Shown here: piece after piece, positions 1 through 64,000 of the stretch
How positions within the stretch are numbered: the stretch's first letter is position 1
Layout of the letters: the number at the start of each line of letters is the position of its first letter
Assembly: GCA_934101865.1 (NCBI GenBank)
Contig: CAKOSA010000001.1
Location: forward strand, 22,235 to 86,234
DNA: 64,000 nucleotides
Reading direction: 5' to 3'
Source of the DNA: an uncultured Bacilli bacterium
Lineage (GTDB): Bacteria > Bacillota_I > Bacilli_A > RF39 > UBA660
Position numbers and translations under genes: made by a program
Notes under the pieces: model-generated
Databases searched by the model: none
Told to the model about the DNA's origin: nothing
The model's input: the letters and a program-made list of their open reading frames with translations, nothing else

Positions 1-210
1 ACATACCCATAACAATAGTGCGTAGCTCCCTTAAATTCCTCTCTAACCTCGCTAATTCTCTTATAAACATCATCCCCATTCCAAACCCGATAACCAAATC
101 CAATAAATTTAGAACCCCTAATACAAATCTCATAAGAACTATCACATTTAATACATTTCATAAATATCACCACTCACATTATATACCAAATCCCCAAAAA
201 ATAAAAGCAT

Positions 211-239
211 TTTACATTTCCTGCAAATTAATGTATAAT
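211..239 (+). promoter_or_regulatory. Putative sigma-A promoter for obg: TTTACA - 17 nt - TATAAT
   Basis: TTTACA at 211-216 and TATAAT at 234-239 with a 17-nt spacer, about 30 nt upstream of the obg ATG. Read directly from the sequence. Confidence 0.4.
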
Positions 240-270
240 ATATGTAGCAATCAAAAACGCGAGAAGAAAG

Positions 271-1548
271 GTGATACAAATGTTTATAGATGAAGTACAA
301 ATCGAAGTCGAAGCCGGCCGTGGTGGCGATGGCTGTATGGCTTTTAGACGAGAAAAATATATATCAATGGGAGGGCCCTACGGGGGTAGCGGAGGTAGAG
401 GAGCCGACATAATCTTCAAAGCCGACGAAGGACTAAAAACCCTCATCGATTTAAGGTATCAAAAAAAGATAAAAGGTGAAGCCGGAGAGGCAGGCCAAGG
501 AAAAAATAAAAATGGAAAATATGCCACAAATAAAGTTATCAAAGTCCCACTCGGAACAACCGTTAAAGATGAAGAAGGGAACGTATTAGCCGACCTTACT
601 CACAACAACGAAGAAGTAACCGTTGCTTATGGCGGACGAGGCGGAAGAGGAAATGTAAGCCTCGCTACCAAAGCCAATCCCTGTCCATCATTTTGTGAAA
701 GAGGCGAACCAGGGGAAACCAGAACCATAAAAGTCGAACTAAGAATGCTCGCTGATGTCGGATTAGTCGGCCTACCAAGCGTTGGCAAAAGCACAATCCT
801 TTCCAAAATAACTAACGCCAATCCCAAAATTGCCTCATATCATTTCACAACCCTCTCTCCAAATTTAGGTGTAGTGAAAGTATATGACGATAGTTTCGTT
901 TTAGCTGACCTCCCAGGTTTAATAGAAGGAGCAAGTAACGGAGCTGGGTTAGGCCACAAATTCCTAAAACACGTCGAAAGAACCAAAATAATAGCTCACG
1001 TTATAGATATAAGTGCATCGGAAGGAAGAGACCCCTATGAAGACTACCAAACAATAAGGAAAGAGCTAGAAAACTTTTCCCCAAAACTAGCCAATAAAAA
1101 AGAAATAATCATAGCCTCAAAAATGGATTTACCAAATTCTAAGGAAAATCTAGATGGCCTCAAAGCCAAACTACCCGATAAAGAAATATTTGCCATCTCA
1201 TCATTAACCGGAGAAAACCTAGATAGACTCATAAAAAAACTAAATGAACTAGTAAAAGAAGTTAAAGATGAACCCCTTTACGAAGAAGAAAAAGTCCTAA
1301 AACACGTACTCTACAAATTCAAAGAAGAAAAACCGTTCACTATTGATAAAGACGGAAATACCTATATAATAAAGGGGGATAAAGTCGAAAAAATATTCAA
1401 AATGATAAACTTCAATACCGAAGAAGCCATACCAAGATTTTCAAAAAGATTAAGAACCCTAGGCATAGAAGATGCCCTCGAAGAAATGGGAATAAAAGAA
1501 GGAGACATCGTAAGAGTTCTAGATTACGAGTTTGAATATACAAAATAA
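271..1548 (+). CDS. obg: GTPase Obg (ObgE/CgtA)
   Basis: Glycine-rich N-terminal Obg fold (GGDGCMAFRREKY...GGPYGGSGGRGADIIF), G1 motif GLVGLPSVGKST, DLPG switch and a C-terminal OCT/TGS-like tail. Confidence 0.95.
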   Translation: MIQMFIDEVQIEVEAGRGGDGCMAFRREKYISMGGPYGGSGGRGADIIFKADEGLKTLIDLRYQKKIKGEAGEAGQGKNKNGKYATNKVIKVPLGTTVKDEEGNVLADLTHNNEEVTVAYGGRGGRGNVSLATKANPCPSFCERGEPGETRTIKVELRMLADVGLVGLPSVGKSTILSKITNANPKIASYHFTTLSPNLGVVKVYDDSFVLADLPGLIEGASNGAGLGHKFLKHVERTKIIAHVIDISASEGRDPYEDYQTIRKELENFSPKLANKKEIIIASKMDLPNSKENLDGLKAKLPDKEIFAISSLTGENLDRLIKKLNELVKEVKDEPLYEEEKVLKHVLYKFKEEKPFTIDKDGNTYIIKGDKVEKIFKMINFNTEEAIPRFSKRLRTLGIEDALEEMGIKEGDIVRVLDYEFEYTK

Positions 1549-2756
1549 TGAAAATAGAAAAATTAAACCATAACGGTTTTGGTATCGGCTATATAGACGG
1601 TAAAGTAACTTTTGTAAAAAATACCCTAATAGGTGATGAAGTAGAAGTATTAATTACCAAAGAACATAAAACATATAATGAAGCAAAAGTAACAAAATAC
1701 TTAACCAAATCCCCATTACATAAAGTACCCATCTGTCCTTATGCAGATAAATGTGGTGGATGTACTTATCAAATGATGTCTTATGAAGAAGAATTATCCC
1801 AAAAACAAAAAGTAGTAGAGGAGCTATTAGGAAAAAAAGCCCAAATCATAAAATGCGATAACTATAATTACCGCAATAAAATAACCCTTAAAGTAAAGAA
1901 TGGTAAAATAGGCTTCTTTGCCGAAGGCACCCATAATCTAGTCAGTATAGATAAATGCTATTTATGTACAGAAAAAATAAATAAAATAATCAACGAGTTA
2001 CTAACTATCGACCTCTCTAACATCTATGAAATAACCATTAGAGAAGGCGAAGAAACCATAGTAATACTATATAATACAGGACCAACAAACGTAGATATAT
2101 CCCATTTAAAAAATGCCGATAATATCCTCTTGAAAGATGAAGATTATCACGTATTAAAAGGCAAATCATCCATAACCACTAACATTGGTAAGTACAAATA
2201 CATAATAGAAAAAGACAGTTTCTTTCAAGTCAACAAATACTTAACTCAAAAGCTCTACGATAAAGCTCTCGAATACCTCCATCCCCGTGATGACGATGTT
2301 CTTCTTGACCTCTATTGTGGAGCCGGAACCATTGGCATATACTTCGCATCCAGTGTAGAAAGAGTAATCGGTATTGAACTAAATGAATATTCCGTTGCCT
2401 CAGCTAATAAAAATAAAAATCTAAACAATATTCCCAATATAAATTTTATAAATGCAGATGTAGCCAAGGCCATAAATAAAGTGAAAATGGCCACCAAAGT
2501 AGTGGTCGACCCCCCACGTAAAGGCCTCGATAAAAACACCATAAACAACATTAAAAGACTGTACCCCGCCCGCATAATTTACATCTCCTGCAACGTGCAT
2601 ACCCTCGCCCGCGATATTAAACTGTTGGAAGATTTTTATACTTTGGAAAGTTACACTATCGTGGATATGTTTAAAGGTACATATCACACTGAGATTGTTT
2701 CTGTATTACAAAGAAAAGAAGAAGCGGAATTAATATGGAAAACAAATACAATCTAA
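1548..2756 (+). CDS. 23S rRNA (uracil-C5)-methyltransferase, RumA/RlmD family, with TRAM domain and a 4-Cys cluster
   Basis: N-terminal TRAM-like domain, Cys cluster (CPYADKCGGCTYQ), and a SAM-dependent methyltransferase fold (DLYCGAGTIG, PPRKG). The start overlaps the obg stop by 1 nt. Confidence 0.85.
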   Translation: MKIEKLNHNGFGIGYIDGKVTFVKNTLIGDEVEVLITKEHKTYNEAKVTKYLTKSPLHKVPICPYADKCGGCTYQMMSYEEELSQKQKVVEELLGKKAQIIKCDNYNYRNKITLKVKNGKIGFFAEGTHNLVSIDKCYLCTEKINKIINELLTIDLSNIYEITIREGEETIVILYNTGPTNVDISHLKNADNILLKDEDYHVLKGKSSITTNIGKYKYIIEKDSFFQVNKYLTQKLYDKALEYLHPRDDDVLLDLYCGAGTIGIYFASSVERVIGIELNEYSVASANKNKNLNNIPNINFINADVAKAINKVKMATKVVVDPPRKGLDKNTINNIKRLYPARIIYISCNVHTLARDIKLLEDFYTLESYTIVDMFKGTYHTEIVSVLQRKEEAELIWKTNTI

Positions 2757-3400
2757 CAAGAGAGCAAAATGTTTTTGTAGCCAAGAGAAACATTGTTGAC
2801 TATATATGGAAAAGTGCAAACCTAGAAGGAATTGCTGTTACCTATCCCGAGACGCAGGCCATTTACGATGGTGGCATAGTAAACGGATTAACAGTAGATA
2901 AAATAATAACCATAAATAATCTAAAATATGCGTGGGAGTTTATTTTAGAAAACAAAGACATAGAATACGATTATAAAGCATTATGTCAAATTCATAAACT
3001 AACCTGTGATAAATTAGTCCTAGACCAAAACTTGGGAAGAATAAGAACTACCCCCGTAAATATAGGTGGAACAACTTGGAAACCCCCATTTCCCATAGAA
3101 AGTCAAATAAAAGAAGAGCTAGAAACATTAATAAATGAAGAAACCAAAACTAAAACCGAAATAGCTCTTGATGTAATGTTGTGGATAATGCGAAGGCAAA
3201 TGTTCAAGGGTGGTAATAAAAGAGTGGCAATGCTCTTTGCTAATAAAATAATGATAGATAATGGCTGTGGCATAATAACCATATCACAAGATAATCAAAG
3301 CACTTTTTTTGAAAAATTAATCAAATACTATGAAACAGGTGACAACCAAGATATAAAAAACTGGCTCTATGAAACCAGTATCGACGGAATGAACCTATAA
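2735..3400 (+). CDS. Fic/Doc-family protein with a degenerate Doc-type motif (QMFKGGNKR) lacking the catalytic His
   Basis: Fic-fold-like sequence with MFKGGNKRVAML where Fic/Doc proteins carry HxFx(D/N)(A/G)NKR. The His position is Gln. Overlaps the end of the methyltransferase gene by 22 nt. Confidence 0.55.
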   Translation: MENKYNLTREQNVFVAKRNIVDYIWKSANLEGIAVTYPETQAIYDGGIVNGLTVDKIITINNLKYAWEFILENKDIEYDYKALCQIHKLTCDKLVLDQNLGRIRTTPVNIGGTTWKPPFPIESQIKEELETLINEETKTKTEIALDVMLWIMRRQMFKGGNKRVAMLFANKIMIDNGCGIITISQDNQSTFFEKLIKYYETGDNQDIKNWLYETSIDGMNL

Positions 3401-3427
3401 CACAAAAGAATAAAAAGGGAGAAAAAT

Positions 3428-3913
3428 ATGGAATTTAAATTAGCAAGCAAAAATATGCTTAACGACATATATAACTTATATGTAAAAAGAATAGAGTGGA
3501 TGGAGCAAACCGGCATTAAAGCGTGGAACGTCCGTAATTACCTAGAAACCTATCCAAGGGAGTACTTCTCAAAACAAATTGACAAAGGAAGACTGTACGT
3601 CCTTACCAATAACAATAAGGTAATCGGCTCTCTCGTCCTCCTCGAAACAGACCCAAGATGGGGCGACAATAAAGGCAAGGAGTACTACGTTCATAATCTG
3701 GTTTCCGATATCAATTATAAAGGCCTCGGTCCCCAGCTTCTGGATGCAGTCCAAAACCTCGCCAAGGAAAATGGCAAGACCAAAGTAAGACTAGACTGTG
3801 CAATCGACAACACCAAACTAAATAAATACTATGAAAAATTAGGTTTTATGTATGTCGGCAAATGCAAAGATGGTCTATATCAAGGAATAAAAAGAGAAAA
3901 AAATATAAATTAG
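3428..3913 (+). CDS. GNAT-family N-acetyltransferase
   Basis: 161 aa with an acetyl-CoA-binding-like segment (NLVSDINYKGLGPQLLD) and the typical GNAT size. Confidence 0.65.
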   Translation: MEFKLASKNMLNDIYNLYVKRIEWMEQTGIKAWNVRNYLETYPREYFSKQIDKGRLYVLTNNNKVIGSLVLLETDPRWGDNKGKEYYVHNLVSDINYKGLGPQLLDAVQNLAKENGKTKVRLDCAIDNTKLNKYYEKLGFMYVGKCKDGLYQGIKREKNIN

Positions 3914-3926
3914 TAAAGGAAATAAT

Positions 3927-4412
3927 ATGACCAAAGAAGAACTATTTAACTATCTAAAAGAACAAAAAATATGGTACGAATTAACCAAACACCAACCTGC
4001 TCATACAATGGAAGATTTATTAGGGGAGCATTTGCCTTACCCTACGGGCTGTGCTAAAAATATCTTCGTTCGTGATGACAAGAAGAAAAACTACTACCTA
4101 ATAACCATTAAAGGCAATAAAAAAGTAAATCTAAAAAAATTCAAGGAAGAAAACAATACCCGTCATCTCAGTTTTTCTTCACCCCAAGACCTATTTACTA
4201 TTCTAAAACTCCATTCTGGAGAAGTAACTCCATTAGGAATTCTTAACGATAAAGACAAAAAAGTAATCTTCTACTTAGATAACGATTTCAAAGAAGAAGA
4301 TATCATCGGAGTACATCCCTTTACAAATACCGAAACGTTGTGGCTAAAAGTAAAAGATTTACTGACTATAATAAAAACGCACGGTAATGAAACCAACCTT
4401 ACCAAAATATAG
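3927..4412 (+). CDS. YbaK/ProX-like aminoacyl-tRNA deacylase domain protein
   Basis: 161 aa with the YbaK/ProX-type conserved GxxKNxF block and a TPLG motif. Confidence 0.65.
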   Translation: MTKEELFNYLKEQKIWYELTKHQPAHTMEDLLGEHLPYPTGCAKNIFVRDDKKKNYYLITIKGNKKVNLKKFKEENNTRHLSFSSPQDLFTILKLHSGEVTPLGILNDKDKKVIFYLDNDFKEEDIIGVHPFTNTETLWLKVKDLLTIIKTHGNETNLTKI

Positions 4413-4426
4413 AAAGGAAGTGTAGT

Positions 4427-5191
4427 ATGAAAATACTCCTCAAAATAATATTAACCCTTTCCCTCATAACCCTAACCATAAGCATAATAACCCAAAACGT
4501 CGTCGTCACAACCCTCTCAAACGATATTGTTGCCAAGAAAATAACAGGCCTTGTCCTTGATAAAACCATAAACGATATCGATACCGATAAATTAGGATTA
4601 TTAGAACAAGCTCTTGTAAAAAGCGGTTATATAGAGAAAATAACCCAAAAATATATAGATAATGAAATAAACAATATCATAAATAATACCAATAATAAAA
4701 TCGATACAACTAACGATATAAATAATATGCTCGACGAGTATCTAACCGGTCTCGTCCCTAGCCAATCCTTAGAAGAAATAAAAGAATATGTAAACGAAAA
4801 AGCACTTACCATTAGAGACAATATTCAGTCGGCAAGTGACAATATGTTTAGTGAAAAGTATAAACCAGTTTTGCAAATTTATCGCACTCTAACTAGCAGT
4901 TTTTTAAAAACTGTAACCATAATATTGTCAATTTTAAGTGCATTTATACTAGTGATTTTAGAGAAAAAGAAAGTCGTAAAAACCTTCGCCCACATAAGTC
5001 TCATAATATCCCTCGTATCCCTAATAATGTACATAACCATATCCCTAGCATCTAACTACATAGACCAAAATATAATGGGAGGCCTCCTAAGCGAAATCAA
5101 CCTCAGCTTGCCCCTAACCCTCTTCATCACCCTCCTAATAGTATCAATAATCCTCATAGTCTTAAACAAAACCGCCCTAAAAGAGAATTAA
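4427..5191 (+). CDS. Hypothetical membrane protein
   Basis: N-terminal hydrophobic helix, Asn-rich linker and two or three C-terminal TM helices. No recognisable domain. Confidence 0.45.
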   Translation: MKILLKIILTLSLITLTISIITQNVVVTTLSNDIVAKKITGLVLDKTINDIDTDKLGLLEQALVKSGYIEKITQKYIDNEINNIINNTNNKIDTTNDINNMLDEYLTGLVPSQSLEEIKEYVNEKALTIRDNIQSASDNMFSEKYKPVLQIYRTLTSSFLKTVTIILSILSAFILVILEKKKVVKTFAHISLIISLVSLIMYITISLASNYIDQNIMGGLLSEINLSLPLTLFITLLIVSIILIVLNKTALKEN

Positions 5192-5252
5192 CTCTCTTTT
5201 TTTCTTCCCAAAATCCCCAAATTATGATAGAATATAGGCTAAGAGGTGAAGT

Positions 5253-6269
5253 ATGGAATTAATAGATTTTACAAATAACATTTCCAAAGCCAAATTACAG
5301 GAAATAAATGACTATCTCCAAGCCGGCCAACTCATAATATTTCCCACTGAAACCGTTTATGGGTTAGGTGCTATCGCAACTGATGACAAAGCCGTAAGTA
5401 ATATATATAAAGCCAAAGGTAGGAAAAGCGATAACCCCCTCATAGTCCATTTATCTAGTGCAGATGAAATAGAAAAATATGCCCATATAGAAAATGAAGT
5501 AGAAAGAAAACTAATAAGTACATTTATGCCAGGACCATTTACAATAATATTAAAAAAGAAAGAAAATATTCCTAGCACCGTATCGGGAGGCCTAGATACA
5601 GTAGGAATAAGAGTACCATCCAATAAAATAGCCCACTCAATCCTATCATATAAAAATATCCCCATCGCTGCCCCCTCGGCAAATATATCCGGTAGACCCT
5701 CCGGAACCAATATCGAAGACATATATAACGAATTTAAAGATAAAGTCTCCTGTATCATAAACGGTGGAAACAGTCAGATAGGACTAGAATCCACCGTCGT
5801 AAGAGTAGTCGATAATATCCCCATCATCCTAAGACCAGGCTATATAACCAAGGAAGATATCCTAAATATTATAGGCAGTGTCAAAGTAGATGACAATATC
5901 TTTAAAAAAGATGTTGGTACCCCCCTCTCCCCAGGTATGAAATATAAACACTATGCCCCAAACAGTCCCAGCACCCTTATATATATAAAAGATAAAGAAG
6001 CCAAAATAAACTATTTCAAGGAAAATACTACGGAAAATACCATTATAATAGGAAGTAAAGATTTAGAGAACATCTCTTGTAAAAAATACCTCAATTATGG
6101 TAACACTCCCCTAGAAATATCCCATAATATCTTTACCCTTTTAAGAAAGGCCGATACCTACTTTCCCGATAAAATTCTCATCGAAGGAGTATCCCAAGAC
6201 GGTTTAGGCCTTGCCATAATGAATAGATTAATAAGAGCTTGTAGTCATAACTACATTGAAAGGAAATAA
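5253..6269 (+). CDS. tsaC: L-threonylcarbamoyladenylate synthase (Sua5/YwlC/TsaC, long form)
   Basis: YrdC-domain motifs (PTETVYGLGA, KGRKSDNPLIVH, RVPS...PSANISGRPS) plus a C-terminal Sua5 domain. 338 aa. Confidence 0.9.
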   Translation: MELIDFTNNISKAKLQEINDYLQAGQLIIFPTETVYGLGAIATDDKAVSNIYKAKGRKSDNPLIVHLSSADEIEKYAHIENEVERKLISTFMPGPFTIILKKKENIPSTVSGGLDTVGIRVPSNKIAHSILSYKNIPIAAPSANISGRPSGTNIEDIYNEFKDKVSCIINGGNSQIGLESTVVRVVDNIPIILRPGYITKEDILNIIGSVKVDDNIFKKDVGTPLSPGMKYKHYAPNSPSTLIYIKDKEAKINYFKENTTENTIIIGSKDLENISCKKYLNYGNTPLEISHNIFTLLRKADTYFPDKILIEGVSQDGLGLAIMNRLIRACSHNYIERK

Positions 6270-6271
6270 TT

Positions 6272-6814
6272 ATGAATAGACAGTACATAAGAATAAATGA
6301 AAAAGAAATATTAGTAACCAATGAAAACGGAAAAATAACCCGAAGAAACTATGAAGAAGGCATAGACAAAAAACTAGATAACGAAAATAAAGAAGAAATC
6401 ATAAATGCCTTTGCCCACGAGCTAACAAACGATAAAGAAAACATTACATCATTTACGGAGGAAATAAAAACCGCCCGTAAAATAGTAATGATAGTTCTAG
6501 CCCTCCTTGCCGGAACCCTCGCTACCCTAAATATAAACGGAGTAATATTAAATCCCATAAGCACGGTAATAGCCCTCCTTGCTATACCACCAGTAACCAC
6601 CATATTTACCAGTATAAATAAAAAATACATAAACAATATCGATAGTGCCTTAGAATGCCTAGAAAACCTAAGACAAGAAATAGATAAGGAAAAAACCATT
6701 ACCAAAAGTGAAAAAGGTATCATAAGTCTTGATATAGAAGAGTATGTCGACAAAGTCGAAGATGCCCTAATGGAAAACAAAAACAAGCCCAAAACCAAGG
6801 TTCGCAAGAAATAA
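6272..6814 (+). CDS. Hypothetical membrane protein (2 TM)
   Basis: ORF with two central hydrophobic helices. No known motif. This is the first gene of a probable accessory stretch. Confidence 0.4.
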   Translation: MNRQYIRINEKEILVTNENGKITRRNYEEGIDKKLDNENKEEIINAFAHELTNDKENITSFTEEIKTARKIVMIVLALLAGTLATLNINGVILNPISTVIALLAIPPVTTIFTSINKKYINNIDSALECLENLRQEIDKEKTITKSEKGIISLDIEEYVDKVEDALMENKNKPKTKVRKK

Positions 6815-6864
6815 ACCTTTACAAACCCCTATATTTTATGTATAATTAGAGTGGAGGAAAAATT

Positions 6865-7377
6865 ATGGGAAGAGAACAAAGACGAAAATATGCTAAAAAA
6901 TACGGTAAACAGCCTGAGCCCGCCGTTGTTACCGACGATAAAAGTTTCAAAAAATATATCAAAATAGTAGTAGTAGTTCTGCTCGTTGTAGGTGTTTTCT
7001 ATTTGCTGTCAGCTACGCTAATCACTAAGGAGCTTGGCACTACAAAGAAAGAGAGCAATACCGAAACCAAGGTTGATAATACAATCCTTGCTAAAAACAG
7101 TCTAAGACAAACCGACGAAACATACTATGTATACTACTATGACTTTAATAACAAACTAACCGATATTGAAAACAATATAAGCAAACTAGAAAATAAAGTA
7201 TATAGAGTAAATACATCTGATGCCCTAAACTCAAACTTCGTAAGCGAGGAAAGCAACCCTAACGCTAAAAATTTAGAAGAAATAAAAGTAAAAGCCCCAA
7301 CCCTAATAAAAGTAGAAAACGGAACTATATTAGAATACTACGAAACCGAAGATAATATACTATTATATCTAAACTAG
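6865..7377 (+). CDS. Hypothetical N-terminally anchored extracytoplasmic protein
   Basis: Basic N-terminus, a single TM helix (IVVVVLLVVGVFYLL) and a hydrophilic remainder. AGGA RBS upstream. Confidence 0.4.
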   Translation: MGREQRRKYAKKYGKQPEPAVVTDDKSFKKYIKIVVVVLLVVGVFYLLSATLITKELGTTKKESNTETKVDNTILAKNSLRQTDETYYVYYYDFNNKLTDIENNISKLENKVYRVNTSDALNSNFVSEESNPNAKNLEEIKVKAPTLIKVENGTILEYYETEDNILLYLN

Positions 7378-7399
7378 TAAAGAAAAGGAGGCACAACGT

Positions 7400-7993
7400 A
7401 TGAATTTATATATAGATTGTGACGGAGTAATACTAAATACCATAATAATATCATATCGCAAATTACGTAAGTTAGGCTACCTAGATGAAAACTATAAACA
7501 AATAAAAGAATATGCTGACGAAATAAGAGGCTACTATGCAACCATCGATTGGAGCGAACTATTAAAAGAAGCTGACGAAATAAATAATAGCATAAGTGCC
7601 ATAAGAAAAATAGTAGATAGCGGTAAATTTCAAAATGTCCAAATACTAACCCATATCAATTCAGCAGGGGAGGGTGTAGTAAAAAAAGAATATTTTGAAA
7701 AACTATTACCCGATGTTCCCGTAAGACTAGTAGCTAAGCACGTCTCTAAGGCTGATGCTGTTGACCCAACCAACTCTATTCTAATTGATGACCACTCTCC
7801 CAACTTAGTAGACTTCGAAGAAAAAGGCGGTCTTGGAATAAAGTTTGACGAAGATAAAACCGAAGATTATAGGTCTCATATTCAAAATGGCAAAACTTAT
7901 GAATTTCTAACTATTAACAATTTAGAAGATATTTTAAACATTAACTTTGAACTAAATAAACCTAGTGTTAAAGTAAAACAGAAAACCTTTTAG
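7400..7993 (+). CDS. HAD-superfamily 5'(3')-deoxyribonucleotidase-like protein (NT5C/YorS family)
   Basis: N-terminal DxDGV motif (LYIDCDGVILNT), about 197 aa, with a downstream Asp-rich motif (ILIDDH). RBS AAGGAGG. Confidence 0.55.
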   Translation: MNLYIDCDGVILNTIIISYRKLRKLGYLDENYKQIKEYADEIRGYYATIDWSELLKEADEINNSISAIRKIVDSGKFQNVQILTHINSAGEGVVKKEYFEKLLPDVPVRLVAKHVSKADAVDPTNSILIDDHSPNLVDFEEKGGLGIKFDEDKTEDYRSHIQNGKTYEFLTINNLEDILNINFELNKPSVKVKQKTF

Positions 7994-8006
7994 GAGGTTT
8001 TTTATT
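7982..8006 (+). terminator. Hairpin plus T-run after the nucleotidase gene; the loop contains the AGGAGG RBS of the downstream fic gene
   Basis: AAAACC-TTTTAGGA-GGTTTT followed by TTATTT. Stem 6 bp. Read directly. Confidence 0.4.
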
Positions 8007-8010
8007 TGAA

Positions 8011-8730
8011 ATGAAGGTGAATATTATTAATGTATACAAAGAATTAATAAAAAAAGAAAATATATACAACTATACAAATATAACTATTTCTTATAATTCC
8101 AGTAAAATAGAAAATAGTTCTCTTTCTCTTGACGAAACCAAAGAAATATATTACACTCCTTTTCTAACCACTACTACTAATAAAGTAATTAACCTAGATG
8201 ACCTTATCGAAATGAAAAATCATTTCAAACTATTTGATTATTGCCTAAGCATAGTAGATGCCCCTCTAACCAAAGAAATAATAATAGAGATGAATAAAAT
8301 ACTAAAAAGAAATACAAGTGATGAAGACAATCCCCGTTACAACGTCGGTGGCTTTAAAACCATTCCCAATGTAATAGGAATAATAAATGTCATTCACACA
8401 TCATCTCCCGAAGACGTTGAAAAAGACCTAGATAACTTACTAAAAAGTTATCATAATAAACAAACAATAACCCTTGAAGACATAATATATTTTCACTACA
8501 ATTTTGAAAAAATACATCCCTTTGGTTATGGAAATGGCCGTGTAGGCCGTATGATAATGTTTAAAGAATGCCTAAAAAACAATATAATGCCCTTTATCGT
8601 CCTAGATAAAGACAAACCTTATTATATGAGAGGACTAAAAAATTATAATGAAGATAAAATGTTCCTCATAGATACCATAAAATATGAACAAGACCTATAC
8701 AAAAAAATAGTAACAGAAATGATAAACTAA
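8011..8730 (+). CDS. Fic-family protein (putative AMPylase/adenylyltransferase)
   Basis: Fic motif HPFGYGNGRVGR matches HPFx[D/E]GNGRxxR except that the acidic position is Tyr. Confidence 0.8.
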   Translation: MKVNIINVYKELIKKENIYNYTNITISYNSSKIENSSLSLDETKEIYYTPFLTTTTNKVINLDDLIEMKNHFKLFDYCLSIVDAPLTKEIIIEMNKILKRNTSDEDNPRYNVGGFKTIPNVIGIINVIHTSSPEDVEKDLDNLLKSYHNKQTITLEDIIYFHYNFEKIHPFGYGNGRVGRMIMFKECLKNNIMPFIVLDKDKPYYMRGLKNYNEDKMFLIDTIKYEQDLYKKIVTEMIN

Positions 8731-8742
8731 ATAAATAACCAT

Positions 8743-8786
8743 AATATTAGTTACTTAGTATCTTCTAAATAACTAATATTTTTTTA
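8743..8786 (+). terminator. Rho-independent terminator after fic
   Basis: 16-bp inverted repeat AATATTAGTTACTTAG / CTAAATAACTAATATT with one mismatch and a 7-nt loop, followed by TTTTTTT. Confidence 0.6.
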
Positions 8787-8843
8787 AATTTTAGGTTTAC
8801 ATTTCTACTTTTATATGCTAAAATATAAACAAAGGAGGAAACT

Positions 8844-9881
8844 ATGGATAAAATAGGAAAAAATTTAAAAAAAATAAGATTACTAAAAAATCTTTCCCTT
8901 AAAGAGGCTGGCCAACTATTAGGAATGAGTGCCACCGCCATAAACAAATACGAAAAAGGATATTTAATACCAAACTCATCAAAAGTAATAGAATTTGCCA
9001 ATGCCTATAACGTAAATTGTATCGATATACTAAGAGTATACGAAGAACCAGAGTTAAAGTTTACATCATTTAAAAAGAATGAAAAATTAACCGAGAAAAA
9101 ATTAGAAGTTTTAAAAATGGTAATACAAGAAGAAGTAGCAAAATATTTAGAAGTCATAGAATTAAACTCAATAACTGCCCAAAATATCTCTCTAAGGAAA
9201 TACAAATGTAGTACACTAGAAGATGCTGAACAAGCCTCTAACAAATTTAGAGAACACATAAAACTATCAAGCAAATATCCCATATCAGATTTAATAAGCA
9301 TCCTTGAAAACCTAGGAATACTCATAATTGAACTAGAAGATAAAAATAACTACTATGAAGGGTTTGAAGGCTTTAGCGAAGTCGTAAACAACATACCCAT
9401 TATAGTTATGAAAGAAAACAGAACTGATGTCTGTAAATACAGATATACCTTAGCTCACGAACTTGCCCATCTAATTCTTAAAATAGAAAATCCCCAAGTT
9501 AACGAAGAAAAACTATGTGATAGGTTTGCTAGCAGTTTACTTATGCCCAAAGAAGCCGTAATAAACGAATTTGGAAATAATAGAAGAAACATAAGCATTT
9601 ATGAACTAGTAGTCTTTAAAATAGAATATAAAGTAAATTATAAAGATATAATAACAAGACTAAAAGAACTAAACATAATAACAGAATACCTATATAAAAA
9701 ATTAAGTACAAGTCATATTATAGATGAAGGAATAACCTTCCAACCCGAAGTATCACATCAGTTTAAAAAACTAGTTCATAAATTAGAAACTGATGATATA
9801 ATAACAATAAATAAAGCCTGTGAACTATTAGGAACTACTCCCAATGAATATAACCGAGAAAATAATAATTACAGATATTAA
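8844..9881 (+). CDS. XRE-family HTH regulator fused to an ImmA/IrrE (COG2856, DUF955) zinc-metallopeptidase domain
   Basis: N-terminal HTH_XRE (LKKIRLLKNLSLKEAGQLLGMSATAINKYEKG). The C-terminal domain carries HEXXH (YTLAHELAHLIL) in the ImmA/IrrE context. Preceded by a TTTACA - 17 - TGcTAAAAT promoter. Confidence 0.8.
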   Translation: MDKIGKNLKKIRLLKNLSLKEAGQLLGMSATAINKYEKGYLIPNSSKVIEFANAYNVNCIDILRVYEEPELKFTSFKKNEKLTEKKLEVLKMVIQEEVAKYLEVIELNSITAQNISLRKYKCSTLEDAEQASNKFREHIKLSSKYPISDLISILENLGILIIELEDKNNYYEGFEGFSEVVNNIPIIVMKENRTDVCKYRYTLAHELAHLILKIENPQVNEEKLCDRFASSLLMPKEAVINEFGNNRRNISIYELVVFKIEYKVNYKDIITRLKELNIITEYLYKKLSTSHIIDEGITFQPEVSHQFKKLVHKLETDDIITINKACELLGTTPNEYNRENNNYRY

Positions 9882-10362
9882 CATAATTACCGATTTAGAC
9901 AACGCAGGCATTTTAGAAGAATTTATAACCATAAAAAACGTATACGTAAGTGATTTAATAAAAACAGATGAACTAAATCAAAAAACTGGTAATATAAATA
10001 CAATCAAAAAGGCCAAAGTAATAAGTGCCACCGACAAGCAAGTTTTAGAAGCAGTAAACTTATCGCTTATAAATAAAAAGTTATCAATGTACGATTTATT
10101 AAATTATGTGTTAGCTAGGGACAATAATTGCATTTTAGCAACGGGTGATAATAGATTAAAACAATATGCAGAATTAAATGATGTCGAAGTAATAAGAACT
10201 CTAAAAATAATAAAATTAATGACAACGCACAGTATAATATCCAAAGAAGTTGCTATTATCTCTTGTCAAAAACTAAAAGAAAATCCAAGGACAAGAATAC
10301 CCATTAACAGCATAGAACAAGTAATCATTTCCTTAACCGAAGAATTAACATCAATTAGCTAA
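9844..10362 (+). CDS. Hypothetical protein, possibly a PIN-like nuclease; candidate toxin/effector partner of the XRE-ImmA gene
   Basis: Overlaps the preceding gene by 38 nt. First strand IIITDINII with Asp, then TDK and GDN acidic motifs spaced as in PIN folds. The assignment is tentative. Confidence 0.4.
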   Translation: MNITEKIIITDINIITDLDNAGILEEFITIKNVYVSDLIKTDELNQKTGNINTIKKAKVISATDKQVLEAVNLSLINKKLSMYDLLNYVLARDNNCILATGDNRLKQYAELNDVEVIRTLKIIKLMTTHSIISKEVAIISCQKLKENPRTRIPINSIEQVIISLTEELTSIS

Positions 10363-10476
10363 CAAAATAACTACCACCCATTTTATCAGTTGACCCTCAA
10401 TCCCAAAAAACTTTCCATTTTTAGTTTACAAAAAAACATAAATATGATATATTAAATATAGACAGTAGGTGAGTTT

Positions 10477-10791
10477 ATGAGAAGTTTTTTTAGTGCCCTA
10501 TGGCGCCTTGGAATATATGTCCTCTTAATAGTAATACTATACATCGTAATCATATACAAAGTAAAATACGAAGGAATAGAAGACCCCACTAAATACCTCT
10601 ATTTCTATAAATGCAGTGGCAATATCTGCACCACCAGTGAAACCATAACAAACTACCTCTCTAAGTACGAATGTGATAAAACATGCCCTATAGTAATAGA
10701 GTTCCAAGAAAACAGTAAAGTAGAACTCCAACACAATAACTCCATATTCACCTATAACTATGAAAAGGGAGAAATAATAAATGAAGAATAA
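10477..10791 (+). CDS. Small Cys-containing membrane-anchored protein
   Basis: 104 aa with an N-terminal TM helix and five Cys (CSGNIC, CDKTC). Overlaps the start of the TasA-like gene by 11 nt. Confidence 0.4.
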   Translation: MRSFFSALWRLGIYVLLIVILYIVIIYKVKYEGIEDPTKYLYFYKCSGNICTTSETITNYLSKYECDKTCPIVIEFQENSKVELQHNNSIFTYNYEKGEIINEE

Positions 10792-12307
10792 AAGAAAAAA
10801 TATAATAATACTATTAATATTAATACTCCTATTAACCCTAGGAATAGGCATAACCTATGCCATCTTTAAATGGACTAGTTCTAACTCTGATATAACCTTT
10901 AATATTGAAGGCTGTTATGTAACCTATGATGCCGGAGGAGATATAACAGGAGCATCCCTAGGTCCAGCCCTATCCAAAGATGATACCAATAATGTACTAT
11001 CCAAAAAAATAACCCTATCCCCAGAATGTAGTGGAGTAACAGCCAATCTTACCCTAAAAGTAAATGAGATAGCACCTGAACTAAAAAACACTTCCTTTAT
11101 ATGGTCCCTATATGAAGGAAATACCAAAGTATCAAATGGTAACTTCGCTGATGCAACTACTAATAAAGTATACACTCTTCTAAGTACTAAAACCCTAACA
11201 GAAAAAACTACTACAACTTATGCCCTCTATATCTATATAGATGGAACTGTCGATAATGATAGTAGTATGGGTGGTAAAAGTTTTAAGTTTACACTTGGAG
11301 CAAGTGGAGAGAATGCACTGCGTAAGGAGCCACCTGCTAACTTTGTAGAGGAGTTAGATGACGGAACTACTGGTGATAGCGGAAGTGGGGTGTACAAAGT
11401 ACAGCATAGCGCTATTGCGAGTGGTGGTAGTGCAACAGGTAGTGAAATACCAGCCGTAACTGATTATAGATATTATGGACCTAATCCTAATAATTATATA
11501 TGTTTAGATATGGAAGGTGGTAGTACTTGTCCTGATAAACATTTATATAGAATAATAGGAAGTATCTATGAAGAATTAGAAAATACTAAGAGAATAAAGG
11601 TAATAAAGGCAACACCTCTTACAGATGGAAATACAACAACCTATTATTGGAATAGTGACGATAATAATATTTGGGCTACTATTACTAGTGGTAATTATAG
11701 TAATAGTTTAACAAGTGGAGCAAGTTTAATGAAACTCTTAAATAGTGGGGCATGGTGGAATGGAACAAGTGCTAGTTATCATACTGAGGAGAATCCGATG
11801 GGAACTACAGTTAATTTTGCTAATTATAAATTAAGTGATAAGGCAAAGAGTTATATAACTACAAGTAGATATTATTTAGGAGGAGATAGAACAGCAAATG
11901 GAGTGATGACTAATGAATTCTACGCTTATGAAAGGGGGACTACTAGGTATGGTACGAATAGACCATTATATTGGGATGGAATGGTAGGACTTATGTATCC
12001 AAGTGATTATGGGTATGCGGCTGGTAATACTTGTGTAACGGAGACTAACTTAAGTTATTTTGCAGGGGGATATGAAAAAGAATGTATGAATAAGGATTGG
12101 CTTTATATTTCAAAGACTGATCAGTGGTTAATGTCACCTGTTTCGGGCGATTCCTACTGTGCTTTTAGCATTACCTCGAGAGGCGACATTGCTAACGGCT
12201 ACTATTCCACAGATGCTACTTCAGTCCGTCCCACCTTCTACCTCAAATCAGACATCTCCATAACTGACGGAGAAGGAACTGAGACTAATCCCTACATCCT
12301 ATCCTAA
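10781..12307 (+). CDS. TasA/camelysin-like protein with a SipW-cognate-type signal anchor, fused to a conserved about 330-aa Cys-containing C-terminal domain (paralog A)
   Basis: N-terminus KNKRK + TM + ITYAIFKW...ITFNIEG resembles SipW-cognate signals (GTFAYFSD...TFxxGTLDL). The C-terminal half shares DDGTTGDSGSGVYKV, DYRYYGxNxNNYICLDMEGxSTCPD, IKVIKATPLTDG, YWDGxVGLMYPSDYGYAAGN and RPTFYLKS blocks with the 26903..28426 protein. Confidence 0.6.
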   Translation: MKNKRKNIIILLILILLLTLGIGITYAIFKWTSSNSDITFNIEGCYVTYDAGGDITGASLGPALSKDDTNNVLSKKITLSPECSGVTANLTLKVNEIAPELKNTSFIWSLYEGNTKVSNGNFADATTNKVYTLLSTKTLTEKTTTTYALYIYIDGTVDNDSSMGGKSFKFTLGASGENALRKEPPANFVEELDDGTTGDSGSGVYKVQHSAIASGGSATGSEIPAVTDYRYYGPNPNNYICLDMEGGSTCPDKHLYRIIGSIYEELENTKRIKVIKATPLTDGNTTTYYWNSDDNNIWATITSGNYSNSLTSGASLMKLLNSGAWWNGTSASYHTEENPMGTTVNFANYKLSDKAKSYITTSRYYLGGDRTANGVMTNEFYAYERGTTRYGTNRPLYWDGMVGLMYPSDYGYAAGNTCVTETNLSYFAGGYEKECMNKDWLYISKTDQWLMSPVSGDSYCAFSITSRGDIANGYYSTDATSVRPTFYLKSDISITDGEGTETNPYILS

Positions 12308-12399
12308 TACATACATATAATACATATACATACAACCCAATATGGTACTAACCCATACCCCCTCTAACATACACTATTAATAAGAAAGAAAGTGATACT

Positions 12400-13014
12400 A
12401 TGCTAAAAAATATCTTCCTTGATGTATTTAGTGATACGTGGCCTACAATCCTAATAGCCGTCGTAATAGCCGTATCACTAAGACTAGCATATCTCCTAAA
12501 AGGACATAAAAAAATAATACTCTATAAAGAACTCCTAATGCTTATATTCATAATCTATGCTCTCTGTCTTTTCCATGTTGTAACCTATCAAGATGTGAAC
12601 TTTGGTACCAATAACTTTATTCCCTTTAAAGAGATATTTCGCTACGATTTAGGTACCCCCAAGTTTATAAAAAACATAATAGGGAATATAATAATGTTTA
12701 TTCCCTTTGGGTTCTTCGCATCCTATTTCCTCAAAAGTAAAAAGATAGGTATCCCCTTAATACTAACCATAATATTAACCACCACTATAGAAACAGTCCA
12801 GTACTATATAGGAAGAGTATTCGATATAGACGATATCATCCTAAATATAGTAGGAGGAATACTAGGCTATCTCCTCTTTATAACAATGGACTTTCTTCAA
12901 AATAAAATACCAGGATTAAAAAATAATCACATCTTAAACTTGCTAATTATCATAATAATTGTTATAATAGTCATATACGGGTTCGATATAAATATATTCG
13001 GACTATACGGATAG
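12400..13014 (+). CDS. VanZ-family membrane protein
   Basis: Four or five TM helices and the VanZ-like conserved segment (FIPFGFF...TTTIETVQYYIGRVFDIDDIILNIVGGILGY). Confidence 0.7.
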   Translation: MLKNIFLDVFSDTWPTILIAVVIAVSLRLAYLLKGHKKIILYKELLMLIFIIYALCLFHVVTYQDVNFGTNNFIPFKEIFRYDLGTPKFIKNIIGNIIMFIPFGFFASYFLKSKKIGIPLILTIILTTTIETVQYYIGRVFDIDDIILNIVGGILGYLLFITMDFLQNKIPGLKNNHILNLLIIIIIVIIVIYGFDINIFGLYG

Positions 13015-13024
13015 GGGGGATAAA

Positions 13025-13468
13025 ATGTACGATGTAATAAACAATTACGGAAAAGAAATAGAAAACTATGAAGAAATAGAAAAATATATAGAATACCTCG
13101 TCAAAGAACTAAACCTAGATAACTGTATGTTTAATATCATCTTTATAACCAATAAAGAAATCCATAAAATAAATAAAGAATATAGAAAAGTAGATAGACC
13201 AACAGATGTCATATCCTTTGCCCTTGAAGACAATAAAGATATCGAATACAAAGACTTTAGACTACTAGGAGATATCTATATATCCGTAGATAGAGCCATA
13301 GAACAAGCAAGAGATTATAACCACTCCCTAAAAAGAGAACTATGCTTCCTATCAACCCACGGTATCCTTCATCTTCTCGGATATGATCACCAAACAAAAA
13401 AAGAAGAAGAAATAATGTTTACTAAACAAAAGGAGCTATTAGAAAAATATGGAATACAAAGGAACTAA
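13025..13468 (+). CDS. ybeY: Endoribonuclease YbeY (rRNA maturation)
   Basis: HxxxHxxxxxH zinc motif (HGILHLLGYDH). 147 aa. Conserved ybeY-dgkA linkage. Confidence 0.9.
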   Translation: MYDVINNYGKEIENYEEIEKYIEYLVKELNLDNCMFNIIFITNKEIHKINKEYRKVDRPTDVISFALEDNKDIEYKDFRLLGDIYISVDRAIEQARDYNHSLKRELCFLSTHGILHLLGYDHQTKKEEEIMFTKQKELLEKYGIQRN

Positions 13469-13829
13469 AAAAAGAACATTTAAAAACAGTGTTAAAGATT
13501 GCCTTGATGGCATAAACTTTGTTCTAAGTAATGAAAGAAATTTTGTAAGAGAAATAATAATGGGAATGATAGCCCTTACGCTATGCGTGTTTTTAGAAGT
13601 ATCCCCTTATGAATACATAACAATCCTATTACTAATCTGTTTTGTCCTCATAATGGAACTAATAAACACTGCCTTAGAGAAAGTAGTAGACCTATATACA
13701 ACCCAGTATAACGAACTAGCCAAGATAATAAAGAATGTCTCCGCTGCCTCTGTCTTAATAATGTGTACATTCTCAGCAATAATAGGAATAATAATCTTTT
13801 TACCAAAAATACTCAATATTATTAGATAA
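13449..13829 (+). CDS. dgkA: Diacylglycerol/undecaprenol kinase DgkA
   Basis: 126 aa, three TM helices, DgkA-type conserved N-terminal block (NFVREIIMG). Overlaps ybeY. Confidence 0.8.
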   Translation: MEYKGTKKRTFKNSVKDCLDGINFVLSNERNFVREIIMGMIALTLCVFLEVSPYEYITILLLICFVLIMELINTALEKVVDLYTTQYNELAKIIKNVSAASVLIMCTFSAIIGIIIFLPKILNIIR

Positions 13830-13891
13830 CCTCTAATAATATTTTATCATAAATAAAACTTGCTTTAATCAATATTTAGTAAGGAGAAAAT

Positions 13892-14476
13892 ATGAAAATA
13901 AAACTAAACAAAAACTATGTAAAACTAGTATTACCCTATATCCTAGTAACAACCACTATCTATTCATCAAGATATCTAATAACAGATAAACTCCCCCTTA
14001 TAAGAAATAAAGAAGAAATAAATACCAAAGATGTACTAATATTAGGAGAAAAACCAAGCCAAGGTTCCTATTATGAAACCCTAGATAATAAACCAAACCA
14101 AGTACGCCTCTATACAAAATGTATCCCCCATAATAATAAATACAAACTACAAGGCTACCTCTATACATTTAATAAATATAATGAAGAAGAACTACAGATA
14201 GCCCTAGAAAACCAAGATGAAGCCCATATAAAAGAAATATTAGGACCACCCAAAAAAATAGAAAGAGAAGTATCAGAAGAAATAAAAACCCCATATATAG
14301 AAGGAATAATATTCAAAGATTCAAATACACCCACCCTAATAAAAGAAAGCCTTCCCGAAACCATTTTAAACAATACCTTTCTAATAGCCACATCCATAGT
14401 AGCATCAAAACTAATAAATGAAGTCGCCTATATAATAAAAGAAAGAAAAGAATACAAAAAAACTCCCAAAAATTAA
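13892..14476 (+). CDS. Hypothetical protein with an N-terminal TM anchor
   Basis: ORF with a GGAGA RBS and an N-terminal hydrophobic helix. No known domain. Confidence 0.4.
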   Translation: MKIKLNKNYVKLVLPYILVTTTIYSSRYLITDKLPLIRNKEEINTKDVLILGEKPSQGSYYETLDNKPNQVRLYTKCIPHNNKYKLQGYLYTFNKYNEEELQIALENQDEAHIKEILGPPKKIEREVSEEIKTPYIEGIIFKDSNTPTLIKESLPETILNNTFLIATSIVASKLINEVAYIIKERKEYKKTPKN

Positions 14477-14546
14477 CTTTACTAAACTTTTTGTTTGCAT
14501 TTACAAAAATATATGCTATAATATATACGTTTGAAAGAGGATTATT

Positions 14547-15572
14547 ATGAGAACTGAAGATTTTGATTACAATTTACCCCCCGAATTAATTGCCCAAACA
14601 CCCCTAGAAAAAAGAGATAACTCAAAACTAATGGTGCTTGACAAAGAAACCGGAGAGGTAAAACACGAAACATTTAAAAACATTATAAACTATTTAGATA
14701 AAGGAGACGTCCTTGTCTTAAACGATACCAAAGTATTACCAGCTCGCCTTATAGGAACCAAAGAAGAAACCGGTGCCACTATTGAACTACTACTATTAAA
14801 TAACGTTCTCGACCATACTTGGAAGGCCCTAGTAAAACCAGGAAAAAGAGTAAAAAAAGGGACCATAGTTACCTTTGGTGAAGGAATGCTAAAAGCAAAA
14901 TGCATCGAAGAATTAGAAGACGGTATAAAAAAATTCCAATTAATATACGAAGGAGTACTACTCGAAATATTAGATAAACTAGGGACAATGCCCCTTCCAC
15001 CATATATTCACGAAAAACTCCAAGATAAAGACCGTTACCAAACCATATACGCCAAAAATACCGGAAGTGTCGCAGCTCCAACCGCTGGATTACACTTTAC
15101 CCAAGAATTACTAGACCAAATAAAAAATAAAGGCATAGAAATATGCTTTGTAACACTCCACGTTGGTATAGGCACATTTAGACCCGTATCCGTAGAAGAC
15201 GTAACCAAACACAAAATGCACAGTGAGTATTATAATATGAATAAAGAAACAGCAAGTATCCTAAATAAAGCTAAGGAAGAAGGAAGAAGAATAATATCCG
15301 TAGGTACCACGACAACTAGAGTACTAGAAACAATAATGACAAAATACAATACATTTAAAGAATGCTATGGTGATACCGATATCTTCATATATCCAGGCTA
15401 TAAATTCAAGGCCATAGACGCTTTAATAACCAATTTTCACTTACCAAAGTCAACCCTAATAATGCTTGTTAGTGCTTTTAGTTCCAAAGAAATAATACTA
15501 AATGCCTATAATGAGGCTGTCAAAAACAATTACCGCTTTTTCTCTTTTGGAGACAGTATGTTCATAAAATAA
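14547..15572 (+). CDS. queA: S-adenosylmethionine:tRNA ribosyltransferase-isomerase QueA
   Basis: Canonical QueA N-terminus ([27 protein letters not shown]) and length of 341 aa. Confidence 0.95.
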
Positions 15573-15593
15573 CTAAAAGAAAGGGGGGACCAA

Positions 15594-17306
15594 ATGATAA
15601 CAAATGAAATAGTTAACGAAATAAGAGCCAAAACCGATATCGTAAGTGTCATATCAGCTTATCTCCCCTTAACAAAAAAAGGCAAAAACTACTTTGGAGT
15701 ATGCCCCTTTCACGATGACCATTCCCCCTCAATGAGTGTCTCCCCCGATAAACAAATATATACCTGTTTTTCGTGTGGAGCCTCAGGAAACGTTTTTAAC
15801 TTCGTATCAAGTTATGAACACATAACATATTACGAAGCCGTAAAACTACTAGGAGAACGCTTAGGATACAATATAAACACATCCCCCAAAGAAAAAAAAG
15901 ACGATATAAGTTATGAAATATATGATAAAGCGTGCAAATTTTATCAAAATAACATAAATACCACTCTTGGAAAAAATGCAATCGAATATTTACACAGTAG
16001 ACAAATAAACGATGAACTAATAAATAAGTTCAAAATAGGCCTATCAATGACCAAAGTATCCCTAACCGAATATCTTCTCGGAAGCGGTTATGAACTAAAC
16101 AAACTAATAAATATAGGCCTTACAAATGAACAAACCAAAGATATCTTTTTAAATAGAATAATGTTTCCCTTATTCGATTTAAAAGGAAATGTTGTGGCCT
16201 TCTCCGGAAGAATATACAATACCAAAGATGGAAGCAAATACGTAAATACCAAAGAAACAAATATCTTTAAAAAAGGAACAATGCTCTATAATTACCATAA
16301 TGCCCGTGAACACCTAAAAGTAAACGATACCATTATCGTAATGGAAGGCTTTATGGATGTCATAAGAGCATACTCAATAGGAGTTGTAAGTTGTGTTGCA
16401 ACTATGGGAACCGCCTTAACTAAACAAAATGCCCTTAACTTAAAGAAAATGGCTACCAATATTATCCTCTGTTTTGACGGTGATAAAGCCGGTGAAGAAG
16501 CAACCACTAAGGCCATTAAAATCTTTGAAGAAATAGATGTAGTACCCAAAGTAGTAAGATTAGAAGATAACTTAGATCCCGATGAATACATTCTAAGCCG
16601 TGGTAAAGAAAGCTTTCTAGCCAAAATAAATAATCCCATTAGCACATTAGAATTCAAAATGAATATCTATAAAGGAAACAAAAACTTTACCGATGTTGAA
16701 GAAATATCCAAATACATAAACGAAGCCTTAAAAGAATTATCAAAATTAGATGATGAACTATTAAAAGAATTAACCATAAAAAAATTAGAAAAAGAATATG
16801 GGGTGGGATACGATGTATTAAAAAAGAAACTACAAAGTTTTGAAGTAATAAAACCAAAAGACTTGCCAAAAGCCGTAATAAAACCCAAAAGTTATGGAAA
16901 ATACGAAACCGCTCAACGAAATCTCTTATACTATATGATTAAAGAAAAAGAAGTCCTAGAATACGTTGAAGAAAAATTATCATACTTTCCCAATGATAAT
17001 TTACGCTTTTTAGCAAATGAAATATTTACATTTTATCATAAATATGGTATTCTAGTAGTCGCCGACTTTATAACAAGTTTAGTAAATGAAGAAGAACTGT
17101 ATAAAATATTCCAAGAAATAATCAGTATGAATTTAAAAGAAAAATATACTAAAGAAGAAATCGACGACTATATATACCTTATAAACGAATACCCCAAGAA
17201 AAATAAAATAAACAAACTCGAAGAAGAACTGCGAAAAGAACCAGACCCAATAAAAAAAGCTCAGATATTAAGTAAGATAATGGAAATAAAAGGAGTGAGA
17301 AAATGA
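15594..17306 (+). CDS. dnaG: DNA primase DnaG
   Basis: Zinc-binding [13 protein letters not shown]...CFSCG motif, a TOPRIM domain (EGFMDV...DGDKAG), 570 aa, and the dnaG-sigA operon arrangement. Confidence 0.95.
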
Positions 17307-18403
17307 TAGAGGAAATAAAAAGCTTTGAGGATAGAAAAGAAGAACTAATAAAACAAGGAAAAGAAAAAGGCTATGTAACTTACGAAGAAATAGCCAAAGG
17401 ATTAAAAGGCCTCGATTTAGATAGCGATTCCCTTGATGACTTATACAATAGTTTTATGGAAAACAATATCCAAGTAGCAACAGATGAAGATATGGTAGGG
17501 GAGACTGAAGACGAAGATGAAGGAGGAGACTTTGAAGACCTCTTAAAAGATAGTACTCTTGCCAAAGAACTAACCATAAATGATCCCGTTAGAATGTATC
17601 TAAAAGAAATAGGTAAAATAAGTTTACTTTCCCTCGAAGAAGAAACCGCTTTATCAGAAAGAATAGTGGCCGGTGATGAAGAAGCCAAAAATATCTTAGC
17701 CGAATCAAACCTCCGTTTAGTAGTATCAATAGCCAAAAGATACGTAGGACGTGGTATGCTATTTTTAGACTTAATTCAAGAAGGAAACATTGGTCTTATG
17801 AAAGCCGTTGAAAAATTTGATGCCGAAAAAGGATACAAATTCTCAACTTATGCCACTTGGTGGATTAGACAAGCCATAACCCGTGCTATTGCTGACCAAG
17901 CCAGAACAATAAGAGTACCCGTACATATGGTTGAAACAATAAATAGATTATCACGTTTCCAAAGACAATTAACACTTGAATTAAATAGAGAACCAACCGA
18001 AGAAGAACTAGCCAAAAAAATGCACCTTTCTGTCGATAAAGTAAGAGAAGTAATAAAAATCGCCCAAGAACCCGTATCATTAGAAACTCCAATAGGTGAA
18101 GAAGACGATTCACACTTAGGTGACTTTGTCAAAGACGAAAGAAGTATGTCTCCGGAAGAATTCACTGTCCACGAAATGCTCAAAGATGAAATCTTTGATG
18201 TCCTTCTTACCCTAACCGAAAGAGAAGAACAAGTTCTAAGACTAAGATTTGGACTAGATGACGGTTCTTGTAAAACCCTTGAAGAAGTAGGGCAAATGTT
18301 TGGTGTAACCCGTGAAAGAATTAGACAAATAGAAGCCAAAGCCCTAAGAAAATTAAGGCACCCATCAAGAAGTAGAAAACTAAAGGACTTCTTAAATGAT
18401 TAA
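17303..18403 (+). CDS. sigA: RNA polymerase primary sigma factor (SigA/RpoD)
   Basis: Acidic region 1, region 2 ([36 protein letters not shown]), regions 3 and 4. Start overlaps dnaG by 4 nt. Confidence 0.95.
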
Positions 18404-19061
18404 AATATCAAAAAGACTAAAAGCAATTGCCGACCTCGTTCCCGATAACAGTACTACTTGTGATGTAGGTTGTGATCACGCCCTACTTGATATATATTTA
18501 TATCAAACAAAAAAAAATATCAAATTAATAGCTTCTGATATCAATAAAAATGCCCTCTCTGGAGCCATTAAAAATATCAAGAAATATAACTTAGAAGATA
18601 AAATACAAACAGTAGTATCCGATGGATTAAAAAATTTACCCCTAAATAATATCGATACCATAATAATATCCGGTCTCGGTTCCGCTACTATAATAAATAT
18701 CCTAAAAAAAGAATACCTATCCAATATAAAAAACATAATAATATCATCTCATAACCACACCGAAGAAGTAAGGGAGTATATGCAAAAATTAAATTACTGT
18801 ATTGAAGAAGAAACAATTATAAAAGAAAACAATATCTATTATATTCTACTAAAATACAAAAACAGTAATCAAAAACTAACAAAATTTGCAAAACAGTATG
18901 GACCCATCATCCTAAAACAACAAAGAAAAATAGATACAGAGTATTTAAATAATATATTAGATACCAAAAAGAAACTATATACAAAATTACCAAAAGGAGA
19001 AAAAAAGTCCCAATTAAAAAAAGAAATAAACTACTTAGAGAAGCAAACTACCTATAAATAA
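18396..19061 (+). CDS. trmK: tRNA (adenine22-N1)-methyltransferase TrmK (YqfN family)
   Basis: N-terminal [10 protein letters not shown]...DVGCDHALL motif of TrmK. Position downstream of sigA as in Bacillus. Confidence 0.8.
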
Positions 19062-19172
19062 CTTAGGTAGTTTTACTTAGTAAAATACTGAAAATTTAAT
19101 GAAAAAAAACAAAAAATAGTTGCATAATTAAAACTATTAATATATAATGAAAAAAGACCAAAAGGAGGAAAT

Positions 19173-20933
19173 ATGATAAAACTATTAAAAAAATTAAAAC
19201 CCAAACAATGGCTATATATACTATTTTGTGTAGCTCTAATCGTTTTACAAGTATATCTAGATCTAAAACTACCCGACTATATGGCTAGTATAACAAAGAT
19301 AGTACAAACCGAAGGAAGTTTAGTCAAAGACGTACTTGGCGAAGGAGCCAAAATGCTCATTTGTGCCTTTGGAAGTTTACTATCCGCTGTTGTTGTTAGC
19401 TATTTTGTAACCAAAGTAGCAGCTACCTTTTCCCGTGATTTAAGAAAAGATATCTTTGAAAAAGTACTATCATTTAGTATGGAAGAAATCAAAAACTTTT
19501 CAACCAGTAGCCTAATCACAAGAACAACTAACGATATAACCCAAGTCCAAATGCTAATAGCAATGGGTATGCAAATGCTTATAAAAGCCCCCATTATGGC
19601 TGTATGGGCAATAATGAAAATATATGGCAAAGGCTTTGAATGGAGTGTCATAACCGCTGGAGCTGTCGGAATACTCCTAATAATGATACTAATACTAGTA
19701 CTAGTAGCCTTACCAAAGTTCAAGATAATACAAAAATTAACCGATAATCTAAACCATACATCAAGAGAAAACCTAACCGGAATAAGAGTAGTAAGAGCCT
19801 TCAATGCCGAGAAATATCAAGAAGGAAAGTTTGCAAGTGCCAATAACGAACTAACCAAAACCAATATGTTTACATCAAGAACAATGGCTCTTCTAACCCC
19901 AGGTATGCAGCTCATAATGTCAGGACTATCCCTTTCCATATATTGGGTTGGAGCCTATATGATAAATGATGCCGGTATGTTAGATAAACTAACCATATTC
20001 AGTAATATGGTCGTATTCTCATCTTATGCAATGCAAGTAGTAATGTCATTTATGATGTTAACAATGATCTTTATATTCTATCCCCGTGCTCAAGTATCCG
20101 CTAAAAGAATACTAGAAATACTAGAAAAAAAACCAAAAATAGTATCTGGAGTATTCAGTGGAAAAACCAAAGAAACAGGAACAATAGAATTTAAAGATGT
20201 AACATTTAGATACCCAGATGCCGAAGAAAATATGCTTGAAAACATATCATTCAAAGTCGAAAAAGGAGAAACAGTAGCCTTTATCGGATCAACAGGTTCC
20301 GGAAAATCAACCCTAGTTAACCTCATACCAAGATTCTATGACGCCACTTATGGTGAAGTATTAGTAGACGGAGTAAACGTAAAAAACTATAAACTAGAAG
20401 AACTAAATAATCGTCTTGGCTATGTATCCCAAAAGCCAATAATATTTTCAGGAACAGTATCATCAAACATATCTTACGGATTAGTAAATAACAAAAAAGT
20501 ATCAAAAAGTAAGATAGAAGAAGCAAGTAAAGTAGCCCAAGCCAGTGAATTTATCGAAAAAATGGAAGACAAATACAATTCCAGTATCTCAAGATCAGGA
20601 ACCAATATATCAGGTGGACAAAAACAAAGACTATCAATAGCCCGTGCTATTGCTAGAGATCCCGAAATATATATCTTTGACGATACCTTCTCAGCACTAG
20701 ATTACAAAACCGATACCACTCTTAGAAAAGAATTAAAAAAACACACCAAAGATGCCACAACCCTAATAGTAGCCCAAAGAATAGGAACTATCAAAAATGC
20801 CGATAAAATAATCGTTCTAAATGAAGGAAAAATAGTAGGACAGGGAACACACAAAGAACTATTAAAAACCTGTGATGTTTATAAAGAAATAGCCCTATCC
20901 CAGTTAAGTAAGGAGGAACTCGAAAATGCATAA
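19173..20933 (+). CDS. ABC exporter permease/ATPase subunit of a heterodimer, with a degenerate ATP site (Walker B ...FDD, H-loop Gln)
   Basis: Six-TM domain plus NBD. Walker A GSTGSGKST. Signature ISGGQKQRLSIARA. Walker B IYIFDDTFSALD has D in place of the catalytic E. H-loop AQR in place of AHR. Confidence 0.85.
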   Translation: MIKLLKKLKPKQWLYILFCVALIVLQVYLDLKLPDYMASITKIVQTEGSLVKDVLGEGAKMLICAFGSLLSAVVVSYFVTKVAATFSRDLRKDIFEKVLSFSMEEIKNFSTSSLITRTTNDITQVQMLIAMGMQMLIKAPIMAVWAIMKIYGKGFEWSVITAGAVGILLIMILILVLVALPKFKIIQKLTDNLNHTSRENLTGIRVVRAFNAEKYQEGKFASANNELTKTNMFTSRTMALLTPGMQLIMSGLSLSIYWVGAYMINDAGMLDKLTIFSNMVVFSSYAMQVVMSFMMLTMIFIFYPRAQVSAKRILEILEKKPKIVSGVFSGKTKETGTIEFKDVTFRYPDAEENMLENISFKVEKGETVAFIGSTGSGKSTLVNLIPRFYDATYGEVLVDGVNVKNYKLEELNNRLGYVSQKPIIFSGTVSSNISYGLVNNKKVSKSKIEEASKVAQASEFIEKMEDKYNSSISRSGTNISGGQKQRLSIARAIARDPEIYIFDDTFSALDYKTDTTLRKELKKHTKDATTLIVAQRIGTIKNADKIIVLNEGKIVGQGTHKELLKTCDVYKEIALSQLSKEELENA

Positions 20934-22707
20934 TCACGAAAATAACGATAATCAAGTAAAAGACTTCAAAAAAGCCATAACAACCCTTCTAAAAAACTGT
21001 AAACCATATAAAACACCCATCATCATAGTAATGATTCTATCAGCCCTAGCAAGTGCCTTAGGAGTATATGGGCCAGGAAGATTAAAAGAAATAACCGATA
21101 CCATTACAGAAGGAATAATGACAGGAATAGACTTAAGTAAAGTAACCAAAATAGCCATTACCCTAACCATAGTATACACACTAAGTTGGCTTTTCAACTG
21201 CTTAGCAGGCTTCATAATGGCTACAGTTACCAATAAATTTTCTCAAAAACTAAGAAAAAACCTTTCCCATAAAATAAATAAACTACCCCTAAAATACTTC
21301 GATAAAAACAGTTATGGAGATGTATTATCAAGAATAACTAATGATGTAGATACAATTGGCCAGTCCCTAAACAATAGTATCAGTGACTTTGTAGGTGCCA
21401 TTACCCTCTTTATAGGTTCAATAATAATGATGTTTGCAACCAACTGGATAATGGCCATAACCGGAATAGTAGCCAGTCTAATCGGCTTTGCTCTAATGAT
21501 TGTAATACTATCCAAAAGCCAAAAATACTTCCTTCTTCAACAACAAGAGTTAGGAGAACTAAACGGTCATATCGAGGAAGTATACTCAGGCCACGATGTC
21601 GTAACTGTTTATAACGCTAATAAAGAAACAACCCAAAAGTTCGATGAGATAAACAATAAACTATACGATAGTGCTCGTAAAAGTAGATTTCTATCCGGAC
21701 TTATGATGCCCCTAATGAGCTTTATCGGATCATTCGGATATGTGGCTGTATGCGTGGTAGGAGCAGCCCTTGTTATAAACGGAAATATAACCTTTGGCGT
21801 AATAGTAGCCTTTATGATATACATAAGACTATTCACAAATCCGCTAAGTACAATCGCCCAAGCAATGACCTATATGCAGTCAACTGCTGCCGCATCAGAA
21901 AGAGTATTCGACTTCCTAGATGAAGAAGAAATGCCAAGCGAAAGAAATATTACCAAAAAATTACTACCCGAAGAAGTAAAAGGAAACGTTATCTTTGACC
22001 ACGTAAAATTTGGCTATGACGAAGACAAAATAATCATAAAAGACTTCTCAGCTAATATCAAAGCCGGTTCTAAGGTTGCTATCGTTGGCCCTACGGGAGC
22101 CGGTAAAACAACGATGGTTAACTTACTTATGAAGTTTTACGATATAAATTCCGGTGATATCAAAATAGATGACATATCCGTAAAGGACCTAACCAGAGAA
22201 AACGTTCACGACCTCTTTGTAATGGTACTTCAAGATACTTGGCTCTTTAAAGGCACAATCAAAGATAACATTAGATTTAATAGAGAAAATATAACAGATG
22301 AAGAGATAAAGAAAGCGTGTAAAACCGTTGGGATGGACCACTACATAAGATCCCTCTCCAAAGGATACGACACAATGCTTGAAGAAGTAGATAACCTTTC
22401 TGCTGGACAAAAACAATTACTAACAATAGCCCGTTGTATGACAAGTTCAGCCCCATTGTTAATATTAGATGAAGCAACATCATCAGTAGATACTAGAACC
22501 GAAGAACTAGTCCAAAAAGCAATGGATAAACTAACTGAGGGCAAAACATCCTTTATAATAGCCCATCGATTATCTACAATCAAAAATGCTGATTTAATTT
22601 TAGTTATGAACGAAGGTAACATCATTGAACAAGGTAATCACGAAGAATTACTAAAACAAGACGGTTTCTATGCTAAATTATATAATTCCCAATTTGAAAA
22701 TGTGTAA
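20926..22707 (+). CDS. ABC exporter permease/ATPase subunit, the partner with a canonical catalytic site
   Basis: Walker A GPTGAGKTT, signature LSAGQKQ, Walker B LLILDEATSSVD, H-loop IAHRLST. Overlaps the upstream subunit gene by 8 nt. Confidence 0.85.
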   Translation: MHNHENNDNQVKDFKKAITTLLKNCKPYKTPIIIVMILSALASALGVYGPGRLKEITDTITEGIMTGIDLSKVTKIAITLTIVYTLSWLFNCLAGFIMATVTNKFSQKLRKNLSHKINKLPLKYFDKNSYGDVLSRITNDVDTIGQSLNNSISDFVGAITLFIGSIIMMFATNWIMAITGIVASLIGFALMIVILSKSQKYFLLQQQELGELNGHIEEVYSGHDVVTVYNANKETTQKFDEINNKLYDSARKSRFLSGLMMPLMSFIGSFGYVAVCVVGAALVINGNITFGVIVAFMIYIRLFTNPLSTIAQAMTYMQSTAAASERVFDFLDEEEMPSERNITKKLLPEEVKGNVIFDHVKFGYDEDKIIIKDFSANIKAGSKVAIVGPTGAGKTTMVNLLMKFYDINSGDIKIDDISVKDLTRENVHDLFVMVLQDTWLFKGTIKDNIRFNRENITDEEIKKACKTVGMDHYIRSLSKGYDTMLEEVDNLSAGQKQLLTIARCMTSSAPLLILDEATSSVDTRTEELVQKAMDKLTEGKTSFIIAHRLSTIKNADLILVMNEGNIIEQGNHEELLKQDGFYAKLYNSQFENV

Positions 22708-22730
22708 AACAGTATTCCTTAGTTGGACTG

Positions 22731-22762
22731 AAAGAACCAAGCCAAAAAGCTTAGTTCTTTTT
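22731..22762 (+). repeat. 32-bp direct repeat copy 1, which is also a terminator hairpin: left boundary of the DpnII-type cassette
   Basis: AAAGAACCAAGCCAAAAAGCTTAGTTCTTTTT, identical to 25398..25429. Stem AAGAACCAAGC/GCTTAGTTCTT with one mismatch, loop CAAAAA, then TTTTT. Confidence 0.8.
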
Positions 22763-22850
22763 AGTATTAAACACAATATTAGTAACAAAAAAGTCAATTA
22801 TTATGATATAATATTATAAACATTATAAATAAAAAATCAGGAGGAAATGT

Positions 22851-23699
22851 ATGATTAAAGGAAAACCATTTGTAAAGTGGGCCGGAGGAAAAAGACAAAT
22901 AATAGATAAATTAAAACAATATGTTCCCGATGAGTTTAATACTTATTATGAACCATTTATAGGTGGAGGAGCATTATTGTTTGAACTTTCGCCTAAAAAA
23001 GCCGTTATTAATGATTGCAATAAAGAACTGATGAATGTATATGAATGTATTAAAGATGAGAAAAAGTTTGAAGCAATGTGCCGAGAACTAAATCATCACG
23101 AAACCGAACATTCAGAAGAATATTATTACGAGATTAGAAACATTGATAGGGATAAAAAGAAATTTAATAAGTTAGCAGACTATAAAAGAGCAGCTCGTAC
23201 TATTTACTTAAACAAAGCTTGTTTTAATGGCTTATATAGAGTTAATAGTAACAATGAATTTAACGTACCATTTGGTAAAAAAACTAAGGTAAATACTTAT
23301 GAAGGACAAAATTTAGGTATTATTTGTGGATACTTAAATTATAATGACATTAAGCTATTATCAGTAGATTTTGAAGAGGCAGTAAAAGATGCAAAAAAAG
23401 GAGATTTTATTTATTTTGATCCACCTTATGATTCTGATACATCAACATTTAATAGTTATACCGAAGATGGTTTTGGCAAGGAAGAACAAAAACGCCTTGC
23501 CAAAGTATTTAAAGAACTATCTGATAGAGGCTGTTATGTGATGCTTTCTAATCATAACACAATATTAGTAAATGAATTATATAAAGATTTCAATATTCAT
23601 ATAATTGAAGCAAAGAGAAATATTAATGCTAATGGAAAGAAGAGAGGTGAAGTAGAAGAATTAATTATTACAAATTTTGAAAATAAAAGAGGATTTTAA
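22851..23699 (+). CDS. dpnM: DNA adenine methyltransferase, DpnM/Dam family (GATC, D12 class N6-adenine MTase)
   Basis: FVKWAGGKRQ SAM motif, DPPY motif (FIYFDPPY), and a C-terminal block YVMLSNHNTILVNELYKDFNIHIIEAKR. 282 aa. Strong similarity, from memory, to S. pneumoniae DpnM. Confidence 0.85.
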   Translation: MIKGKPFVKWAGGKRQIIDKLKQYVPDEFNTYYEPFIGGGALLFELSPKKAVINDCNKELMNVYECIKDEKKFEAMCRELNHHETEHSEEYYYEIRNIDRDKKKFNKLADYKRAARTIYLNKACFNGLYRVNSNNEFNVPFGKKTKVNTYEGQNLGIICGYLNYNDIKLLSVDFEEAVKDAKKGDFIYFDPPYDSDTSTFNSYTEDGFGKEEQKRLAKVFKELSDRGCYVMLSNHNTILVNELYKDFNIHIIEAKRNINANGKKRGEVEELIITNFENKRGF

Positions 23700-23731
23700 T
23701 AGTCAATGATGTATAATAAAGGAGGTAGTAT

Positions 23732-24499
23732 GTGAATAAAAAGTTTTATTATGAAGATAAAGATTTTAAACTCATACAAGGTGATTCTTTTAAAATATTA
23801 AAAGAAATAGAACCAAAAAGCATTGATATGATATTTGCTGACCCCCCTTATTTTTTATCCAGTGATGGTATTTCTTGTAGTGGCGGAAAAATGGTATCAG
23901 TAAATAAAGGTAATTGGGATAAATCTATCAGTATAGAAGAAAAACATAAATTTAATCGAAAGTGGATTAAACTATGCTATCATATATTAAAAGATAATGG
24001 TACTATTTGGATTAGCGGAACTATGCACAATATTTATTCAATAGGTATGGCATTGGAACAAGAAGGATTTAAAATAATAAATAATATAACTTGGAAAAAG
24101 TTAAATCCTCCACCAAATATTAGTTGTAGGGCATTTGTTCATTCCACTGAAACAATTCTATGGGCTAAAAAAAATTTAAAAAATTCCAAACACAAATTTA
24201 ATTATTCATTGATGAGAGAATTAAACGGGGATAAACAAATGAAAGATGTTTGGGAGTCATCACTCACTAAACCTAGTGAGAAAAAATGTGGTAAACATCC
24301 TACTCAAAAACCTATGGAAATATTAGAAAAAATTATATTATCATCAACAGATGAAGGTGATTTAATATTAGATCCATTTAATGGAAGCGGTACTACTGGA
24401 ATTGTTGCTAGTAGATTAAATAGAAAGTATATAGGTATCGAAAAAGAAAAAGAATATTTTGACTTAACAATAAGAAGAAAGGAAAGTGATATAAAATGA
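23732..24499 (+). CDS. dpnA: Second DNA N6-adenine methyltransferase of the DpnII system (DpnA-like, ssDNA-active in the pneumococcal system)
   Basis: MIFADPPYFLSSDG, WISGTMHNIYSIGMALEQEGFKI, KHPTQKP, and a GSGTTG motif. 255 aa, closely resembling pneumococcal DpnA as recalled. Confidence 0.8.
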   Translation: MNKKFYYEDKDFKLIQGDSFKILKEIEPKSIDMIFADPPYFLSSDGISCSGGKMVSVNKGNWDKSISIEEKHKFNRKWIKLCYHILKDNGTIWISGTMHNIYSIGMALEQEGFKIINNITWKKLNPPPNISCRAFVHSTETILWAKKNLKNSKHKFNYSLMRELNGDKQMKDVWESSLTKPSEKKCGKHPTQKPMEILEKIILSSTDEGDLILDPFNGSGTTGIVASRLNRKYIGIEKEKEYFDLTIRRKESDIK

Positions 24500-25389
24500 A
24501 ACGTGAATTTAATGATGTAATAAAAGGTCTAAAAAAGAGTATTACTCCAACTGATTTTTTTGTAGATTATCCTAAGGTATATTTAAATATAAAAGATTAT
24601 GAAAGACATTTAAATTTATTAAATAGTTTAATTGGTAAAGAAAATATTGAAGAAGAATTTATTGATTTAATATCCGAATATCCAGAAATAATGAAATCAA
24701 TTCCAATTCTTTTAGCAACCCACGAAACAAAATTTGATATTGTAAATGTTCCAACAATGACAATACTTGACAATATAAAAAATAGAAATTTTAATATTAT
24801 AGATGAACAATATATATGCTATGATTTTATTCAATTAAATCATCCTATTGAAGATTATGCTGAATTCTTAAAAAAGAGTGGTTTATTAGAATTGCTAAAA
24901 GATAAAAAGATTAAAAGCCTTGTTGATTATGCAATAGGAATAGAAGTAGGTATGGATACTAATGCTAGAAAATCTAGGTCTGGAAAAATAATGGAAACAA
25001 TAGTTGAAGAATATATTAAACTTTTAGATATTCAATATAATTGTCAAATGAAAAGTGCAAATATAGATAAGAAATATGGAACCAATTTATGTTCAATAGG
25101 TAAAGCAACTAAAAAGTTTGATTTTGTTTATAAAAGTAAAACTGATGGAAAAATAATAGTTATGGAAGTTAATTATTATGGAAAGCAAGGATCAAAACCA
25201 AATGAAACTGCAAAAAGCTATATTGAATTAAACAATAAAATAAAAGCAATTGATAATGTGAAATTTGTTTGGATAACTGACGGAAGAGGGTGGTTACCAT
25301 CTAAAACCAATTTAGAAGATGCTTATGATGAAATTGAATATTTATATACGCTTGAGGATTTAGAAAAAGGCATTTTAGAAAAAATATAA
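24496..25389 (+). CDS. dpnB: Type II restriction endonuclease, DpnII/MboI family (GATC-specific, cuts unmethylated DNA)
   Basis: 297 aa with GIEVGMDTN, KFDFV, EVNYYG..GSK.NETAKSY and FVWITDGRGW blocks typical of the DpnII/MboI REase family. Overlaps the dpnA-like gene by 4 nt. Confidence 0.75.
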   Translation: MKREFNDVIKGLKKSITPTDFFVDYPKVYLNIKDYERHLNLLNSLIGKENIEEEFIDLISEYPEIMKSIPILLATHETKFDIVNVPTMTILDNIKNRNFNIIDEQYICYDFIQLNHPIEDYAEFLKKSGLLELLKDKKIKSLVDYAIGIEVGMDTNARKSRSGKIMETIVEEYIKLLDIQYNCQMKSANIDKKYGTNLCSIGKATKKFDFVYKSKTDGKIIVMEVNYYGKQGSKPNETAKSYIELNNKIKAIDNVKFVWITDGRGWLPSKTNLEDAYDEIEYLYTLEDLEKGILEKI

Positions 25390-25397
25390 AACTAACC

Positions 25398-25429
25398 AAA
25401 GAACCAAGCCAAAAAGCTTAGTTCTTTTT
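25398..25429 (+). repeat. 32-bp direct repeat copy 2, which is also a terminator hairpin: right boundary of the DpnII-type cassette
   Basis: Exact copy of 22731..22762, located immediately after the REase stop. Confidence 0.8.
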
Positions 25430-25468
25430 ATTATTCCCAAATCATAAACTTAATCAAGGAGTGATACA

Positions 25469-26659
25469 ATGAAAGTCATAATAGATCCCGCTAGGGGAGG
25501 AAACGATACCGGAGTAAGTGGGGGAGGAATAACCGAAAAAGATTGGAACCTCACCATATCAAAATACATCTACAATATCCTCAAAAATAATGGCATCGAA
25601 GCCTACCTAACTCGAACTGAGGATATCGATATTCCTGAAGCCGAGCGGGCTACTAAAATAAAAAACTACGCCGCCTCATCAAACGATATCATCGTTATAT
25701 CCAATCGCCTAAATGAAGGTAAAGACGATGGAGCCGAAATCATCTATCCATTAAGAAGTACTGATAACCTCGCCAAAGCCCTTGCCACCGCCCTCGAAAA
25801 TACAGGTCAAAACGTAAACAAATACTATCAACGACGCCTCCCATCCGATCTTGCCTCCGACTACGACTACATAATAAGAAACACCTCTCCCTACGAAACC
25901 CTCATCATAAACTACGGCTATGTCGATAGCCCTGAGGACGATGTAACCCAGTTAAAAAACTATCAACGCTTAGGTGACGCCATTGCAAGTGCTATCATAT
26001 CTCGCGTGTCTTCTAGCGGTACTTACACCGTAAAAACCGGCGATACCCTTTACAGTATTGCCAAGAAATATAACGTCTCCGTAAACGCTCTCAAAACCCT
26101 AAACAACCTCTCCACAAATACCCTTAGAGTAGGCCAAAAACTAAAAATCCCCGCCCAAGAAACCACAACCCCTTCTGCTCCTACCACTCCAAGTACAAAT
26201 ACCTATACCGTAAAAAGAGGCGATACTCTCTATGGGATAGCCCGTGATAATAACACCACTGTCGATACCCTCAAAAGCCTCAATAACCTCACCACCACTA
26301 ACCTAAGTATAGGCCAAACTATAAAACTACCAACTTCCTCCTCATCACCTTCCGGCACCCCCAATACCCTAACATACACCATAAAAAAAGGCGACACTCT
26401 CTACGGCATAGCCACCAAATATAATACCACCATCTCCGCCATCAAATCCCTAAACAATCTTGACACCAACACCCTAACCATTGGCAAAACCCTCAAAATC
26501 CCCACCACCACTTCCTACACAACCTATACCGTGAAAAAAGGCGATAACCTCTATACCATAGCCCGTAAATATAACACCACCGTAAACAATCTCGTTAACC
26601 TAAACAACCTCAAAACCACCACCCTCTCTATCGGTCAAACCCTCAAAGTCCCCCTCTAA
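25469..26659 (+). CDS. N-acetylmuramoyl-L-alanine amidase (Amidase_3) with five C-terminal LysM repeats
   Basis: MKVIIDPARGGNDTGVSG amidase_3 N-terminus. Five repeats of the form YTVKxGDTLYxIAxKYNxxxxxLxxLNNL..xxLxxGQxLKIP. Confidence 0.85.
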   Translation: MKVIIDPARGGNDTGVSGGGITEKDWNLTISKYIYNILKNNGIEAYLTRTEDIDIPEAERATKIKNYAASSNDIIVISNRLNEGKDDGAEIIYPLRSTDNLAKALATALENTGQNVNKYYQRRLPSDLASDYDYIIRNTSPYETLIINYGYVDSPEDDVTQLKNYQRLGDAIASAIISRVSSSGTYTVKTGDTLYSIAKKYNVSVNALKTLNNLSTNTLRVGQKLKIPAQETTTPSAPTTPSTNTYTVKRGDTLYGIARDNNTTVDTLKSLNNLTTTNLSIGQTIKLPTSSSSPSGTPNTLTYTIKKGDTLYGIATKYNTTISAIKSLNNLDTNTLTIGKTLKIPTTTSYTTYTVKKGDNLYTIARKYNTTVNNLVNLNNLKTTTLSIGQTLKVPL

Positions 26660-26737
26660 TATCTAAATTTGACAACTTTTGTCGAATGACTTGCACAATA
26701 AAAAAAATATGCTATTATATACTTAGGAGGAATAAAT

Positions 26738-26833
26738 ATGCCAAGATATATCCTAGCCTTAGATATCTTTGATGACATGCTAAACGACTTAAAAGACATC
26801 AAAATAAATACCTATCTAATAAAAGAAAAATAG
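26738..26833 (+). CDS. Possible 31-aa small ORF with a strong RBS upstream of the TasA-like paralog B
   Basis: AGGAGG lies 8 nt before the ATG. It encodes MPRYILALDIFDDMLNDLKDIKINTYLIKEK. Not in the ORF track because it is under 60 aa. Coding status is uncertain. Confidence 0.25.
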   Translation: MPRYILALDIFDDMLNDLKDIKINTYLIKEK

Positions 26834-26902
26834 ACTAAACCCCTTGCAAATACCCCCATTATATGATAAAATTTACTTATATTAAAGTAAGAGGTGAATA
26901 TA

Positions 26903-28426
26903 GTGGACACTACCAATAATAAAAGAAAACTAATCCTATCCCTAGTCCTACTAACATCAGTAGTACTACTAGGAACCTTTGCTTGGTACGTATGGTCAAG
27001 TAAAGAAAATACCAGTATGAACGTAACAATTGGGGAACTAGCCGATGTAACCTTTAAAACCGGAACCGATATAAATATAACCAATCTATCCCCAAGTTTT
27101 AACTATGATGACGGAGCCCTAACCGAGTTCTCCATAAAGAAAAAGAAAGACCTAACTACGGAACTAAATACTAACATATATCTAGATATCACTTCCATAT
27201 CCGATAGCCTAAAATCATCAGCCTTCAAATATGAATTACTAAGTAGTAGTGACGGTAATACATATAATAGTGTAGCTAGTGGTAACTTCCAAGACGCATC
27301 CGTAGGTAAATTAAATATATTAACCGATACCCCCCTAGCTGATAACAGAACCTATTATAAACTATATATCTGGATAGATGGTAATGAAGAAAATGATACA
27401 TCTATGCAATCCAGTAGTATGAAAGGGGTATTAAATGTAAATGTATCTACACCTCCGGTTAATGCCATAACCCTAGTTGAGGGGTTAGACGATGGTACCA
27501 CAGGGGATAGTGGAAGTGGAGTATATAAGGTAGAACACGACGCTATTGCGAGTGGTAATAGTGCTACGGGTAATGAAATAAAAGCTACTACTGATTATAG
27601 ATATTATGGTGCTAATGCTAATAACTATATATGCTTAGATATGGAAGGACAGAGTACTTGTCCAGATAGAGGCTTATTTAGGATAATAGGAAGTATTTAC
27701 GAAGAAAATGCTGGTACTAATTTAATTAAGGTAATAAAGGCCACACCCTTAACAGATGGAACAACTAGTACATTTAGTTGGGATTATACTTCAAGTGGCA
27801 CTTATAAAAATATATGGTCTAGTACCACTAGTGGAACGAGTAGTGGGGCCACACTAATGCAATTATTAAATGGTATATATTTAACCAGAGGCTCAGGTAG
27901 TTACTATAATGGTAGTACAACAGCAACAACAATTGATTTTAGTAATACAGGATTAACAGATGTTGCTCAAAGTTTAATGAATACTGGTAAAAGTAATAAT
28001 GGATTAAGTAAATATTATTTAGGGGGATATTCAGATACAAGCTTAAAAACTGATGCCATATATTTAGCAGAAAGAGGCAAGGCAACTAGTAGTGGTAATG
28101 CCTTATACTGGGATGGAAAAGTAGGCTTAATGTATCCAAGTGATTATGGGTATGCAGCGGGAAATGATTGTGTTACTAATACAGCTCCTTATGATTATAA
28201 TGGTGGATGTCGCGATAAAGATTGGTTATATAGAAGTAATAGTTATGAGTGGACACTTACGCCATACGCCTCTGTCACGTTTGGCGTGTGGCTCGTGTAC
28301 AATGGTCACGCGGGCTACGACCGTTCGAGCGGTCCGATCGGTTCCCGCCCCACCTTCTATCTCAAATCTAACATCTCTGTAACAGGCGGAACAGGCACCT
28401 CTTCTGATCCCTATACAGTGGAATAA
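26903..28426 (+). CDS. TasA/camelysin-like protein with a SipW-cognate-type signal anchor, fused to the conserved Cys-containing C-terminal domain (paralog B)
   Basis: Signal anchor KRKLILSLVLLTSVVLLGTFAWYVWSSKENTSMNVTIGEL. INITNLSPS resembles the TasA/CalY NLSNLKPGD block. The C-terminal half is homologous to the 10781..12307 protein. Start chosen as GTG 26903, 5 nt after AGAGGTGA; the ORF-track start 26894 lies inside the RBS. Confidence 0.6.
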   Translation: MDTTNNKRKLILSLVLLTSVVLLGTFAWYVWSSKENTSMNVTIGELADVTFKTGTDINITNLSPSFNYDDGALTEFSIKKKKDLTTELNTNIYLDITSISDSLKSSAFKYELLSSSDGNTYNSVASGNFQDASVGKLNILTDTPLADNRTYYKLYIWIDGNEENDTSMQSSSMKGVLNVNVSTPPVNAITLVEGLDDGTTGDSGSGVYKVEHDAIASGNSATGNEIKATTDYRYYGANANNYICLDMEGQSTCPDRGLFRIIGSIYEENAGTNLIKVIKATPLTDGTTSTFSWDYTSSGTYKNIWSSTTSGTSSGATLMQLLNGIYLTRGSGSYYNGSTTATTIDFSNTGLTDVAQSLMNTGKSNNGLSKYYLGGYSDTSLKTDAIYLAERGKATSSGNALYWDGKVGLMYPSDYGYAAGNDCVTNTAPYDYNGGCRDKDWLYRSNSYEWTLTPYASVTFGVWLVYNGHAGYDRSSGPIGSRPTFYLKSNISVTGGTGTSSDPYTVE

Positions 28427-28449
28427 AATTAAAACAATAATATATATAT

Positions 28450-28474
28450 CTACCCCCTAGTAGGGTAGTTTTTC
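28450..28474 (+). terminator. Rho-independent terminator after TasA-like paralog B
   Basis: CTACCC-CCTAGTA-GGGTAG hairpin followed by TTTTT. Confidence 0.6.
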
Positions 28475-28579
28475 TTTACAAACTATAAAAAAATATAAAA
28501 AATATTAATTTATATATTGCCAACTTTAAATAACTATTATATAATAACATTTAGTAAGTATAAAGAAAGAGGTAGTATA

Positions 28580-29266
28580 ATGAAGAAAGCAGTAACAATA
28601 ACCCTAGTAATAATAATGGTATTACTAATAAGTGGATGTATAAAGAAAAATGAATTAACCGACGGAGAGAAGTTTAAAGAAGAGTATGAAGTATATAACG
28701 GAAAATCAATTGATAGTGGTACTTATCTAACCCTAGATATAAAAGAAGATAATATCATAAAATACTCAAATCTAAAAGAAGTAAACCAAATCCTAGATAA
28801 CGGAACAGGCGTAATATACTTAGGATTTCCCAAATGCCCTTGGTGTAGGAATGCCGTAAAAGAACTATTAGATGCATCAAGCTCTACTTCCCTAGATAAA
28901 ATATACTACGTAGATATGCAAAATGAAAGAGATACAATGAAGCTAGATGCAAACGGTAATATAGTAACAACTAATAAAGCAAGTAATGAATACTATAAAC
29001 TAGTAGATAAACTAAAAGATATATTAGATGACTATATAATATATGATACAGAAAATAATGAACACAATACCGGAACTAAAAGAGTATATGTTCCCCTTGT
29101 CCTCTTCGTAAGAGACGGTGAACTAGTAGGATACCACCAAAATACCGTGGAAAGCCAAACCGATCCTTACGTAGAACTAAATGAAGAACAATCTAAGGAA
29201 CTATATAATATATATCAAACTAATATACATAAAGTGTTAAAGGATATGTGTGATGATAAATGTTAA
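28580..29266 (+). CDS. Thioredoxin-fold lipoprotein with a CxxC motif (putative extracytoplasmic thiol-disulfide oxidoreductase)
   Basis: Lipoprotein signal with a lipobox (LLISGC). FPKCPWCRNA CxxC motif in a thioredoxin-like context. Start moved to the ATG at 28580, which follows the GAAAGAGG RBS. Confidence 0.65.
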   Translation: MKKAVTITLVIIMVLLISGCIKKNELTDGEKFKEEYEVYNGKSIDSGTYLTLDIKEDNIIKYSNLKEVNQILDNGTGVIYLGFPKCPWCRNAVKELLDASSSTSLDKIYYVDMQNERDTMKLDANGNIVTTNKASNEYYKLVDKLKDILDDYIIYDTENNEHNTGTKRVYVPLVLFVRDGELVGYHQNTVESQTDPYVELNEEQSKELYNIYQTNIHKVLKDMCDDKC

Positions 29267-29481
29267 AGAAACCCCGAAATGAAGATTTAATAAATGTCTT
29301 TGAAAGAAGATGGAAAGCAAACCATAATAACGATTTAAAAGACGCTAAACAAAGACAAGAAGAATTTAATAAGAAGATGTATGGTGAAAGACCCAAGTAT
29401 AAACCCTTAACAAATGAAGAAAAGTTAAGAGAAATGAATAAAAATATTGAAAATCTAAGACGAAATAATCGTCCTTTCTAA
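29260..29481 (+). CDS. Small basic hypothetical protein (73 aa)
   Basis: Its start overlaps the lipoprotein stop (ATGTTAA). Lys/Arg-rich. No known motif. Confidence 0.3.
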   Translation: MLKKPRNEDLINVFERRWKANHNNDLKDAKQRQEEFNKKMYGERPKYKPLTNEEKLREMNKNIENLRRNNRPF

Positions 29482-29496
29482 GGAGGAAGTAACACT

Positions 29497-30117
29497 ATGA
29501 ATATAGATTTATACCAGTATGAAAAAGAATTATGGAATAAGAATATAAACTTAGTAGGAGGTATAGATGAAGTAGGAAGAGGACCCCTAATAGGACCCGT
29601 GGTAGCAGCTTGTGTAATATTACCAAAGGACTTTGTATTAGAAGGACTTACGGATTCAAAAAAATTATCCGAGAAGAAAAGAGAAAAGTTCTATGATGTA
29701 ATTATGGATAAAGCCATAGCGGTAGGAATAGGGCAAGCTAGTGAAAAAGTAATTGATGAAATAAATATCTATGAGGCAACTAAGGTAGCAATGAAAGAAG
29801 CGGTTCAAAACTGTAAAATAAAGCCTGAACATATCCTCGTTGATGCAATGCCCCTCTCCCTAGATGTTCCAACTACTTCGATAATAAAAGGCGATGCCAA
29901 GTCTATAACTATTGCCGCTGCCTCCGTAATTGCCAAAGTAACAAGGGACCGAATGCTCGTTGAACTAGATAAAAAGTACCCAATGTATGACTTGAAGCAC
30001 AACAAAGGGTATGGTACAAAAAAGCATATTGAGGCCCTACGGGAGTATGGAATAACAAAATACCATCGATTAAGCTTTGCCCCCGTTAAAGAGAATAGTT
30101 CTAAAATATTACCTTAA
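29497..30117 (+). CDS. rnhB: Ribonuclease HII
   Basis: GIDEVGRGPLIGPVVAACVILP active-site motif plus DSK and KGD blocks. 206 aa. Confidence 0.9.
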   Translation: MNIDLYQYEKELWNKNINLVGGIDEVGRGPLIGPVVAACVILPKDFVLEGLTDSKKLSEKKREKFYDVIMDKAIAVGIGQASEKVIDEINIYEATKVAMKEAVQNCKIKPEHILVDAMPLSLDVPTTSIIKGDAKSITIAAASVIAKVTRDRMLVELDKKYPMYDLKHNKGYGTKKHIEALREYGITKYHRLSFAPVKENSSKILP

Positions 30118-30236
30118 TACTTATCTATATATAATATAGATACCCCCAAAATGTTACATAACACTTGGTAGTAAATGATTATTTTATGTAACCACCCCTA
30201 ATCTAATTCCAAAGAACGTGAAGCGTATAGTTTTAA

Positions 30237-30280
30237 AAAAAGTTTTGCAAGAAAAAGTAACCTTGCAAAACTTTTTTAAA
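30237..30280. terminator. Bidirectional terminator between rnhB (+) and lexA (-)
   Basis: 13-bp perfect inverted repeat AAAGTTTTGCAAG ... CTTGCAAAACTTT, flanked by A-runs on one side and T-runs on the other. Confidence 0.65.
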
Positions 30281-30902
30281 ACTTTCTATATAATCCCACA
30301 ACCTTACCAACAATAACCGCCTTTTTAACAATAATCGGGTCATATTCAGGGTTATCAGTTTGAAGCCTATCAAAACCTCTCTCATTAAATAATCTTTTAA
30401 TTGTCGGCAAATTGTTCTTATCTAGGGCAACTACCATATCGCCGTCCTTAGCCTTTTCACATTTTTTAACAATAACAATATCACCACTCAGAATGCCACT
30501 ACCAACCATATCATCATTAATTTTCTGCATAGCATATACATCAACATCTTCATCCGCTAAATACGTTGGAATAGAGAAAATCTCATTTGGTGTATCAAGT
30601 TCAAGTAAGTAATTGCCATTACCCTCCTTAATTAAAGGAACATTAACAACCTCATCACTCTTTGTATCATATTCATTAGGAACCAAAAGTTCAATCGCCT
30701 TATTACCATAAGGATTTCTCTTAACATATCCCTTTTCAACAAGCCCCTTCAAATGAACGTGTATTGTCGCCGGAGAGTTTATACCAATAATTTCCCCAAT
30801 CTGTCTTACAGAAGGTGGATATTTGTTCTCCGCATAAAACTTCTTGATAACGGTAAGTACCTCTTTCTGTTTTTTTGTAAGTCCTATCGATTTTGTTCGC
30901 AT
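30276..30902 (-). CDS. lexA: LexA repressor (S24 peptidase family)
   Basis: N-terminal wHTH (LTKKQKEVLTVIKKFYAENKYPPSVRQIGEIIG), a C-terminal S24 domain with SGDIVIV...DGDMVVAL, and a Lys dyad partner. Start set to the second ATG (MRTKS), which has a GGGAGG RBS. Confidence 0.9.
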   Translation of the reverse strand: MRTKSIGLTKKQKEVLTVIKKFYAENKYPPSVRQIGEIIGINSPATIHVHLKGLVEKGYVKRNPYGNKAIELLVPNEYDTKSDEVVNVPLIKEGNGNYLLELDTPNEIFSIPTYLADEDVDVYAMQKINDDMVGSGILSGDIVIVKKCEKAKDGDMVVALDKNNLPTIKRLFNERGFDRLQTDNPEYDPIIVKKAVIVGKVVGLYRKF

Positions 30903-30930
30903 TAAAAATACCTCCCTAATTTTTTTCATT

Positions 30931-30966
30931 TGCTAATATAATAGCACATTTCTTTTGGTTTGTCAA
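30931..30966 (-). promoter_or_regulatory. lexA promoter (TTGACA - 17 - TATTAT, minus strand) with a TGCTA-N6-TAGCA dyad overlapping the -10
   Basis: On the minus strand the -35 is TTGACA (30961-30966) and the -10 is TATTAT (30938-30943). The near-palindrome TGCTAATATAATAGCA spans 30931-30946. No canonical CGAAC-N4-GTTCG Cheo box was seen nearby. Confidence 0.45.
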
Positions 30967-31078
30967 ACAAATGTTAAAGATTTATTAAAAGTTTTTTTCT
31001 TTCTTACTCATATTATCTAAGTATTGCCATACTTTTCCAAAAGTGCCCATAAATTAAGGGTTTTAAAGTCCCAAAAAT

Positions 31079-31199
31079 ATGCTGGAAATATGCTGGAATT
31101 ATGCAGATTTTCAAAAATTGTTGATCTCGCATTGCAGATTTTCAAAAACTGCAAGTCCAAACCAGCAGAAATTCAAAAATTGCACCATCACCCAAAGCA
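31079..31199. repeat. Tandem repeat block: two 11-bp ATGCTGGAAxT units, then three units at an exact 31-bp period starting GAxxTTCAAAAA(T/C)TG and ending GCA
   Basis: ATGCTGGAAAT / ATGCTGGAATT at 31079-31100. TTCAAAAA at 31110, 31141 and 31172. Units GATTTTCAAAAATTGTTGATCTCGCATTGCA, GATTTTCAAAAACTGCAAGTCCAAACCAGCA and GAAATTCAAAAATTGCACC... Confidence 0.7.
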
Positions 31200-31257
31200 A
31201 GGCCAAATAAACGAGCCCGCATCCTATCACAAAAAAAATCAAAAAATTTAGTTACCT

Positions 31258-31458
31258 CTCAAAGTAATGGACACTAATAAAATCAGTAAATATTATTCTC
31301 AAAGTAATGGAAATAGATATTCTCAAAGCAACGGAAACTATTTTTTCAAAGTGTCCATTACACTGATAATTAAGATGTTCCAAATGTTTTTTTATTTAGG
31401 CGTATTCTCAAAGTAATGGAAACTATTTTTTAAAGTGTTCATTACCCTGAGAATTAAG
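31258..31458. repeat. Four copies of ATTCTCAAAG(T/C)AA(T/C)GGAAA: two half-units and two full 55-bp imperfectly palindromic units
   Basis: Half-units at 31258-31274 and 31295-31316. Full units at 31319-31374 and 31404-31458 are about 88 % identical. The second unit has perfect outer arms ATTCTCAG/CTGAGAAT. Confidence 0.7.
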
Positions 31459-31484
31459 AAAATCAAAAAATTATCAAAAAATGG

Positions 31485-31513
31485 TTGACATATAAAAAGT
31501 AATAAGTTATAAT
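31485..31513 (+). promoter_or_regulatory. Consensus sigma-A promoter (TTGACA - 17 - TATAAT) for the 31580 ORF
   Basis: TTGACA at 31485-31490 and TATAAT at 31508-31513, immediately downstream of the palindromic repeat units. The leader contains the palindrome GTTATAAC twice. Confidence 0.55.
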
Positions 31514-31579
31514 GTTAGCAGTCACTGAAAAAGCAGTTATAATTAACGTATTGTTATAACAAAAAAAGGAGGAAAACGT

Positions 31580-32236
31580 ATGAATTATAATGAAATACTA
31601 ATAAAGTATATTGACAATTATCCCACAGATGAACCAATCTTTATCGAGGATATAAAAAGACACTTCGAAAGTGTTATGGAAGAAGAACTATTAAACAATA
31701 TTATTAAGGACATCTATGTCTATATAAATAGACTAGTAAAAGCAAACAAAGTAGAACAGTGTACCAAAGGTGTATACTATAAGGAAACAAAAAATAAAGA
31801 AAAAAGTAGAGAAATAGTTTCCCAAAAGACTATAAACAGAAAATACATTAAAGATGCTAACGGTCAGAAAGGGTACTACACAGGAATACATCTATTTAAC
31901 GAATTAGGCTTAACTAGTCAAACATCCCCAAAAATAATAATAGTAACAAATGAATGCCCCAACAATAACCACTATAAAAATAAAGGCTTAGGAGTAACTA
32001 TTAAAAGACCAAAAATAATTATCGATAACGATAATTGCAGATACCTAAAACTATTTGATGTATTAATAAATCGAGATAATGTCGAAATAGAAGTCTCAAA
32101 GAAACGCGAAAAAGAAATAATCTATAAATACATAAAAGATAACAAAATCGAGATGGAAAGACTATTTGAGTATGCCAACAAATTATACAATTTAAAGCCC
32201 ATTGAAAAATTATATGATATAAGTGGAGAAGAGTAA
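31580..32236 (+). CDS. Hypothetical protein; the N-terminus resembles an AbiEi-like wHTH (type IV TA antitoxin-type regulator), but no AbiEii partner is adjacent
   Basis: N-terminal pattern PIFIEDIKRHF...IYVYINRLVKANKVEQCTKGVYYK is reminiscent of AbiEi_4-type wHTH domains. GGAGG RBS. Downstream gene is convergent. Low-confidence family call. Confidence 0.35.
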   Translation: MNYNEILIKYIDNYPTDEPIFIEDIKRHFESVMEEELLNNIIKDIYVYINRLVKANKVEQCTKGVYYKETKNKEKSREIVSQKTINRKYIKDANGQKGYYTGIHLFNELGLTSQTSPKIIIVTNECPNNNHYKNKGLGVTIKRPKIIIDNDNCRYLKLFDVLINRDNVEIEVSKKREKEIIYKYIKDNKIEMERLFEYANKLYNLKPIEKLYDISGEE

Positions 32237-32246
32237 AACAATACCA

Positions 32247-33209
32247 TTACTTACCAAATAATTTACCTTGATAAGTATCTCTAATTACCATTTCCTTATC
32301 AATATCATTCATTACACTAACCTTTTTAACAATCCACTTTGGAGAAATAAGATTATCAATATCAGCATCAGATATAATGCGATGAATAACTATTCTAGGA
32401 TCAAGAATTTCCAGTTGTCTAATAACAATATCAATATACTCATCCTTAGATAAAATTTTAATATCACCATTATTATATAACTTTTCCAAAGGCGTATCCT
32501 TAAGGACCATCAAAGTATGAAATTTAACACCTTGAATATCAAGAGTATTAAGAAATTTAGCACTCTCTAACATCATATCCAAAGTCTCATTAGGAAGACC
32601 ATTAATAAGGTGAATAACCACATTAATACCCATTTTCCTAAGTCTCTTTACACAAGATGTAAATTCAAACAAAGTATGACCCCGATTAATAAATTTCCCC
32701 GTTTCTTCCCAAATACTTTGTAAACCCAATTCAACTACAATATAATATTTCTTACTAAGAACCTCTAAGTAATCAAGCACCTCATCACTTATACAATCAC
32801 ACCTCGTAGCAATCGCAAGCCCCATAACATCAGGTAAAGAAAGAATAGCCTCATATTTTTCCTTTAATACCGAAAGAGGAGCATAAGTATTACTTCGAGC
32901 CTGAAAATAACCAATATATTTCCCATTAGGCCATTTTCTGTCCATAACCTCTTTAACCTCATAAAACTGTTTTACTAAAGAGTGGGTAACATTACCAGCA
33001 AACTCTCCACTACCACTCTTTGAACAATAAATACAACCCCCATATCCCTTTGTACCATCCATATTAGGACAGCTAAATCCCCCATTAAGACTAATTTTCT
33101 TAATTTTAAAACCAAAATTAGTTTTATAAAAATAGTTAAGAGTATGGTATCTCTTATTATCTAAACTATATTTAAACATAAAAATCACCAAAAATATTCT
33201 ATCATACAA
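32247..33209 (-). CDS. Radical SAM protein, TIGR01212 (YhcC/YtqA-like) family
   Basis: CPNMDGTKGYGGCIYCS cluster near the N-terminus, characteristic of the TIGR01212 radical-SAM family. 320 aa. Confidence 0.75.
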   Translation of the reverse strand: MYDRIFLVIFMFKYSLDNKRYHTLNYFYKTNFGFKIKKISLNGGFSCPNMDGTKGYGGCIYCSKSGSGEFAGNVTHSLVKQFYEVKEVMDRKWPNGKYIGYFQARSNTYAPLSVLKEKYEAILSLPDVMGLAIATRCDCISDEVLDYLEVLSKKYYIVVELGLQSIWEETGKFINRGHTLFEFTSCVKRLRKMGINVVIHLINGLPNETLDMMLESAKFLNTLDIQGVKFHTLMVLKDTPLEKLYNNGDIKILSKDEYIDIVIRQLEILDPRIVIHRIISDADIDNLISPKWIVKKVSVMNDIDKEMVIRDTYQGKLFGK

Positions 33210-33254
33210 CTAAAATTTTCGCAAATGGTAGAACAAGAAACGGAAGTGAAACAA

Positions 33255-34544
33255 ATGAGAGCAGCAATTTACACCCTTGGATGTAAGGTTAATATATATG
33301 AAAGCGAATATGTCACTAGTGAATTAGTCAAAAACGGTTACACTATCGTGGACTGGGAAGAAGAAGCAGACGTATATATAATAAATACTTGTAGTGTTAC
33401 TAATGAAGCCGATAAAAAAGACCGAAAAATAATAAACGGAGCCCTAAAAAGAAATAAAGATGCCATAACAGTAGTAATGGGTTGCCACGTACAAGCCGGC
33501 TTCCCCATTGAAGGAGCAAATATCGTAATAGGCAACAAAGACAAATCAAAAATAGTCAGATTAATAGAAGAATACAAAGAAAAAAAACAAAATATAACTA
33601 GGATATACGATTTAACTAGTGCTGACTTTGAAGATATGCAAATAACAAACTTCAATAAACATACTCGTGCCTTTGTAAAAATTCAAGACGGCTGTAACGC
33701 TTTCTGTACATATTGCATAATACCATATATAAGAGGTTCACTAAGAAGTAAGGAAGAAAATAAAGTAATTGCCGAAGTAACATCCCTTACCCAAAAAGGC
33801 TTTAAAGAAATAGTATTAACCGGAATACATACAGGAAGATATGGAATAGATAAAGAAACAAACCTTTATCATCTCTTAACCCAGTTAGTAAAAATACCCA
33901 ATCTATATAGAATAAGATTATCATCTATCGAAATAAACGAAATAACTCCCGAAATAATAAACTTAATTAAAACAAATCCCATTATGGCCAAACATCTCCA
34001 TATACCTCTCCAATCAGGAAGTAATCACATATTAAAAATGATGAATAGAAAATACAATGTAGACTATTACATAAATAAAATCAATGAAATAAGAAAAGAA
34101 ATACCCAATATATCTATTACAACAGATTTAATACTAGGCTTCCCAAATGAAACAGAAGAAAACTATCAAGAAACCCTAAATACCCTAAATAAAATAAAAT
34201 TCACTAAAATACACACTTTCCCATATTCAAGAAGAAAAGGAACATCAGCTGACAAAATGCCAAATCAAATCAATGGAAAAACAAAAAAAGAAAGAGTAAG
34301 AGAAGTACTAGAACTATCAAATAAATATGAACAAGAATACTACACAAATAATCTAAATAAAGAATACGAAATATTAACCGAGGATCATAAAGATAAAACA
34401 ATAGGCTATACAACAAACTATATTCCCATAGTGCTTCCAACTCATAAACCAAATAACCAAGTAATAAAAGTAACTTTAACTAAATTAAATAAAGATACAA
34501 ATCAAATTCTTGGTGAAATAAAAGAAGAAGTAGTAACTAAGTAA
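33255..34544 (+). CDS. mtaB: tRNA methylthiotransferase, MiaB-like family, most likely MtaB (ms2t6A37)
   Basis: UPF0004 N-terminus (AIYTLGCKVNIYESEY...YIINTCSVT), radical SAM CxxxCxxC (CNAFCTYCIIP) and a C-terminal TRAM domain. Start moved to the second ATG, which has a GGAAGTG RBS. Confidence 0.75.
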   Translation: MRAAIYTLGCKVNIYESEYVTSELVKNGYTIVDWEEEADVYIINTCSVTNEADKKDRKIINGALKRNKDAITVVMGCHVQAGFPIEGANIVIGNKDKSKIVRLIEEYKEKKQNITRIYDLTSADFEDMQITNFNKHTRAFVKIQDGCNAFCTYCIIPYIRGSLRSKEENKVIAEVTSLTQKGFKEIVLTGIHTGRYGIDKETNLYHLLTQLVKIPNLYRIRLSSIEINEITPEIINLIKTNPIMAKHLHIPLQSGSNHILKMMNRKYNVDYYINKINEIRKEIPNISITTDLILGFPNETEENYQETLNTLNKIKFTKIHTFPYSRRKGTSADKMPNQINGKTKKERVREVLELSNKYEQEYYTNNLNKEYEILTEDHKDKTIGYTTNYIPIVLPTHKPNNQVIKVTLTKLNKDTNQILGEIKEEVVTK

Positions 34545-34675
34545 ATTAATAAGTAAAAAAAATATAAATTCTTACCCCCCTTAGGGCCCAAAAAATCCAA
34601 AAAAGTCCTAACTACCATTGATTGCCCCCCAAAATTGTGATAAAATGTATTTTAGAAAGAGTGAGAGTGATATAA

Positions 34676-36583
34676 ATGAATAAAAGTGAATATAACGAAA
34701 GTTCAATCAAAATATTAGAAGGATTAGAGGCCGTAAGAAAAAGACCCGGAATGTATATAGGTTCAACTGATAAAAGAGGCCTACATCACCTTGTTTGGGA
34801 AATAGTAGATAACTGTGTTGACGAAGCCTTAAACGGTTATGGCGATTACATAAAAATAGAAATGCACAAAGACGGATCAATAAGTGTAACTGACCGTGGC
34901 CGTGGAATACCAACAGGAATGCACCCTTCTGGCAAGTCCACTCCCGAAGTAATATACACAGTACTTCACGCTGGCGGTAAATTCTCTGATGGAGGATACA
35001 AAGTATCAGGAGGTCTTCACGGAGTAGGTGCTAGTGTCGTAAATGCCCTAAGCAGTTATATGGAAGTAACTACTCGTCGTAATAAAGAAGAATACTATAT
35101 AAAATTTAGTAATGGTGGAAAAGTAGAAGTACCCCTTACCAAGATAGGTTCAACTACCAAAACAGGAACTACCGTAAAATTTAAGCCCGATAGCAGTATC
35201 TTTTCAGATACCAATTTCAGTTATTCCACAATATGTGAAAGAATGAGAGAATGTGCTTTTCTAATAAACGGTCTCACAATCGAAATAATAAATGAAAATG
35301 ATGGAAGAAGTGAAAAATACCAATACCAAAATGGCTTAGAAGCATTCTGTAAATATTTAAATGAAGATAAGACAACCCTTCACGATATACTATGCTTTGA
35401 AGGCAGTAAAGAAAAGATAAAAGTAAATGTTGCCTTACAATATACAGACAACTATTCAGAAAACATAATATCATTTGTAAATAACGTAAAAACATCTGAT
35501 GGAGGTAGTCACGAAGTAGGATTTAAAACCGCTATTACCAAAGTATTAAATGATTATGCTAAGGAAAATGGCTTTCTTAAAGGAAAAGACAAGAACTTTG
35601 AAGGAACTGATGTAAGAGAGGGACTAACAGCAATAATTGCCGTTCAAATACCTGAGAGTATTCTTCAATTTGAAGGCCAAACAAAGTCCAAACTAGGAAC
35701 ACCAATTGCTCGTAGTGTTGTTGAGGCAATTACTACCGAAAAGTTAAAGTTTTTCTTAGAAGAAAATAATGCTATTGCTACCAATATTGTAACCAAAGCC
35801 CTAAAAGGAAAAGAAGCTCGTGAAGCTGCTCGTAAAGCCAAAGAAGAAACTAGAAAAGGCAAGGACAAAAGTAAATTAGAAAAAATATTAAGTGGTAAAT
35901 TAACACCCGCTTTAAGTAAAAAATGGGAAGAAAAAGAACTATTTATAGTAGAGGGAGACTCTGCCGGCGGATCGGCTAAACAAGGAAGAGACCGTAGAAC
36001 TCAGGCTATATTACCACTTAGAGGAAAAGTAATAAATACCGAAAAAGCCAAAATAGAGGATATCTTTAAAAATGAAGAAATAAATACCCTTATCCATACT
36101 ATTGGAGCCGGTGTTGGAAATGATTTTGAAATAAAAGATGCCCATTATGGAAAAGTAATAATAATGACCGATGCTGATGATGATGGAGCCCATATCCAAT
36201 GTTTACTATTAACATTCTTTTATAGATATATGCGTCCCCTTATTGAAGACGGTAGACTATTTATCGCAATGCCTCCATTATATAGAGTATTTTCAGCTGG
36301 AAAAGAAAAATATCTTTGGAGTAATGAAGAATTAAAAGAATATACAAAAGGGAAATCAAACTATAAAATACAAAGGTACAAAGGATTAGGAGAAATGAAT
36401 GCCGACCAGTTATGCGATACAACAATGGATCCCAAAACAAGAAGTCTAATTAAAGTAAATATTACAGACGCTGCCCTTGCCGAAAAAAGAGTGAGTGTTC
36501 TTATGGGTGATGCTGTTGAGCCAAGAAAAAATTGGATAAACGAAAATGTTGAATTTTCTCTTGAAGACGCTTACAAAATATAA
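34676..36583 (+). CDS. Type IIA topoisomerase ATPase subunit B (GyrB/ParE); no A-subunit gene adjacent
   Basis: GHKL ATPase motifs (VWEIVDNCVDEA, GLHGVGASVVNALS), TOPRIM (EGDSAGGSAKQGRDR, PLRGKVIN) and a C-terminal QRYKGLGEM block. 635 aa. Confidence 0.9.
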   Translation: MNKSEYNESSIKILEGLEAVRKRPGMYIGSTDKRGLHHLVWEIVDNCVDEALNGYGDYIKIEMHKDGSISVTDRGRGIPTGMHPSGKSTPEVIYTVLHAGGKFSDGGYKVSGGLHGVGASVVNALSSYMEVTTRRNKEEYYIKFSNGGKVEVPLTKIGSTTKTGTTVKFKPDSSIFSDTNFSYSTICERMRECAFLINGLTIEIINENDGRSEKYQYQNGLEAFCKYLNEDKTTLHDILCFEGSKEKIKVNVALQYTDNYSENIISFVNNVKTSDGGSHEVGFKTAITKVLNDYAKENGFLKGKDKNFEGTDVREGLTAIIAVQIPESILQFEGQTKSKLGTPIARSVVEAITTEKLKFFLEENNAIATNIVTKALKGKEAREAARKAKEETRKGKDKSKLEKILSGKLTPALSKKWEEKELFIVEGDSAGGSAKQGRDRRTQAILPLRGKVINTEKAKIEDIFKNEEINTLIHTIGAGVGNDFEIKDAHYGKVIIMTDADDDGAHIQCLLLTFFYRYMRPLIEDGRLFIAMPPLYRVFSAGKEKYLWSNEELKEYTKGKSNYKIQRYKGLGEMNADQLCDTTMDPKTRSLIKVNITDAALAEKRVSVLMGDAVEPRKNWINENVEFSLEDAYKI

Positions 36584-36977
36584 AATACGTGAAAATAAGA
36601 TTACTCTTTCCTAGATTATTTTAGTAAAAAAGCCAAGTTACATTTTTAAATATGAAGATGTTATAACATCTAAGTTCCCCGTAATATATATAAATAAAAT
36701 AAGAAGTAAGGTTGTACGAACCTATAACAAATGCTTGCGGAGATAATAATATTATCATATTATTGAACCAAGAATTGATTAGATTTTTAGATATAGGACA
36801 AAGCAGGTTTACATATTACAAAAAAATTATAAAATTTCCAAAAAATACATTTTTCTAGTAATTATGACCATTTTTGCCTGAAATAACACTACTAAAATGT
36901 AAAGTTTGTGTAAAGTATCTAGTCAAACGTATAAATAAATGGTATACTGAACTAGAAATGATACAAAGAGGATAAAC

Positions 36978-39515
36978 GTGTCATTTCATTCAAAAACGAA
37001 AGCGGGGAATAATATGGGAAAAGCGAGTAAATTTATGAAAGTATTTATAGTTATATGTATGATCATTACACAATTATCGCCTACCATTAGTGTGTTTGCA
37101 GATACAACCACTATGCAAGACGTAGACGTAAATGTTGATGTAGCAAACGATAACTATACAATTACAGCCACAGATTTAGTTGTAAATCCAGAAGAAACCT
37201 ATAGTATTGATTTAGTTGCTGAATTTATATACCAAAATGGTGAAGTTATCTATGCAAACGCTAATAAACCATATACTATTCAAAATATATTGGGTAGTGA
37301 GTTATTAGCGGGATATAAAATTAGTAATTTCAGTTCTATAGTAAGTACACTAGGATTTAACAATTGGACAGCTGGTTATGCGTATCAAGAAGAAAATGGT
37401 GAAACCATTTACTATAATGGTACATATAAGTTTACAGTTACAATTAAAAATAACAAAAATGAAGAAATAAGTATAGTCGAAACAACTAATAAAATAGAAA
37501 GTGATATAACTGAAAAAACAGGATATACATACTATGCTTATGAAACAAACGATGGTGTAGTTGGAAATATAACAAATGACCAAGAACCAATCAATTTAGG
37601 TGAAACTACGGAACAAATAACATTATATGGAAATCTTTATGAACCAAATGAAGCTCCCTATACAATCTATAAAGTAAGTGGAGCAGGATATGATGAAAGT
37701 AGAACATATACAAACTATCAGTTATTCAATGAAGACGGGATAATAACTTATAACTTTAAAGATAAACTACCAGGAACATACACATATAATGAAGTAGTAA
37801 CCCTAACAAAAGAGGACGGAACAAGTATTTCCTATCCCAAAGTATTAAAATTTAGGTATGGAACAAATTTAGATAGCATTCTCTCAAATGAAGAATATAC
37901 ATTTAAAGACGGTCTACTAATAACTGAAGGTTCATATAATAGTGTAATAAAAACTCGTAAAGGTTTAGTAGATTATGTAACAAATATAATAAATAATAGT
38001 AACTATAATGTGTCCATAGTTAACCAATCAAATTTAAATGTATATGATGAATCAGCCCTAACAACAGATGATAAATTAATAATAACATCATTAACAGATG
38101 AAAGCTATAATGAAACATATAATGTTATAGTAAAATACGATTATGATAATGATGGACAAGTTACATACTCTGACTTAGAAAACATTATTAATGAAAAACT
38201 AGGAAATAAAGAAGTATCAAAACAAACAAATTTAGGAGATGCATCTCAAAATCCAACTAAAGACACCATAACAAACGTCCAAAAGAAAATAGACAATGTT
38301 ACAAATATTACAGAACCAACTAGTCCACTAGAAATAACAACTTCTAGTGCAAGTGAAGTAATAAACGGAGAAGAACTGCGAGTAACATACAAATTAAACG
38401 GCAAAACAGATACAATTTCAGGGATAAATGGAACCCTAAATTACGATAAAGAAAATCTAACCCTAACAGATATTATCGTAAGTGATACCCTATCGGGAAC
38501 CATTAATACAAATACAGGTGAATTTCAGTACGTTGGTAATATAAATAATGGCGATGTACTAACCCTTGTATTTAAAGCTAAAAACCCAGTTGATAGTACA
38601 AATATAAGTATAAATAACTTAGAAATAAATAAATACGATTATACTTATAATTTAACAAATAATTCAAACTTAACATCAAATATAAAAATAAAGAAATCAA
38701 ATAATGCTTATTTAAAAACCCTAACTATTAAAGAAGCAGAAATAAATTTCCAAAAAGATGTATTTGAATACAATATAACCATACCAACTGATGTAGATAA
38801 ATTAACCATAAATTATGATGCTGAAATTGGTACATCATTAATTACATATAATAGTGATGATAACGGTAACTTTAAAATAAATGAAACCAAAACACTATAT
38901 ATAACTGTTTTAGCCGAAGACGATGTTACTGAACATACTTACAAAATAAACGTAACAAAAAAACAATCAAATGATAATAATATAAATGATATTAAAACAG
39001 ATAAAGGCAATTTAAATTTTGATGGAAATAAACAAAGTTATAATGTAAATGTTGATGCAAATACCGACCATTTAGATTTAAATATAGTACTTAGAAATAA
39101 CAAAGCAACATACACCATACTCGGAAATAGTAACTTTAAAGCCGGATTAAACCTTGTTACTATAAGAGTAGTTGCCGAAGATGGAACAATAAAAGAGTAT
39201 TATATTAGTGTAAATAAAGCATCATCAGGTGTTGAACAAGGAAATACCACAATACCCACTAATAATAATGGTAATCAAAATCCTACCCAAACTCAAAATA
39301 TTGCCGAAGAAGTAGTAGAAACCAAAACCGAAGACATCCAAAAATATACAAACGTTGATGATAAAGACAAAACAAGCAAAAAAGATAAAACAAAAATTAA
39401 AGAAGAGGATGCTGGAATTTCTCATATTATAATAATTATTTTAATACTACTTGTAATTGCTGGATTAATATATCTAATATTTAAAGATGATGAGGACGAA
39501 AAAAAACAAAAATAA
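36978..39515 (+). CDS. Large cell-surface protein: signal peptide, dockerin-like Ca-binding loop, two cadherin-like beta-sandwich domains, C-terminal TM anchor
   Basis: N-terminal signal (KFMKVFIVICMIITQLSPTISVFA). DYDNDGQVTYSD loop. Two modules ending ...ITVLAEDDVTEHTYKINVTK and ...IRVVAEDGTIKEYYISVNK, typical of cadherin-like beta-sandwich domains. C-terminal TM plus charged tail. GTG start with an AAGAGGA RBS. Confidence 0.55.
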   Translation: MSFHSKTKAGNNMGKASKFMKVFIVICMIITQLSPTISVFADTTTMQDVDVNVDVANDNYTITATDLVVNPEETYSIDLVAEFIYQNGEVIYANANKPYTIQNILGSELLAGYKISNFSSIVSTLGFNNWTAGYAYQEENGETIYYNGTYKFTVTIKNNKNEEISIVETTNKIESDITEKTGYTYYAYETNDGVVGNITNDQEPINLGETTEQITLYGNLYEPNEAPYTIYKVSGAGYDESRTYTNYQLFNEDGIITYNFKDKLPGTYTYNEVVTLTKEDGTSISYPKVLKFRYGTNLDSILSNEEYTFKDGLLITEGSYNSVIKTRKGLVDYVTNIINNSNYNVSIVNQSNLNVYDESALTTDDKLIITSLTDESYNETYNVIVKYDYDNDGQVTYSDLENIINEKLGNKEVSKQTNLGDASQNPTKDTITNVQKKIDNVTNITEPTSPLEITTSSASEVINGEELRVTYKLNGKTDTISGINGTLNYDKENLTLTDIIVSDTLSGTINTNTGEFQYVGNINNGDVLTLVFKAKNPVDSTNISINNLEINKYDYTYNLTNNSNLTSNIKIKKSNNAYLKTLTIKEAEINFQKDVFEYNITIPTDVDKLTINYDAEIGTSLITYNSDDNGNFKINETKTLYITVLAEDDVTEHTYKINVTKKQSNDNNINDIKTDKGNLNFDGNKQSYNVNVDANTDHLDLNIVLRNNKATYTILGNSNFKAGLNLVTIRVVAEDGTIKEYYISVNKASSGVEQGNTTIPTNNNGNQNPTQTQNIAEEVVETKTEDIQKYTNVDDKDKTSKKDKTKIKEEDAGISHIIIIILILLVIAGLIYLIFKDDEDEKKQK

Positions 39516-39551
39516 GAAACCATTAACTGATTATAAAAATTTCTATATTTA

Positions 39552-39589
39552 AAGAAACAAATACTCAGTTTAATGAGTTTCTTTTTTTC
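39552..39589 (+). terminator. Terminator after the surface protein gene
   Basis: AGAAAC...ACTCA-GTTTAA-TGAGTTTCT composite hairpin followed by TTTTTTT. Confidence 0.5.
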
Positions 39590-39649
39590 TTGCATTATCT
39601 ATAACAAATGTGTTAAAATATATATAAACACGAAAGGAGTGTATTACAA

Positions 39650-41602
39650 ATGTTTGAATTAGTATCAAAATTTAATCCTAGTGGTGACCAACCCGAAGCC
39701 ATAAAAAAATTAGTAGATGGAATAAAAAATGGGGAAAAAGAACAAGTACTACTAGGAGCAACCGGAACAGGAAAAACCTTTACCATAGCAAATGTCATAA
39801 AGGAAGTAAATAAACCAACTCTAGTTCTTGCCCATAATAAAACCCTTGCAGGACAGTTATACTCCGAATTCAAAGAACTATTTCCGAATAATCACGTATG
39901 CTATTTTGTATCTTATTATGATTACTACCAGCCCGAAGCCTATGTACCAAGTACAGATACATATATAGAAAAAGATAGTAGTATTAATGATGAAATAGAC
40001 GAATTAAGACACTATGCAACATCATCATTAATATCAAATAAAGATGTAATAGTAGTTTCCTCCGTATCTTGCATATATGGAATAGGAGAACCCGAAGAAT
40101 ATAAAAACAAAATGTTAACCCTTGCCATAAATGAAGATATAGAAAGAGATTATGTATTAAAAAAATTAGTAGATATGTTATATGAAAGAAATGATATTGA
40201 TTTAAAAAGAGGCACATTTCGTGCTAAAGGTGATGTCATAGAAATAATACCCGCCTCTGAAAGAAAAAGTGGAATAATGATAGAATTTTTTGGCGATACC
40301 ATAGATAGAATAAGCGAATTTGATACCCTAACCGGAAAAATAATTAGAAACAAAAAATCAGTAAGTATCTTCCCAGCCTCTCACTTTGTAACCAGTGATG
40401 AAAAATTAGAAAAAGCCATTCAAAATATTAAAGAAGAACTAGAAGAACGCTTAAAATATTTTAAAGAAAATAATAAATTAATTGAGGAACAAAGATTAAG
40501 AGAACGAACCAATTACGATATAGAAATGCTTAAAGAAACAGGATTTTGTAGCGGAATAGAAAACTATTCTCGTCATATTGCTCTAAGGAAAGAAGGAGAA
40601 ACACCCACGACTTTGATAGACTTCTTTGGAAAAGATTTTCTACTTGTAATAGACGAATCCCACGTGACTATACCCCAAGTAAAAGCAATGTATAATGGAG
40701 ATAGAGCTAGAAAACAAAATCTTGTAGATTATGGGTTCCGTCTTCCATCAGCTCTTGATAATAGACCCTTGAAATTTACCGAGTTTGAAGAAAAAGTAAA
40801 CGATGTAATATACGTTTCTGCCACACCAGGAGATTATGAAATGGAAAAAGTACATAATAAAGTGGTAGAACAAATAATAAGACCAACAGGATTATTAGAC
40901 CCAACTATTGAAGTAAAACCAACTAAAAATCAAATTGATGATTTAGTTGAAGAAATAAATAAACGCATCGAGCAAAACGAACGCATACTCATAACAACCC
41001 TCACTATAAGAATGGCCGAAGAATTAACTGATTACTTAAAAAATATTGATATCAAAGTAGCATATCTTCATAGTGAAGTAAAAACTCTCCAAAGACTAAA
41101 AATAATTCACGATTTACGTTGTGGAATATATGATGTAGTAGTAGGAATAAATCTTTTACGAGAAGGAATTGATATTCCCGAAGTGTCTCTTATAGCAATA
41201 ATGGATGCCGACAAACAAGGATTTTTAAGAAGTACACGAAGTTTAATTCAAACTATTGGTCGTTGTGCTAGAAATAGTAAAGGACACGTCATAATGTATG
41301 CCGATACCATAACAGATAGTATGAACGAAGCCATAACAGAAACAAAAAGAAGAAGAAACATCCAAGAAGAGTATAACAAAAAGCACGGAATAATACCAAA
41401 AACTATTATGAAAGAGATACGTGATGTCATAAGTAATGATGATGAAACCAAAGAAAAAGAACAAAAAACAGTCCTAACTAAGGCTGAAACACAAAAAATG
41501 ATAGTGAATTTAACTAAGGAAATGAAAGAAGCTGCAAGTCGTCTCGACTTCGAAAAAGCAACTGAATTAAGGGATATTATCTTTGAATTAAAATCCAACT
41601 AA
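39650..41602 (+). CDS. uvrB: Excinuclease ABC subunit B (UvrB); uvrA not adjacent
   Basis: N-terminus [17 protein letters not shown], Walker A GATGTGKT, helicase motifs, a beta-hairpin region and the C-terminal UvrB/UvrC interaction motif ([10 protein letters not shown]). 650 aa. Confidence 0.95.
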
Positions 41603-41744
41603 GATGATATTCTTTTTTTTAAAAAATATCAAAAAATAAAACAAATGTATTGACAAGTAATTAAAATAGTAATACAATATACAAGCAAGTTTAAAAACAG
41701 CCAACCAGTTAGATGAGGGGGCAACAAATAAGGAGGCAATAAGT

Positions 41745-42701
41745 GTGAGAAGAAATAATGAAGAAATAATGCAAAAAGAACAAGAATTAATAAAAAATAT
41801 AAATAACTTAAATAATAGTATCAATCAAAAGAAAATAGATATTGAGGAATTAGAAGTTACTCCGAAAATGAAACATATAAGAGACCAAATAAAAGTATTA
41901 AAAGAAAAAAAGGATTTACTTAAAAAGGATGCAAGAAAAGATCCAACATTTATGTCAACTAATGAAATAATACTATCCTTGGGTGTAGCTCTTATGATTA
42001 CATCATTAATTGTCATTTTTCTAAAAAATCCAGTATTATATGCAGCAATAGTTATTCCAACAGGAATTGGAGCTATTAAGTTTCGAAAAAATATTAATTG
42101 GCTTTTAAAATATTTTATAACGGATGTCAAGATGAATAGATTATCAGTAATTAATAACATTCTTACGAGAACCAGAAAAAACAGGACAAAGAAAATTACA
42201 AAAGAACACTATAATGATTTACACAGATACGAAAAAGATAAAGAATTAAACGTAAATGAGTTAGTAGAACTAAAAGAAGAACAACTTGAAACATACAATG
42301 AAGACAAAGAAAAAAGAGAAGATGTAACTACTCTTGAAAAAACAATAAAGCTTATAGATGCCATAGTCCTTAATAAAAGTTTCAAAAAGAACATTGAAGA
42401 TATTAATAATGTTGTTTTAATGTTAAGAGGATATATTAAAACCTTAGATATACCAGTTCAATTAGAATTGACTGAAAGAATAGCTTTCCACTATGAAAAT
42501 GCTATAAAATTAGCTATAAATAATGGCGATTTAGACAAAATGACACTAAAAACAATTCATCATTCTTATATAACCAACATTTTACTAAATAACGGATTAT
42601 CTGTAAAAGAAATAAAAGAAAATAGAAATATAACAGATACCCTTATTAAAACATTACAAAAAGAACCAGTTAAATTAAAGACGAGAACAAAGCAGAGGTA
42701 A
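41745..42701 (+). CDS. Hypothetical membrane protein with an N-terminal coiled coil and two TM helices
   Basis: AGGAGG RBS. Coiled-coil-like N-terminus, two central TM helices, Lys-rich. No confident domain. Confidence 0.4.
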   Translation: MRRNNEEIMQKEQELIKNINNLNNSINQKKIDIEELEVTPKMKHIRDQIKVLKEKKDLLKKDARKDPTFMSTNEIILSLGVALMITSLIVIFLKNPVLYAAIVIPTGIGAIKFRKNINWLLKYFITDVKMNRLSVINNILTRTRKNRTKKITKEHYNDLHRYEKDKELNVNELVELKEEQLETYNEDKEKREDVTTLEKTIKLIDAIVLNKSFKKNIEDINNVVLMLRGYIKTLDIPVQLELTERIAFHYENAIKLAINNGDLDKMTLKTIHHSYITNILLNNGLSVKEIKENRNITDTLIKTLQKEPVKLKTRTKQR

Positions 42702-42703
42702 AA

Positions 42704-43294
42704 ATGAAGGAAACAAAGATAAAAAAATTACTAAGGAAAATACTTTTTAAACAAAGAATAGTAGTAGAAGACATAACATCTCCAACCTTAGAAGCAAATG
42801 CAATCTTTCAAATTACAGACGACGAGGAAATATTATCATCAGAAAATAGCCAAGTCCATTCGGTAAAATCAAACGTAAATTATGATACTGTTGTCAAAAT
42901 ACGAACCCTAGCAGATAATTTATATTCAGAAGAGCAAGAAAAATTAAAAAATATAATTCTTTTAATGGATACACTCTATCTAGAAGAAACTTTTGCCGAA
43001 AACGTAAAATATTTGGAAGAAATAAATAAACAAATTAGTAAAATAGTAACTAACTTTAATCCTCAAAATAAAGAACAAATAGAAATAAAAATAACTGAGA
43101 AATATCAAGAAGTGATACAGGAAGCCATTTTAAACAAAGATTTTGAAGAAAATATATTAAGGCAAATTCCCGCAAAATATATAATAAATATCTTTATAAA
43201 AAAAGGTTCTCCCGAAATTACTGATCCATATAAAATCGTGGCAAAAAAGGTTGAGGTCGAACATACTAAAATGAAAATACTGGGTCATTTCTAG
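42704..43294 (+). CDS. Hypothetical cytoplasmic protein
   Basis: Immediately follows the previous gene with a 2-nt gap. No TM and no known motif. Confidence 0.35.
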   Translation: MKETKIKKLLRKILFKQRIVVEDITSPTLEANAIFQITDDEEILSSENSQVHSVKSNVNYDTVVKIRTLADNLYSEEQEKLKNIILLMDTLYLEETFAENVKYLEEINKQISKIVTNFNPQNKEQIEIKITEKYQEVIQEAILNKDFEENILRQIPAKYIINIFIKKGSPEITDPYKIVAKKVEVEHTKMKILGHF

Positions 43295-43377
43295 TATTTT
43301 TTTCTTTTTTAAAAGCCTTGCATTTAAATTTAACTTATGATATCATTATATTAGAAAAATAAAGAAGGTGACTAATA

Positions 43378-43938
43378 GTGAAAGATCAAACCGACAAAAA
43401 AAATATGTATTATGTAATAATGCTCGTTATGACATTAATAATAATGCTAATAGGAGTAACATTTGCCCTTTATGGAATACTAAAATCAGCCAAAGAAGAT
43501 TCCACCAAACTATATACCGGTAAAATAGAAATTAATTACAAAGATGGAACCTATATCAAAAATCCAAACTTATGGCCAACTACCGAACCATCCTTTTCAG
43601 TAACATCTGACAAAGTATACAAAAATAACTTTTCAGTAATAAGTAGCAGTACTATTGACCAAACAATTGATGTAAAATTAAATATAAATATTAACGAATT
43701 TTCTTCGGACGCCATAAAATATTCCCTTTATAATTCCAAGGGAGATAAACTAAATACCGGAACTGTTCCAAATAATGGAAGCATTACAATTTTGTCAAAT
43801 AACTATCTAGCCAAAGATGCTGTCGCCGATTACACACTAATAATATGGCTTGATGAAAAAAACTATAATCAAAATAATGAACAAGGGAAAAAATTACAAG
43901 CCACCATTGAAGTAAATGCACAGCAAATCAAATACTAA
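43378..43938 (+). CDS. TasA/camelysin-like protein with a SipW-cognate-type signal anchor (short paralog C, N-terminal domain only)
   Basis: KKNMYYVIMLVMTLIIMLIGVTFALYGILKSAKEDSTKLYTGKIEINY signal. YIKNPNLWPTTEPSFS resembles the TasA NLSNLKPGD block. The domain end YTLIIWLDEKNY parallels YALYIYIDG in paralog A and YKLYIWIDG in paralog B. Confidence 0.55.
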   Translation: MKDQTDKKNMYYVIMLVMTLIIMLIGVTFALYGILKSAKEDSTKLYTGKIEINYKDGTYIKNPNLWPTTEPSFSVTSDKVYKNNFSVISSSTIDQTIDVKLNININEFSSDAIKYSLYNSKGDKLNTGTVPNNGSITILSNNYLAKDAVADYTLIIWLDEKNYNQNNEQGKKLQATIEVNAQQIKY

Positions 43939-43994
43939 GATTTGCTTTTTTCTTTCCTTTATGGTATAATACCTTCCTGCTAAGGAGGAAAAAT

Positions 43995-44693
43995 ATGAAA
44001 ATAGATGTAGCAAAACTAAAACCATTAGAACATGGTGAAGGCAAATTTGGGAAATGCTATATATTAGACGAAGAAACCATCTATAAAGAATTTAAACCAG
44101 TTATAGATGAAGAACTAATAATTTGCAAAGAAAGTTTAGTACCGCTAGTTGGCAAAGAAAACGACACATTCATATTACCTAAATACTTAAATTGTGAAGA
44201 TGAAATACTACTCGGATATACAATGAGATATATAAATGCTCCCTGTCTAAGAAGATTAGGTCATAACATATCCCTATCAAAATTAGCCCTTGCAACTCCA
44301 AAAGTATATCAGGATATAGAAAACTTATCAGATAACAAAATAATCACAGCCGATGTAAATGATAGAAACATATTATTTGGTGAAAATATCCATATAATTG
44401 ACTCAGATTTTTATACCGTAGGAGATGACCGTGCTAAAATATTACTTGAAAATCGAAAAAATTATAACCAAGCCATAATGTCATATATATGTGAAACAAG
44501 TATGACCAAAAATGAAATAGAAAAATTTATTATGAGCGACTTTTATCTAAAATACCTCTATAATCTTCTCGAAAGTGGAGGCTCTAAGGAAGCGATGGTG
44601 GGATTTCTTACAACACTTAAAATGAAGGTAAGTGAGTATGCGGGCAGAGAAGTCGATAACCTAAAAGATGTATATAAAATACTAAAAAAATAA
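43995..44693 (+). CDS. Protein-kinase-like fold protein (CotS/phosphotransferase-like)
   Basis: Gly-rich GEGKFGKCY, a D-x-N-x-x-N catalytic-loop-like DVNDRNILF, and a DFG-like IIDSDFY. Lies next to sporulation genes. Tentative. Confidence 0.4.
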   Translation: MKIDVAKLKPLEHGEGKFGKCYILDEETIYKEFKPVIDEELIICKESLVPLVGKENDTFILPKYLNCEDEILLGYTMRYINAPCLRRLGHNISLSKLALATPKVYQDIENLSDNKIITADVNDRNILFGENIHIIDSDFYTVGDDRAKILLENRKNYNQAIMSYICETSMTKNEIEKFIMSDFYLKYLYNLLESGGSKEAMVGFLTTLKMKVSEYAGREVDNLKDVYKILKK

Positions 44694-44708
44694 TTTAGTA
44701 TTTTTTTC
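44677..44708 (+). terminator. AT-rich terminator hairpin overlapping the stop of the kinase-like gene
   Basis: AAATACTAAA-AAAATAA-TTTAGTATTT 10-bp stem followed by TTTTTT. Confidence 0.5.
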
Positions 44709-44746
44709 TTCTCTATACATATATTTAACTAGAAAGGAATGATAAA

Positions 44747-45007
44747 ATGGAAACACTAAAAGTATCATCAAAGTCAAATCCAAGTTCAGTAGCTGGAGCA
44801 TTAGCCAATGTTTTTAGAGAGAAAGACAGCGTAGAAGTGCAAGCCGTAGGAGCAGGAGCCCTTAATCAGGCCATAAAAGCTATAGCTATTGCTAGAGGTT
44901 TTGTTGCACCTACCGGAAAAAATCTCGTTTGCATTCCAGCATTTACCGATATAACCATCGACGGAGACGAACGAACCGCTATAAAACTAATCGTAGAGGC
45001 AAAATAA
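44747..45007 (+). CDS. spoVS: Stage V sporulation protein S
   Basis: 86 aa, near-identical in pattern to Bacillus SpoVS as recalled (LKVSSKSNPSSVAGALA...GAGALNQAIKAIAIARGFVAP...CIPAFTDI..DG.ERTAIKLIVE). Confidence 0.9.
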   Translation: METLKVSSKSNPSSVAGALANVFREKDSVEVQAVGAGALNQAIKAIAIARGFVAPTGKNLVCIPAFTDITIDGDERTAIKLIVEAK

Positions 45008-45077
45008 CCTCTTTTTTTCATATAATTGCCCATTCTCAAATCTAGGAAAAACATACTATATAGGGAAGGGAGAAAAA

Positions 45078-45575
45078 ATGAATAATTTTGAAAATTTTTT
45101 TAATATGTCGCCAGCTGGTGATATGAATTATGTAACCGATATAAATAAAATGATGACAGATATGAACTACCAAAATATGCCAACTCAAATGCCTTATAAG
45201 TCCACTAGTTCAAGTACTGCTTCATCTTTAACCAATCCTGATATTGGTTTCAAACGAGGAAATATGTTTAACAATCAATATGAAGAGTATAAAGGATATA
45301 TGCCCGCTTCGCTAAACCCTACGGGAGCCCAAGAAAAAGAATTAAACACCCTAAGGGAACTAAAATTCGCTCTAGTTGATTTAGACCTCTATTTAGATAC
45401 ACATCCCAATGATACTGAAACAATCAATATCTATAATACATATCTAAATGAAGAAAAAAGACTATGCAGTGAATACGAAAGAAAATATGGCCCCCTCACC
45501 CTAGATAGTCCCTATCTATTAAATAGAACGTGGCTTTGGAGTGAAGGAAAATGGCCTTGGGAGGCGAGAATATAA
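45078..45575 (+). CDS. cotJB: Spore coat protein CotJB with an N-terminal extension of about 85 aa (possible CotJA-CotJB fusion)
   Basis: The C-terminal half carries the CotJB signature (LDLYLDTHPND...YGPLT...W.W.EG.WPWE). The N-terminal half is Met/Asn/Tyr-rich low-complexity sequence. 165 aa, against roughly 87 aa for B. subtilis CotJB. Confidence 0.7.
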   Translation: MNNFENFFNMSPAGDMNYVTDINKMMTDMNYQNMPTQMPYKSTSSSTASSLTNPDIGFKRGNMFNNQYEEYKGYMPASLNPTGAQEKELNTLRELKFALVDLDLYLDTHPNDTETINIYNTYLNEEKRLCSEYERKYGPLTLDSPYLLNRTWLWSEGKWPWEARI

Positions 45576-46132
45576 TGTGGAAATATGAAAAAATGTTACA
45601 ATATCCCGTAAATATAAAAAAGAAAAATTTAAAATTTGCCAAATATCTAATAACACAATACGGAGGCAGTAACGGCGAGCTAGGAGCGGCCCTAAGATAC
45701 CTAAATCAAAGATATACGATGCCAGATAGTAGGGGAAAAGCACTACTAACAGATATAGGAACCGAAGAACTAGGTCACGTAGAAATGATATCAGCAATGG
45801 AATACCAATTATTACAAGGAGCAACCCCCAAAGAATTAGAAGAAGCTGGACTAGGAGGTAACTATGCTGAACACCGAACATCCCTATACCCAACCGATGC
45901 AAGTGGCGTACCATTCACCGTATCATATTTTGCAACTACCGGTGACCCCATTGCTGACCTATCCGAAGATATGGCTGCTGAACAAAAAGCCCGAGCCGTA
46001 TACGAAAGCCTAATAAACTTAACCAACGACCCCGATATCGTCGGACCACTCCTATTTCTAAGACAAAGAGAAGTAATACACTTTAATAGATTTAAAGAAT
46101 TATACGATTATTACAAGAAAACAAACAAATAA
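45551..46132 (+). CDS. cotJC: Spore coat protein CotJC (manganese catalase family)
   Basis: MWKYEKMLQYPVN...YGGSNGELGAALRYLNQRYTMPD...TDIGTEELGHVEMI... closely matches CotJC/Mn-catalase as recalled. Overlaps cotJB by 25 nt. Confidence 0.85.
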   Translation: MALGGENIMWKYEKMLQYPVNIKKKNLKFAKYLITQYGGSNGELGAALRYLNQRYTMPDSRGKALLTDIGTEELGHVEMISAMEYQLLQGATPKELEEAGLGGNYAEHRTSLYPTDASGVPFTVSYFATTGDPIADLSEDMAAEQKARAVYESLINLTNDPDIVGPLLFLRQREVIHFNRFKELYDYYKKTNK

Positions 46133-46255
46133 CAAAGAATTTTCTCAATACGGGAAAATTTTTTAATTGCCACTTCCCATAGGGCCCCAAAAAAACTATT
46201 GAAAATATCACCATACTATGATAAAATGATATTAAAGTAAGGATAGGTGATACGT

Positions 46256-48574
46256 ATGAATAATACCAATAATCAAAATCAGTTGGAGGAGCAAAGAGGA
46301 CTTTCTCCCAGCCAAAACATAGTAAAAGGGGACAAATACCGCTTTACCATATTAACTCCCAGACTAGTAAGGCTAGAATATAACAAGGACGGGCACTTTG
46401 TCGATAACCCATCCAGCCTTGCTATAAATAGAAATCTAGGCGTAAATAACTATAACGTTACCGAAAGCAATATACTTCTCGAAATAAAAACCCAGTATTT
46501 TACACTAACTTATGTAAAAAATAAACCATTCAAAGTAGGAAAAATAGCTGGTTCTTCAACCCTAAAAGTAGTTCTAAACGATACCGATAGAGAGTGGTAC
46601 TATGATCATCCCGAGGCCCGAAACTTCGGATCTTGCACTTATGCCCTTGAAAAAGACGGCCCCCTAAAACTAGATAAAGGCCTATATTCCCTCGACGGTT
46701 TTGCCAGTATTGACGACTCTAACACCCTAATTTTAGAAAACGGTTCCTATATCAAAAGACCCGAAGGAGGTACCGATATCTACCTCTTTATGTATAAACG
46801 CGATTTCGGATTATGCCTCGATGACTATTACCGTCTAACCGGCTATCCAGCCAATATTCCAAGATATGCACTCGGACCTTGGTGGTATAAAAACGATCGA
46901 TATACCGCCCCCAATATTGCTGATGTTGTCAAAAAATTCGGCGATGAAAAGCTCCCCGTTTCTGTATTTCTGTTAGGTGATAAGTGGCATACCACTCCAA
47001 ATAACTACCAAATAGATCCATCTATTTTAGGTAGTGGTATTGAGGTTGCAAAATATTTGAAACAAAACAATATAGCCCTCGGCCTTACCATAGATCCATC
47101 ACTTCCTATAACTCCCGAAGACCCAAATTACACTGAAATAAATAAATACATCCAATCATCCGGTCCAATCAACTTAACCCCAATGGATATGACCAAACTA
47201 ACCCTATACATAAACAATATCGTCTCTCCTCTCCAAAAAATAGGCACCAGTTTCTTCAATATCGATTACAATAATGAGAAAGATAAGAACACCCTTTGGC
47301 TCCTCGATCATTACCATTATCAAAAATCCGGCCTCATTCTAACCCGTAACGCCGGCATCGCTCCGCACCGCTATCCCATTACATACACAGGAAAAACCAA
47401 AATCAGCTGGAATACCCTAAGCATCCTCCCATATTACAATCTATCCTGTGCAAATATTGGACTTTCTTGGGTTGCTCACGCCATTGGCGGGTTTCATAAC
47501 GGGATTGAAAATCCCGAATTATACATAAGATATATTCAGTTCGGTGTATTCAGTCCCATCTTCCTTTTAGCAAGTGAAACTGGTAAGTACTACAAAAGAG
47601 AACCTTGGAAATGGAACAGCCTCATCCAAAGTGTTATAAAAAAATATATGATTCTAAGAAATAGCCTCGTTCCATATCTCTTTTCCGAAGGTCATAAATA
47701 CGTAACCAAAGGCATAACCCTAATTAAACCCCTTTACTATGAAAATCCCAAAATTTATGACGAGCCCAATTACAAATCCCAGTACTATTTCACCGACCAA
47801 ATCCTCGTCTCTCCCATAACTAAAAAGAAAAATCCCATTATGAATAGGGTAGTGCAAAAACTATATATACCAAATGGACTATGGTACGACTTTTTTACCG
47901 GTAAAAAATACCACGGCGACAAATATTATAGCAGTTTCTATAAAGATGAAGATTATCCCGTTTTCTGCAAGGCCGGTACCATTCTGCCCCTGTCCCTAGA
48001 TAACACCACCGACCTTCCCCAAAATATGGAAATAACCATTTTCCCAGGAGCCTCAAACACTTACGAACTATACGAAGAAGTAGAAGGCCGCCATCTCATC
48101 ACTCTCATCGCCTATACCTACGAAAAAGACAAATACACCCTTACTCTAAGTCCCAAAGAAGGAATGCCCGCCATCATCGGCAAAAGAAATTATACCCTTC
48201 GTTTCAAAAACGTAAAACTAACCACTGGCATCACCGTAACATCCTCAGGTGCATCCATAGAATTTACTCCCGAAGCCGACCACAACGACTTACTCATAAA
48301 AGTAAAGGAAATTGCCGGAACATCCATATTAAATGTCGCTATCGCGGGTGAAAACATCGAAATAACAACCGAAAGAGTAATAAATGAAGAAATCGAAAGC
48401 ATTCTCGAAGATTTGGAAATAGAAACAAGCCTTAAAGAAGAAATAGACAGCATCATATTTAGCAACCTTTCCATAAAAAAGAAACGAATAGCCATCCGCA
48501 AACTAAAAAGAAAAGGCCTTGAAAGCAAGTTCATAACAATGTTTATAAGCCTTCTTGAATATATCGAAGAATAG
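46256..48574 (+). CDS. Glycoside hydrolase family 31-like protein; catalytic motifs appear non-canonical
   Basis: N-terminal GH31-type domain (KYRFTILTPRLVRLEY). A central (beta/alpha)8-like region with FFNIDYNNE where GH31 has (W)xDMNE. The acid/base region reads YTGKT where WxGDN is expected. Start chosen as the ATG at 46256, which follows AGGTGA. Confidence 0.5.
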   Translation: MNNTNNQNQLEEQRGLSPSQNIVKGDKYRFTILTPRLVRLEYNKDGHFVDNPSSLAINRNLGVNNYNVTESNILLEIKTQYFTLTYVKNKPFKVGKIAGSSTLKVVLNDTDREWYYDHPEARNFGSCTYALEKDGPLKLDKGLYSLDGFASIDDSNTLILENGSYIKRPEGGTDIYLFMYKRDFGLCLDDYYRLTGYPANIPRYALGPWWYKNDRYTAPNIADVVKKFGDEKLPVSVFLLGDKWHTTPNNYQIDPSILGSGIEVAKYLKQNNIALGLTIDPSLPITPEDPNYTEINKYIQSSGPINLTPMDMTKLTLYINNIVSPLQKIGTSFFNIDYNNEKDKNTLWLLDHYHYQKSGLILTRNAGIAPHRYPITYTGKTKISWNTLSILPYYNLSCANIGLSWVAHAIGGFHNGIENPELYIRYIQFGVFSPIFLLASETGKYYKREPWKWNSLIQSVIKKYMILRNSLVPYLFSEGHKYVTKGITLIKPLYYENPKIYDEPNYKSQYYFTDQILVSPITKKKNPIMNRVVQKLYIPNGLWYDFFTGKKYHGDKYYSSFYKDEDYPVFCKAGTILPLSLDNTTDLPQNMEITIFPGASNTYELYEEVEGRHLITLIAYTYEKDKYTLTLSPKEGMPAIIGKRNYTLRFKNVKLTTGITVTSSGASIEFTPEADHNDLLIKVKEIAGTSILNVAIAGENIEITTERVINEEIESILEDLEIETSLKEEIDSIIFSNLSIKKKRIAIRKLKRKGLESKFITMFISLLEYIEE

Positions 48575-48638
48575 CCCTTGCCATTAAGGCTTTTTTCCTC
48601 TATAATAATATAGAAAGCAAAAATGAGGAAGTGATACA

Positions 48639-49268
48639 ATGAATTTTACCTACAATAACAGTACCTACCCCGTTAAGGTAACCAAAAAAAACAACAAAAA
48701 CACCTACCTAAGATACACAAATGGCACCATAAACGTCACTTGTCCCCCTTATGTAACCACCCGAGAAATAGAAAAAATAATCAAAAATAACGAAAAAACG
48801 ATAATAAAGTGGATCGAAAAAGAGGCCCAAACCACTCCCGAGGATGGCACCATAACCATTTTCGGTAAAAAATATGAAGTCGTAATCGAAAAGTTTCACA
48901 AGTTCTCTATCGAGAGCCATAAAATATACACATCAAGTGAAAAAGAACTTACCAAATACCTAGATAATTACCTCAAAATCACTTTCCAAAATCACCTAGA
49001 TTACTGGTATAATAAATATGAGGAAAAAATACCCATTCCCAATTTAAAAATAAGGAAAATGAAATCAAGATGGGGAGTGTGCAATATAAAAAACAATAAC
49101 GTGACCCTAAATAGTGAGCTAATAAAATACGATATAGAGTGTTTAGACTATGTCATAATTCACGAATTAAGCCACTTCATACACTTCAATCATTCCAAAG
49201 AATTCTGGGCTCAGGTAGCAAAATATTGCTCAAACTATAAGAAAATCCGCCAAAATTTACGAAATTAG
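48639..49268 (+). CDS. YgjP-like (DUF45/M48-like, WLM-type) zinc metallopeptidase
   Basis: C-terminal SRWGVCN...YVIIHELSHFIHFNHSKEFW HExxH motif, characteristic of the YgjP/DUF45 family. Confidence 0.75.
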   Translation: MNFTYNNSTYPVKVTKKNNKNTYLRYTNGTINVTCPPYVTTREIEKIIKNNEKTIIKWIEKEAQTTPEDGTITIFGKKYEVVIEKFHKFSIESHKIYTSSEKELTKYLDNYLKITFQNHLDYWYNKYEEKIPIPNLKIRKMKSRWGVCNIKNNNVTLNSELIKYDIECLDYVIIHELSHFIHFNHSKEFWAQVAKYCSNYKKIRQNLRN

Positions 49269-49349
49269 CGAAAAAAGTAAAAAAATGTTTGCTTTTTCTC
49301 TTTTTTTGTGCTATTATAGAAATCGTTAAACTTTTAAGGGGGAATTATT

Positions 49350-50645
49350 ATGAAAAAAACATTAATGAAATTATTCACAATGTGTCTTGCATTCTTAACA
49401 GTTGCACCAAGCATAAGTGCAGCCACAAACGTGCCAAGCACAATCACCGTACAGGAACAACAAAGAACCAGTGCCTATTTAACAGGTGGACAAGGAACAG
49501 GCGTATTATATAGGAAAGCAACTAACGGAAATATCATTTACTGTATGACTTATGAAAGAACATCACCAGAAAACGGTATGAGCTTTAAATTAGGAAGTGA
49601 GTTAGATGCAGGTCTAACATACTTACTAGCAAACGGATATCCAAACAAATCATTTACAGGCGATAATATGAAAGATTACTATATTACCCAAATGGCAATT
49701 TGGATATACCAAAGTGATAGCGGTCATCAAATATCAAATCTAGCAACCAAAGTAAAAAACGGAACCTATACAGGAGATGCAACCGGAACAGCAATGGCCA
49801 AACAAATTATGAACTTATATAATGCCGCTGTCAAAGCCAAAAGTGATGGATATGTAAAACCAAGTTTTAGTGCTAATACAAAGAATTTAACCCTAACACT
49901 TGACGGAGATTACTATGTATCTGAATTAGTGAAAGTAACAAGTTCAAATACAACAAGTACATTTACAGTAACTACAAATGATGCTCCCGACGGAACAATA
50001 ATAACAAGTTCTAACGGAACAAAAACCAATAGCATTGCCGTAACAGATGGCTTCTATGTAAAAGTACCAGCATCAAGTGTAAAAGGAAAAACCATAAGCT
50101 TCGGTTTATCATTAGCTACAACAGGTGTAGTAAACAAAGCATATCTATACCTATCAGGAAACTCATATCAAGATATGTCTGAGGCAGCAATATATCCAGA
50201 GAATACACCACTTTCAGATAGCATTACTGCAACAGCATCATCAAACGTAATCAAAATATCAAAACAAGATATAACAAGCAAAGAAGAACTAGCGGGGGCA
50301 ACACTAATCGTAAAAGATGAAAACGGAAATGAAATAGACAAATGGGTAAGTGGAAATGAACCACATTACATCTATAACTTAAAAGATGGAACATATACCC
50401 TAACAGAAATTCAGGCTCCCGAGGGATATAAACTATCAACGGAAACAATAACCTTTGAAGTAAAAGACGGAAAAGTAACCGAAAACATAGTAATGTTCAA
50501 TGAAAAGAAACCAGTAGAAACACCAGAAGAAGTAATTGAAGTAAAGAAAACAGATTCAAGTGCCACTTTATTCTATACAGTATGCTCTTTAGTAGTTTTA
50601 GCGGGAATAGCACTAGTATACAGATATAAAAATGCACAAAGATAA
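49350..50645 (+). CDS. Surface adhesin with an N-terminal thioester (TQxA) domain and a CnaB-type isopeptide domain; C-terminal hydrophobic anchor with a non-LPXTG motif
   Basis: Signal peptide. Cys in IIYCMTYE and TQMAIW (a TQxA(I/V)W thioester-domain signature). CnaB-like ATLIVKDENGNEI...DGTYTLTEIQAPEGYKL. C-terminus ...EVKKTDSSA + TLFYTVCSLVVLAGIALV + YRYKNAQR. Confidence 0.75.
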   Translation: MKKTLMKLFTMCLAFLTVAPSISAATNVPSTITVQEQQRTSAYLTGGQGTGVLYRKATNGNIIYCMTYERTSPENGMSFKLGSELDAGLTYLLANGYPNKSFTGDNMKDYYITQMAIWIYQSDSGHQISNLATKVKNGTYTGDATGTAMAKQIMNLYNAAVKAKSDGYVKPSFSANTKNLTLTLDGDYYVSELVKVTSSNTTSTFTVTTNDAPDGTIITSSNGTKTNSIAVTDGFYVKVPASSVKGKTISFGLSLATTGVVNKAYLYLSGNSYQDMSEAAIYPENTPLSDSITATASSNVIKISKQDITSKEELAGATLIVKDENGNEIDKWVSGNEPHYIYNLKDGTYTLTEIQAPEGYKLSTETITFEVKDGKVTENIVMFNEKKPVETPEEVIEVKKTDSSATLFYTVCSLVVLAGIALVYRYKNAQR

Positions 50646-51267
50646 AATAATAGCACTACTAGGAGTTCTCCTTACTGTTGGAGGACTCTTCCTCATATCA
50701 AACCACTATTTAAACGAAAAAATAGATATTGCGTATGATATGAAAAACCAAAAATTATTTCAAAACGGTGAAACTACCGAAGAAAACCAAGAAGAAGAAA
50801 AAGTGGAAAGAGATGCAGGAGCAGGTATTGCAACTGCCAAAAAAGAAGAACCAAAATATTACTATATAGGTTACTTAGAAATACCAAGAATATCATTCTA
50901 TCGTGGGTTTGTAGACCCAAATACTAAGGGAAATGATATAAGTGTTAACATTGAAATAAATAAAGCCTCATCATTTCCAGATGTTAGTGGCGGAAACTTC
51001 ATAATATCCGCTCACTCAGGAACAAGCTATAATGCTTACTTCCGTAATTTATATAAACTAGAAGAAGGCGACACAACCTATGTCTATTATAATAATATAA
51101 AATATACATATATAATAGACAATATATATAACGTACCAAAAGTAGGGAAAGCAACTATATACAGAGATACTAGTAAAAATACCCTAACGCTTATAACCTG
51201 TACTTATGGTGATGAAACATCACAAACAATATATATTGCTTACTTAGATAAAACAGAATCATATTAG
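50632..51267 (+). CDS. Sortase (class B-like transpeptidase)
   Basis: N-terminal TM anchor, catalytic His in IISAHSG, TLITC Cys motif, and a downstream Arg (TIYRD). Overlaps the adhesin gene by 14 nt. Confidence 0.8.
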   Translation: MHKDKIIALLGVLLTVGGLFLISNHYLNEKIDIAYDMKNQKLFQNGETTEENQEEEKVERDAGAGIATAKKEEPKYYYIGYLEIPRISFYRGFVDPNTKGNDISVNIEINKASSFPDVSGGNFIISAHSGTSYNAYFRNLYKLEEGDTTYVYYNNIKYTYIIDNIYNVPKVGKATIYRDTSKNTLTLITCTYGDETSQTIYIAYLDKTESY

Positions 51268-51283
51268 AAAAGGGGGGAGAAAT

Positions 51284-52180
51284 ATGACAAGAACAAGCAT
51301 AATAGAAAAATTAAATTTAGTTAAAGATATGATAGCAGGACAAAAAGAGTTAATATTAGTATTTGCATTTTTTATGATATTAGGTATTCTATTATTTGCC
51401 TTTTCCAAAAAAAACAAATCCAAATACCTAAAAACATTCATTATTTCTTATATCCTCATACTAATAGCTCTTATAGCAGGCTATAATGTAAGTCTTTATA
51501 AATTAGTAGACTACTTTATAAATAACGTATTTTATCTACTAGTATTTCCAAACATTGCCGTATATGCTGGTATGATAATAACAAGTAATATTCTCCTTTT
51601 AACAGGATTATTAAAAGAAAAAACACCTAAATTAGTAAAAATAATTAATGTAATATTTTATAGTGTAATAGGATATATGACCTTCTTAACCCTAGATGTA
51701 ATAACAAAAGACAAAATAGATGTATATTCAGAATTAGATGTATATTCAAATGAAACCCTTTTTGCTCTATTACAAATAAGTATGATAATATTCATAACTT
51801 GGATAGTAGTAAGAATAATAATAAAAGCCGTAACTAAGTTTGGTAAAAAAGAAGTAGTGGAAAGTACTGTTCCTGTAATAGAAAATACTTCTCTCGTAGA
51901 AAAATTTGTAAATAACGCCGAAGAAGTACCAACTCCAGTTATGAATTTAGAAACTAGTAATTCCGAAAACACAGTGTATAATAATATTACTAATAATACA
52001 AATAATATAGCACCTCATAGTTCTAATCTAATAAACGAATTACCAACATACAAATATGAAGCTGTCCCAAACAATTCTTTACATAAAAGTAACAATATAG
52101 AGATATCATTCACTAAGGAAGAGTGGATGGGACTAAATGATATATTAAAGAGAGAACAAAACCGTAGTAACAATGGTTAG
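51284..52180 (+). CDS. Hypothetical polytopic membrane protein with an Asn-rich C-terminal tail
   Basis: Five or six TM helices and no known motif. Immediately downstream of the sortase gene. Confidence 0.4.
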   Translation: MTRTSIIEKLNLVKDMIAGQKELILVFAFFMILGILLFAFSKKNKSKYLKTFIISYILILIALIAGYNVSLYKLVDYFINNVFYLLVFPNIAVYAGMIITSNILLLTGLLKEKTPKLVKIINVIFYSVIGYMTFLTLDVITKDKIDVYSELDVYSNETLFALLQISMIIFITWIVVRIIIKAVTKFGKKEVVESTVPVIENTSLVEKFVNNAEEVPTPVMNLETSNSENTVYNNITNNTNNIAPHSSNLINELPTYKYEAVPNNSLHKSNNIEISFTKEEWMGLNDILKREQNRSNNG

Positions 52181-52284
52181 TTCTTTTTTTGTCCCCGTAG
52201 GATAAAATTTTTCTTTCCTTAACTCTTTATTTTTAAGTCAATATCTGCTATAATATATGAAAAAGAAAGGAAGAAAAATGCCCA

Positions 52285-54822
52285 ATGAAATTAAGTGAAG
52301 TAGACATAAATAAAGTCTCCCCAATGATGAGACACTATATAGAATTAAAACAAGAATACAAAGATGAAGTACTTTTTTATAGATTAGGAGATTTCTATGA
52401 GATGTTTTTTGAAGATGCCGAGGAAGTGTCTCACGCTCTTGAATTAACCCTAACTGGAAGAAATGCTGGATTAGATGAAAGAGTACCAATGTGTGGCATT
52501 CCTTATCACGCCAAAGATATATACATAGATAGATTAGTAAAACTAGGATATAAAATAGCAATCTGTGAGCAAGTAGAGGACCCTAAAAGTGCCAAAGGAA
52601 TAGTAAAAAGAGAAGTAACCGAAGTAATAAGTAGGGGAACTATAACAGACTCATCTAGTTTAAATGAAAAAGAGAACAATTATATAGGAAGTATTATAAC
52701 CACCAATAATAACTATATTTTAACATATAGCGATATAACAACAGGAGAACTCTATACTAAAACCATTTTAAAAGATAGCGAGAAACTATTAAGTGAAGTT
52801 CAATTTTTAGACCTCGAAGAAATAATATTAGATACCAAAGTAGAAAGCACTGTGAAAGCCAATCTAAAAGAAGTTCAAAAGTTAACCGTAACTGTTTTAG
52901 ATAACATTTATGAAAAAGAAGACTATAATTATCTATTTCAAAATATAGAAAATAAAGAAATAATTACCTCCATAAAACATCTATTATATTACTTAGTTGT
53001 AGTAGGAAAACGAAACCTAGCCCATCTAAGACTACCCAAAATAATAGAGGCATCTTCTAGTCTAAAAATGGATATTCATACTAAGAGAAATCTTGAACTA
53101 ACCGAAAATCTTAGATTAAAAGAAAAAACCTACTCATTACTTTGGCTCTTAGATAATACCAAAACCGCAATGGGAAGTAGAATGCTAAAAAAATATATTG
53201 AAGCCCCCCTTGTAGATATAGATAAAATAAATGAAAGATATAATGTTGTAAGTACTCTAATGACGGAGTTTTTAATAAGTGAAGAATTAAGAGAATACCT
53301 ATATAAAGTATATGACTTAGAACGCTTATCAGGAAAAATAGCCCTTGAAACTGCCAACGGAAAAGACCTAATTCAATTAAGAAATTCCCTAAGTATTCTT
53401 CCCCAAATAAATAGTCTTTTAAAAGAATTAAATTATCAAACCCTTCCCGATTTAGAAGAATTATACAATCTATTAAATACTTCCATATATGAAGAACCAC
53501 CAACCACAATAAAAGAAGGATACCTAATAAAAGAAGGCTATAATCAAGAACTAGATGAATTAAAAAGCCTTCGCAATGGTGGAAAAGATTTCATTGCCTC
53601 TTTTGAAACCTCTGAAAGAGAAAAAACAGGCATAAAAAATCTCAAAGTAGGTTATAATAAAGTTTTTGGCTATTACATAGAAGTATCCAAAGCAAATACA
53701 TCCCTAGTAAAAGAAGAATATGGCTATGTAAGAAAACAAACTTTGGCTAACTGCGAAAGATACATAAACAATACTCTCAAAGAAAAAGAAGCCCTTGTCC
53801 TTTCCGCGGAAGAAAAAATAATAACCCTAGAATATGAACTATTCACCAAAATAAGAAAACAATGTGCAAGTTACATAAAATCTCTCCAAGAAGCATCACA
53901 AATAATAAGTGAAATAGACGTTTTACAAAGCTTCGCCAAAGTAAGTGAAAAGTACGGTTATGTAAGACCAACTCTAACCAAGGACCACATAATAAATATA
54001 AAATCATCCCGTCATCCCGTTGTTGAACGCGTAATCAAAGACCAGTACGTAGATAACGATATCCTAATGAATAAAGACACAAATATAATACTAATAACAG
54101 GACCAAATATGGCTGGAAAAAGTACCTATATGAGACAATTAGGAATAATAGTCATAATGGCCCAAATAGGATGTTTCATTCCAGCCAAAGAAGCAACACT
54201 ACCTATCTTTGACCAAATATTTACTCGCATAGGAGCTTCTGATGACTTAGTAAGTGGCCAGTCAACCTTTATGGTCGAAATGCTAGAATCTGCCAATGCT
54301 ATCACCAATGCTACTCAAAACAGCCTTATACTATTCGATGAATTAGGTCGTGGAACAGCAACCTTTGACGGAATGAGCCTTGCCCAATCAATTCTCGAAT
54401 ACATTTCCAAAAAAGTAAGATGCAAGACAATGTTCTCAACCCATTATCACGAATTAACAGACCTCGAAGAGAATCTACCCGATTTAAAAAACTATCACGT
54501 ATCTTGCAGTGAAAAAGACGGCAATCTAACCTTTCTCCATAAAGTCAAAAAAGGCTGTGTCGATAAAAGTTACGGTATAAACGTTGCCCGTCTCGCCGGA
54601 TTGCCTCCCGAAGTAATAGAACGTGCTGACGAAATACTAAAAATCTATGAAACCAAAGAAGAAGGCCGTGATGTAATCATTCAAACAACCCTTCCCCTTG
54701 ATTTCAAAGAAGAAAAAAATGATATTGAAGAAAAAATCAAGACCCTAAACATTCTCGATATGACCCCAATGCAGGCCCTAAATACCCTCTACGAACTACG
54801 CGAGGAGGTCATTAAAAAATGA
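52285..54822 (+). CDS. mutS: DNA mismatch repair protein MutS; mutL not adjacent
   Basis: N-terminal mismatch-binding domain (TPMMRHYIELK, GDFYEMF), Walker A GPNMAGKSTYMRQ, TFMVEM, DELGRGT and the C-terminal dimerisation region. 845 aa. Confidence 0.95.
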   Translation: MKLSEVDINKVSPMMRHYIELKQEYKDEVLFYRLGDFYEMFFEDAEEVSHALELTLTGRNAGLDERVPMCGIPYHAKDIYIDRLVKLGYKIAICEQVEDPKSAKGIVKREVTEVISRGTITDSSSLNEKENNYIGSIITTNNNYILTYSDITTGELYTKTILKDSEKLLSEVQFLDLEEIILDTKVESTVKANLKEVQKLTVTVLDNIYEKEDYNYLFQNIENKEIITSIKHLLYYLVVVGKRNLAHLRLPKIIEASSSLKMDIHTKRNLELTENLRLKEKTYSLLWLLDNTKTAMGSRMLKKYIEAPLVDIDKINERYNVVSTLMTEFLISEELREYLYKVYDLERLSGKIALETANGKDLIQLRNSLSILPQINSLLKELNYQTLPDLEELYNLLNTSIYEEPPTTIKEGYLIKEGYNQELDELKSLRNGGKDFIASFETSEREKTGIKNLKVGYNKVFGYYIEVSKANTSLVKEEYGYVRKQTLANCERYINNTLKEKEALVLSAEEKIITLEYELFTKIRKQCASYIKSLQEASQIISEIDVLQSFAKVSEKYGYVRPTLTKDHIINIKSSRHPVVERVIKDQYVDNDILMNKDTNIILITGPNMAGKSTYMRQLGIIVIMAQIGCFIPAKEATLPIFDQIFTRIGASDDLVSGQSTFMVEMLESANAITNATQNSLILFDELGRGTATFDGMSLAQSILEYISKKVRCKTMFSTHYHELTDLEENLPDLKNYHVSCSEKDGNLTFLHKVKKGCVDKSYGINVARLAGLPPEVIERADEILKIYETKEEGRDVIIQTTLPLDFKEEKNDIEEKIKTLNILDMTPMQALNTLYELREEVIKK

Positions 54823-55529
54823 AAGCCCTAATAACCGGAATAACATCTGACCTTGGCCTTGCCTTTGCCAGAAAACTAGTCGGGGAAGGTTACACTATCG
54901 TGGGCACGTACCATAGTAACCAAAACAAAGCCCTTACTATAAAAGAAGAATTAAAAGATAAAGTAGAAATATATAAAGTAGATTTAACCAACGAAGAAGA
55001 AATTAAAAATTTATGTGCGACCATAGATACCATAGATGTACTAATAAATAATGCCTGTACATATCACGACTGCTGTCTAGAAGAAAAAACCAAAGCCGAT
55101 TTTATAGATACACTAGATGTAAATCTCATAGCCCCCTTCCTATTAATAAAATACCTTTCCCCAAATATGAAAAAAGGCCATATCATAAACATATCATCAA
55201 CCGATGCCATAAATACATATAACGAAATAAATTTCGATTATGCCTGTTCCAAGGCCGGACTAATAACCCTAACCAAAGCCCTTAGTCAAAGTTTGCCTAA
55301 TATAAAATTATATACTATAACGCCCAATTGGATAAATACCCAAACAACCAAAGAATTATCACCATTATACCTTGAAGAAGAACTAAAAAAATCCGGTCAA
55401 ACCAGACTAATAGAACCCGAAGAACTATCACAAATCCTATATAACCTAATAAAAGAAAATAACATAAAATCAGGAACCAATATAATAGTAGATATAAAAA
55501 ATAATAAATTGGAGGTCAAATATGAATAA
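54819..55529 (+). CDS. Short-chain dehydrogenase/reductase (SDR) family oxidoreductase
   Basis: N-terminal TGITSDLG Rossmann motif, NNA, and YxxxK (YACSK). 236 aa. Confidence 0.7.
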   Translation: MKALITGITSDLGLAFARKLVGEGYTIVGTYHSNQNKALTIKEELKDKVEIYKVDLTNEEEIKNLCATIDTIDVLINNACTYHDCCLEEKTKADFIDTLDVNLIAPFLLIKYLSPNMKKGHIINISSTDAINTYNEINFDYACSKAGLITLTKALSQSLPNIKLYTITPNWINTQTTKELSPLYLEEELKKSGQTRLIEPEELSQILYNLIKENNIKSGTNIIVDIKNNKLEVKYE

Positions 55530-56763
55530 AAATACCCTAGAATACATCCAAAAATGCGAAGCAAAATTACAAAAAAAATATCAAGAAATAGATAATATAA
55601 GCCTATATAATAGCAATAAAGTATTATCAGCTTTTCAAAAAAATAAAGTCTCAGAGTCCCATTTTAACGGAACAACCGGTTACGGTTATAACGATGAGGG
55701 AAGAGATACCATTGAAAAAGTATATAAAGACATATTCGGAGCTGAGGATGCCCTTGTTAGAACTCAGTTCATCTCCGGAACTCACGCCATTTCCACAACC
55801 CTTTTTGCACTATTAAGACCAAATGATATAATGTTATCAATTTCCGGAAAGCCCTATGATACTCTCGACGAAATAATCGGCTTAAAAGAAAACTCCTCAT
55901 CCCTTAAAAGTTACGGCATAAATTATATGGAAATAGACTTAGTAGAAAACGATTTCGATTATGAAGAAATAAAAAAAGTCCTTACCCATAATAAAATAAA
56001 ACTAATAGAAATCCAAAGAAGTAAAGGCTATTCCACAAGAGAAAGCCTAAGTATTGAGAAACTAGAAAAAGTCATAAAATACATAAAAAATATCGATAAA
56101 GATGTAATAATTATGGTCGATAATTGCTATTGTGAGTTCGTAACAATCAAAGAACCAATTGAGGTAGGTGCCGATATAGCCGTTGGCTCTCTAATAAAAA
56201 ATCTAGGTGGTGCCCTTGCCTCAAACGGAGGATATGTCGTGGGACGAGAAGACCTTGTAAATCTCGTTTCAGAAAGATTAAATCCCCCCGGACAAGGAAA
56301 AGAAGTAGGACCATCACTAGGTGCCAACAAAGGAATATTAGAAGGACTATTCCTTTCTCCAAGTGTCGTAGCATCGGCCCTAAAAACCGCTCTCTTAACA
56401 TCTCTAGTGATGGAAGAAAAAGGCTATAAAACATCTCCCAAAAGTACAGATACGAGAGTAGATATAGTCCAAAATATAATCTTTGAAGACGCTAGTAAAC
56501 TAATAAAATATTGCAAGTTAGTGCAAGCATCAAGCCCCATAGACTCCTTTGTTACCCCTGAACCATCTCCAATGCCAGGCTATACAGATAAAGTAATAAT
56601 GGCTAGCGGTTCCTTTACACAAGGATCATCCATAGAACTTTCTGCCGACGGACCCCTAAGGCCACCATACATAGCGTACCAGCAAGGAAGTATAACTTAT
56701 GATTACGGAAAACTAATGGTTATGAAATTATATGAAAATATTGAAAAAAATATTGGCAATTAA
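55522..56763 (+). CDS. YnbB / aluminium-resistance-family PLP-dependent protein (Cys/Met metabolism PLP fold)
   Basis: FNGTTGYGYNDEGRDTIEKVY...ALVRTQFISGTHAI N-terminal pattern typical of the YnbB family. 413 aa. Confidence 0.75.
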   Translation: MNKNTLEYIQKCEAKLQKKYQEIDNISLYNSNKVLSAFQKNKVSESHFNGTTGYGYNDEGRDTIEKVYKDIFGAEDALVRTQFISGTHAISTTLFALLRPNDIMLSISGKPYDTLDEIIGLKENSSSLKSYGINYMEIDLVENDFDYEEIKKVLTHNKIKLIEIQRSKGYSTRESLSIEKLEKVIKYIKNIDKDVIIMVDNCYCEFVTIKEPIEVGADIAVGSLIKNLGGALASNGGYVVGREDLVNLVSERLNPPGQGKEVGPSLGANKGILEGLFLSPSVVASALKTALLTSLVMEEKGYKTSPKSTDTRVDIVQNIIFEDASKLIKYCKLVQASSPIDSFVTPEPSPMPGYTDKVIMASGSFTQGSSIELSADGPLRPPYIAYQQGSITYDYGKLMVMKLYENIEKNIGN

Positions 56764-56792
56764 AAAAAAATATGATATAATTAACTTGTAGT

Positions 56793-56878
56793 GCCAGCCT
56801 GGCGGAATTGGTAGACGCGATAGACTCAAAATCTATTATCAATTTGATGTGAGGGTTCGAGTCCCTTGGCTGGTACCA
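56793..56878 (+). tRNA. tRNA-Leu (anticodon CAA), CCA encoded
   Basis: Acceptor stem GCCAGCC/GGCTGGT, anticodon stem ATAGA/TCTAT with loop CTCAAAA, long variable arm, T-arm GGTTCGAGTCC, and a 3' ACCA. Confidence 0.85.
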
Positions 56879-56890
56879 ATTAAGAGTTAT

Positions 56891-56916
56891 AAAGCCCCAT
56901 AAAACGGGGCTTTTTA
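56891..56916 (+). terminator. Terminator after tRNA-Leu
   Basis: AAAGCCCC-ATAAAAC-GGGGCTTT followed by TTATT. Confidence 0.7.
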
Positions 56917-56981
56917 TTGCAGTTTACAAACCAAAAAAATTGTGGTATCATTATAACTACACAAAAGAAAGGAAGATAACA

Positions 56982-58394
56982 ATGAAAAAAACCAAAATAA
57001 TATGTAGCATTGGCCCATCAAGCACTAACTGGGAAACATTCAAATCCCTAGTCTTTGCCGGAATGAATGTTGCACGTATAAATTTCTCTCACGCTAGCCT
57101 AGAAGAAAGAGAAACCGTAGAAAAACTAATAAAAAGAGCAAGGGAAGAACTAAACATACCCATTGCTACCCTATATGATACTAAAGGACCTGATCTAAGA
57201 ACAGGAGCTTTTGAAGGCGGAAAAATCGATCTCGTAAAAGGAAATACCATAAAAATATATGAAAAACCCGACGAAGAAAAATTAGGAACCAATAAAGAAA
57301 TATACTTAAACTATAAAAATGTCCTAAAAGATATAAAATTAGGCCAAACAATACTTCTTGATGATGGCTTCTATAAACTAATAGTAACAGGAATAGAAGA
57401 AAGTGGAGTAGAGTGCCTTATCCAAAATTCCGGTACCATAAAATCCCGAAGAGGTGTATGTATGCCAGGAATGCACTTAAATATTCCCTTTATATCCAAA
57501 GAAGACGAAGAAGACATCAAGTATGCTTGTGAAAAAGACGGTGACTTCTTAGCCGTATCCTTCGTAAATACAGCTGCCGAATTAAGAGAAGTAAAAGAAC
57601 TATGCAAAAAGTACGGTCGTGAAGATATGCAAATAATAGCCAAAGTCGAAACCCAATTTGGTGTAGACAATCTCGAAGAAATCGTTCAAGAAAGCGATTA
57701 CATAATGGTAGCTCGTGGAGATTTATCAATCGAAACCGGTGTCGAAAACCTCCCTCTCTATCAAGCACGAATGATAGATATGTGTCACGACTACGGCAAA
57801 GGCGTAATCGTAGCAACCCAAATGATGTACTCAATGAAGACCAATATCAGACCAACAAACGCCGAAGTAACCGATGTAGCCGGAGCCGTAATGGCTGGAT
57901 GTGATGCCATTATGACCAGTGACGAAACAACAATCGGTTCATACCCCGTAGAAACCGTCAAAACAATGACTTCCATCTGTGAAAACGTTGAAGAAATAAC
58001 CAAATACAATCTCGAAGATTACAAATTAAGAGGAACAGATATCCATAATACCATTGCCAAATGTGCAACTAAGGCCACTACCGAACTAAATATCAAGGCC
58101 ATTGTTGCCAATACCCTAACCGGCAAAACCGCTCTCGATATCTCATCCCTTCGTCCATCATCATTTATCGTTGCTACCGTAACTAGCGAAAAAGTAGCTC
58201 GCATTCTTTCCCTAAAATGGGGCATATACTCATATATCGTTCCCCTCGCTAGCACTACTGATAACATAGTAAAACAAGGAGTGGACGCTGCCAAAAAACT
58301 CCTCGATTTAGACCCCAAAGACCTTGTTGTTGTAGTAGGCGGTTTCCCAAAAGAAGCCCACACCAACTTTCTGAAAATCCAAGAAATAAATTAA
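56982..58394 (+). CDS. pyk: Pyruvate kinase (no PEP-utilizer C-terminal domain)
   Basis: KTKIICSIGPSS, MNVARINFSHAS, and MVARGDL blocks. Start set to the ATG at 56982, which follows AAAGGAAG. 470 aa. Confidence 0.9.
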   Translation: MKKTKIICSIGPSSTNWETFKSLVFAGMNVARINFSHASLEERETVEKLIKRAREELNIPIATLYDTKGPDLRTGAFEGGKIDLVKGNTIKIYEKPDEEKLGTNKEIYLNYKNVLKDIKLGQTILLDDGFYKLIVTGIEESGVECLIQNSGTIKSRRGVCMPGMHLNIPFISKEDEEDIKYACEKDGDFLAVSFVNTAAELREVKELCKKYGREDMQIIAKVETQFGVDNLEEIVQESDYIMVARGDLSIETGVENLPLYQARMIDMCHDYGKGVIVATQMMYSMKTNIRPTNAEVTDVAGAVMAGCDAIMTSDETTIGSYPVETVKTMTSICENVEEITKYNLEDYKLRGTDIHNTIAKCATKATTELNIKAIVANTLTGKTALDISSLRPSSFIVATVTSEKVARILSLKWGIYSYIVPLASTTDNIVKQGVDAAKKLLDLDPKDLVVVVGGFPKEAHTNFLKIQEIN

Positions 58395-58427
58395 AATAAA
58401 TTAAGACACCCCCAGCGAGGTGCCTTT

Positions 58428-59258
58428 TTATCTACCATCCATAAAAATCCCAATCAGTTCCACGCAAATGTCTCGCGTCCTGTCATTCATATCCAAAAGC
58501 GGATTAAATTCGACCACATCCAGCGACACAACTTCCTTTTTCGCCCTTATTATGTCCATTACCCTACGGGCACTCTCTAAATCAATCCCCATCTCCTCTG
58601 GAATTGACACACCCATAGCAATATCCGGATCAATAACATCCATATCAAAACTAATATGAATAAATTTACATTTAAGATATCCAAAAGCCTTATCCATAGC
58701 CCTTTCAATCCCCATCTCTCTAATCTCCTCATCACTAATAACCATTATCCCCGCATCCCTAATATTAACAAGCTCTTTCTCATCAATGCTCCTTGTTCCA
58801 ATCATCACCACATTCTCTCTCTTAATAAAATTATCACTAATCCCATTTCTAAGAACACCATTTCCATATCCACAAAGCGTAGCCAGAGGCATCCCGTGAA
58901 TGTTCCCCGTTTCACTACTCTCAAAAGTATTAAAATCAGCGTGAGCATCTATCCATATAACCCCAACATCCCCATAATTATCCCGAGCAGCAAGCCCCGA
59001 CCCAATCCCTAAACTATGGTCTCCACCCAGAATAATCGGAAAATTCCCATCTTGAAAAGCCTCCGTAACATTCCTATATAAATCCCCATTAACCCCATTA
59101 ATTCCTGCAATATCATTCTTAGAACCCACAGAGTTAATATCACAAATCCTCGCAAACCTCTCCAAATCCAGCCTCTCCCTAATCACTCTCGGACCCATCT
59201 CTGTTCCCATAACACTAACGCCCAAACTACTGTTCACACAAATTAAACTATATCTCAT
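58428..59258 (-). CDS. Arginase/agmatinase/formiminoglutamase (ureohydrolase) family protein
   Basis: Mn-binding motifs GGDHS, DAHADFNT and SFDMDVIDP. 276 aa. Confidence 0.8.
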   Translation of the reverse strand: MRYSLICVNSSLGVSVMGTEMGPRVIRERLDLERFARICDINSVGSKNDIAGINGVNGDLYRNVTEAFQDGNFPIILGGDHSLGIGSGLAARDNYGDVGVIWIDAHADFNTFESSETGNIHGMPLATLCGYGNGVLRNGISDNFIKRENVVMIGTRSIDEKELVNIRDAGIMVISDEEIREMGIERAMDKAFGYLKCKFIHISFDMDVIDPDIAMGVSIPEEMGIDLESARRVMDIIRAKKEVVSLDVVEFNPLLDMNDRTRDICVELIGIFMDGR

Positions 59259-59295
59259 AATCCTCCTAAAAAAAAATCCACAACGGATTTAAAAA

Positions 59296-59372
59296 TGGCG
59301 TCCTTGGGCAGATTCGAACTGCCGACTTTCCGCTTAGGAGGCGGATACTCTATCCTACTGAGTTACAAGGAC
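59296..59372 (-). tRNA. tRNA-Arg (anticodon CCT), CCA encoded
   Basis: Reverse complement reads GTCCTTGTAACTCAGTAGGATAGAGTATCCGCCTCCTAAGCGGAAAGTCGGCAGTTCGAATCTGCCCAAGGACGCCA. Anticodon stem CCGCC/GGCGG... with loop CTCCTAA. T-arm GGCAGTTCGAATCTGCC. Confidence 0.85.
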
Positions 59373-59574
59373 CCGACTAATCACATTATAGCACACATTC
59401 CCCTCAAAATACAAGAGAAAATTCAAAAGTTTACAAAAAATTTACACTTTACCACTGGCCCTATCGGGGGCAAATACACAAGATTTCCAAATCCAACAAA
59501 TTTCATTAACAAATAGTAAATAATAAAACAAATAAAGAAAATATATGATATAATGAAGTAAAGGAGTGTGAAAA

Positions 59575-60231
59575 ATGCAAAAAAGCAATCTAGTATGGGG
59601 CCTAGCCCTTGTCCTAATAGGAATAATCATTATGCTCAATGCCTTAAACATCATAAACATTAATCTCCTATTTACAGGTTGGTGGACCCTCTTTATCATT
59701 GTCCCAAGCCTTATCGGCCTCATAAATGATAAAGATAAAACCGGAAGTATCATCGGTCTATTAGTAGGAATAGCCCTATTACTATCCGTAAGAGGAATAG
59801 TAAGTATTGACCTAATCCTAAAACTAATATTACCAAGCTTGCTAATAATAATAGGCCTATCAATAATGCTAAAAGGAGTATTTACAACTAAAACCAAACC
59901 AAATACTACCACAAATAACCATTACTGTGCTACCTTTTCTGGACAAAAAGTCTCTCTTCCCAAAGAAAAATTTACCGGCTGTAAAGTAGACGCCATTTTC
60001 GGAGGTGTAACCCTTGATTTAAGAGACGCCATTATTAAGGAAGACGCCATCATAGAAGCAAGTGCTATCTTTGGAGGAATAGATATCCTTGCTCCCGAAA
60101 ATGTAAATATTGTCTCCAAAGGAACCTCAATTTTTGGTGGAACCAATATGAAAAGAGAAAACGACGATACCAATAAACACACCATAACCATAAATGCAAC
60201 CTGTCTATTTGGAGGAATTGACGTAAAATGA
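59575..60231 (+). CDS. LiaF-like membrane protein (cell-wall-active antibiotic response domain, FGG repeats)
   Basis: Four N-terminal TM helices. The C-terminal domain carries repeated FGG motifs (IFGGVTLDL, IFGGIDIL, IFGGTNM, LFGGIDV). TGaTATAAT promoter and AAAGGAG RBS upstream. Confidence 0.5.
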   Translation: MQKSNLVWGLALVLIGIIIMLNALNIININLLFTGWWTLFIIVPSLIGLINDKDKTGSIIGLLVGIALLLSVRGIVSIDLILKLILPSLLIIIGLSIMLKGVFTTKTKPNTTTNNHYCATFSGQKVSLPKEKFTGCKVDAIFGGVTLDLRDAIIKEDAIIEASAIFGGIDILAPENVNIVSKGTSIFGGTNMKRENDDTNKHTITINATCLFGGIDVK

Positions 60232-61028
60232 CAACCACTCAAAAAATAATCAAAGCCTTTGCCATCATCCTTGCCATAACCATAATTGCCGGTATCATAT
60301 CAAGTATCGTCAATATCGTAAGTTTCTTTCTTCCTGAAAAAGAAACCAGAATAGCCCCCTCCGATACCCAAGAATTAATTCAGTTATCAAATATAAATAG
60401 TATTGAAATAGAATTAAATAGGGGCAAATTAAATATAGAAACAATACCAACTTCCCACCCCCAAATAAGTACGGGAAATAATAATATCAAATTTACTGAA
60501 AAGGGTGGAGTACTAAAAATAACCGAAAAAGGCTTAAACATTTCCAAAGAAAATACTGTCCTTTTACAACTCCCCCAAAACACTACTCTAAATACCATAA
60601 AAATAAATTCCAAAGCCGGAGCTATTTCCCTAAATAATATAACATCCCAGTATCTAGACTTAGATTTAGGGGCCGGTAGGGTAAACATAAATAACATAAA
60701 AGTAACAAATGAAGCTGACATCGATGCCGGAGACGGTAACCTCAGTATGACCAATTACTACATAAATAAACTAGATTTAGACTTAGGCGCAGGAAACACA
60801 ACCTTAGAAGGACTTTTAGGATCCAAATCCAAAATAGATTGCGGTGTCGGATCACTTAACCTTACCATACCCGCATCATTAACAAAATATGCCCTTGATA
60901 TTGAAAAAGGAATTGGTGAAATAACCATAAATAACGACAAAATAACAGAGGAAGAATACCAAACAAATGGCGAAATACCCCTCGAAATAGAAGGAGGAGT
61001 AGGAAGTATAACCATTAAAACAAATTAG
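60228..61028 (+). CDS. DUF4097-family beta-strand-repeat protein (YvlB/LiaG-like putative adhesin fold), N-terminal TM anchor
   Basis: N-terminal TM followed by repeated LDLDLGAG.. beta-helix-like units. Overlaps the upstream gene by 4 nt. Confidence 0.55.
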   Translation: MTTTQKIIKAFAIILAITIIAGIISSIVNIVSFFLPEKETRIAPSDTQELIQLSNINSIEIELNRGKLNIETIPTSHPQISTGNNNIKFTEKGGVLKITEKGLNISKENTVLLQLPQNTTLNTIKINSKAGAISLNNITSQYLDLDLGAGRVNINNIKVTNEADIDAGDGNLSMTNYYINKLDLDLGAGNTTLEGLLGSKSKIDCGVGSLNLTIPASLTKYALDIEKGIGEITINNDKITEEEYQTNGEIPLEIEGGVGSITIKTN

Positions 61029-61043
61029 AAAGAAGGAATAATA

Positions 61044-62267
61044 ATGGATAAAGAATTACAAAAAGCATTAGAATTAGAAAGGGAAAGACAAGAACAAAAT
61101 ATCGAATTAATCGCATCCGAAAACTACGTTTCCAAAGAAATATTAACCCTTCAAGGAAGTATTTTAACCAATAAATACGCCGAAGGATATCCCGATAAAA
61201 GATACTACGGTGGATGTCAGTACATTGATATCTTTGAAAAAAAAGCCATAGAATACGCTTGCAAATTATTTAACTCTAAGTATGCTAACGTCCAACCCCA
61301 TAGCGGTTCATCGGCTAATATGGCTGTCTACAAAGCCCTTTTAAATCACGGTGATAAAGTAATGGGAATGAATCTAAATCACGGTGGCCACTTAACCCAC
61401 GGTTATAAACTAAATTTCTCAGGTAAAGACTATGAAATCATAAGTTACGACCTCGATAATAAAACCGAAGAAATAAACTATGACGAACTAAAAAAACTTG
61501 CCCTTAAAGAAAAACCTAAGATGATAATTGCTGGTGCCAGTGCCTATTCAAGGACTATTGATTTCCAAAAATTTAGAGAAATAGCTGACGCTGTTGGAGC
61601 TTATCTAATGGTTGATATGGCCCATATTGCTGGCCTTGTTGGAGCCGGATACCACCCATCTCCATTATCTTTTGCCGATGTCGTTACAACCACTACCCAT
61701 AAAACATTACGAGGACCAAGAGGTGGATTAATCCTAACCAATAATGAAGAAATAGCTAAGAAAATAGATAAAACCATTTTCCCAGGTATTCAAGGTGGAC
61801 CCCTTATGCACGTCATAGCCGCTAAGGCTCAGTGTTTCTATGAAGCCCTAAAACCAGAATTTACTACCTATATAGAAAATGTCCTCAAAAATATCAAAGC
61901 AATGAGTGAAGAATTCCAAAATTTAGGTTATAAAGTAGTAAGTAACGGCACTGATAATCACTTAATACTCCTTGATGTCAAAACCAGTCGTGACATTACC
62001 GGAAAAGAAGCCGAGGAACTATTAGACAAAGTCCATATCACTGTAAACAAAAATACAATCCCAAATGAAACCGAGAAAGCAACCATAGCTAGTGGTATCC
62101 GTATCGGGTCTCCGGCAATGACAACCCGTGGTCTAAACGAAGACGATTTTAGACAAATAGCTAGACTAATAGATAAAGCCCTAACAAATAAAGATAATGA
62201 AGAAAAATTAAAAGAAGTAGAGAACGAGGTACTAACCCTAACCAAAAAGTACCCTCTCCCATACTAA
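61044..62267 (+). CDS. glyA: Serine hydroxymethyltransferase
   Basis: [20 protein letters not shown], and the PLP-Lys region [14 protein letters not shown]. 407 aa. Confidence 0.95.
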
Positions 62268-62276
62268 GGAGGAATA

Positions 62277-63260
62277 ATGGCCAAATTCGATAAAGACTAT
62301 ATAGAATTATGTAAAAAAATAATAAATGAAGGTACTTGGGCTCATAACCGTACCGGAAATGATACCATAATGATACCAAGTTATAACCTAGAATTCAATT
62401 TAGAAGAAGAATTTCCTATCTTAACCACTAAACAAGTATACATAAGACAAGCCGTATTAGAAATGCTCTGGATATGGCAAGTCCAATCCAATGACGTAAG
62501 ATGGCTCCAAGAAAGAAATGTCAATATCTGGAACGAATGGATGGTTGATAAAGACGGCATATACCGTACCTATACCAAAGACGAAAAATACGATAAAGAT
62601 AAAGAAGTACCCGTATTAAATCTAAATAATGTCCACGGTATAAAGAGAGGGGTCCTCCATTACACTAAGGGCCTAATTGAGGGCCAAAATATAAAAACAG
62701 CCAAATACTTTGGCCGAAAATACGCCTATACAATTGGGGCTGCTTACGGATATATCGTAAAAAAATACAAACTAATGGATACCCTTTTAGATACCATAAA
62801 AAACAATCCTACCGATAGAAGAATGGTAAAAAGCCTTTGGCAAGATGCCGATTTAAAAGAAGCCGTTCTCCCATCTTGTGTATGGAGTACCGAATGGGAT
62901 GTAACTGACGGTAAACTAAATCTAATGGTTCACCAAAGAAGTTGTGATGTCCCTCTCGGCCTTCCCTTTAACGTAACCCAGTATGCTTGCCTTCTTGCAA
63001 TGATTGCCAAGACTAATAACCTAAAAGCCGGTACCATAAATTGGAGTATAAAGAACGCTCATATCTATAAAGACCAACTAGACCAAATCAAAGAACAAAT
63101 AAAAAGATATGAAACTCTTGAAGATTTACCCGCCCCTAAACTATGGTTAAATCCCGAAGTAAAACACTTTTATGATTATGACAATTCCCAAGACCTAAAA
63201 GACGTCAAACTAATAAACTATAAACATCACGGAAAACTAAGTTTTAACATAACCCAGTGA
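62277..63260 (+). CDS. thyA: Thymidylate synthase (ThyA, long form with insert)
   Basis: Folate-binding region and active site (LPSCVWSTEW with catalytic Cys, HQRSCDVPLGLPFN). 327 aa with an internal insertion like the Lactobacillus-type enzyme. Confidence 0.9.
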   Translation: MAKFDKDYIELCKKIINEGTWAHNRTGNDTIMIPSYNLEFNLEEEFPILTTKQVYIRQAVLEMLWIWQVQSNDVRWLQERNVNIWNEWMVDKDGIYRTYTKDEKYDKDKEVPVLNLNNVHGIKRGVLHYTKGLIEGQNIKTAKYFGRKYAYTIGAAYGYIVKKYKLMDTLLDTIKNNPTDRRMVKSLWQDADLKEAVLPSCVWSTEWDVTDGKLNLMVHQRSCDVPLGLPFNVTQYACLLAMIAKTNNLKAGTINWSIKNAHIYKDQLDQIKEQIKRYETLEDLPAPKLWLNPEVKHFYDYDNSQDLKDVKLINYKHHGKLSFNITQ

Positions 63261-63739
63261 TAACAATTATTGCCGCTATCGGTAAAAATAACGAACTAGG
63301 AATTAATAATCATTTACTGTGGAACCTAAAAGAAGATATGAAGTTCTTTAAAGAAAAAACAATAAACCATAAAGTAGTAATGGGACTAAATACCTATAAC
63401 TCTATTAAACGTCCCCTTATTAGTAGAGAAAATATAGTCCTATCAAATAAAGAAGTAAATCTACCTAAGGAAGTAAAACTATATACAAATATAAATAAAC
63501 TAACTAACGATTTACAAAATATCCAAGAAGAAGTCTTTATAATCGGGGGAGCCAGTCTATATAACCATTACATACCCCTAGCAGACAAAATGTATCTAAC
63601 CCTAATCGAAGATACCAAACCCGCTGATACATACTTTCCCAAAATAAACAAAGAAGACTGGAACATTACCATAATAAAAGAATTAGAGGAGGAAGTAAAG
63701 TACAAATTCGTACTTTTTGAAAGGAGAACCAATGAATAA
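63257..63739 (+). CDS. folA: Dihydrofolate reductase
   Basis: IIAAIGKNNELG, MGLNTY, and IIGGASLY motifs. 160 aa. Overlaps thyA by 4 nt (ATGA). Confidence 0.85.
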   Translation: MITIIAAIGKNNELGINNHLLWNLKEDMKFFKEKTINHKVVMGLNTYNSIKRPLISRENIVLSNKEVNLPKEVKLYTNINKLTNDLQNIQEEVFIIGGASLYNHYIPLADKMYLTLIEDTKPADTYFPKINKEDWNITIIKELEEEVKYKFVLFERRTNE

Positions 63740-64000
63740 AGTCGTATTAAAAATAAGTGGAGAATTCCTAAAAGAAAATGAAGAGAACGTAGCAGAGAAC
63801 AAAATAAACTATGTGGCATCCCTCATCAAAGACTTAAAAGACCAAGACATCCATATATCCGTTGTAATAGGAGGAGGAAACTATTTCCGTGGTCGCCAAA
63901 ACAATAAACTAGACGCCGTAACCGGAGACACAATCGGTATGCTTGGAACCATTATGAATAGCCTTTATCTAAAAGATGCCCTCAGAAGAATTAACATTCC
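63732..64000 (+). CDS. pyrH: UMP kinase (PyrH), 5' part; truncated by the window end
   Basis: LKISGEFL...VVIGGGNYFRG...GDTIGMLGTIMNSL amino-acid-kinase motifs. The ORF runs off the window. Confidence 0.85.
   Translation, partial: MNKVVLKISGEFLKENEENVAENKINYVASLIKDLKDQDIHISVVIGGGNYFRGRQNNKLDAVTGDTIGMLGTIMNSLYLKDALRRINI

Follow-up and report, generated by a model that had tools for sequence, protein, structure and literature searches.

Two overlapping genes in a genome of uncultured gut Bacilli, one encoding an XRE-M78 regulator (ORF1) and the other a PIN nuclease (ORF2), probably constitute a bicistronic type II toxin–antitoxin (TA) cassette of Rosmer-like type in which the PIN RNase is the toxin. 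Both genes lie on the forward strand, in different reading frames, of the 64,000-nt stretch of DNA that we analysed (the window). Their coordinates and 38-nt overlap agree with the original prediction (Table 1). The cassette is self-contained, spanning about 1.6 kb from its own predicted promoter through the PIN stop codon. At least 78 species of uncultured gut Bacilli with small genomes (complete chromosomes of 1.34–1.54 Mb) carry it. In nearly all of the 78 species loci the two genes overlap by 32 or 38 nt; they are probably translationally coupled, with a single sigma-70-type promoter carrying a conserved palindrome for both. A role of the pair in phage defence is plausible and is the least secure step of this explanation.

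Table 1 Features of the cassette, with positions counted in the window
Feature	Position	Strand	Remarks
Left 9-bp direct repeat AAATAACTA	8767–8775	+	Read from sequence; left border of the 1,598-bp indel that comprises the cassette
Promoter with candidate palindromic operator	8793–8832	+	Promoter scan and 71-cassette alignment
Inverted-repeat core, left half GTTTA	8795–8799		
Predicted −35 element TTTACA	8796–8801	+	17-nt spacer to −10
TG of predicted promoter	8816–8817	+	
Predicted −10 element TAAAAT	8819–8824	+	
Inverted-repeat core, right half TAAAC	8826–8830		
RBS GGAGG of ORF1	8834–8838	+	Read from sequence; purine-rich block at the same place in orthologues
ORF1	8844–9881	+	345 aa; predicted autorepressor and antitoxin
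HEXXH motif of ORF1	9456–9470	+	HELAH, H205–H209
ORF2	9844–10362	+	172 aa; PIN nuclease, probably COG2405/DUF3368 clade, predicted toxin
Acidic residue D11 of ORF2	9874–9876	+	
TAACA at ORF1 stop	9879–9883	+	Deletion breakpoint with TAACA at PIN stop (10360–10364); alleles L094 and L095
Acidic residue E43 of ORF2	9970–9972	+	
Acidic residue D84 of ORF2	10093–10095	+	
Acidic residue D102 of ORF2	10147–10149	+	
Right 9-bp direct repeat AAATAACTA	10365–10373	+	3 nt past PIN stop; right indel edge

ORF1 had been described as an XRE helix–turn–helix (HTH) domain fused to an ImmA/IrrE HEXXH peptidase, and its domain order bears this out: an XRE HTH (amino acids 8–58; Pfam HTH_3, 3.6e-12) is followed by a helical linker, an M78/ImmA-IrrE zinc-peptidase domain (about 131–255; Peptidase_M78 at 155–251, 3.1e-09) with its HEXXH motif intact, and an all-helical C-terminal region (256–345). 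Across 72 ORF1 orthologues the HEXXH residues are at least 98% conserved and a FAxxLLMP motif is also retained. The C-terminal 90 residues are as conserved as the catalytic domains in the same set and are still present in relatives at 29% identity. Fourteen PADLOC RmrA models match amino acids ~5–290 (E values from 1.9e-32 to 1e-16), and this similarity places the pair, as originally proposed, on the COG2856-Xre scaffold of predicted TA and defence systems. The NCBIfam model spr1629 (NF052239) matched amino acids 4–284 with 82.2 bits (E 3.9e-23), far short of its equivalog cutoff of 335 bits; by this measure, ORF1 is homologous to the spr1629 (RipB) family without being one of its equivalogs. 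In the PDB, the folds closest to the AlphaFold2 (AF2) model of ORF1 (pLDDT 82) were IrrE (3dti), CapP (7t5t), ImmR (7t8i), DdrO and CapH.

For ORF2, the start codon at 9844 is supported by an N terminus, MNIT.KIIITD, that is invariant in closer homologues. The PIN-like acidic motifs that had been pointed out are present, with MNITEKIIITDINIITD at the start of the protein and ATGDN further on. All four residues of the acidic tetrad (D11, E43, D84 and D102) are invariant in 21 close homologues, and among 92 diverse relatives D11 and D84 never vary, with D102 at least 90% conserved. The same four align with the acidic positions of VapC 7by2, PAE2754 and TTHA0540, solved PIN structures that were found by the family profile. 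ORF2 alone scored 23.2 bits against the Pfam PIN model PF01850, just under the cutoff of 23.6 and with no more than the model's C-terminal half aligned; 67 of the 92 relatives matched it. PF11848 (DUF3368) matched 33 of the 92 and is precomputed in nearly all homologues at 58–89% identity, and ORF2 itself had no PF11848 match at E ≤ 0.1. The AF2 model (pLDDT 94.2, pTM 0.89) has five strands and a three-helix C-terminal extension (amino acids 119–170). Nearly all of its top 50 Foldseek matches in the PDB are PIN or PIN-like nucleases, among them VapC4, PAE2754, Rv0301, FitB, Nob1 and HARP (probability up to 1.00, TM(target) up to 0.65). Family matches, conserved residues and predicted fold identify ORF2 as a nuclease of the PIN fold whose acidic tetrad is intact. 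A PIN/DUF4411-type protein had been anticipated; the PIN half of that expectation holds, and the clade, judged from the relatives, is probably COG2405/DUF3368 rather than DUF4411. PF14367 (DUF4411) is absent from ORF2 and from all 92 relatives. No PADLOC model, RmrT or other, matched ORF2 at E ≤ 0.1, so current definitions would not name the pair RosmerTA.

Upstream of ORF1, the promoter scan returned a 10/12 match at 8796–8824, including the TG. The block GTTTAC..TGnTAAAAT..AAC is kept in 71 of 71 cassettes, and the sequence further upstream is unrelated. At the symmetric palindrome positions, G(0) is conserved in 71/71 and C(35) in 69/71 cassettes, and we infer from this pattern a candidate operator. 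Its half-sites lie ~31 bp apart centre to centre, an unusual distance for one XRE dimer, and no further copies beyond chance occur in the window. We also considered an internal PIN promoter within ORF1 (9775–9802) and rejected it, the TATAAT being found at the homologous position in just 4 of 72 orthologues. Rfam gave no match at 7500–11000 or in three related loci, and with tRNA genes distant as well, integration linked to an ncRNA or a tRNA was rejected.

A palindrome that covers the promoter in every cassette aligned would also be expected if control were exerted at transcription only. ORF1 would then be a self-cleaving repressor, LexA-like or ImmR/ImmA-like, that silences the PIN gene and does not neutralise its product at the protein level, and the nuclease would be an effector induced by stress or phage, comparable to CBASS under CapH/CapP, and not a toxin kept in check by complex formation. 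The conserved HEXXH residues fit such a switch, the folds recovered for ORF1 all belong to transcriptional derepression systems, and a regulatory cascade of this kind was proposed by Makarova 2009 (PMC2701414). One locus (L064), in which an intact PIN gene persists after loss of the promoter and most of ORF1, points the same way. Against it, because overlapping genes are co-translated from one mRNA, PIN would be made whenever ORF1 is made. Moreover, the C-terminal 90 residues of ORF1, which have no known regulatory role, are conserved like the catalytic domains. Acting in trans, related XRE-ImmA proteins neutralise their toxins, and it is these toxins that make them essential (bioRxiv 10.1101/2025.09.02.673660); a ΔrmrA construct could not be transformed (bioRxiv 10.1101/2022.05.11.491447). 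We therefore regard a purely transcriptional switch as unlikely.

Precedent for protein-level antagonism comes from RosmerTA (bioRxiv 10.1101/2022.05.11.491447; PMC10440598) and RipAB (bioRxiv 10.1101/2025.09.02.673660), where XRE-ImmA proteins are experimentally confirmed antitoxins. COG2856 proteins by themselves are non-toxic (PMC4257102), and the combination of HTH-DUF955 with a COG2405 PIN protein has been proposed as a TA arrangement (PMC5499597, PMC2701414).

In the mechanism that we propose for the TA cassette, the ORF1 HTH would bind the palindrome and repress its own operon, while ORF1 would keep PIN in an inactive state, for which its C-terminal region is the likeliest candidate. 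Phage infection, DNA damage, a failing supply of ORF1 or a similar trigger would activate the peptidase or lead to degradation of ORF1. The HTH-bearing protein would then be cleaved, possibly by itself, by analogy with ImmA/ImmR, IrrE/DdrO and CapP/CapH. With the operon derepressed, the freed PIN would cut cellular RNA, presumably tRNA or rRNA, resulting in growth arrest or aborted infection. VapC toxins cleave tRNA or rRNA. It is conceivable, if rather improbable, that ORF1 unites sensor, autorepressor and antitoxin in one polypeptide, such that, when phage or stress gives the cue, an M78 self-cut in cis or trans would at a single stroke lift repression of the operon and set PIN free.

Natural alleles allowed us to compare the locus within a single species. 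We read 24 contigs out of ~1,100 collection blocks that carry an identical 104-aa neighbour protein. Among same-species contigs, the pair was missing in ~6/21 and PIN alone was deleted in 2/21. The two PIN deletions (L094 and L095) remove 481 bp from stop codon to stop codon, leaving ORF1 at full length. Because natural strains have lost either the nuclease or the whole cassette, the cassette is dispensable, and it is polymorphic within the species. The empty alleles (L087, L089, L092, L093 and L096) retain one imperfect copy of the bordering repeat, CTTCTAAATAAACCACC. A transposon-like target-site duplication was rejected: across 71 loci, the longest repeat shared by the left and right flanks had a mean length of 7.04, compared with 6.85 in shuffled pairings. 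Since flank repeats are no longer than in shuffled pairings, the 9-bp repeat represents local microhomology.

Between species, the two genes decay unequally. PIN is frameshifted or truncated next to an intact ORF1 in about seven species (L067, L071, L078, L079 and L081–L083), and the opposite state was seen in just two loci. One of these (L064) has the intact PIN gene behind a start-less ORF1 remnant; in the other (L025), PIN is intact and a frameshift interrupts ORF1 near residue 290. These two loci suggest that PIN may be tolerated without full-length ORF1, with the caveats that L064 has lost the promoter too and that frameshifts in metagenome-assembled genomes can be assembly errors. The asymmetry, with PIN lost more often and ORF1 kept, to which the PIN deletions in L094 and L095 add, fits what is expected of a toxin–antidote pair. 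Purifying selection acts on both genes, with dN/dS of 0.05–0.15 for ORF1 and ~0.17–0.19 for ORF2, the latter from more diverged comparisons.

Selection on both genes and the spread over at least 78 species-level genomes, all from one lineage, could also be read as a housekeeping function, with PIN a needed RNA-processing nuclease of small-genome gut Bacilli and ORF1 its dedicated regulator. The natural deletion alleles largely refute this reading, and the PIN pseudogenes, a chromosomal position that differs in nearly every species and homologous cassettes on an alphaproteobacterial conjugative plasmid also speak against it, so that we give it hardly any credence. A role other than defence might likewise account for so wide a presence in a lineage with reduced genomes.

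The surroundings of the cassette vary. Grouping loci by shared flanks under single linkage chained all of them together and was uninformative; a nearest-neighbour census used instead gave 54 distinct neighbour combinations in 65 loci. A conserved third component was rejected, no flanking family occurring in more than nine loci. The same applies to the Fic gene that adjoins the pair, which lies directly downstream in just five loci and varies independently of the pair within species. This Fic gene matches the PADLOC candidate PDC-S04 (1.2e-85), and the GC content of the cassette block is below that of its flanks; together, the Fic match and the lower GC are hints of defence. The original prediction had placed the pair in an accessory island between tsaC and ybeY. 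Of that island, Fic and the XRE-M78/PIN pair do vary, independently of each other. The rest is constant: the genes for two hypothetical proteins, the NT5C-like, 104-aa and ~508-aa genes, tsaC, vanZ and ybeY are shared by the sister lineage and each of the ten same-species alleles. The pair itself is present or absent among same-species contigs and encodes a nuclease fold, in line with its prediction as a TA or defence module. Relatives at 25–34% identity retain the same partner, one of them, with full-length homology to ORF1, on a conjugative plasmid of the alphaproteobacterium Sulfitobacter.

COG2856-Xre operons are abundant in prophages (PMC2701414), and the full-length match of ORF1 to phrog_2439, a transcriptional regulator (3.9e-45), together with the lower GC, might suggest the remnant of an immunity region from a prophage or ICE, in which an ImmR/ImmA-type repressor–antirepressor is accompanied by a passenger gene. 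Yet neither the window nor the 78 other loci contain mobile-element, phage or integrase genes flanking the cassette. No tRNA gene lies near it (over 46 kb separate it from the closest ones, at 56.8 and 59.3 kb), and PIN has no phage relatives in IMG/VR or INPHARED and only generic PIN folds in BFVD. The cassette is, moreover, conserved whole, under selection and with sharply defined borders, which makes a relic very improbable.

The arrangement of an HTH-peptidase gene with a COG2405 PIN gene has been predicted before (Makarova 2009, Matelska 2017, Ernits 2023). The present analysis adds the conserved promoter and candidate operator, the borders of the cassette, the natural deletion alleles and its spread through a lineage of gut Bacilli. 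Predictions of this PIN-toxin branch of XRE-ImmA (Rosmer-like) systems date back to 2009, and we found no characterisation of it in the literature searched. The cassette is a minimal example, with defined borders, a conserved candidate operator, intact catalytic sites and natural whole-cassette or toxin-only 'knock-out' alleles from human-gut metagenomes, and these properties make it a convenient model for fused repressor–protease control of a toxin. It adds a case to the little that is known about defence and addiction modules of uncultured gut Bacilli with small genomes, and changes no concept. On the rather improbable reading that ORF1 is sensor, autorepressor and antitoxin in one, the 1.6-kb segment from promoter to stop codon would be an unusually successful recombinase-free module, established at dozens of chromosomal sites in the lineage, and may be among the few defence or addiction modules retained in these reduced genomes.

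Among known systems, the anti-phage TA system RosmerTA (RmrT/RmrA; Millman et al. 2022, Ernits et al. 2023) shares with the cassette a two-gene operon and an antitoxin-type protein that combines an XRE HTH with an ImmA/M78 zinc-peptidase. Its toxins are swappable, and its ImmA hub node has been linked with PIN-like domains (Ernits 2023; PMC10440598). Characterised RmrTs, by contrast, are proteins of unknown function, a toxin that depolarises membranes (RmrT-D5) or one that targets DnaN, whereas the toxin here is a predicted PIN nuclease, in an uncultured gut lineage. In the Rosmer-family system RipAB of Streptococcus pneumoniae (Spr1630/Spr1629), the XRE-ImmA fusion RipB likewise counteracts the partner encoded in its operon, whose presence makes RipB essential. 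RipA, which targets the sliding clamp, is not a PIN protein, and its gene, judging from the gene names, comes first, whereas the antitoxin-type gene leads in the cassette. Identical in architecture are the 'three-component' TA systems of HTH-DUF955 (COG2856) with COG2405/DUF3368 PIN, such as GYMC61_2169 of Geobacillus sp. Y412MC61 (PMC5499597, PMC2701414); in both, a fused HTH-DUF955 gene lies directly upstream of a COG2405-type PIN gene. Makarova 2009 and Matelska 2017 proposed these systems on purely bioinformatic grounds.

With VapBC type II TA systems, including COG2886 (UPF0175)–COG2405 pairs, the cassette has in common a PIN toxin with the canonical acidic tetrad and an upstream, overlapping antitoxin-type gene. 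Autoregulation through a DNA-binding domain is expected in both, here through the HTH and the operator-like palindrome. Unlike the 70–100-aa RHH, AbrB, Phd or UPF0175 antitoxins, ORF1 has 345 aa and a metallopeptidase domain, both atypical of canonical type II systems, whose small labile antitoxins pair a DNA-binding domain with a tail that binds the toxin. The metallopeptidase domain recalls ImmR/ImmA of ICEBs1, DdrO/IrrE of Deinococcus and the CBASS regulators CapH/CapP, in which an M78 HEXXH protease inactivates an XRE HTH repressor upon a stress signal. In those systems the peptidase (ImmA, IrrE or CapP) acts on a separate XRE repressor, whereas ORF1 joins repressor and protease in one polypeptide; and IrrE and CapP carry a GAF-like C-terminal sensor, in contrast to the C-terminal region of ORF1, which is all-helical in the model. 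Finally, they govern an element, a regulon or CBASS, whereas ORF1 is predicted to control a single PIN nuclease gene.

The original prediction had paired a regulator fusing XRE and ImmA/IrrE domains (ORF1) with an overlapping PIN-like gene (ORF2), and both open reading frames were recovered exactly where it had placed them, overlapping by 38 nt in different frames. ORF2, which begins with MNITEKIIITDINIITD and carries ATGDN further in, scored 23.2 bits on its own against the Pfam PIN model, narrowly short of the 23.6-bit cutoff; we therefore checked its identity by family and structure. A word-indexed search returned 414 homologues, nearly all of 171 aa and most with PF11848/DUF3368, and HMMER, run exhaustively against 1.84 billion representatives, yielded 357 relatives, down to approximately 25% identity. 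Among 92 diverse full-length relatives that we aligned, 67 match PF01850 (PIN) and 33 match DUF3368. None of the 92 matches DUF4411, so the suggestion of a DUF4411-type PIN gives way to probable membership of the COG2405/DUF3368 clade. The alignment profile recovers the solved PIN structures TTHA0540, MJ1533, AF0591, VapC 7by2 and PAE2754, and essentially all PDB fold matches of the AF2 model (pLDDT 94.2, pTM 0.89; residues 119–170 forming a three-helix extension) are PIN or PIN-like nucleases (VapC toxins, PAE2754, FitB, Nob1 and HARP RNase P). Profile alignments assign the canonical acidic residues to D11, E43, D84 and D102, all invariant in close homologues; across the 92 relatives, neither D11 nor D84 varies, and at least 90% retain D102. 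The active site of ORF2 is thus intact. Family and fold comparisons together support the PIN-like reading and make ORF2 a predicted PIN nuclease, probably from the COG2405/DUF3368 clade.

ORF1 bears out the proposed fusion, matching HTH_3 (residues 8–58, 3.6e-12) and Peptidase_M78 (residues 155–251, 3.1e-09), with a HELAH motif at residues 205–209. It is matched by 14 PADLOC RmrA models (best 1.9e-32), more weakly by PADLOC CapP and CapH, and along its full length by phrog_2439; its score of 82 bits against the NCBIfam spr1629 repressor/antitoxin family lies far under the 335-bit equivalog cutoff. In 72 orthologues, H205, E206 and H209 are conserved in at least 98%, the FAxxLLMP motif is conserved too, and conservation over the C-terminal 90 residues is close to that of the catalytic domains. 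In the AF2 model (pLDDT 82), a long helix links the HTH to an alpha/beta peptidase domain and the C-terminal region is all-helical; the model's top PDB fold matches are IrrE, CapP, ImmR, DdrO, CapH and C-proteins. By domain content and modelled fold, ORF1 is a Rosmer-type XRE-ImmA protein.

Features of the locus (window positions) and alleles among same-species contigs
Feature	Position	Strand	Details
ORF1	8844-9881	+	345 aa
ORF2	9844-10362	+	172 aa
ORF1 promoter	8796-8824	+	TTTACA-17-TAAAAT, extended TG; upstream of ORF1
Ribosome-binding site	upstream of ORF1	+	GGAGG
Whole-cassette indel	8767-8775 and 10365-10373		1,598 bp; a copy of AAATAACTA at each of these positions marks its edges
PIN-only deletion	9879 to 10360		481 bp; TAACA at ORF1 stop to TAACA at PIN stop
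Hairpin after Fic gene	8743-8753 / 8770-8780		AT-rich, with T-run
Fic-domain gene	8011-8730		directly 5' of the pair
NT5C-like gene	7400-7993		
~508-aa protein gene	10781-12307		
trmA-GNAT junction	2735-3400		second variable spot
Allele: pair present			L088 (+9 similar places), L090 (+1), L091
Allele: Fic gene, pair absent			L087, L089
Allele: neither intact Fic nor pair			L092, L093 (+1), L096
Allele: ORF1 without PIN			L094, L095

The two genes form an operon whose promoter region is itself conserved. Of the aligned cassette upstream regions, 71 of 71 share the block GTTTAC(A)...TGnTAAAAT-AT(A)AAC, and sequence farther upstream is unrelated. Its most informative positions, a G (71/71) and a C (69/71), lie symmetrically 35 nt apart, and the consensus arms TAGTTTACATTT and AAATATAAACTA, complementary at 11 of 12 positions, enclose the –35 and –10 elements. 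Within the 64-kb window there is a single copy of this pattern. We infer that this conserved palindrome is a candidate autoregulatory operator that travels with the cassette.

Natural variation within the species shows that the pair is dispensable. Contigs were chosen by an identical 104-aa downstream neighbour protein, and of the 21 accounted for, roughly 13 have the pair, 6 lack it and 2 retain ORF1 only. The constant backbone runs from tsaC through two hypothetical proteins and the NT5C-like gene to the variable part, and then through the genes for the 104-aa and ~500-aa proteins, vanZ, ybeY, dgk, queA and dnaG. As only the Fic gene and the pair vary, and do so independently of each other, the accessory island originally proposed shrinks to these; the two hypothetical proteins and the NT5C-like gene belong to the backbone. 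The Fic/ORF1/PIN block has a GC content of 27.6–28.4%, compared with approximately 30–36% in its neighbours. Empty alleles keep a single imperfect copy of AAATAACTA, and the PIN-only deletion leaves ORF1 at full length. Because the right arm of the hairpin after the Fic gene falls inside the cassette indel, occupied alleles probably represent the ancestral state, from which the empty ones probably arose by deletion at the microhomology. Flanking repeats as a general feature of the cassette were rejected on comparison across loci.

Several neighbouring genes also vary. The Fic gene, a match to the PADLOC candidate defence family PDC-S04 (1.2e-85), is intact in some contigs and carries an internal deletion (~8198–8586 or ~8067–8512) in others. 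At the trmA-GNAT junction, the window and L006 have a second Fic-family gene, which is absent in L009 and L087; L092, L093 and L096 instead encode a 296-aa ORF6N-domain (PF10543) protein. One strain (L089, 836–1423) has an additional 195-aa gene between a ybaK-like gene and that for a 254-aa membrane protein. The ~508-aa protein, originally called TasA-like, has DUF6273 as its sole, weak match; it is 490–521 aa long and fast-evolving (74–79% identity between strains versus 92–100% in flanking genes), and is probably a cell-surface protein. The NT5C-like gene has no Pfam match; it is constant across all strains examined, notwithstanding matches to the phage families phrog_420 and phrog_2643 (5'-3' deoxyribonucleotidase, 1.6e-09).

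Beyond the species, the pair behaves as an autonomous cassette. Scanning genomes that each represent one species turned up 78 cassette loci, all in uncultured gut Bacilli under varying labels ('Tenericutes', 'Mycoplasma sp. CAG:472'); complete chromosomes among the carriers measure 1.34–1.54 Mb. We take this lineage to be RF39 in GTDB naming; NCBI taxonomy lists two named members under Mycoplasmatota and under Bacilli incertae sedis. ORF1 and ORF2 are adjacent with an overlap of 32 or 38 nt in nearly all 78 loci, and relatives at 25–34% identity keep the same partner gene. The neighbourhood is variable, with at most 9 loci per flanking family and 54 distinct neighbour combinations across the 65 loci whose flanking genes are resolved on either side. 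That the genes are a housekeeping pair is unlikely, as their neighbourhood differs between species and the pair or the PIN gene is missing in same-species contigs; an origin as a prophage relic is also unlikely, as PIN has no relatives in IMG/VR or INPHARED, BFVD gives generic PIN folds only, and the nearest tRNAs lie more than 46 kb off.

Some cassettes stand in distinctive settings. In five species (L017 (8533–9207), L018, L029, L033 and L039), a Fic-family gene lies 10–17 nt 3' of PIN on the same strand, which may reflect a recurrent association or a small defence island common to one synteny group. At L070 (6215–6663, minus strand) and approximately 12 related loci, the cassette adjoins a conserved divergent gene pair encoding a very basic protein of 41 aa and a membrane protein of 107 aa; the intergenic stretch separating this pair from the cassette is likewise conserved, and Rfam gives no match for it. 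A distant cassette on the Sulfitobacter pontiacus conjugative plasmid NZ_CP084963 (L097, 39831–46220; ORF1 29% and PIN 25% identical), whose upstream protein is homologous to ORF1 along its whole length, adjoins divergent SLATT-domain and nucleotidyltransferase genes, a defence-like neighbourhood. One MAG, CANRHY01, holds two copies (L037 and L079), one with PIN split by a frameshift.

Purifying selection has acted on both genes, with dN/dS of 0.05–0.15 for ORF1 between same-species alleles and approximately 0.17–0.19 for PIN in more diverged same-species comparisons. The two genes decay unequally: beside an intact ORF1, PIN carries a frameshift or truncation at L067, L071, L078, L079 and L081–L083, and persists only as relics at L085 and L086. 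The opposite state occurs at two loci, L025, where ORF1 is frameshifted near residue 290, and L064, where no more than its last ~90 codons survive, lacking a start, ahead of an intact PIN and the promoter region is gone. Apart from these two exceptions, and allowing for possible MAG assembly errors, this pattern across species fits a toxin/antidote relationship.

The best-supported model, which we hold with reasonable though not high confidence, is that ORF1 acts as both autorepressor and PIN inhibitor. Its HTH would repress its own promoter, and PIN would be held inactive, probably through the C-terminal region of ORF1. By analogy with ImmA/ImmR, IrrE/DdrO and CapP/CapH, a cue would activate the M78 peptidase or destabilise ORF1, releasing PIN to cleave RNA, possibly in phage defence. 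The main rival, in which ORF1 controls transcription alone and does not neutralise PIN as a protein, seems to us rather improbable. In RosmerTA, the XRE-ImmA protein is an experimentally confirmed antitoxin, and delta-rmrA could not be transformed (bioRxiv 10.1101/2022.05.11.491447); the XRE-ImmA protein of RipAB is likewise a confirmed antitoxin (bioRxiv 10.1101/2025.09.02.673660). Stand-alone COG2856 proteins are non-toxic (PMC4257102), and PIN-like partners are associated with the ImmA antitoxin hub (PMC10440598).

Precisely this layout, in which a COG2405 PIN gene follows a fused HTH-DUF955 gene, had been described on bioinformatic grounds in 2009 by Makarova (PMC2701414) and in 2017 by Matelska, with a named Geobacillus example (PMC5499597). 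Within the NetFlax network it belongs to the ImmA/Rosmer zone (PMC10440598); the literature searched yielded no experimental work on a member with a PIN toxin. Because ORF2 matches no PADLOC model, the pair is not RosmerTA under current HMM definitions; it would act like a Rosmer-type toxin–antitoxin system, yet is no catalogued member. To these descriptions we add the cassette borders, a conserved candidate operator, natural alleles in which the predicted toxin alone is deleted, and the cassette's spread in an uncultured, small-genome gut lineage.

Follow-up and report, generated by a model that had tools for sequence, protein, structure and literature searches.

Three homologous genes of an uncultured gut Bacilli bacterium encode putative surface proteins, two of them with a strain-variable, C-type-lectin-like head

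What are the proteins encoded by three open reading frames (ORFs) of an uncultured gut Bacilli bacterium that start with a signal region resembling that of the fibre protein TasA, and what is the long C-terminal domain that two of them carry? The window, i.e. the whole 64-kb stretch of DNA that was analysed, has a G+C content of 33%. The three genes, here named A, B and C, are dispersed over 33 kb of it and have the following parts:

10781-12307, + strand: gene A, an ORF of 508 residues, with a signal or signal-anchor, a jelly-roll N-domain and a DUF6273-like head in its AF2 model.
10781-10861, + strand: A residues 1-27, a basic n-region (KNKRK) and a hydrophobic helix of about 20 residues ending in GIGITYA, with a candidate T-x-A site (sequence, model, motif statistics and hhalign).
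10862-11320, + strand: A residues 28-180, the beta-sandwich (jelly-roll) N-domain, common to B and C.
11381-12304, + strand: A residues 201-508, the enlarged C-type-lectin-like head of the DUF6273 kind.
12041-12220, + strand: A residues 421-480, the block of the head with the lowest conservation among orthologs of A (from the consensus fraction; about 70% DNA identity to the nearest relative, L002).
26894-28426, + strand: gene B, an ORF of 510 residues with the architecture of A and 52% identity to it, consisting of a signal (residues 1-30, ending in LLGTFA), an N-domain (31-192) and a head from about residue 207 (nucleotide 27512) to the end.
43378-43938, + strand: gene C, an ORF of 186 residues, with a signal or signal-anchor (ending in IGVTFA) and an N-domain, without a head (ORF, hhalign and HMM).

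A, B and C are real ORFs and are homologous to each other. The 52% identity between A and B extends over their full length, while C aligns to the first 180 or so residues of A and B only, with 23% identity, and pairwise identities between the three N-domains are only 23-38%. Profile comparisons nonetheless give the relationship solid support. C, together with four relatives, aligns to a 36-sequence N-domain alignment with an hhalign probability of 99.4% (E 3.7e-21, 171 columns), and an HMM of the mature N-domain, run over the window, matches exactly three ORFs: A, B (E 7e-36) and C (E 2.7e-15). An HMM of the C-terminal domain also matches B. Relatives of C are few and every one of them has 185-186 residues; the exact A protein is present on 8 contigs of the public collection, in which the exact B protein is also found. 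The first-pass annotation was thus right to place the three ORFs in one family, and every sequence block it quoted for A and B is found in both proteins. Its starts for A and C, 10781 and 43378, also hold; for B it gave 26903, where a GTG in the same frame lies three codons 3' of 26894, with a good GAGGTG upstream. Its six conserved cysteines have to be corrected. A contains seven cysteines and B four, and the two proteins share just four positions (A241/B247, A250/B256, A418/B426 and A435/B439); of the two successive cysteine pairs that these positions make up, the second alone is nearly invariant in the wider family.

An exhaustive HMMER search with residues 185-508 of A against 1.84 billion cluster representatives (E<=1e-3) returned 3,366 clusters containing the head. 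They form three groups: many proteins of around 480-530 residues with the layout of A and B, large proteins of several domains in which the head occurs two to six times, and truncated or single-domain proteins. The modules that accompany the head in other proteins, in which it may be repeated up to six times, are Flg_new, fn3, PKD, Big_2, VWA and LRR, all of them typical of surface proteins. Pfam DUF6273 (PF19789) matches 12 of 52 and 12 of 48 diverse relatives, with a best E-value of 7e-15. A itself remains below the gathering cutoff (18.7 against 23.5 bits, E 0.0017), with its residues 416-490 aligned to profile positions 100-172; B gives no match to PF19789, and none of ten relatives chosen to map the DUF6273 region was matched by Pfam.

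The structural comparison points the same way. An AF2 model of A calculated from 48 diverse relatives has a mean pLDDT of 86.7, with most of the head above 90; a model from a shallow alignment of 69-83% identical orthologs reached a mean of 50 and was discarded. Using the former model, Foldseek matched the protease structure 9qa6 with an E-value of 9e-6, and the best fold matches in a viral structure library bear the name 'DUF6273 domain-containing'. [quoted passage not shown] The sequence profile of the family does not recover 9qa6, and phmmer and profile searches of the PDB sequences recovered neither TasA nor 9qa6; sequence methods are blind at the distance that separates A from these two. 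Compared with DUF6273, the clade of A and B has an extra Cys-x8-Cys insert in its head. Judged from the Pfam matches of its relatives and from the model, the C-terminal domain, which the first-pass annotation could not assign, maps to the catalogued DUF6273 kind and would adopt an enlarged C-type-lectin-like fold. It is thus of a known kind, with a solved representative and a lectin-like fold, which in part refutes the first-pass reading.

Such a fold could in principle serve catalysis, for instance as a formylglycine-generating-enzyme-like (FGE-like) or peptidase-associated catalytic domain. One relative weakly matches Pfam FGE-sulfatase (E 3e-4), the block GLMYPSDYGYA presumably resembles the core motif of FGE and DUF1566 proteins, and the closest solved homologue belongs to a protease. 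However, A and B match no catalytic family, the hypervariability described below would be unusual for an active-site domain, and the homologous domain of the protease is non-catalytic and dispensable for cleavage (PMC12237041). We consider an enzymatic head very improbable. The protease concerned is the IgA protease of Thomasclavelia ramosa (PDB 9qa6), a sortase-anchored surface protein (PMC12237041); its N-terminal domain of 291 residues is a CTLD that is enlarged and holds a structural zinc (PMC12402451, PMC12237041). In gut (Faecalibacterium) phages, DUF6273 is a C-lectin-like, receptor-binding module diversified by diversity-generating retroelements (DGRs), with the variable regions at the C-terminal end of the domain (PMC10743442, PMC11792537). 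In A and B the head is located elsewhere: it forms the C-terminus behind a jelly-roll, instead of opening a protease or belonging to a phage tail protein.

The head is highly variable between strains. The nearest relative of the locus of A is that of the near-conspecific metagenome-assembled genome (MAG) HGM10819 (L002). When positions 8587-21400 are divided into 300-nucleotide bins, DNA identity to L002 is 97-99.7%, including an upstream ORF that overlaps the start of A and the N-domain of A itself. The exception is the stretch from 11287 to 12487, around the head of A, where identity is 70-82% and insertions and deletions occur. The same is seen at the protein level: among 69 orthologs, identity to A averages 89% in the N-domain, with values of up to 98.7%, and 72% in the head, where no ortholog is above 77%. 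Conservation is lowest at residues 421-480, for which the consensus fraction is 0.41-0.60, against about 0.9 elsewhere; in the phage proteins, the variable regions lie in this part of the fold. Proteins of the family also differ in which of their domains shows the higher similarity. In P0127 the value is 47% for the N-domain and 74% for the head, and in P0158 these values are 68% and 44%, respectively. The similarities of N-domain and head being discordant between proteins, the comparison indicates an exchange of modules within the family. The divergence of the heads between strains could be due to recombination, without selection for binding diversity.

Since the DGRs of gut phages often act on DUF6273 (PMC10743442, PMC11792537), and the top viral fold matches of A are DUF6273 proteins, the head might itself be a DGR target or derived from a phage. 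The window speaks against a DGR at A: it contains no template/variable repeat pair, the only repeats touching A reflecting paralogy with B, and a search for ORFs with the YxDD motif of reverse transcriptases gave none. Furthermore, the divergence affects the whole head and includes insertions and deletions, instead of being confined to a short, adenine-specific region, and the chromosomal neighbourhood is a core one. That the head is a DGR target or comes from a phage is very improbable on these grounds.

At their amino-termini, A, B and C have the same signal geometry, with a basic n-region, about 20 hydrophobic residues and the motif G-x-[ST]-[FYW]-A-x-aromatic. The hydrophobic segments end in GIGITYA/IF in A, LLGTFA/WY in B and IGVTFA/LY in C (slashes mark the candidate cleavage points); canonical-looking members of the family have …GVGITFAYFTSG… and …GASFAYFTAN… at this position. 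In 62 of the 114 family representatives with an N-terminal hydrophobic helix, this helix is closed by [ST][FYW]A, compared to a mean of 5.4 and a maximum of 12 in 200 shuffles, and most of the others have near variants. The motif, first noticed in the three proteins, is thus a genuine feature of the family, and cleavage may take place at T-x-A. LPXTG, lipobox or other wall-anchoring motifs are absent from the proteins. The type IV prepilin motif G/F-T-L-x-E is likewise absent from A, B and C; in several other proteins the same head does follow a type IV pilin N-terminus.

We compared this region with TasA and CalY at several levels. At E<=1, the three proteins have no match to Pfam PF12389 (Peptidase_M73) or to NCBIfam TIGR04088. 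Of 48 diverse relatives, two match TIGR04088 weakly (best E 0.0096) and one matches PF12389, over residues 3-95 only and with a score of 18.8 bits, which is below the cutoff of 22.5. An alignment of authentic TasA and CalY proteins was made from sequences retrieved with bait sequences; all retrieved proteins carry PF12389, and the top match of the TasA bait is TasA of B. subtilis, with 99% identity. With the signal included, the N-domain profile aligns to this set with an hhalign probability of 76.6% (E 2e-5, residues 1-80 of A against 1-73 of TasA). Once the signal helix is removed, the probability falls to 1% (E 0.052, 28 columns), compared to E-values of 0.26-1 for reversed and shuffled controls. 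In structural comparisons of the N-domain of A, TasA scores the same as unrelated jelly-rolls, with low TM-scores; the Foldseek matches of the N-domain include pilin domains. These comparisons give A, B and C a signal region of the TasA/CalY class, but do not establish them as members of the TasA family. The resemblance to SipW-dependent proteins proposed by the first-pass annotation survives for the signal region and is lost for the mature body.

These observations bear on the possibility that A, B and C form a TasA-like fibre. In such a fibre, a SipW-type peptidase whose gene lies elsewhere would cleave the signals, the N-domains would polymerise by donor-strand exchange, and C would build the shaft, with A and B as tip or decorating heads. 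The geometry and motif of the signal would fit, as would the existence of the short paralog C. Donor-strand assembly through the N-terminus is established for TasA (PMC9674648, PMC9245690), and archaeal bundling pili polymerise by donor-strand exchange as well. In the residual alignment of the mature domain to TasA, the matched residues are at the equivalent position, i.e. the first strands (the donor-strand region) and an N-L-x-P turn. The AF2 monomer model of A has a helix at residues 4-24; its low confidence at residues 23-57 speaks for the fibre. At four loci of other genomes (L008, L019, L038 and L058), genes for an N-domain alone are found in tandem with two-domain genes. Against a fibre, apart from the missing PF12389 and TIGR04088 matches and the structural scores, can be set the dispersal of A, B and C over the window and the low identity between their N-domains, as well as the lack of a sipW- or tapA-like partner, for which the window and the 10-kb surroundings of 80 family loci were searched. 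Because there is no specific support from the mature domain and no linked sipW, we retain the fibre as an unlikely alternative. That it would be the Gram-positive counterpart of chaperone-usher tip adhesins, with interchangeable, strain-specific heads and head swapping in place of a retroelement, is distinctly unlikely.

The neighbourhood of the genes was searched further for functional links. A signal peptidase I (S26) gene was detected neither in the window nor in the 80 family loci with 10-kb flanks by motif and regular-expression, phmmer and tblastn searches, for which presumptive SipS and SipW sequences served as baits; the earlier statement that the window contains no SipW-type peptidase gene is thereby confirmed. 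Clustering of 827 neighbouring ORFs revealed housekeeping genes only and no conserved partner; the idea of a linked peptidase or sortase was rejected. An ENA metagenome contig encodes an identical protein A amid core genes, with obg, a tRNA methyltransferase gene and sua5, followed by vanZ, ybeY, dgkA, queA, dnaG and sigA. The following features adjoin A and B:

10425-10453: promoter-like site ahead of the 104-residue ORF (consensus scan).
10477-10791, + strand: membrane ORF of 104 residues with four cysteines, overlapping the start of A by 11 nucleotides (gene call on L001).
26844-26872, + strand: promoter-like site upstream of B, TTGCAA and TG-TAAAAT separated by 17 nucleotides (consensus scan, weak).
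28450-28468, + strand: terminator-like hairpin with T-tract just 3' of B (consensus scan).

Neither the promoter nor the terminator scan returned more sites than expected from shuffled sequence. The 104-residue ORF is 100% identical in L002, has no homologue beside other family genes and is possibly co-transcribed with A.

In a scan of one genome per species, 585 relatives were found. Nearly all of the best 80 come from gut MAGs of uncultured 'Bacilli' or 'Tenericutes', in which a genome has several paralogs; Clostridium sp. CAG:451, Candidatus Ventrenecus avicola and a closed chromosome of 1.52 Mb are among the 80 as well. Two-domain genes occur as tandem pairs at L006, L027, L048 and L053. 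The two-domain architecture carries no name or Pfam annotation in the database rows returned, and we found no paper describing it, in agreement with the suggestion that it is undescribed.

The gene next to B encodes an Amidase_3 protein that has four LysM repeats, and C adjoins spoVS, which is a neighbour of family genes in five loci. This raises the question of whether the proteins act on the cell's own wall or spore, with the uncleaved helix as an anchor and a head that binds, as the cell grows or sporulates, to peptidoglycan or some other glycopolymer of the envelope. A hydrophobic segment of about 20 residues can span a membrane, no wall-anchoring motif is present and the genes lie among housekeeping genes, all of which would suit an envelope protein. 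Yet the links to these neighbours are weak and not conserved, the conserved T-x-A at the end of the helix resembles a cleavage site, and a conserved target on the cell itself would hardly call for a head in which near-identical strains differ by 20-30%. A role in the bacterium's own envelope is quite improbable; like the enzymatic head and the origin from a DGR or a phage, it is less likely than the fibre.

With two paralogs carrying a variable DUF6273-like head, A and B are most probably surface binding proteins that vary between strains, rather than bearers of an unknown kind of domain. We think it probable that they are exported, adhesin- or receptor-like proteins of a small-genome gut Bacilli lineage that bind ligands at the cell surface and are made of three parts, the last of which is a diversifying, lectin-like head. 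The N-terminal signal or signal-anchor of the TasA/CalY class would direct export, the jelly-roll beta-sandwich of about 150 residues would act as a stalk or assembly module, and the DUF6273-kind head of about 300 residues would carry the binding site. The head would thus be the specificity module, in which strains and paralogs differ through exchange and diversification against a constant N-domain and chromosomal backbone. C would be a paralog of the N-domain module that has no head. We infer the export, surface location and binding function, and with them the nature of the ligand, from the relationship to DUF6273, the company of surface-protein modules, the restriction of variability to the head, the export signal and the multiple, often tandem, paralogs. 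On the other side, no ligand has been demonstrated for the homologous domain of the IgA protease, which is dispensable for catalysis (PMC12237041). The position of the proteins on the cell also poses a problem: if the signal is cleaved, the absence of a wall anchor leaves their tethering unexplained, and if it is not, a membrane-anchored protein of 500 residues may not reach beyond the Gram-positive wall.

Several known systems resemble A and B in part. They share with TasA and CalY the signal geometry, the G-x-T-aromatic-A motif, a jelly-roll body and the existence of short single-domain paralogs, but differ from them in lacking HMM membership, significant homology of the mature domain and a sipW/tapA operon; TasA, in turn, lacks the additional 300-residue lectin-like head. 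The chaperone-usher tip adhesins PapG and FimH combine a lectin domain with a pilin domain, alongside shaft pilins of a single domain, and in this resemble A and B with their lectin-like head and a module in common with a short paralog. This is an analogy rather than a claim of homology; the domain order in A and B is reversed, and their organism is Gram-positive and has neither chaperone nor usher. The C-terminal domain of Legionella Lcl (DUF1566) and Treponema TvpA are binding domains with CTLD- or FGE-like folds; the head of A and B is about twice their size, with large decorations, and has no detectable sequence similarity to either.

What is new is the way in which known modules are combined, under no name in the databases consulted and in an uncultured gut lineage. 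This lineage is known only from human and animal gut MAGs, with chromosomes of about 1.3-1.5 Mb. DUF6273 gains a second cellular context beside the phage receptor-binding proteins and the IgA protease, one in which it is diversified without a DGR. If the TasA-like assembly were true, donor-strand fibres would extend to the display of adhesins in Gram-positive commensals. The chief point of interest is the strain variability restricted to the head: a family of multiple paralogs, in which the head is the sole hypervariable stretch of a near-identical backbone, is a strong candidate for strain-specific surface recognition; alternatively, the heads of A and B are candidate targets of phages or of the immune system.

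The head-encoding part of gene A (11287–12487) is the only strongly divergent stretch in about 13 kb when the window is compared at the DNA level with L002, a near-conspecific MAG (HGM10819): identity falls to 70–82%, with indels present, while the rest is 97–99.7% identical. Across relatives, the similarity of the N-domain and that of the head are discordant, suggesting, from sequence comparison, that these modules have been exchanged. In other gut Bacilli, the DUF6273-like head also occurs in fusion with the N-termini of genuine type IV (pseudo)pilins, which carry the motif KGFTLxE (proteins P0228, P0232, P0242, P0253 and P0254), and pilin genes lie close to genes of the A/B/C family at several loci; positions 4479–8003 of L065 belong with these observations. 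The surroundings of the three genes contain the following features.

~8011–8730, gene with a Fic domain
8844–10362, just upstream of A, HTH_3 and Peptidase_M78 (ImmA/IrrE-like) gene, then a weak PIN-domain ORF
10477–10791, ORF of 104 aa containing four Cys, with a membrane helix at its N-terminus; it shares 11 nt with the beginning of A
25469–26659, directly upstream of B, single gene encoding Amidase_3 and four LysM repeats
41745–43294, + strand like C and preceding it, ORFs of 318 and 196 aa
44747–45575, downstream of C, spoVS and a CotJ-like ORF
49350–54822, ORFs of 431, 298 and 845 aa on either side of a sortase-like ORF
50632–51267, the sortase-like ORF, with a TLITC motif

The region of the PIN ORF (~9890–10359) is a small strain-specific insertion, as it is absent from L001, a public metagenome contig that is otherwise 99.4% identical. 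Both L001 and L002 carry the 104-aa ORF at 100% identity; this ORF has no Pfam match, and no homolog of it adjoins other genes of the family. Upstream of B, the LysM modules correspond to four internal direct repeats of 131 nt (26021–26652).

Neither ORF preceding C has a Pfam match; in the larger one the N-terminus resembles a coiled coil, and a membrane segment is present. A promoter-like site ahead of them (41650–41678) matches 11 of 12 consensus positions, and the two may be co-transcribed from it. Elsewhere, an AT-rich intergenic motif ending in TATGATATAAT recurs at 19092–19151, 32177–32222, 56725–56784 and 59498–59557, probably representing an extended -10 promoter architecture common to the four sites.

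The sortase-like ORF and its neighbours may form a cluster for sortase-dependent surface proteins or a pilus. The spoVS gene adjoins family members at five loci, L072 being among the loci noted. Given the spoVS and CotJ-like ORF after C, the small-genome lineage of the window evidently retains sporulation genes.

Follow-up and report, generated by a model that had tools for sequence, protein, structure and literature searches.

The window, meaning the whole 64-kb stretch of DNA analysed here, holds what is most probably (at about 0.8, in our estimate) an intact restriction-modification operon of the DpnII/LlaDCHI kind that was inserted with a 33-bp target duplication and then spread by homologous recombination in its flanks. 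According to this reading, a 2.6-kb AT-rich module would have entered the intergenic region between an ABC exporter and an amidase in the chromosome of a human-gut Bacilli species, leaving the terminator of the ABC operon on both sides of the module, which would be the mark left by an 'insertion with long target duplication', in this case of 33 bp. The occupied allele would afterwards have passed between strains by recombination in the homologous flanks, and the window genome would have gained its cassette within an imported tract of ~10 kb. The Dam-class enzyme would methylate double-stranded GATC and the DpnII-family PD-(D/E)XK endonuclease would cut GATC when unmethylated. We infer the molecular route of the first insertion and the function of the promoter and terminators; the features concerned are listed in Table 1.

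Table 1. Features at the cassette locus, in window coordinates.
Feature	Position	Strand	Details
Second ABC exporter gene (left flank)	20926..22707	+	593 aa; Pfam ABC_membrane and ABC_tran
Diverged tract of ~10 kb including the cassette	21483..31500 (ends approximate)	.	8-17% different from an otherwise identical empty-site strain
Left terminator hairpin copy 'T2', AAAGAACCAAGCCAAAAAGCTTAGTTCTTTTTA	22731..22763	+	exact 33-bp repeat; fold -13.6 kcal/mol
Putative cassette promoter	22804..22812	+	extended -10 element TGATATAAT, read from sequence
dpnM-like gene	22851..23699	+	282 aa, ATG start; FIGGGA and DPPY motifs
dpnA-like gene	23732..24499	+	255 aa, GTG start, AGGAGG 7 nt upstream
dpnB-like gene	24496..25389	+	297 aa; DpnII-family type II restriction endonuclease; ATG overlaps dpnA stop (ATGA)
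Right copy of the 33-bp terminator hairpin	25398..25430	+	exact repeat, fold
Amidase_3 protein (right flank)	25469..26659	+	396 aa, four LysM repeats; Pfam

The cassette encodes a complete DpnII-type system

The cassette (22851-25389) encodes a Dam-class methyltransferase, a DpnA/LlaDCHIB-like beta-class methyltransferase and a DpnII-family endonuclease, co-directional in the order M1-M2-R with the second methyltransferase between M1 and R. None of the three reading frames is truncated, and the sizes of 282, 255 and 297 aa given by an earlier, sequence-only reading of this DNA are correct. The dpnM-like product belongs to the Dam-class (alpha, D12) N6-adenine DNA methyltransferase family, as indicated by Pfam (PF02086 D12 MTase, 5.5e-63), by NCBIfam (TIGR00571 dam, 285.7 bits against a cut-off of 114.85) and by a match to the DpnM structure 2DPM with the full length covered (E 2.8e-85); both its DPPY and its FxGxG motif were found. 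The dpnA-like product is a beta-class N6_N4 DNA methyltransferase (PF01555 N6_N4_Mtase, 1.1e-64 in Pfam; CcrM 6PBD, 7.6e-59), with DPPY at the N-terminal side and FNGSGTTG at the C-terminal side. The dpnB-like product matches positions 2-278 of the 278 in the Pfam DpnII profile (PF04556, 1.5e-88), and its predicted model has the PD-(D/E)XK fold of restriction enzymes. Over nearly their full length, the products are 50% (M1, against M.LlaDCHIA), 67% (M2, against the second methylase of that system, the pneumococcal DpnA not being part of the comparison) and 36% (R) identical to the LlaDCHI proteins of plasmid pSRQ700.

The module is confirmed, on homology, as a DpnII/LlaDCHI-type operon for type II restriction-modification with all its genes intact, its proteins fitting that system type in the expected order, as had been claimed from the letters alone. 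The endonuclease gene is intact and retains 53 of the 53 invariant columns of its family, which excludes the disruption that the sequence-only reading had named as fatal to its case. That reading had also described all three genes as overlapping; this holds for dpnA and dpnB, whose frames share 4 nt (ATGA), and fails for dpnM and dpnA, which are separated by a gap of 32 nt.

Homology and the depletion of GATC point indirectly to a putative GATC specificity of the cassette, and its enzymes are predicted to be active. GATC depletion extends species-wide, with an observed/expected ratio of 0.28 in the window and of 0.37-0.40 in same-species empty-site contigs. We consider it improbable that the locus provides no working GATC barrier, with restriction silent, inactive or of another specificity and the methylases acting mainly as epigenetic regulators. 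The circulation of a methylase-only allele (described below), the mere 36% identity of the endonuclease to the characterised enzyme and the low model confidence at residues 151-160, near the conserved D/E/R/K block, would be in keeping with such a barrier-free locus, but it does not sit well with three full-length frames, the retention of every invariant endonuclease residue, an endonuclease that is 81-99% identical over many strains and contexts, the overlap of dpnA and dpnB, or the depletion of GATC to about 0.3 of expectation.

Composition and putative promoter

The cassette has a GC content of 0.23-0.29 versus 0.34-0.45 in its flanks, and the impression that it is more AT-rich at third codon positions than the neighbouring genes was borne out by GC3 values of 0.17, 0.17 and 0.12 for the cassette genes versus 0.22-0.49 for the neighbours. 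It appears to carry its own putative extended -10 promoter; a consensus promoter scan in which a -35 element was required made no call at this element. Upstream of dpnM, an AGGAGG ribosome-binding site is present at 22839-22844, and ATGATATAAT is kept in four of seven genomic contexts, with homology fading farther upstream. A TATAAT lies just before dpnA (23712-23717) but probably does not act as a promoter: by our reading of the letters, a transcript starting there would lose part of the ribosome-binding site. Neither the cassette nor the region upstream of dpnA contains the cin box TACGAATA of streptococcal competence (ComX), the sole copy in the window being at 11953.

A terminator-like hairpin is repeated on either side of the cassette

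Pfam domains agree with the proposed placement of the cassette between an ABC exporter operon, here of two genes, and a LysM amidase, which in the empty-site strains is a protein of 339 aa with three LysM repeats. The two perfect terminator-hairpin copies reported at 22731 and 25398 are indeed present, the repeat being exact over 33 bp (32 had been reported) and matching at 37/38 positions over 38 bp, and they enclose an insert of 2,634 bp with two M genes and one R gene. Both copies fold into a stem-loop with a T run behind it, at -10.3 to -13.6 kcal/mol and with z values of -3.1 and -5.5, and a terminator scan placed a terminator-like site at the coordinates of the right copy, called on the minus strand. 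With a predicted terminator hairpin on both sides, the upstream operon would still be terminated, by the left copy, and transcription of the cassette would end at the right copy, before the amidase gene. A 39-aa open reading frame called over the left hairpin by metagenome annotators is most likely spurious.

The 32-mer occurs twice in the window, even when up to three mismatches are allowed (shuffles expect 0), and the longest flanking repeat in shuffled flanks was 12 bp. The hairpin core was seen outside the locus in 0 of the 82 loci compared, and an exact search of JGI metagenome contigs with the 32-mer gave no match. Seen twice in the 64 kb and at no other place in the same-species contigs compared, the element does not behave as a generic genome-wide terminator, the outcome that the sequence-only reading had set against itself.

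Four alleles segregate at the junction

Comparison of same-species metagenome contigs, in which strain-chimeric assemblies could mimic some mosaic blocks, revealed four alleles at the ABC-exporter/amidase junction: an empty site holding a single related hairpin (L003, L087), a complete cassette between two identical hairpins (window, L001, L002), a complete cassette with a right hairpin of the empty-site type (L102, L103, L109), and an orphan dpnM allele without dpnA and dpnB (L116). The predicted presence/absence polymorphism is thus found within one species; of the empty-site relatives, L003 has an ABC2 gene 98% identical to that of the window, and L087 an identical TrmK. Their hairpin lies at the same position and keeps the arms and T run with a different loop, so that 24/33 positions are identical to the window repeat. 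The anticipated empty site with a single copy was therefore recovered as one hairpin, not as the identical 32-bp element. An empty allele with one window-type hairpin was not found among these contigs, and exact protein matches to the amidase, RNase HII, LexA and dpnM, used to seek an empty allele of the diverged haplotype, led to occupied or orphan alleles only. Such an empty site, predicted to read GGACTGAAAGAACCAAGCCAAAAAGCTTAGTTCTTTTTATTATTCCC, would carry a single AAAGAACCAAGCCAAAAAGCTTAGTTCTTTTTA followed by ATTATTCCC.

The left hairpin, with one substitution, is found left of every occupied allele. On the right, the hairpin of L102, L103 and L109 has the same arms and T run as the window type and differs from it at all 8 loop bases, leaving an exact repeat of only 14 bp; in the window, L001, L002 and L116 the exact repeat is 33 bp and the wider match 37/38. 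The idea of an insertion that duplicated the native terminator is accordingly supported by the single-hairpin empty sites and weakened by the limitation of the perfect repeat to one haplotype.

Because the right hairpin of L102, L103 and L109 is the empty-site allele, a single target-duplication history needs at least one further recombination event. It is possible, if clearly less probable than the target duplication, that the perfect 33-bp repeat is secondary. The cassette would then have entered through homology in the ABC gene on the left and an illegitimate or microhomology join (AACCAAAGA) on the right, upstream of the resident terminator; the left hairpin would come from the ABC terminator of the donor, and the window-type right hairpin would later have been converted to the left one. 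This history would account for the undisturbed empty-site sequence of L102, L103 and L109 at the right hairpin and everywhere rightward, for the start of their donor-type sequence just 11-30 nt past the ABC2 stop, and for the 4 nt before the right hairpin, AACC, in which every occupied allele agrees with the empty site (ACTG stands before the left copy). Ordinary derivation from a window-type allele would predict a crossover in the much longer identical stretch at the amidase start. The cost is a gene conversion that acts over a distance of 2.6 kb on sequences of 33 bp, and a donor arrangement (ABC gene, hairpin, cassette) whose origin is merely moved back one step; moreover, perfect identity ends at the left stem base, which target duplication explains simply.

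Direct repeats of 33 bp could also support deletion, and a partial deletion allele exists in L116. Nevertheless, we regard it as highly unlikely that the cassette is ancestral and that the empty alleles were generated by the deletion route of the sequence-only reading, in which the flanking repeats recombine. The empty alleles differ from the occupied ones at 6/16 nt of the 3' UTR and at 8/8 hairpin loop bases and so cannot derive from the sampled occupied alleles; judged by these differences, none of the sampled empty sites came from a deletion between the repeats. An ancestral cassette is also at odds with a GC3 far under that of the neighbours, with the presence of the same module in at least six other contexts, and with the sister species L004, in which an unrelated gene follows the ABC operon. 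The orphan allele of L116 retains the putative promoter, both repeats and a dpnM that mismatches at 4 of 840 nt; the cassette can decay to a methylase-only allele.

The window genome probably acquired the cassette within an imported tract

The window matches the empty-site contig L087 at 100% identity between 10.5 and 21.48 kb and once more from ~31.5 kb onward, with 83-95% identity between these regions, and from 21.5 kb onward it is identical to the occupied contig L002. The diverged tract takes in the final ~1.2 kb of the second ABC exporter gene (from ~21483, by mismatch maps) and the Amidase_3 gene. Given full identity outside and 8-17% divergence inside ~21.48-31.5 kb, the tract is interpreted as a homologous-recombination import of ~10 kb with which the cassette came in. 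An exact-sequence look-up of the ABC2 protein of the window gave no match, probably because ABC2 is a recombinant chimera.

Occupied and alternative alleles have homologous flanks, and in the metagenome assemblies their breakpoints vary among strains: on the left, they fall at ~21.48 kb in the window, at 22368-22425 in L001 and at 22699-22717 in L102, L103 and L109, and the right breakpoint of the window is at ~31.5 kb. The last three are separate contig records with empty-type flanks and identical tight junctions, indicating that the recombinant junctions are not an artefact of one assembly. The resemblance to the dpn polymorphism suggested earlier therefore holds for presence/absence, and the locus is in addition reshuffled by homologous recombination in its flanks and includes a dpnM-only allele.

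The duplicated target consists of the terminator stem-loop (30 nt) plus 3 nt. Since its left edge lies exactly at the stem base and the recombination junctions of L102, L103 and L109 lie within ~30 nt of the hairpin, the hairpin itself could be the entry point of the restriction-modification unit, as an extruded cruciform or stalled-fork structure that is cut at its base and filled in. As a corollary, the 10-kb imports and the DpnA-like methylase would point to natural transformation in this uncultured, small-genome lineage of gut Bacilli. We offer this as a speculation, and an unlikely one; if true, it would offer a first clue to the mechanism behind 'insertion with long target duplication', so far unexplained.

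Relatives in other contexts and the question of a vehicle

Relatives of the cassette with R 67-92% identical occur elsewhere in at least six unrelated contexts, where DNA homology spans only ~22784-22851 to 25391. A conserved fourth gene upstream of dpnM was discounted, the upstream neighbours in L088 and L092 being unrelated. A phage or plasmid vehicle was likewise rejected: phage records contained methylase fragments only, neither they nor viral contigs contained a whole-cassette match, and plasmid endonuclease homologues were at most 39% identical. A transposon was rejected for lack of terminal inverted repeats at the cassette. It is hardly credible that the repeats are attachment sites of an integrase or transposase element whose recombinase lies elsewhere. 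The related cassette in L092 does adjoin a large serine recombinase, but such an element is countered by the absence of any integrase or transposase call within ~10 kb of the cassette on either side, by the same lack of inverted repeats and of phage, viral or close plasmid relatives, and by the restriction of flanking repeats to this locus, one of seven cassette contexts.

Comparison with known systems

The DpnII cassette of Streptococcus pneumoniae is given as dpnM-dpnA-dpnB (Lacks et al. 1986 Cell 46:993, as cited in PMC3812788) and is a chromosomal, strain-variable cassette exchanged through flanking homology (Johnston et al. 2013, PMC3573125). The present cassette agrees with it in its three protein families, in their order and, approximately, in their sizes, and it too is chromosomal, strain-variable and exchanged via flanking homology. 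The alternative in pneumococcus is the DpnI cassette, whereas here it is an empty site or a methylase-only allele; in addition, dpnA is not preceded by a ComX (cin) box, the host belongs to uncultured gut Bacilli and is not known to be competent, and a duplicated terminator flanks the cassette. Pneumococcal DpnA methylates single-stranded DNA and is competence-induced, a property of the pneumococcal enzyme and not of the family as a whole.

LlaDCHI (LlaII) of Lactococcus lactis pSRQ700 (NC_002798.1) shares the M-M-R organisation. Unlike the chromosomal cassette described here, it is plasmid-borne and adjoins recombinase genes; overlaps link all three genes of that system, and the ~15-residue insertion present in the clade of this cassette is missing from its endonuclease. 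SsuDAT1I of Streptococcus suis is reportedly a DpnII-isoschizomer cassette with two methylases, said to have a GC content below that of its host and to lie between two housekeeping genes in some strains only. As far as these reports go, it resembles the present locus as a two-methylase, low-GC, strain-variable cassette and differs in having two endonuclease genes instead of one; long flanking repeats are said to be absent.

Insertion with long target duplication has been described for restriction-modification units (Kobayashi-type; Nobusato et al. 2000 Gene 259:99; Furuta et al. 2010, PMC2853133), and its published definition comprises R and M inside, an insert of <20 kb, a repeat of >30 bp and alignment of the repeat to a single copy at the empty site (PMC2853133). 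The locus has R and M alone, without mobility genes, in a 2,634-bp insert between 33-bp direct repeats at a gene boundary. The repeat aligns to the single hairpin of the L003 and L087 empty sites (24/33 positions) and is not dispersed in the 64-kb window or the 82 loci, and no mobile-element genes lie within ~10 kb. It differs from that pattern in that a terminator stem-loop plus 3 nt serves as the target, the copies are identical in one haplotype only, the sampled empty sites carry another hairpin allele, and the host is firmicute-type (Bacilli), a kind absent from those reported in PMC2853133.

Significance

The locus fits two known patterns, 'insertion with long target duplication' and an exchange by way of homologous flanks like that of pneumococcus. 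It is a well-documented but ordinary case of a known kind of mobile defence cassette and overturns nothing in current understanding. To the small catalogue of restriction-modification insertions with long target duplication it adds a new firmicute-type (Bacilli) case with a terminator hairpin as target. One uncultured gut species would thereby display successive stages of a restriction-modification module: the empty site, insertion by a duplicated terminator, spread by recombination, and decay to an orphan Dam methylase. GATC methylation is predicted to differ between strains; such strain-level differences would affect how susceptible strains are to phage and how genes flow within the species, and could serve to bin strains from long-read metagenomes.

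A DpnII-type cassette between two terminator-like hairpins

Profile searches identified the dpnM product (M1) as a Dam-class D12 methyltransferase (PF02086, 5.5e-63; TIGR00571, 285.7 bits, with 114.85 as the cut-off) that matches the sequence of the DpnM crystal structure 2DPM over its full length (2.8e-85), the dpnA product (M2) as a beta-class N6_N4 methyltransferase (PF01555, 1.1e-64) whose closest solved structure is CcrM, and the dpnB product (R) as a full-length DpnII-family endonuclease (PF04556, 1.5e-88, profile positions 2-278 of 278; PADLOC REase_II profile, 4e-90). A search of solved structures by sequence gave no match to R, which retains all 53 columns invariant among nine diverse homologues, including R.LlaDCHI. 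The sequence-only reading had described three overlapping, co-directional genes; their direction and sizes stand, and overlap is limited to dpnA and dpnB (4 nt, ATGA), with a gap of 32 nt between dpnM and dpnA. The AT-richness that it had noted at third codon positions is also apparent, GC3 being 0.12-0.17 in the cassette versus 0.22-0.49 in neighboring genes (overall GC, 0.23-0.29 versus 0.34-0.45 in the flanks).

Features of the cassette, its surroundings and related loci (window coordinates unless a contig is named)
Feature	Position	Size	Remarks
dpnM (M1)	22851-23699	282 aa	same direction as dpnA and dpnB
dpnA (M2)	23732-24499	255 aa	GTG start, AGGAGG 7 nt upstream
dpnB (R)	24496-25389	297 aa	
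ORF over left hairpin	22700-22819 (L001 5232-5351)	39 aa	in metagenome annotations; start just before the stop of ABC2
Tandem units	25394-25417		three, imperfect: AACCAAAG / AACCAAG / CCAAAAAG
Amidase	25469-26659	396 aa	four LysM repeats in window-type haplotype
Repeat family D1	26021-26656		within amidase
Hypervariable ORF	26894-28426	510 aa	no Pfam match
ORF downstream of Fic gene	9844-10362	172 aa	no Pfam match
Segment missing in L087	9888-10358	471 nt	most of the 172-aa ORF
Orphan locus, L116	2096-3169 (reverse complement)		window 22707-23699 + 25390-25469
Region noted near related cassette, L092	2328-7894		
Region noted near related cassette, L088	10793-12237		

The 64 kb of the window hold just two copies of the 32-bp element said to bracket the cassette, also when up to three mismatches are tolerated, where no copy is expected; the exact repeat is 33 bp long (37 of 38 positions over 38 bp), while shuffled flanks reach at most 12 bp. 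As had been proposed, each copy folds into a terminator-like hairpin with a T run behind it (-10.3 and -13.6 kcal/mol; z of -5.5 and -3.1). The repeat consists of a 30-nt stem-loop plus 3 nt, and its left edge coincides with the base of the stem. With this arrangement the ABC exporter operon would remain terminated, the cassette would use its own promoter and the amidase would be shielded from read-through. The 39-aa ORF that crosses the left hairpin is probably spurious.

Alleles at the ABC exporter-amidase junction

The window carries chromosomal housekeeping genes (obg, dnaG-rpoD, trmK, uvrB, gyrB, mutS, pyk, glyA and thyA), and the locus could be compared among metagenome contigs of the same species. 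These include L003, which belongs to MAG HGM10819, an uncultured human-gut 'Bacilli bacterium' that is the species representative in its genome collection and whose second ABC exporter gene (ABC2) is 98% identical. Labels on more distant relatives include Mycoplasma sp. CAG:776 and Candidatus Aphodocola, which belong to the RF39-type small-genome Bacilli.

Four alleles were found, establishing the presence/absence polymorphism that had been predicted. In the empty allele (L003 and L087, the latter with a TrmK identical to that of the window), the ABC2 stop is followed by a single hairpin, T1, and then directly by the amidase. In the second allele (window, L001 and L002), the full cassette lies between identical copies of hairpin T2. 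In the third (L102, L103 and L109, three separate contig records whose cassette is 2-4% diverged from that of the window), T2 lies on the left, and T1 with an empty-type flank on the right. The fourth (L116) has the order T2-promoter-dpnM-T2, with a dpnM of 283 aa (4 mismatches in 840 nt); dpnA and dpnB, corresponding to window ~23696-25389, are deleted and both 33-bp hairpins are kept. A clean microhomology deletion was not seen at its junction, GAGGTTTCATCTAAATAACC, and this is a methylase-only decay allele. All occupied alleles are flanked by a hairpin on both sides, all empty alleles have just one, and the perfect repeat is confined to one haplotype.

T1 (AAAGA[A/G]CTAAG-TT[T/C]CTCCC-CTTAGTTCTTTTTATTATT) and T2 (AAAGAACCAAG-CCAAAAAG-CTTAGTTCTTTTT) have both arms and the T run in common and differ at 8 of 8 loop bases. 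The tandem units begin just upstream of the right hairpin and span its 5' arm and loop, a hint that the T2 loop may derive by slippage from a T1-like hairpin. Recombination between the repeats had been expected to delete the cassette cleanly. The sampled empty sites have the T1 loop and differ from occupied alleles at 6 of 16 nt of the 3' UTR before the hairpin, and thus did not arise by deletion from the occupied alleles in the sample.

Neighboring genes also vary. The amidase of empty-site strains is 339 aa, 57 aa shorter than the window type, which fits one LysM unit fewer. The 510-aa ORF is hypervariable across strains, even between the two empty-site strains, which are otherwise nearly identical; one alignment bin (enlarged to 391 columns) has as many as 201 mismatches or gaps. 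The ORF may encode a surface or phage-receptor-like protein under diversifying selection. The 471-nt segment missing in the otherwise identical strain L087 has a short TAACA(A/T)AAT repeat at its junctions, and its ORF directly follows a Fic gene and one for an HTH + ImmA/IrrE (Peptidase_M78) protein.

Probable movement by homologous recombination in the flanks

A comparison of the window with empty-site L087 gave 100% identity between ~10.5 kb and 21,482. Identity falls to 83-95% in the tract between 21,483 and ~31.5 kb (not counting ~31.0-31.45 kb, where the alignment is poor) and returns to 99-100% beyond. Within this tract the window is identical to L002; in the shared flank to the left of the tract, L002 and L087 differ by 7-31 mismatches per 250 nt, a divergence of 3-12%. 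L001 has the cassette and right flank of the window, a left breakpoint between 22,368 and 22,425, and another diverged patch, separate from the first, at 17.9-19.7 kb. In L102, L103 and L109 the sequence is of the empty type as far as 22,698 and of the occupied type from 22,718, and it reverts to the empty type exactly at AACC/AAAGAG, the start of the right hairpin. The simplest reading is that the occupied allele of a diverged lineage was imported repeatedly into other backgrounds through flanking homologous recombination; in the window genome, the import would correspond to the ~10-kb tract. Strain-chimeric contigs could imitate mosaic blocks, all comparison sequences being metagenome assemblies; the tight junctions nevertheless recur in three distinct contig records, and this caveat does not touch the presence/absence polymorphism. 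It would be homologous recombination in the flanks, and not excision between the repeats, that keeps and reshuffles the polymorphism.

Possible origins of the duplicated hairpin

An 'insertion with long target duplication' of a restriction-modification unit has been defined by R and M genes inside, an insert below 20 kb, a repeat above 30 bp and single-copy alignment at an empty site (PMC2853133), all of which the window locus shows. According to the same paper, the repeats often straddle gene boundaries, and most listed cases are from naturally competent species. T2 may have been the native terminator of the diverged lineage, duplicated at insertion, with T2/T1 alleles arising from a subsequent crossover on the right, within the 9-nt AACCAAAGA; the perfect, stem-delimited repeat speaks for this order of events. 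Alternatively, the T2/T1 arrangement may be the older one, formed by homologous anchoring on the left and an illegitimate join on the right, immediately before the resident T1, with conversion of the right copy to T2 later in the window-type lineage, as favored by the AACC before the right hairpin, which is shared with empty sites, and by the lack of crossovers in the first part of the amidase gene, where a long stretch is identical. An empty allele of the diverged haplotype was not found by protein exact matches or by a JGI metagenome 32-mer search.

The cassette in other contexts

Homologues of R that are 67-92% identical, accompanied by both methylases, occupy at least six unrelated contexts among contigs of gut Bacilli (L088, L092, L096, L104, L107 and L108), and no upstream neighbors of these cassettes are related to each other. 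The DNA shared with the window begins somewhere in the interval 22,784-22,851 and reaches 25,391, a few nucleotides beyond the stop codon; ATGATATAAT, which holds the extended -10 element TGATATAAT, is kept upstream of dpnM in four of seven contexts. Flanking direct repeats in the other contexts (10-11 bp) do not exceed chance (null maximum, 11-16 bp). No terminal inverted repeats were found for the window's cassette, no integrase or transposase was called within ~10 kb of it, no carrier was found among phage and viral contigs, and plasmid homologues of R are at most 39% identical. The L092 cassette may be on an integrative element: a 583-aa large serine recombinase is encoded ~1.3 kb upstream of it, and a single unrelated 284-aa gene separates the two. 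An AbiEi/AbiEii pair, possibly the mark of a defence island, follows the L088 cassette at a distance of ~2.9 kb.

Site avoidance and comparison with known systems

Judged from the homologies of its proteins, the cassette would recognize GATC. This tetranucleotide is strongly depleted in the window (43 observed versus 151 expected, ratio 0.28), which indirectly backs that specificity, and is also rare in same-species contigs without the cassette (0.37-0.40). CATG is nearly missing (5 versus 164, ratio 0.03) and GCGC is scarce (3 versus 18). Same-species contigs are low in CATG as well (0.10), unlike the sister species L004 (1.17), which suggests that the species has long had a CATG-specific restriction system; genes for such a system are absent from the window, where dpnM and dpnA are the only DPPY-type methylase ORFs.

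The M-M-R order is that of the characterized LlaDCHI system of Lactococcus plasmid pSRQ700 (50%, 67% and 36% identity for M1, M2 and R), and gene set and order are those of the pneumococcal DpnII cassette. Pneumococcal DpnA methylates single-stranded DNA, is expressed from a ComX-dependent promoter and shields incoming unmethylated heterologous DNA in transformation (PMC3573125). A cin box was sought in the window's cassette and none was found. Its absence is unsurprising outside streptococci. The alternative alleles also differ: pneumococcus has the DpnI cassette, the present species an orphan Dam methylase or an empty site.

The locus combines a DpnII-type restriction-modification system with an insertion bearing a long target duplication, both of known kinds, and is well documented but not surprising; the sequence-only reading was essentially right in description and interpretation. 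To it are added the haplotype-specific perfect repeat, the reshuffling by flanking recombination and the methylase-only decay allele.

Follow-up and report, generated by a model that had tools for sequence, protein, structure and literature searches.

Three phased near-palindromic repeats between lexA and an AbiEi-like gene in an uncultured gut Bacilli lineage: a possible operator array

Ss-LrpB recognizes the consensus TTGYAW-N-WTRCAA, and Lrp from E. coli the consensus YAGHAWATTWTDCTR. Imperfect palindromic sites clustered two or three helical turns apart represent a known binding mode of the Lrp family (PMC2995911). Arrays of repeated operators are also used by AbiEi and Rv2827c, both of which bind 23-bp repeats (four of them, spread over 131 bp, in the case of Rv2827c) and achieve autoregulation through cooperative binding (PMC7319586). 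A different kind of periodic DNA is found in TIGR arrays, whose units of ~36 nt, usually 5–15 in number, contain two alternating repeats of 8–12 nt and spacers of 9 nt (PMC12045711).

We analyzed a periodic block in a stretch of 64,000 nucleotides from an uncultured Bacilli bacterium, referred to here at its full length as the window. The window is ordinary chromosome, carrying obg, dnaG, sigA, gyrB, uvrB, mutS, pyk, glyA, and spore-coat genes. It also contains a DpnII-type restriction-modification cassette at 22851-25389, made up of a D12-class N6-adenine methyltransferase, a second N6/N4 methyltransferase, and a DpnII endonuclease, as well as two Fic/DOC-domain genes and a fused XRE-HTH/M78 (ImmA/IrrE-like) gene (2735-3400, 8011-8730, and 8844-9881) that may be remnants of toxin-antitoxin systems or mobile elements.

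The orthologous locus was recovered from many human-gut metagenomes by exact-protein look-ups, and the array was found only in three related lineages that share the divergent arrangement of lexA and the AbiEi-like gene ORF218. Lineage A comprises the window, L005, L006, and L058; lineage B comprises L007-L016, L059, L060, and L062; and lineage C comprises L017, L018, and L049, with LexA and ORF218 proteins that are 88% and 78% identical, respectively, to those of the window.

Three near-palindromic units at an exact 31-bp period

The first-pass annotation of this DNA described two 11-mers followed by three units with a 31-bp period upstream of lexA, and the repeat proved to be real and non-random. 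A repeat search of the 64-kb window placed the three units at 31101-31185, with start-to-start spacings of exactly 31 and 31 bp, in the form of three 19-nt copies (TGCAGATTTTCAAAAATTG at 31102-31120, TGCAGATTTTCAAAAACTG at 31133-31151, and AGCAGAAATTCAAAAATTG at 31164-31182). The motif TTCAAAAAYTG occurs three times in the window, always within the block, against 0.16 occurrences expected (0 of 100 shuffles reached three), and the 19-mer, allowing up to three mismatches, gives six matches against 0.08 expected. The sole 19-mer match outside the block is a near-perfect palindrome at 4895-4915 (AGCAGTTTTTTAAAAACTGTA) that resembles the unit consensus and lies within an uncharacterized 254-aa ORF (4427-5191), ~340 bp upstream of a Sua5/TsaC gene. 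Searches of the 64-kb window with a PWM and with nhmmer returned this one array and this one isolated site within a gene, and nothing further.

Each unit is a near-palindrome, a property that the earlier reader had overlooked. The consensus TTGCAGATTTTCAAAAACTGCAA, drawn from 12 units of all lineages and sources, is self-complementary at 20 of 23 positions, so the true unit is better described as a dyad-symmetric box of ~23 bp, with gaps of 8 bp between boxes, following the pattern TTGCAG-WTTTT-S-AAAAW-CTGCAA. Unit 2 is the best palindrome, being the same as the family consensus and matched on both strands; unit 1 has a good left half-site and a weaker right one; and unit 3 is the most degenerate in every lineage and varies within lineage B. 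The units and their surroundings comprise the following features.

30276..30902, minus strand: lexA, 208 aa (TIGR00498 equivalog, above the cut-off)
30938..30975, minus strand: lexA promoter and LexA box, TTGACA-17-TATTAT (30966-30938) with extended TG, 96–100% conserved in all lineages
31075..31104, no strand: 11-bp tandem repeat, 2.7 copies (Tandem Repeats Finder)
31101..31123, plus strand: unit 1, ATGCAGATTTTCAAAAATTGTTG (PWM score 27.8, nhmmer match)
31132..31154, plus strand: unit 2, TTGCAGATTTTCAAAAACTGCAA (PWM score 31.9; nhmmer E = 3.6e-4)
31163..31185, plus strand: unit 3, CAGCAGAAATTCAAAAATTGCAC (repeat search, PWM)
31249..31472, no strand: 224-bp insertion with palindromic sub-units, only in lineage A and absent in B and C (repeat search, alignment)
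31485..31543, plus strand: two tandem sigma-A-type promoters of ORF218, TTGACA-17-TATAAT (12/12) and TTAGCA-17-TATAAT
31580..32236, plus strand: ORF218, AbiEi-like (DUF6088) winged-HTH protein (weak DUF6088 match; homologues carry PF19570)

A GATC in the spacer of unit 1 is present in the window and absent in L005 and L006. The two 11-mers (ATGCTGGAAAT at 31079-31089 and ATGCTGGAATT at 31090-31100) are present as first described but do not form an independent element, having arisen from unit 1 by slippage, which duplicated its 5' end (ATGCAGNNNTT) and brought the first 11 nt to three copies. This duplication is confined to lineage A: B and C align with a gap of 22 bp where the 11-mers stand in A, and L005 reads ATGCAGGAATT ATGCAGAAATT ATGCAGATTTT at the same place.

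On the right of the array, homologues of ORF218 at 57–62% identity stand directly upstream of AbiEii toxin genes; no AbiEii toxin gene lies downstream of ORF218 itself, and the next gene is a convergent MnmL/YtqA radical-SAM gene. ORF218 is by these comparisons an orphan AbiEi-like antitoxin or regulator, since it lacks the toxin gene that its homologues precede, and it may be a domesticated regulator. The window and lineage B have the same ORF218 protein (100% identity), and its promoter and leader region is 89–100% conserved across lineages; within the leader, GTTATAA...TTATAAC is the likely operator of ORF218 itself. In lineage A, the 224-bp insertion stands between the array and the ORF218 promoter, flanked by 17-nt direct repeats (31232-31248 and 31456-31472). 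It contains the sub-unit TCTCAAAGTAATGGAAAC and its inverted copy, with sub-units of the form ATTCTCAAAGTAATGGAAAC ... GTGTTCATTACCCTGAGAAT (21-nt arms, 9-nt loop) whose copy number differs among the window, L005, and L006, and in this structure it looks like a MITE or integrative mini-element. The sub-unit occurs nowhere else in the 64-kb window, and its exact matches in viral contigs fall only in apparently coding parts of unrelated, higher-GC phage sequence.

The ORF call at 31024-31251, considered non-coding in the first-pass annotation, is indeed so: it has no Pfam or NCBIfam match, its units fall in three different frames owing to the 31-bp period, and no frame survives a 22-bp indel that separates the lineages. 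We also rejected the small ORFs of either strand, among them one at 31111-31242 on the minus strand that would encode a hydrophobic 43-aa product, as their frames differ between lineages. In addition, an Rfam search of 29500-33000 gave no match to the block, returning only sub-threshold miRNA-like matches on the terminator hairpin of rnhB/lexA; neither strand of 31040-31250 gave a folding signal (z = -0.79 and +0.20); a promoter and terminator scan of the block found none conserved inside it, the minus-strand TTGAAA matches being weak (9/12); and blastn of the block against plasmids and phages found nothing meaningful. The hairpin, at 30228-30290 between the convergent 3' ends of rnhB and lexA, is probably a bidirectional terminator and was not called by the terminator scan. 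An origin of replication (gyrB is 3.5 kb away) was rejected as well, as nearly all window genes are co-directional and their orientation does not switch at the block.

Lineages and a second promoter

Three units are present at the orthologous position in each of lineages A, B, and C, with spacings of 31 and 31 bp in A and B and of 31 and then about 35 bp in C, where unit 2 carries a 2-nt central insertion that accounts for the longer second spacing. The array is, to judge from the aligned lineages, older than the A/B/C split. Within each lineage the units are 84–95% alike and their spacers are unrelated, at the random level; the persistence of alike units beside random-level spacers after ~50% neutral divergence excludes the neutral decay of an old tandem duplication.

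Comparison of lineages A and C shows identity at 43 of 57 motif positions (75%) and at 8 of 24 spacer positions (33%; Fisher p = 8e-4), with four-fold sites 42–60% identical between the window and C (lexA, rnhB, and ORF218). This excess of motif identity over both the spacers and the four-fold sites (~50%) indicates that motif and spacing are maintained, if weakly, over the A-C distance. Between the closer lineages, drift appears near-neutral. The units of A and B differ at 10 of 57 positions and their spacers at 6 of 24, against 22–32% at four-fold sites (68–78% identical between the window and B in lexA and rnhB), and the block as a whole, 76–77% identical between A and B, behaves neutrally. 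There are no indels between A and B inside the 93-bp array, and the flanks carry indels of 22, 6, and 224 bp; conservation reaches 89–100% in the promoters of lexA and ORF218 and in the ORF218 leader, unlike in the intervening 250 bp. Polymorphisms occur inside units, in unit 1 of L006 and in units 2 and 3 of L059 (lineage B), the latter with spacer 2 unchanged. Some substitutions are common to several units, namely A>C at position 12 (units 1 and 2) and G>A at position 2 (units 2 and 3) in lineage B and TGTAAC in all lineage-C units, an excess that a rough hand estimate finds statistically uncompelling.

The window has a mosaic structure. Its identity to lineage A (L005/L006) is ~99%, and to B ~92%, on the left of about 31000; on the right of about 31500 the relationship is reversed, with a 99–100% match to L007-L016. 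These matches indicate a recombinant of two ~92%-identical lineages, with the switch inside or near ORF218 (~31500-31800).

We scanned metagenomes with the pattern TGCARWTTYNCMAAAAYTG-N12-TRCAGATTTT, which has about 24 specified bases and for which we estimate about 0.02 chance matches, even for a database that is AT-rich throughout. The scan matched two lineage-B orthologues and one new locus, L061.

2977-3050 of metagenome contig SAMEA104315424__coassemble_518: motif pair of L061 (pattern scan)

A deoD-like gene and two M16-peptidase genes border the 108-bp intergenic spacer that contains the motif pair, which immediately precedes the M16-peptidase operon promoter. Its two sites, TTGCAATTTTTCAAAAACTGCAA and TGCAGATTTTCAAAAAAATAAG, are 31 bp apart and separated by a spacer unrelated to those of the window, and the half-site AAAAACTGCAA overlaps the -35 of the promoter TTTAAA-17-TACTAT. 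L061 very probably comes from the same species complex as the window, as indicated by protein clusters rather than by sequence: those of the window's GyrB and MiaB-like proteins and the 90%-identity cluster of L061's M16 peptidase all have a member on a contig of one identical length (1,377,830 bp). No AbiEi-like gene is found near the M16 operon of L061. At the same locus, L066 (93% protein identity) has a partly degraded copy with eight motif changes and none in the spacers, and L063/L064 (69% identity) have a 49-bp spacer with the same promoter and no array.

The distances from unit starts to the -35 are 96/127/158 bp in lineage B, 74/105 bp in lineage C, and 22/53 bp in L061, all within about 1.5 bp of whole helical turns, and the insertion in lineage A shifts them by about half a turn. 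These three independent arrangements are suggestive of phasing to the -35 (roughly p = 0.08 by estimate).

Other scans returned candidates that we rejected. A two-unit scan of genome and viral contigs gave a match in L001 that was attributed to chance on its sequence, a low-complexity repeat in L002, and a duplication inside a phage ORF in L003 and L004, and a single-palindrome scan of viral contigs gave 18 solitary sites, which we took for chance matches in view of their number and isolation.

A possible operator array and alternative readings

The block is real, non-coding DNA of a conventional cis-regulatory kind. We give a probability of about 45% to its being a phased operator array for a dimeric DNA-binding protein encoded at an unlinked locus, tied to the rightward promoter of ORF218 and not to lexA; of this, the binding by a protein, its cooperativity, the promoter acted on, and the direction of the effect are inferred. 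Three imperfect 23-bp palindromic operators, with centres 31 bp or about three helical turns apart, would be occupied cooperatively by dimers of one sequence-specific protein. The near-palindromic units are as expected for the operator of a dimeric HTH protein, and because 31 bp is close to three turns, the dimers could share one face of the helix. The binding protein would be encoded elsewhere in the small (~1.38 Mb) genome, and the array would act on the ORF218 promoter. In lineage A, the 224-bp insertion has lengthened the distance between array and promoter by about 225 bp and shifted the two out of helical phase, which may leave them partly uncoupled in the window's own lineage. Of the functions proposed in the first-pass annotation, regulator sites on the same helix face are the best-supported reading, given the exact spacing in lineages with random-level spacers and the recurrence of the pair upstream of another promoter.

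Several observations count against an operator array. It overlaps neither of the promoters on its flanks, from both of which it stands at distances that differ by lineage; conservation of the motif at short range is no better than that of its surroundings (A vs. B, L059, and L066); and a second array is lacking from the 64 kb. No regulator gene other than ORF218 and lexA lies near the block among the window genes scanned, and none of these genes belongs to the Lrp family. The box recognized by CodY is the 15-bp AATTTTCWGAAAATT; the best hand alignment of the block to it reaches 11/15 and misses the central G, and the TGCAG/CTGCA arms fall outside the CodY motif. In hand comparisons with consensus sequences, none of sigma-54 (-24/-12), ECF -35, ComK, NrdR, ArgR, RocR-UAS, difSL, and DnaA-box fits.

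The position of the block upstream of lexA, 136 bp from its -35 in the window, would agree with a part in SOS control, as extra LexA operators or as an upstream activating region of lexA, but this explanation is largely refuted and we hold it to be very improbable. The LexA box of Firmicutes is a palindrome with a GAAC-N4-GTTC core found in the promoters of SOS genes. Boxes that read as canonical Firmicute-type SOS boxes (AACAAATGT) are located at the lexA promoter (AACAAATGTT at 30966-30975, an element separate from the block) and, with the same core (AACAAATGTG), in the spacer of the uvrB promoter at 39603-39612. The block units lack this core, including its inner AAC-N4-GTT, and this difference in sequence excludes LexA as their binder. 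Furthermore, LexA orthologues at 60–63% identity, whose divergent neighbours differ from the window's, have upstream regions of 168–197 bp without the block; the array is therefore not a general feature of lexA regulation, and the link to lexA that was drawn initially is not supported. The distance from the block to the lexA -35 also differs by lineage (about 136, 114, and 92 bp by hand count on the alignment), and the SOS response has nothing to do with the second locus. Conserved and variable segments alternating at a fixed period would also fit an array of guide RNAs (mini-CRISPR or TIGR) or of replicon elements (plasmid-type iterons), yet this possibility is already refuted, with next to no probability left to it. 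As the first-pass annotation recognized, the block is not CRISPR, in which repeats of about 23–50 bp alternate with strain-specific, acquired spacers of much the same length: the units measure 19–23 bp and the spacers 8–12 bp, the spacers are orthologous in A and B and drift slowly between lineages (11 of 12 positions of spacer 2 match between A and B) rather than being newly acquired, and no cas gene is present among the neighbours (lexA, RNase HII, DUF6088, and MnmL/MiaB-like radical-SAM genes) or the other window genes scanned. The geometry also differs from that of a TIGR array, with one contiguous 19–23-nt repeat per 31-bp unit and only three units, and Pfam scans of the flanking genes found no Nop-domain Tas gene. 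Iterons are direct repeats beside an initiator (rep) gene on a replicon or integrated element, and the iteron-like sites suggested at first have no support: no rep gene adjoins the block, chromosomal synteny is conserved in >20 metagenomic contigs, and there is no plasmid or phage similarity. The block also shows neither RNA structure nor an Rfam match. Autoregulation of ORF218, with the units serving as extra upstream operators, would follow the example of AbiEi-type antitoxins, which bind 23-bp repeats as monomers and autoregulate. The unit has that same length of 23 bp, the array lies upstream of the AbiEi-like gene in A, B, and C (immediately so in B and C), and regulators commonly autoregulate. 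We nevertheless consider it quite improbable. The putative recognition region of ORF218 (IYVYINRLVK..K..Q..KG.YYK) is nearly invariant relative to toxin-linked paralogues, and by PWM the paralogous loci lack the block motif; in its place, inverted repeats of 30 nt form a pair that covers their -10 and leader, and the ORF218 leader has kept the core of these repeats (ATGTTA... / ...TTATAACA). On this combination of findings, ORF218 most likely binds its own leader and not the block. Moreover, no AbiEi-like gene lies near the M16 locus, the array does not overlap a promoter as known AbiEi operators do, and no block-like sites were found by PWM or nhmmer at any of the other DUF6088/AbiEii loci and distant lexA loci scanned.

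Two further explanations dispense with a binding protein. The units could belong to a small dispersed palindromic repeat, REP/BIME- or MITE-like, that is decaying and whose regulatory role is absent or incidental, which we regard as unlikely. They are imperfect palindromes able to form hairpins of 9–10 bp, their short clusters stand in two intergenic regions of one species complex that are unrelated to each other, their presence is patchy (none at the M16 locus of L063/L064 or upstream of lexA in distant relatives), they drift about neutrally between close lineages, and lineage A has a second palindromic insertion at a distance of 50 bp. REP/BIME or MITE families have many dispersed copies, typically at the 3' ends of genes, with conserved linkers or with TIRs and target-site duplications. 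In the available sequence we know of two array loci (the window and L061) and one isolated site, and the linkers are not conserved; a mobilized multi-unit element would carry its spacers along, and spacers that are unrelated within and between loci, although the spacing is exactly 31 bp, thus count against such an origin. REP-type elements are rare between divergent promoters, which is where the window array is found; the 64 kb contain a single array; over the A-C distance, the motif has been kept at more than the neutral level; and no RAYT or IS200-like gene is among the window genes scanned. A non-functional, drifting remnant, whether of an old 31-bp tandem triplication or of AT-rich slippage, is improbable in our view. 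Slippage does operate here, as the 11-mer triplication of lineage A demonstrates, A-B divergence is close to neutral, and polymorphisms fall inside units; however, the units remain 84–95% alike with random spacers though neutral sites have diverged by ~50% since the A/B/C split, and local slippage would not be expected to produce the motif pair independently, with an unchanged spacing, at a second locus. A broader interpretation, which we view as rather unlikely, is that the arrays mark the regulon of a clade-specific global regulator, reaching an orphan AbiEi-like gene and an M16 operon in an uncultured, spore-forming lineage of gut Bacilli with a small genome (~1.38 Mb), or else that they are intergenic palindromes of a new family that propagate themselves and owe their phased 31-bp spacing to the way in which they insert.

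Should the block be a real operator cluster, three in-phase copies of TTGCAGATTTTCAAAAACTGCAA would provide a DNA bait for the regulator of an abundant uncultured human-gut bacterium, and the array would reveal how the host's regulation takes in an orphan antitoxin-like gene, with the 224-bp insertion of lineage A as a natural test of distance and helical phase. Contrary to the first suggestion, the block has no bearing on lexA/SOS control.

Comparison with described operator and repeat families

The block shares with the lambda OR1-3 region the presence of three pseudo-palindromic operators between divergent regulator genes, one of which encodes an S24-peptidase repressor. The spacing in lambda is 23–24 bp, in contrast to 31 bp here, the units of the block overlap neither promoter, and the lexA gene here is a host gene in a conserved chromosomal context. 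Like REP/BIME elements, the block consists of short imperfect palindromes that are regularly spaced, intergenic, and patchy among close relatives; it differs from them in its low copy number in the available sequence, its non-conserved spacers, its location between divergent promoters, and the lack of a RAYT gene.

AbiEi/Rv2827c operators are 23-bp repeats in arrays of two to four upstream of a gene for an AbiEi-like wHTH protein, as is the block (PMC7319586). Known AbiEi operators overlap the promoter and form inverted pairs 3 or 13 bp apart, whereas the block has direct units, each a palindrome in itself, which are separated by 8 bp and lie upstream of the -35, and no toxin gene accompanies them.

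The block is also like the Lrp/AsnC (FFRP) clusters, such as the Ss-LrpB control region and the Lrp sites of E. coli, in which two to six AT-centred boxes lie on one face of the helix: it has three boxes spaced by 31 and 31 bp, with the same spacing at L061. Its outer half-site (TTGCA...TGCAA) and its CAG...CTG arms resemble the consensuses of Ss-LrpB and E. coli Lrp. Lrp boxes are 15 bp long, and those of the block are longer, at 21–23 bp (CAG-N11-CTG). The likeness would thus concern the way in which the array works, as a cluster of phased palindromic sites, rather than the family to which its binding protein belongs.
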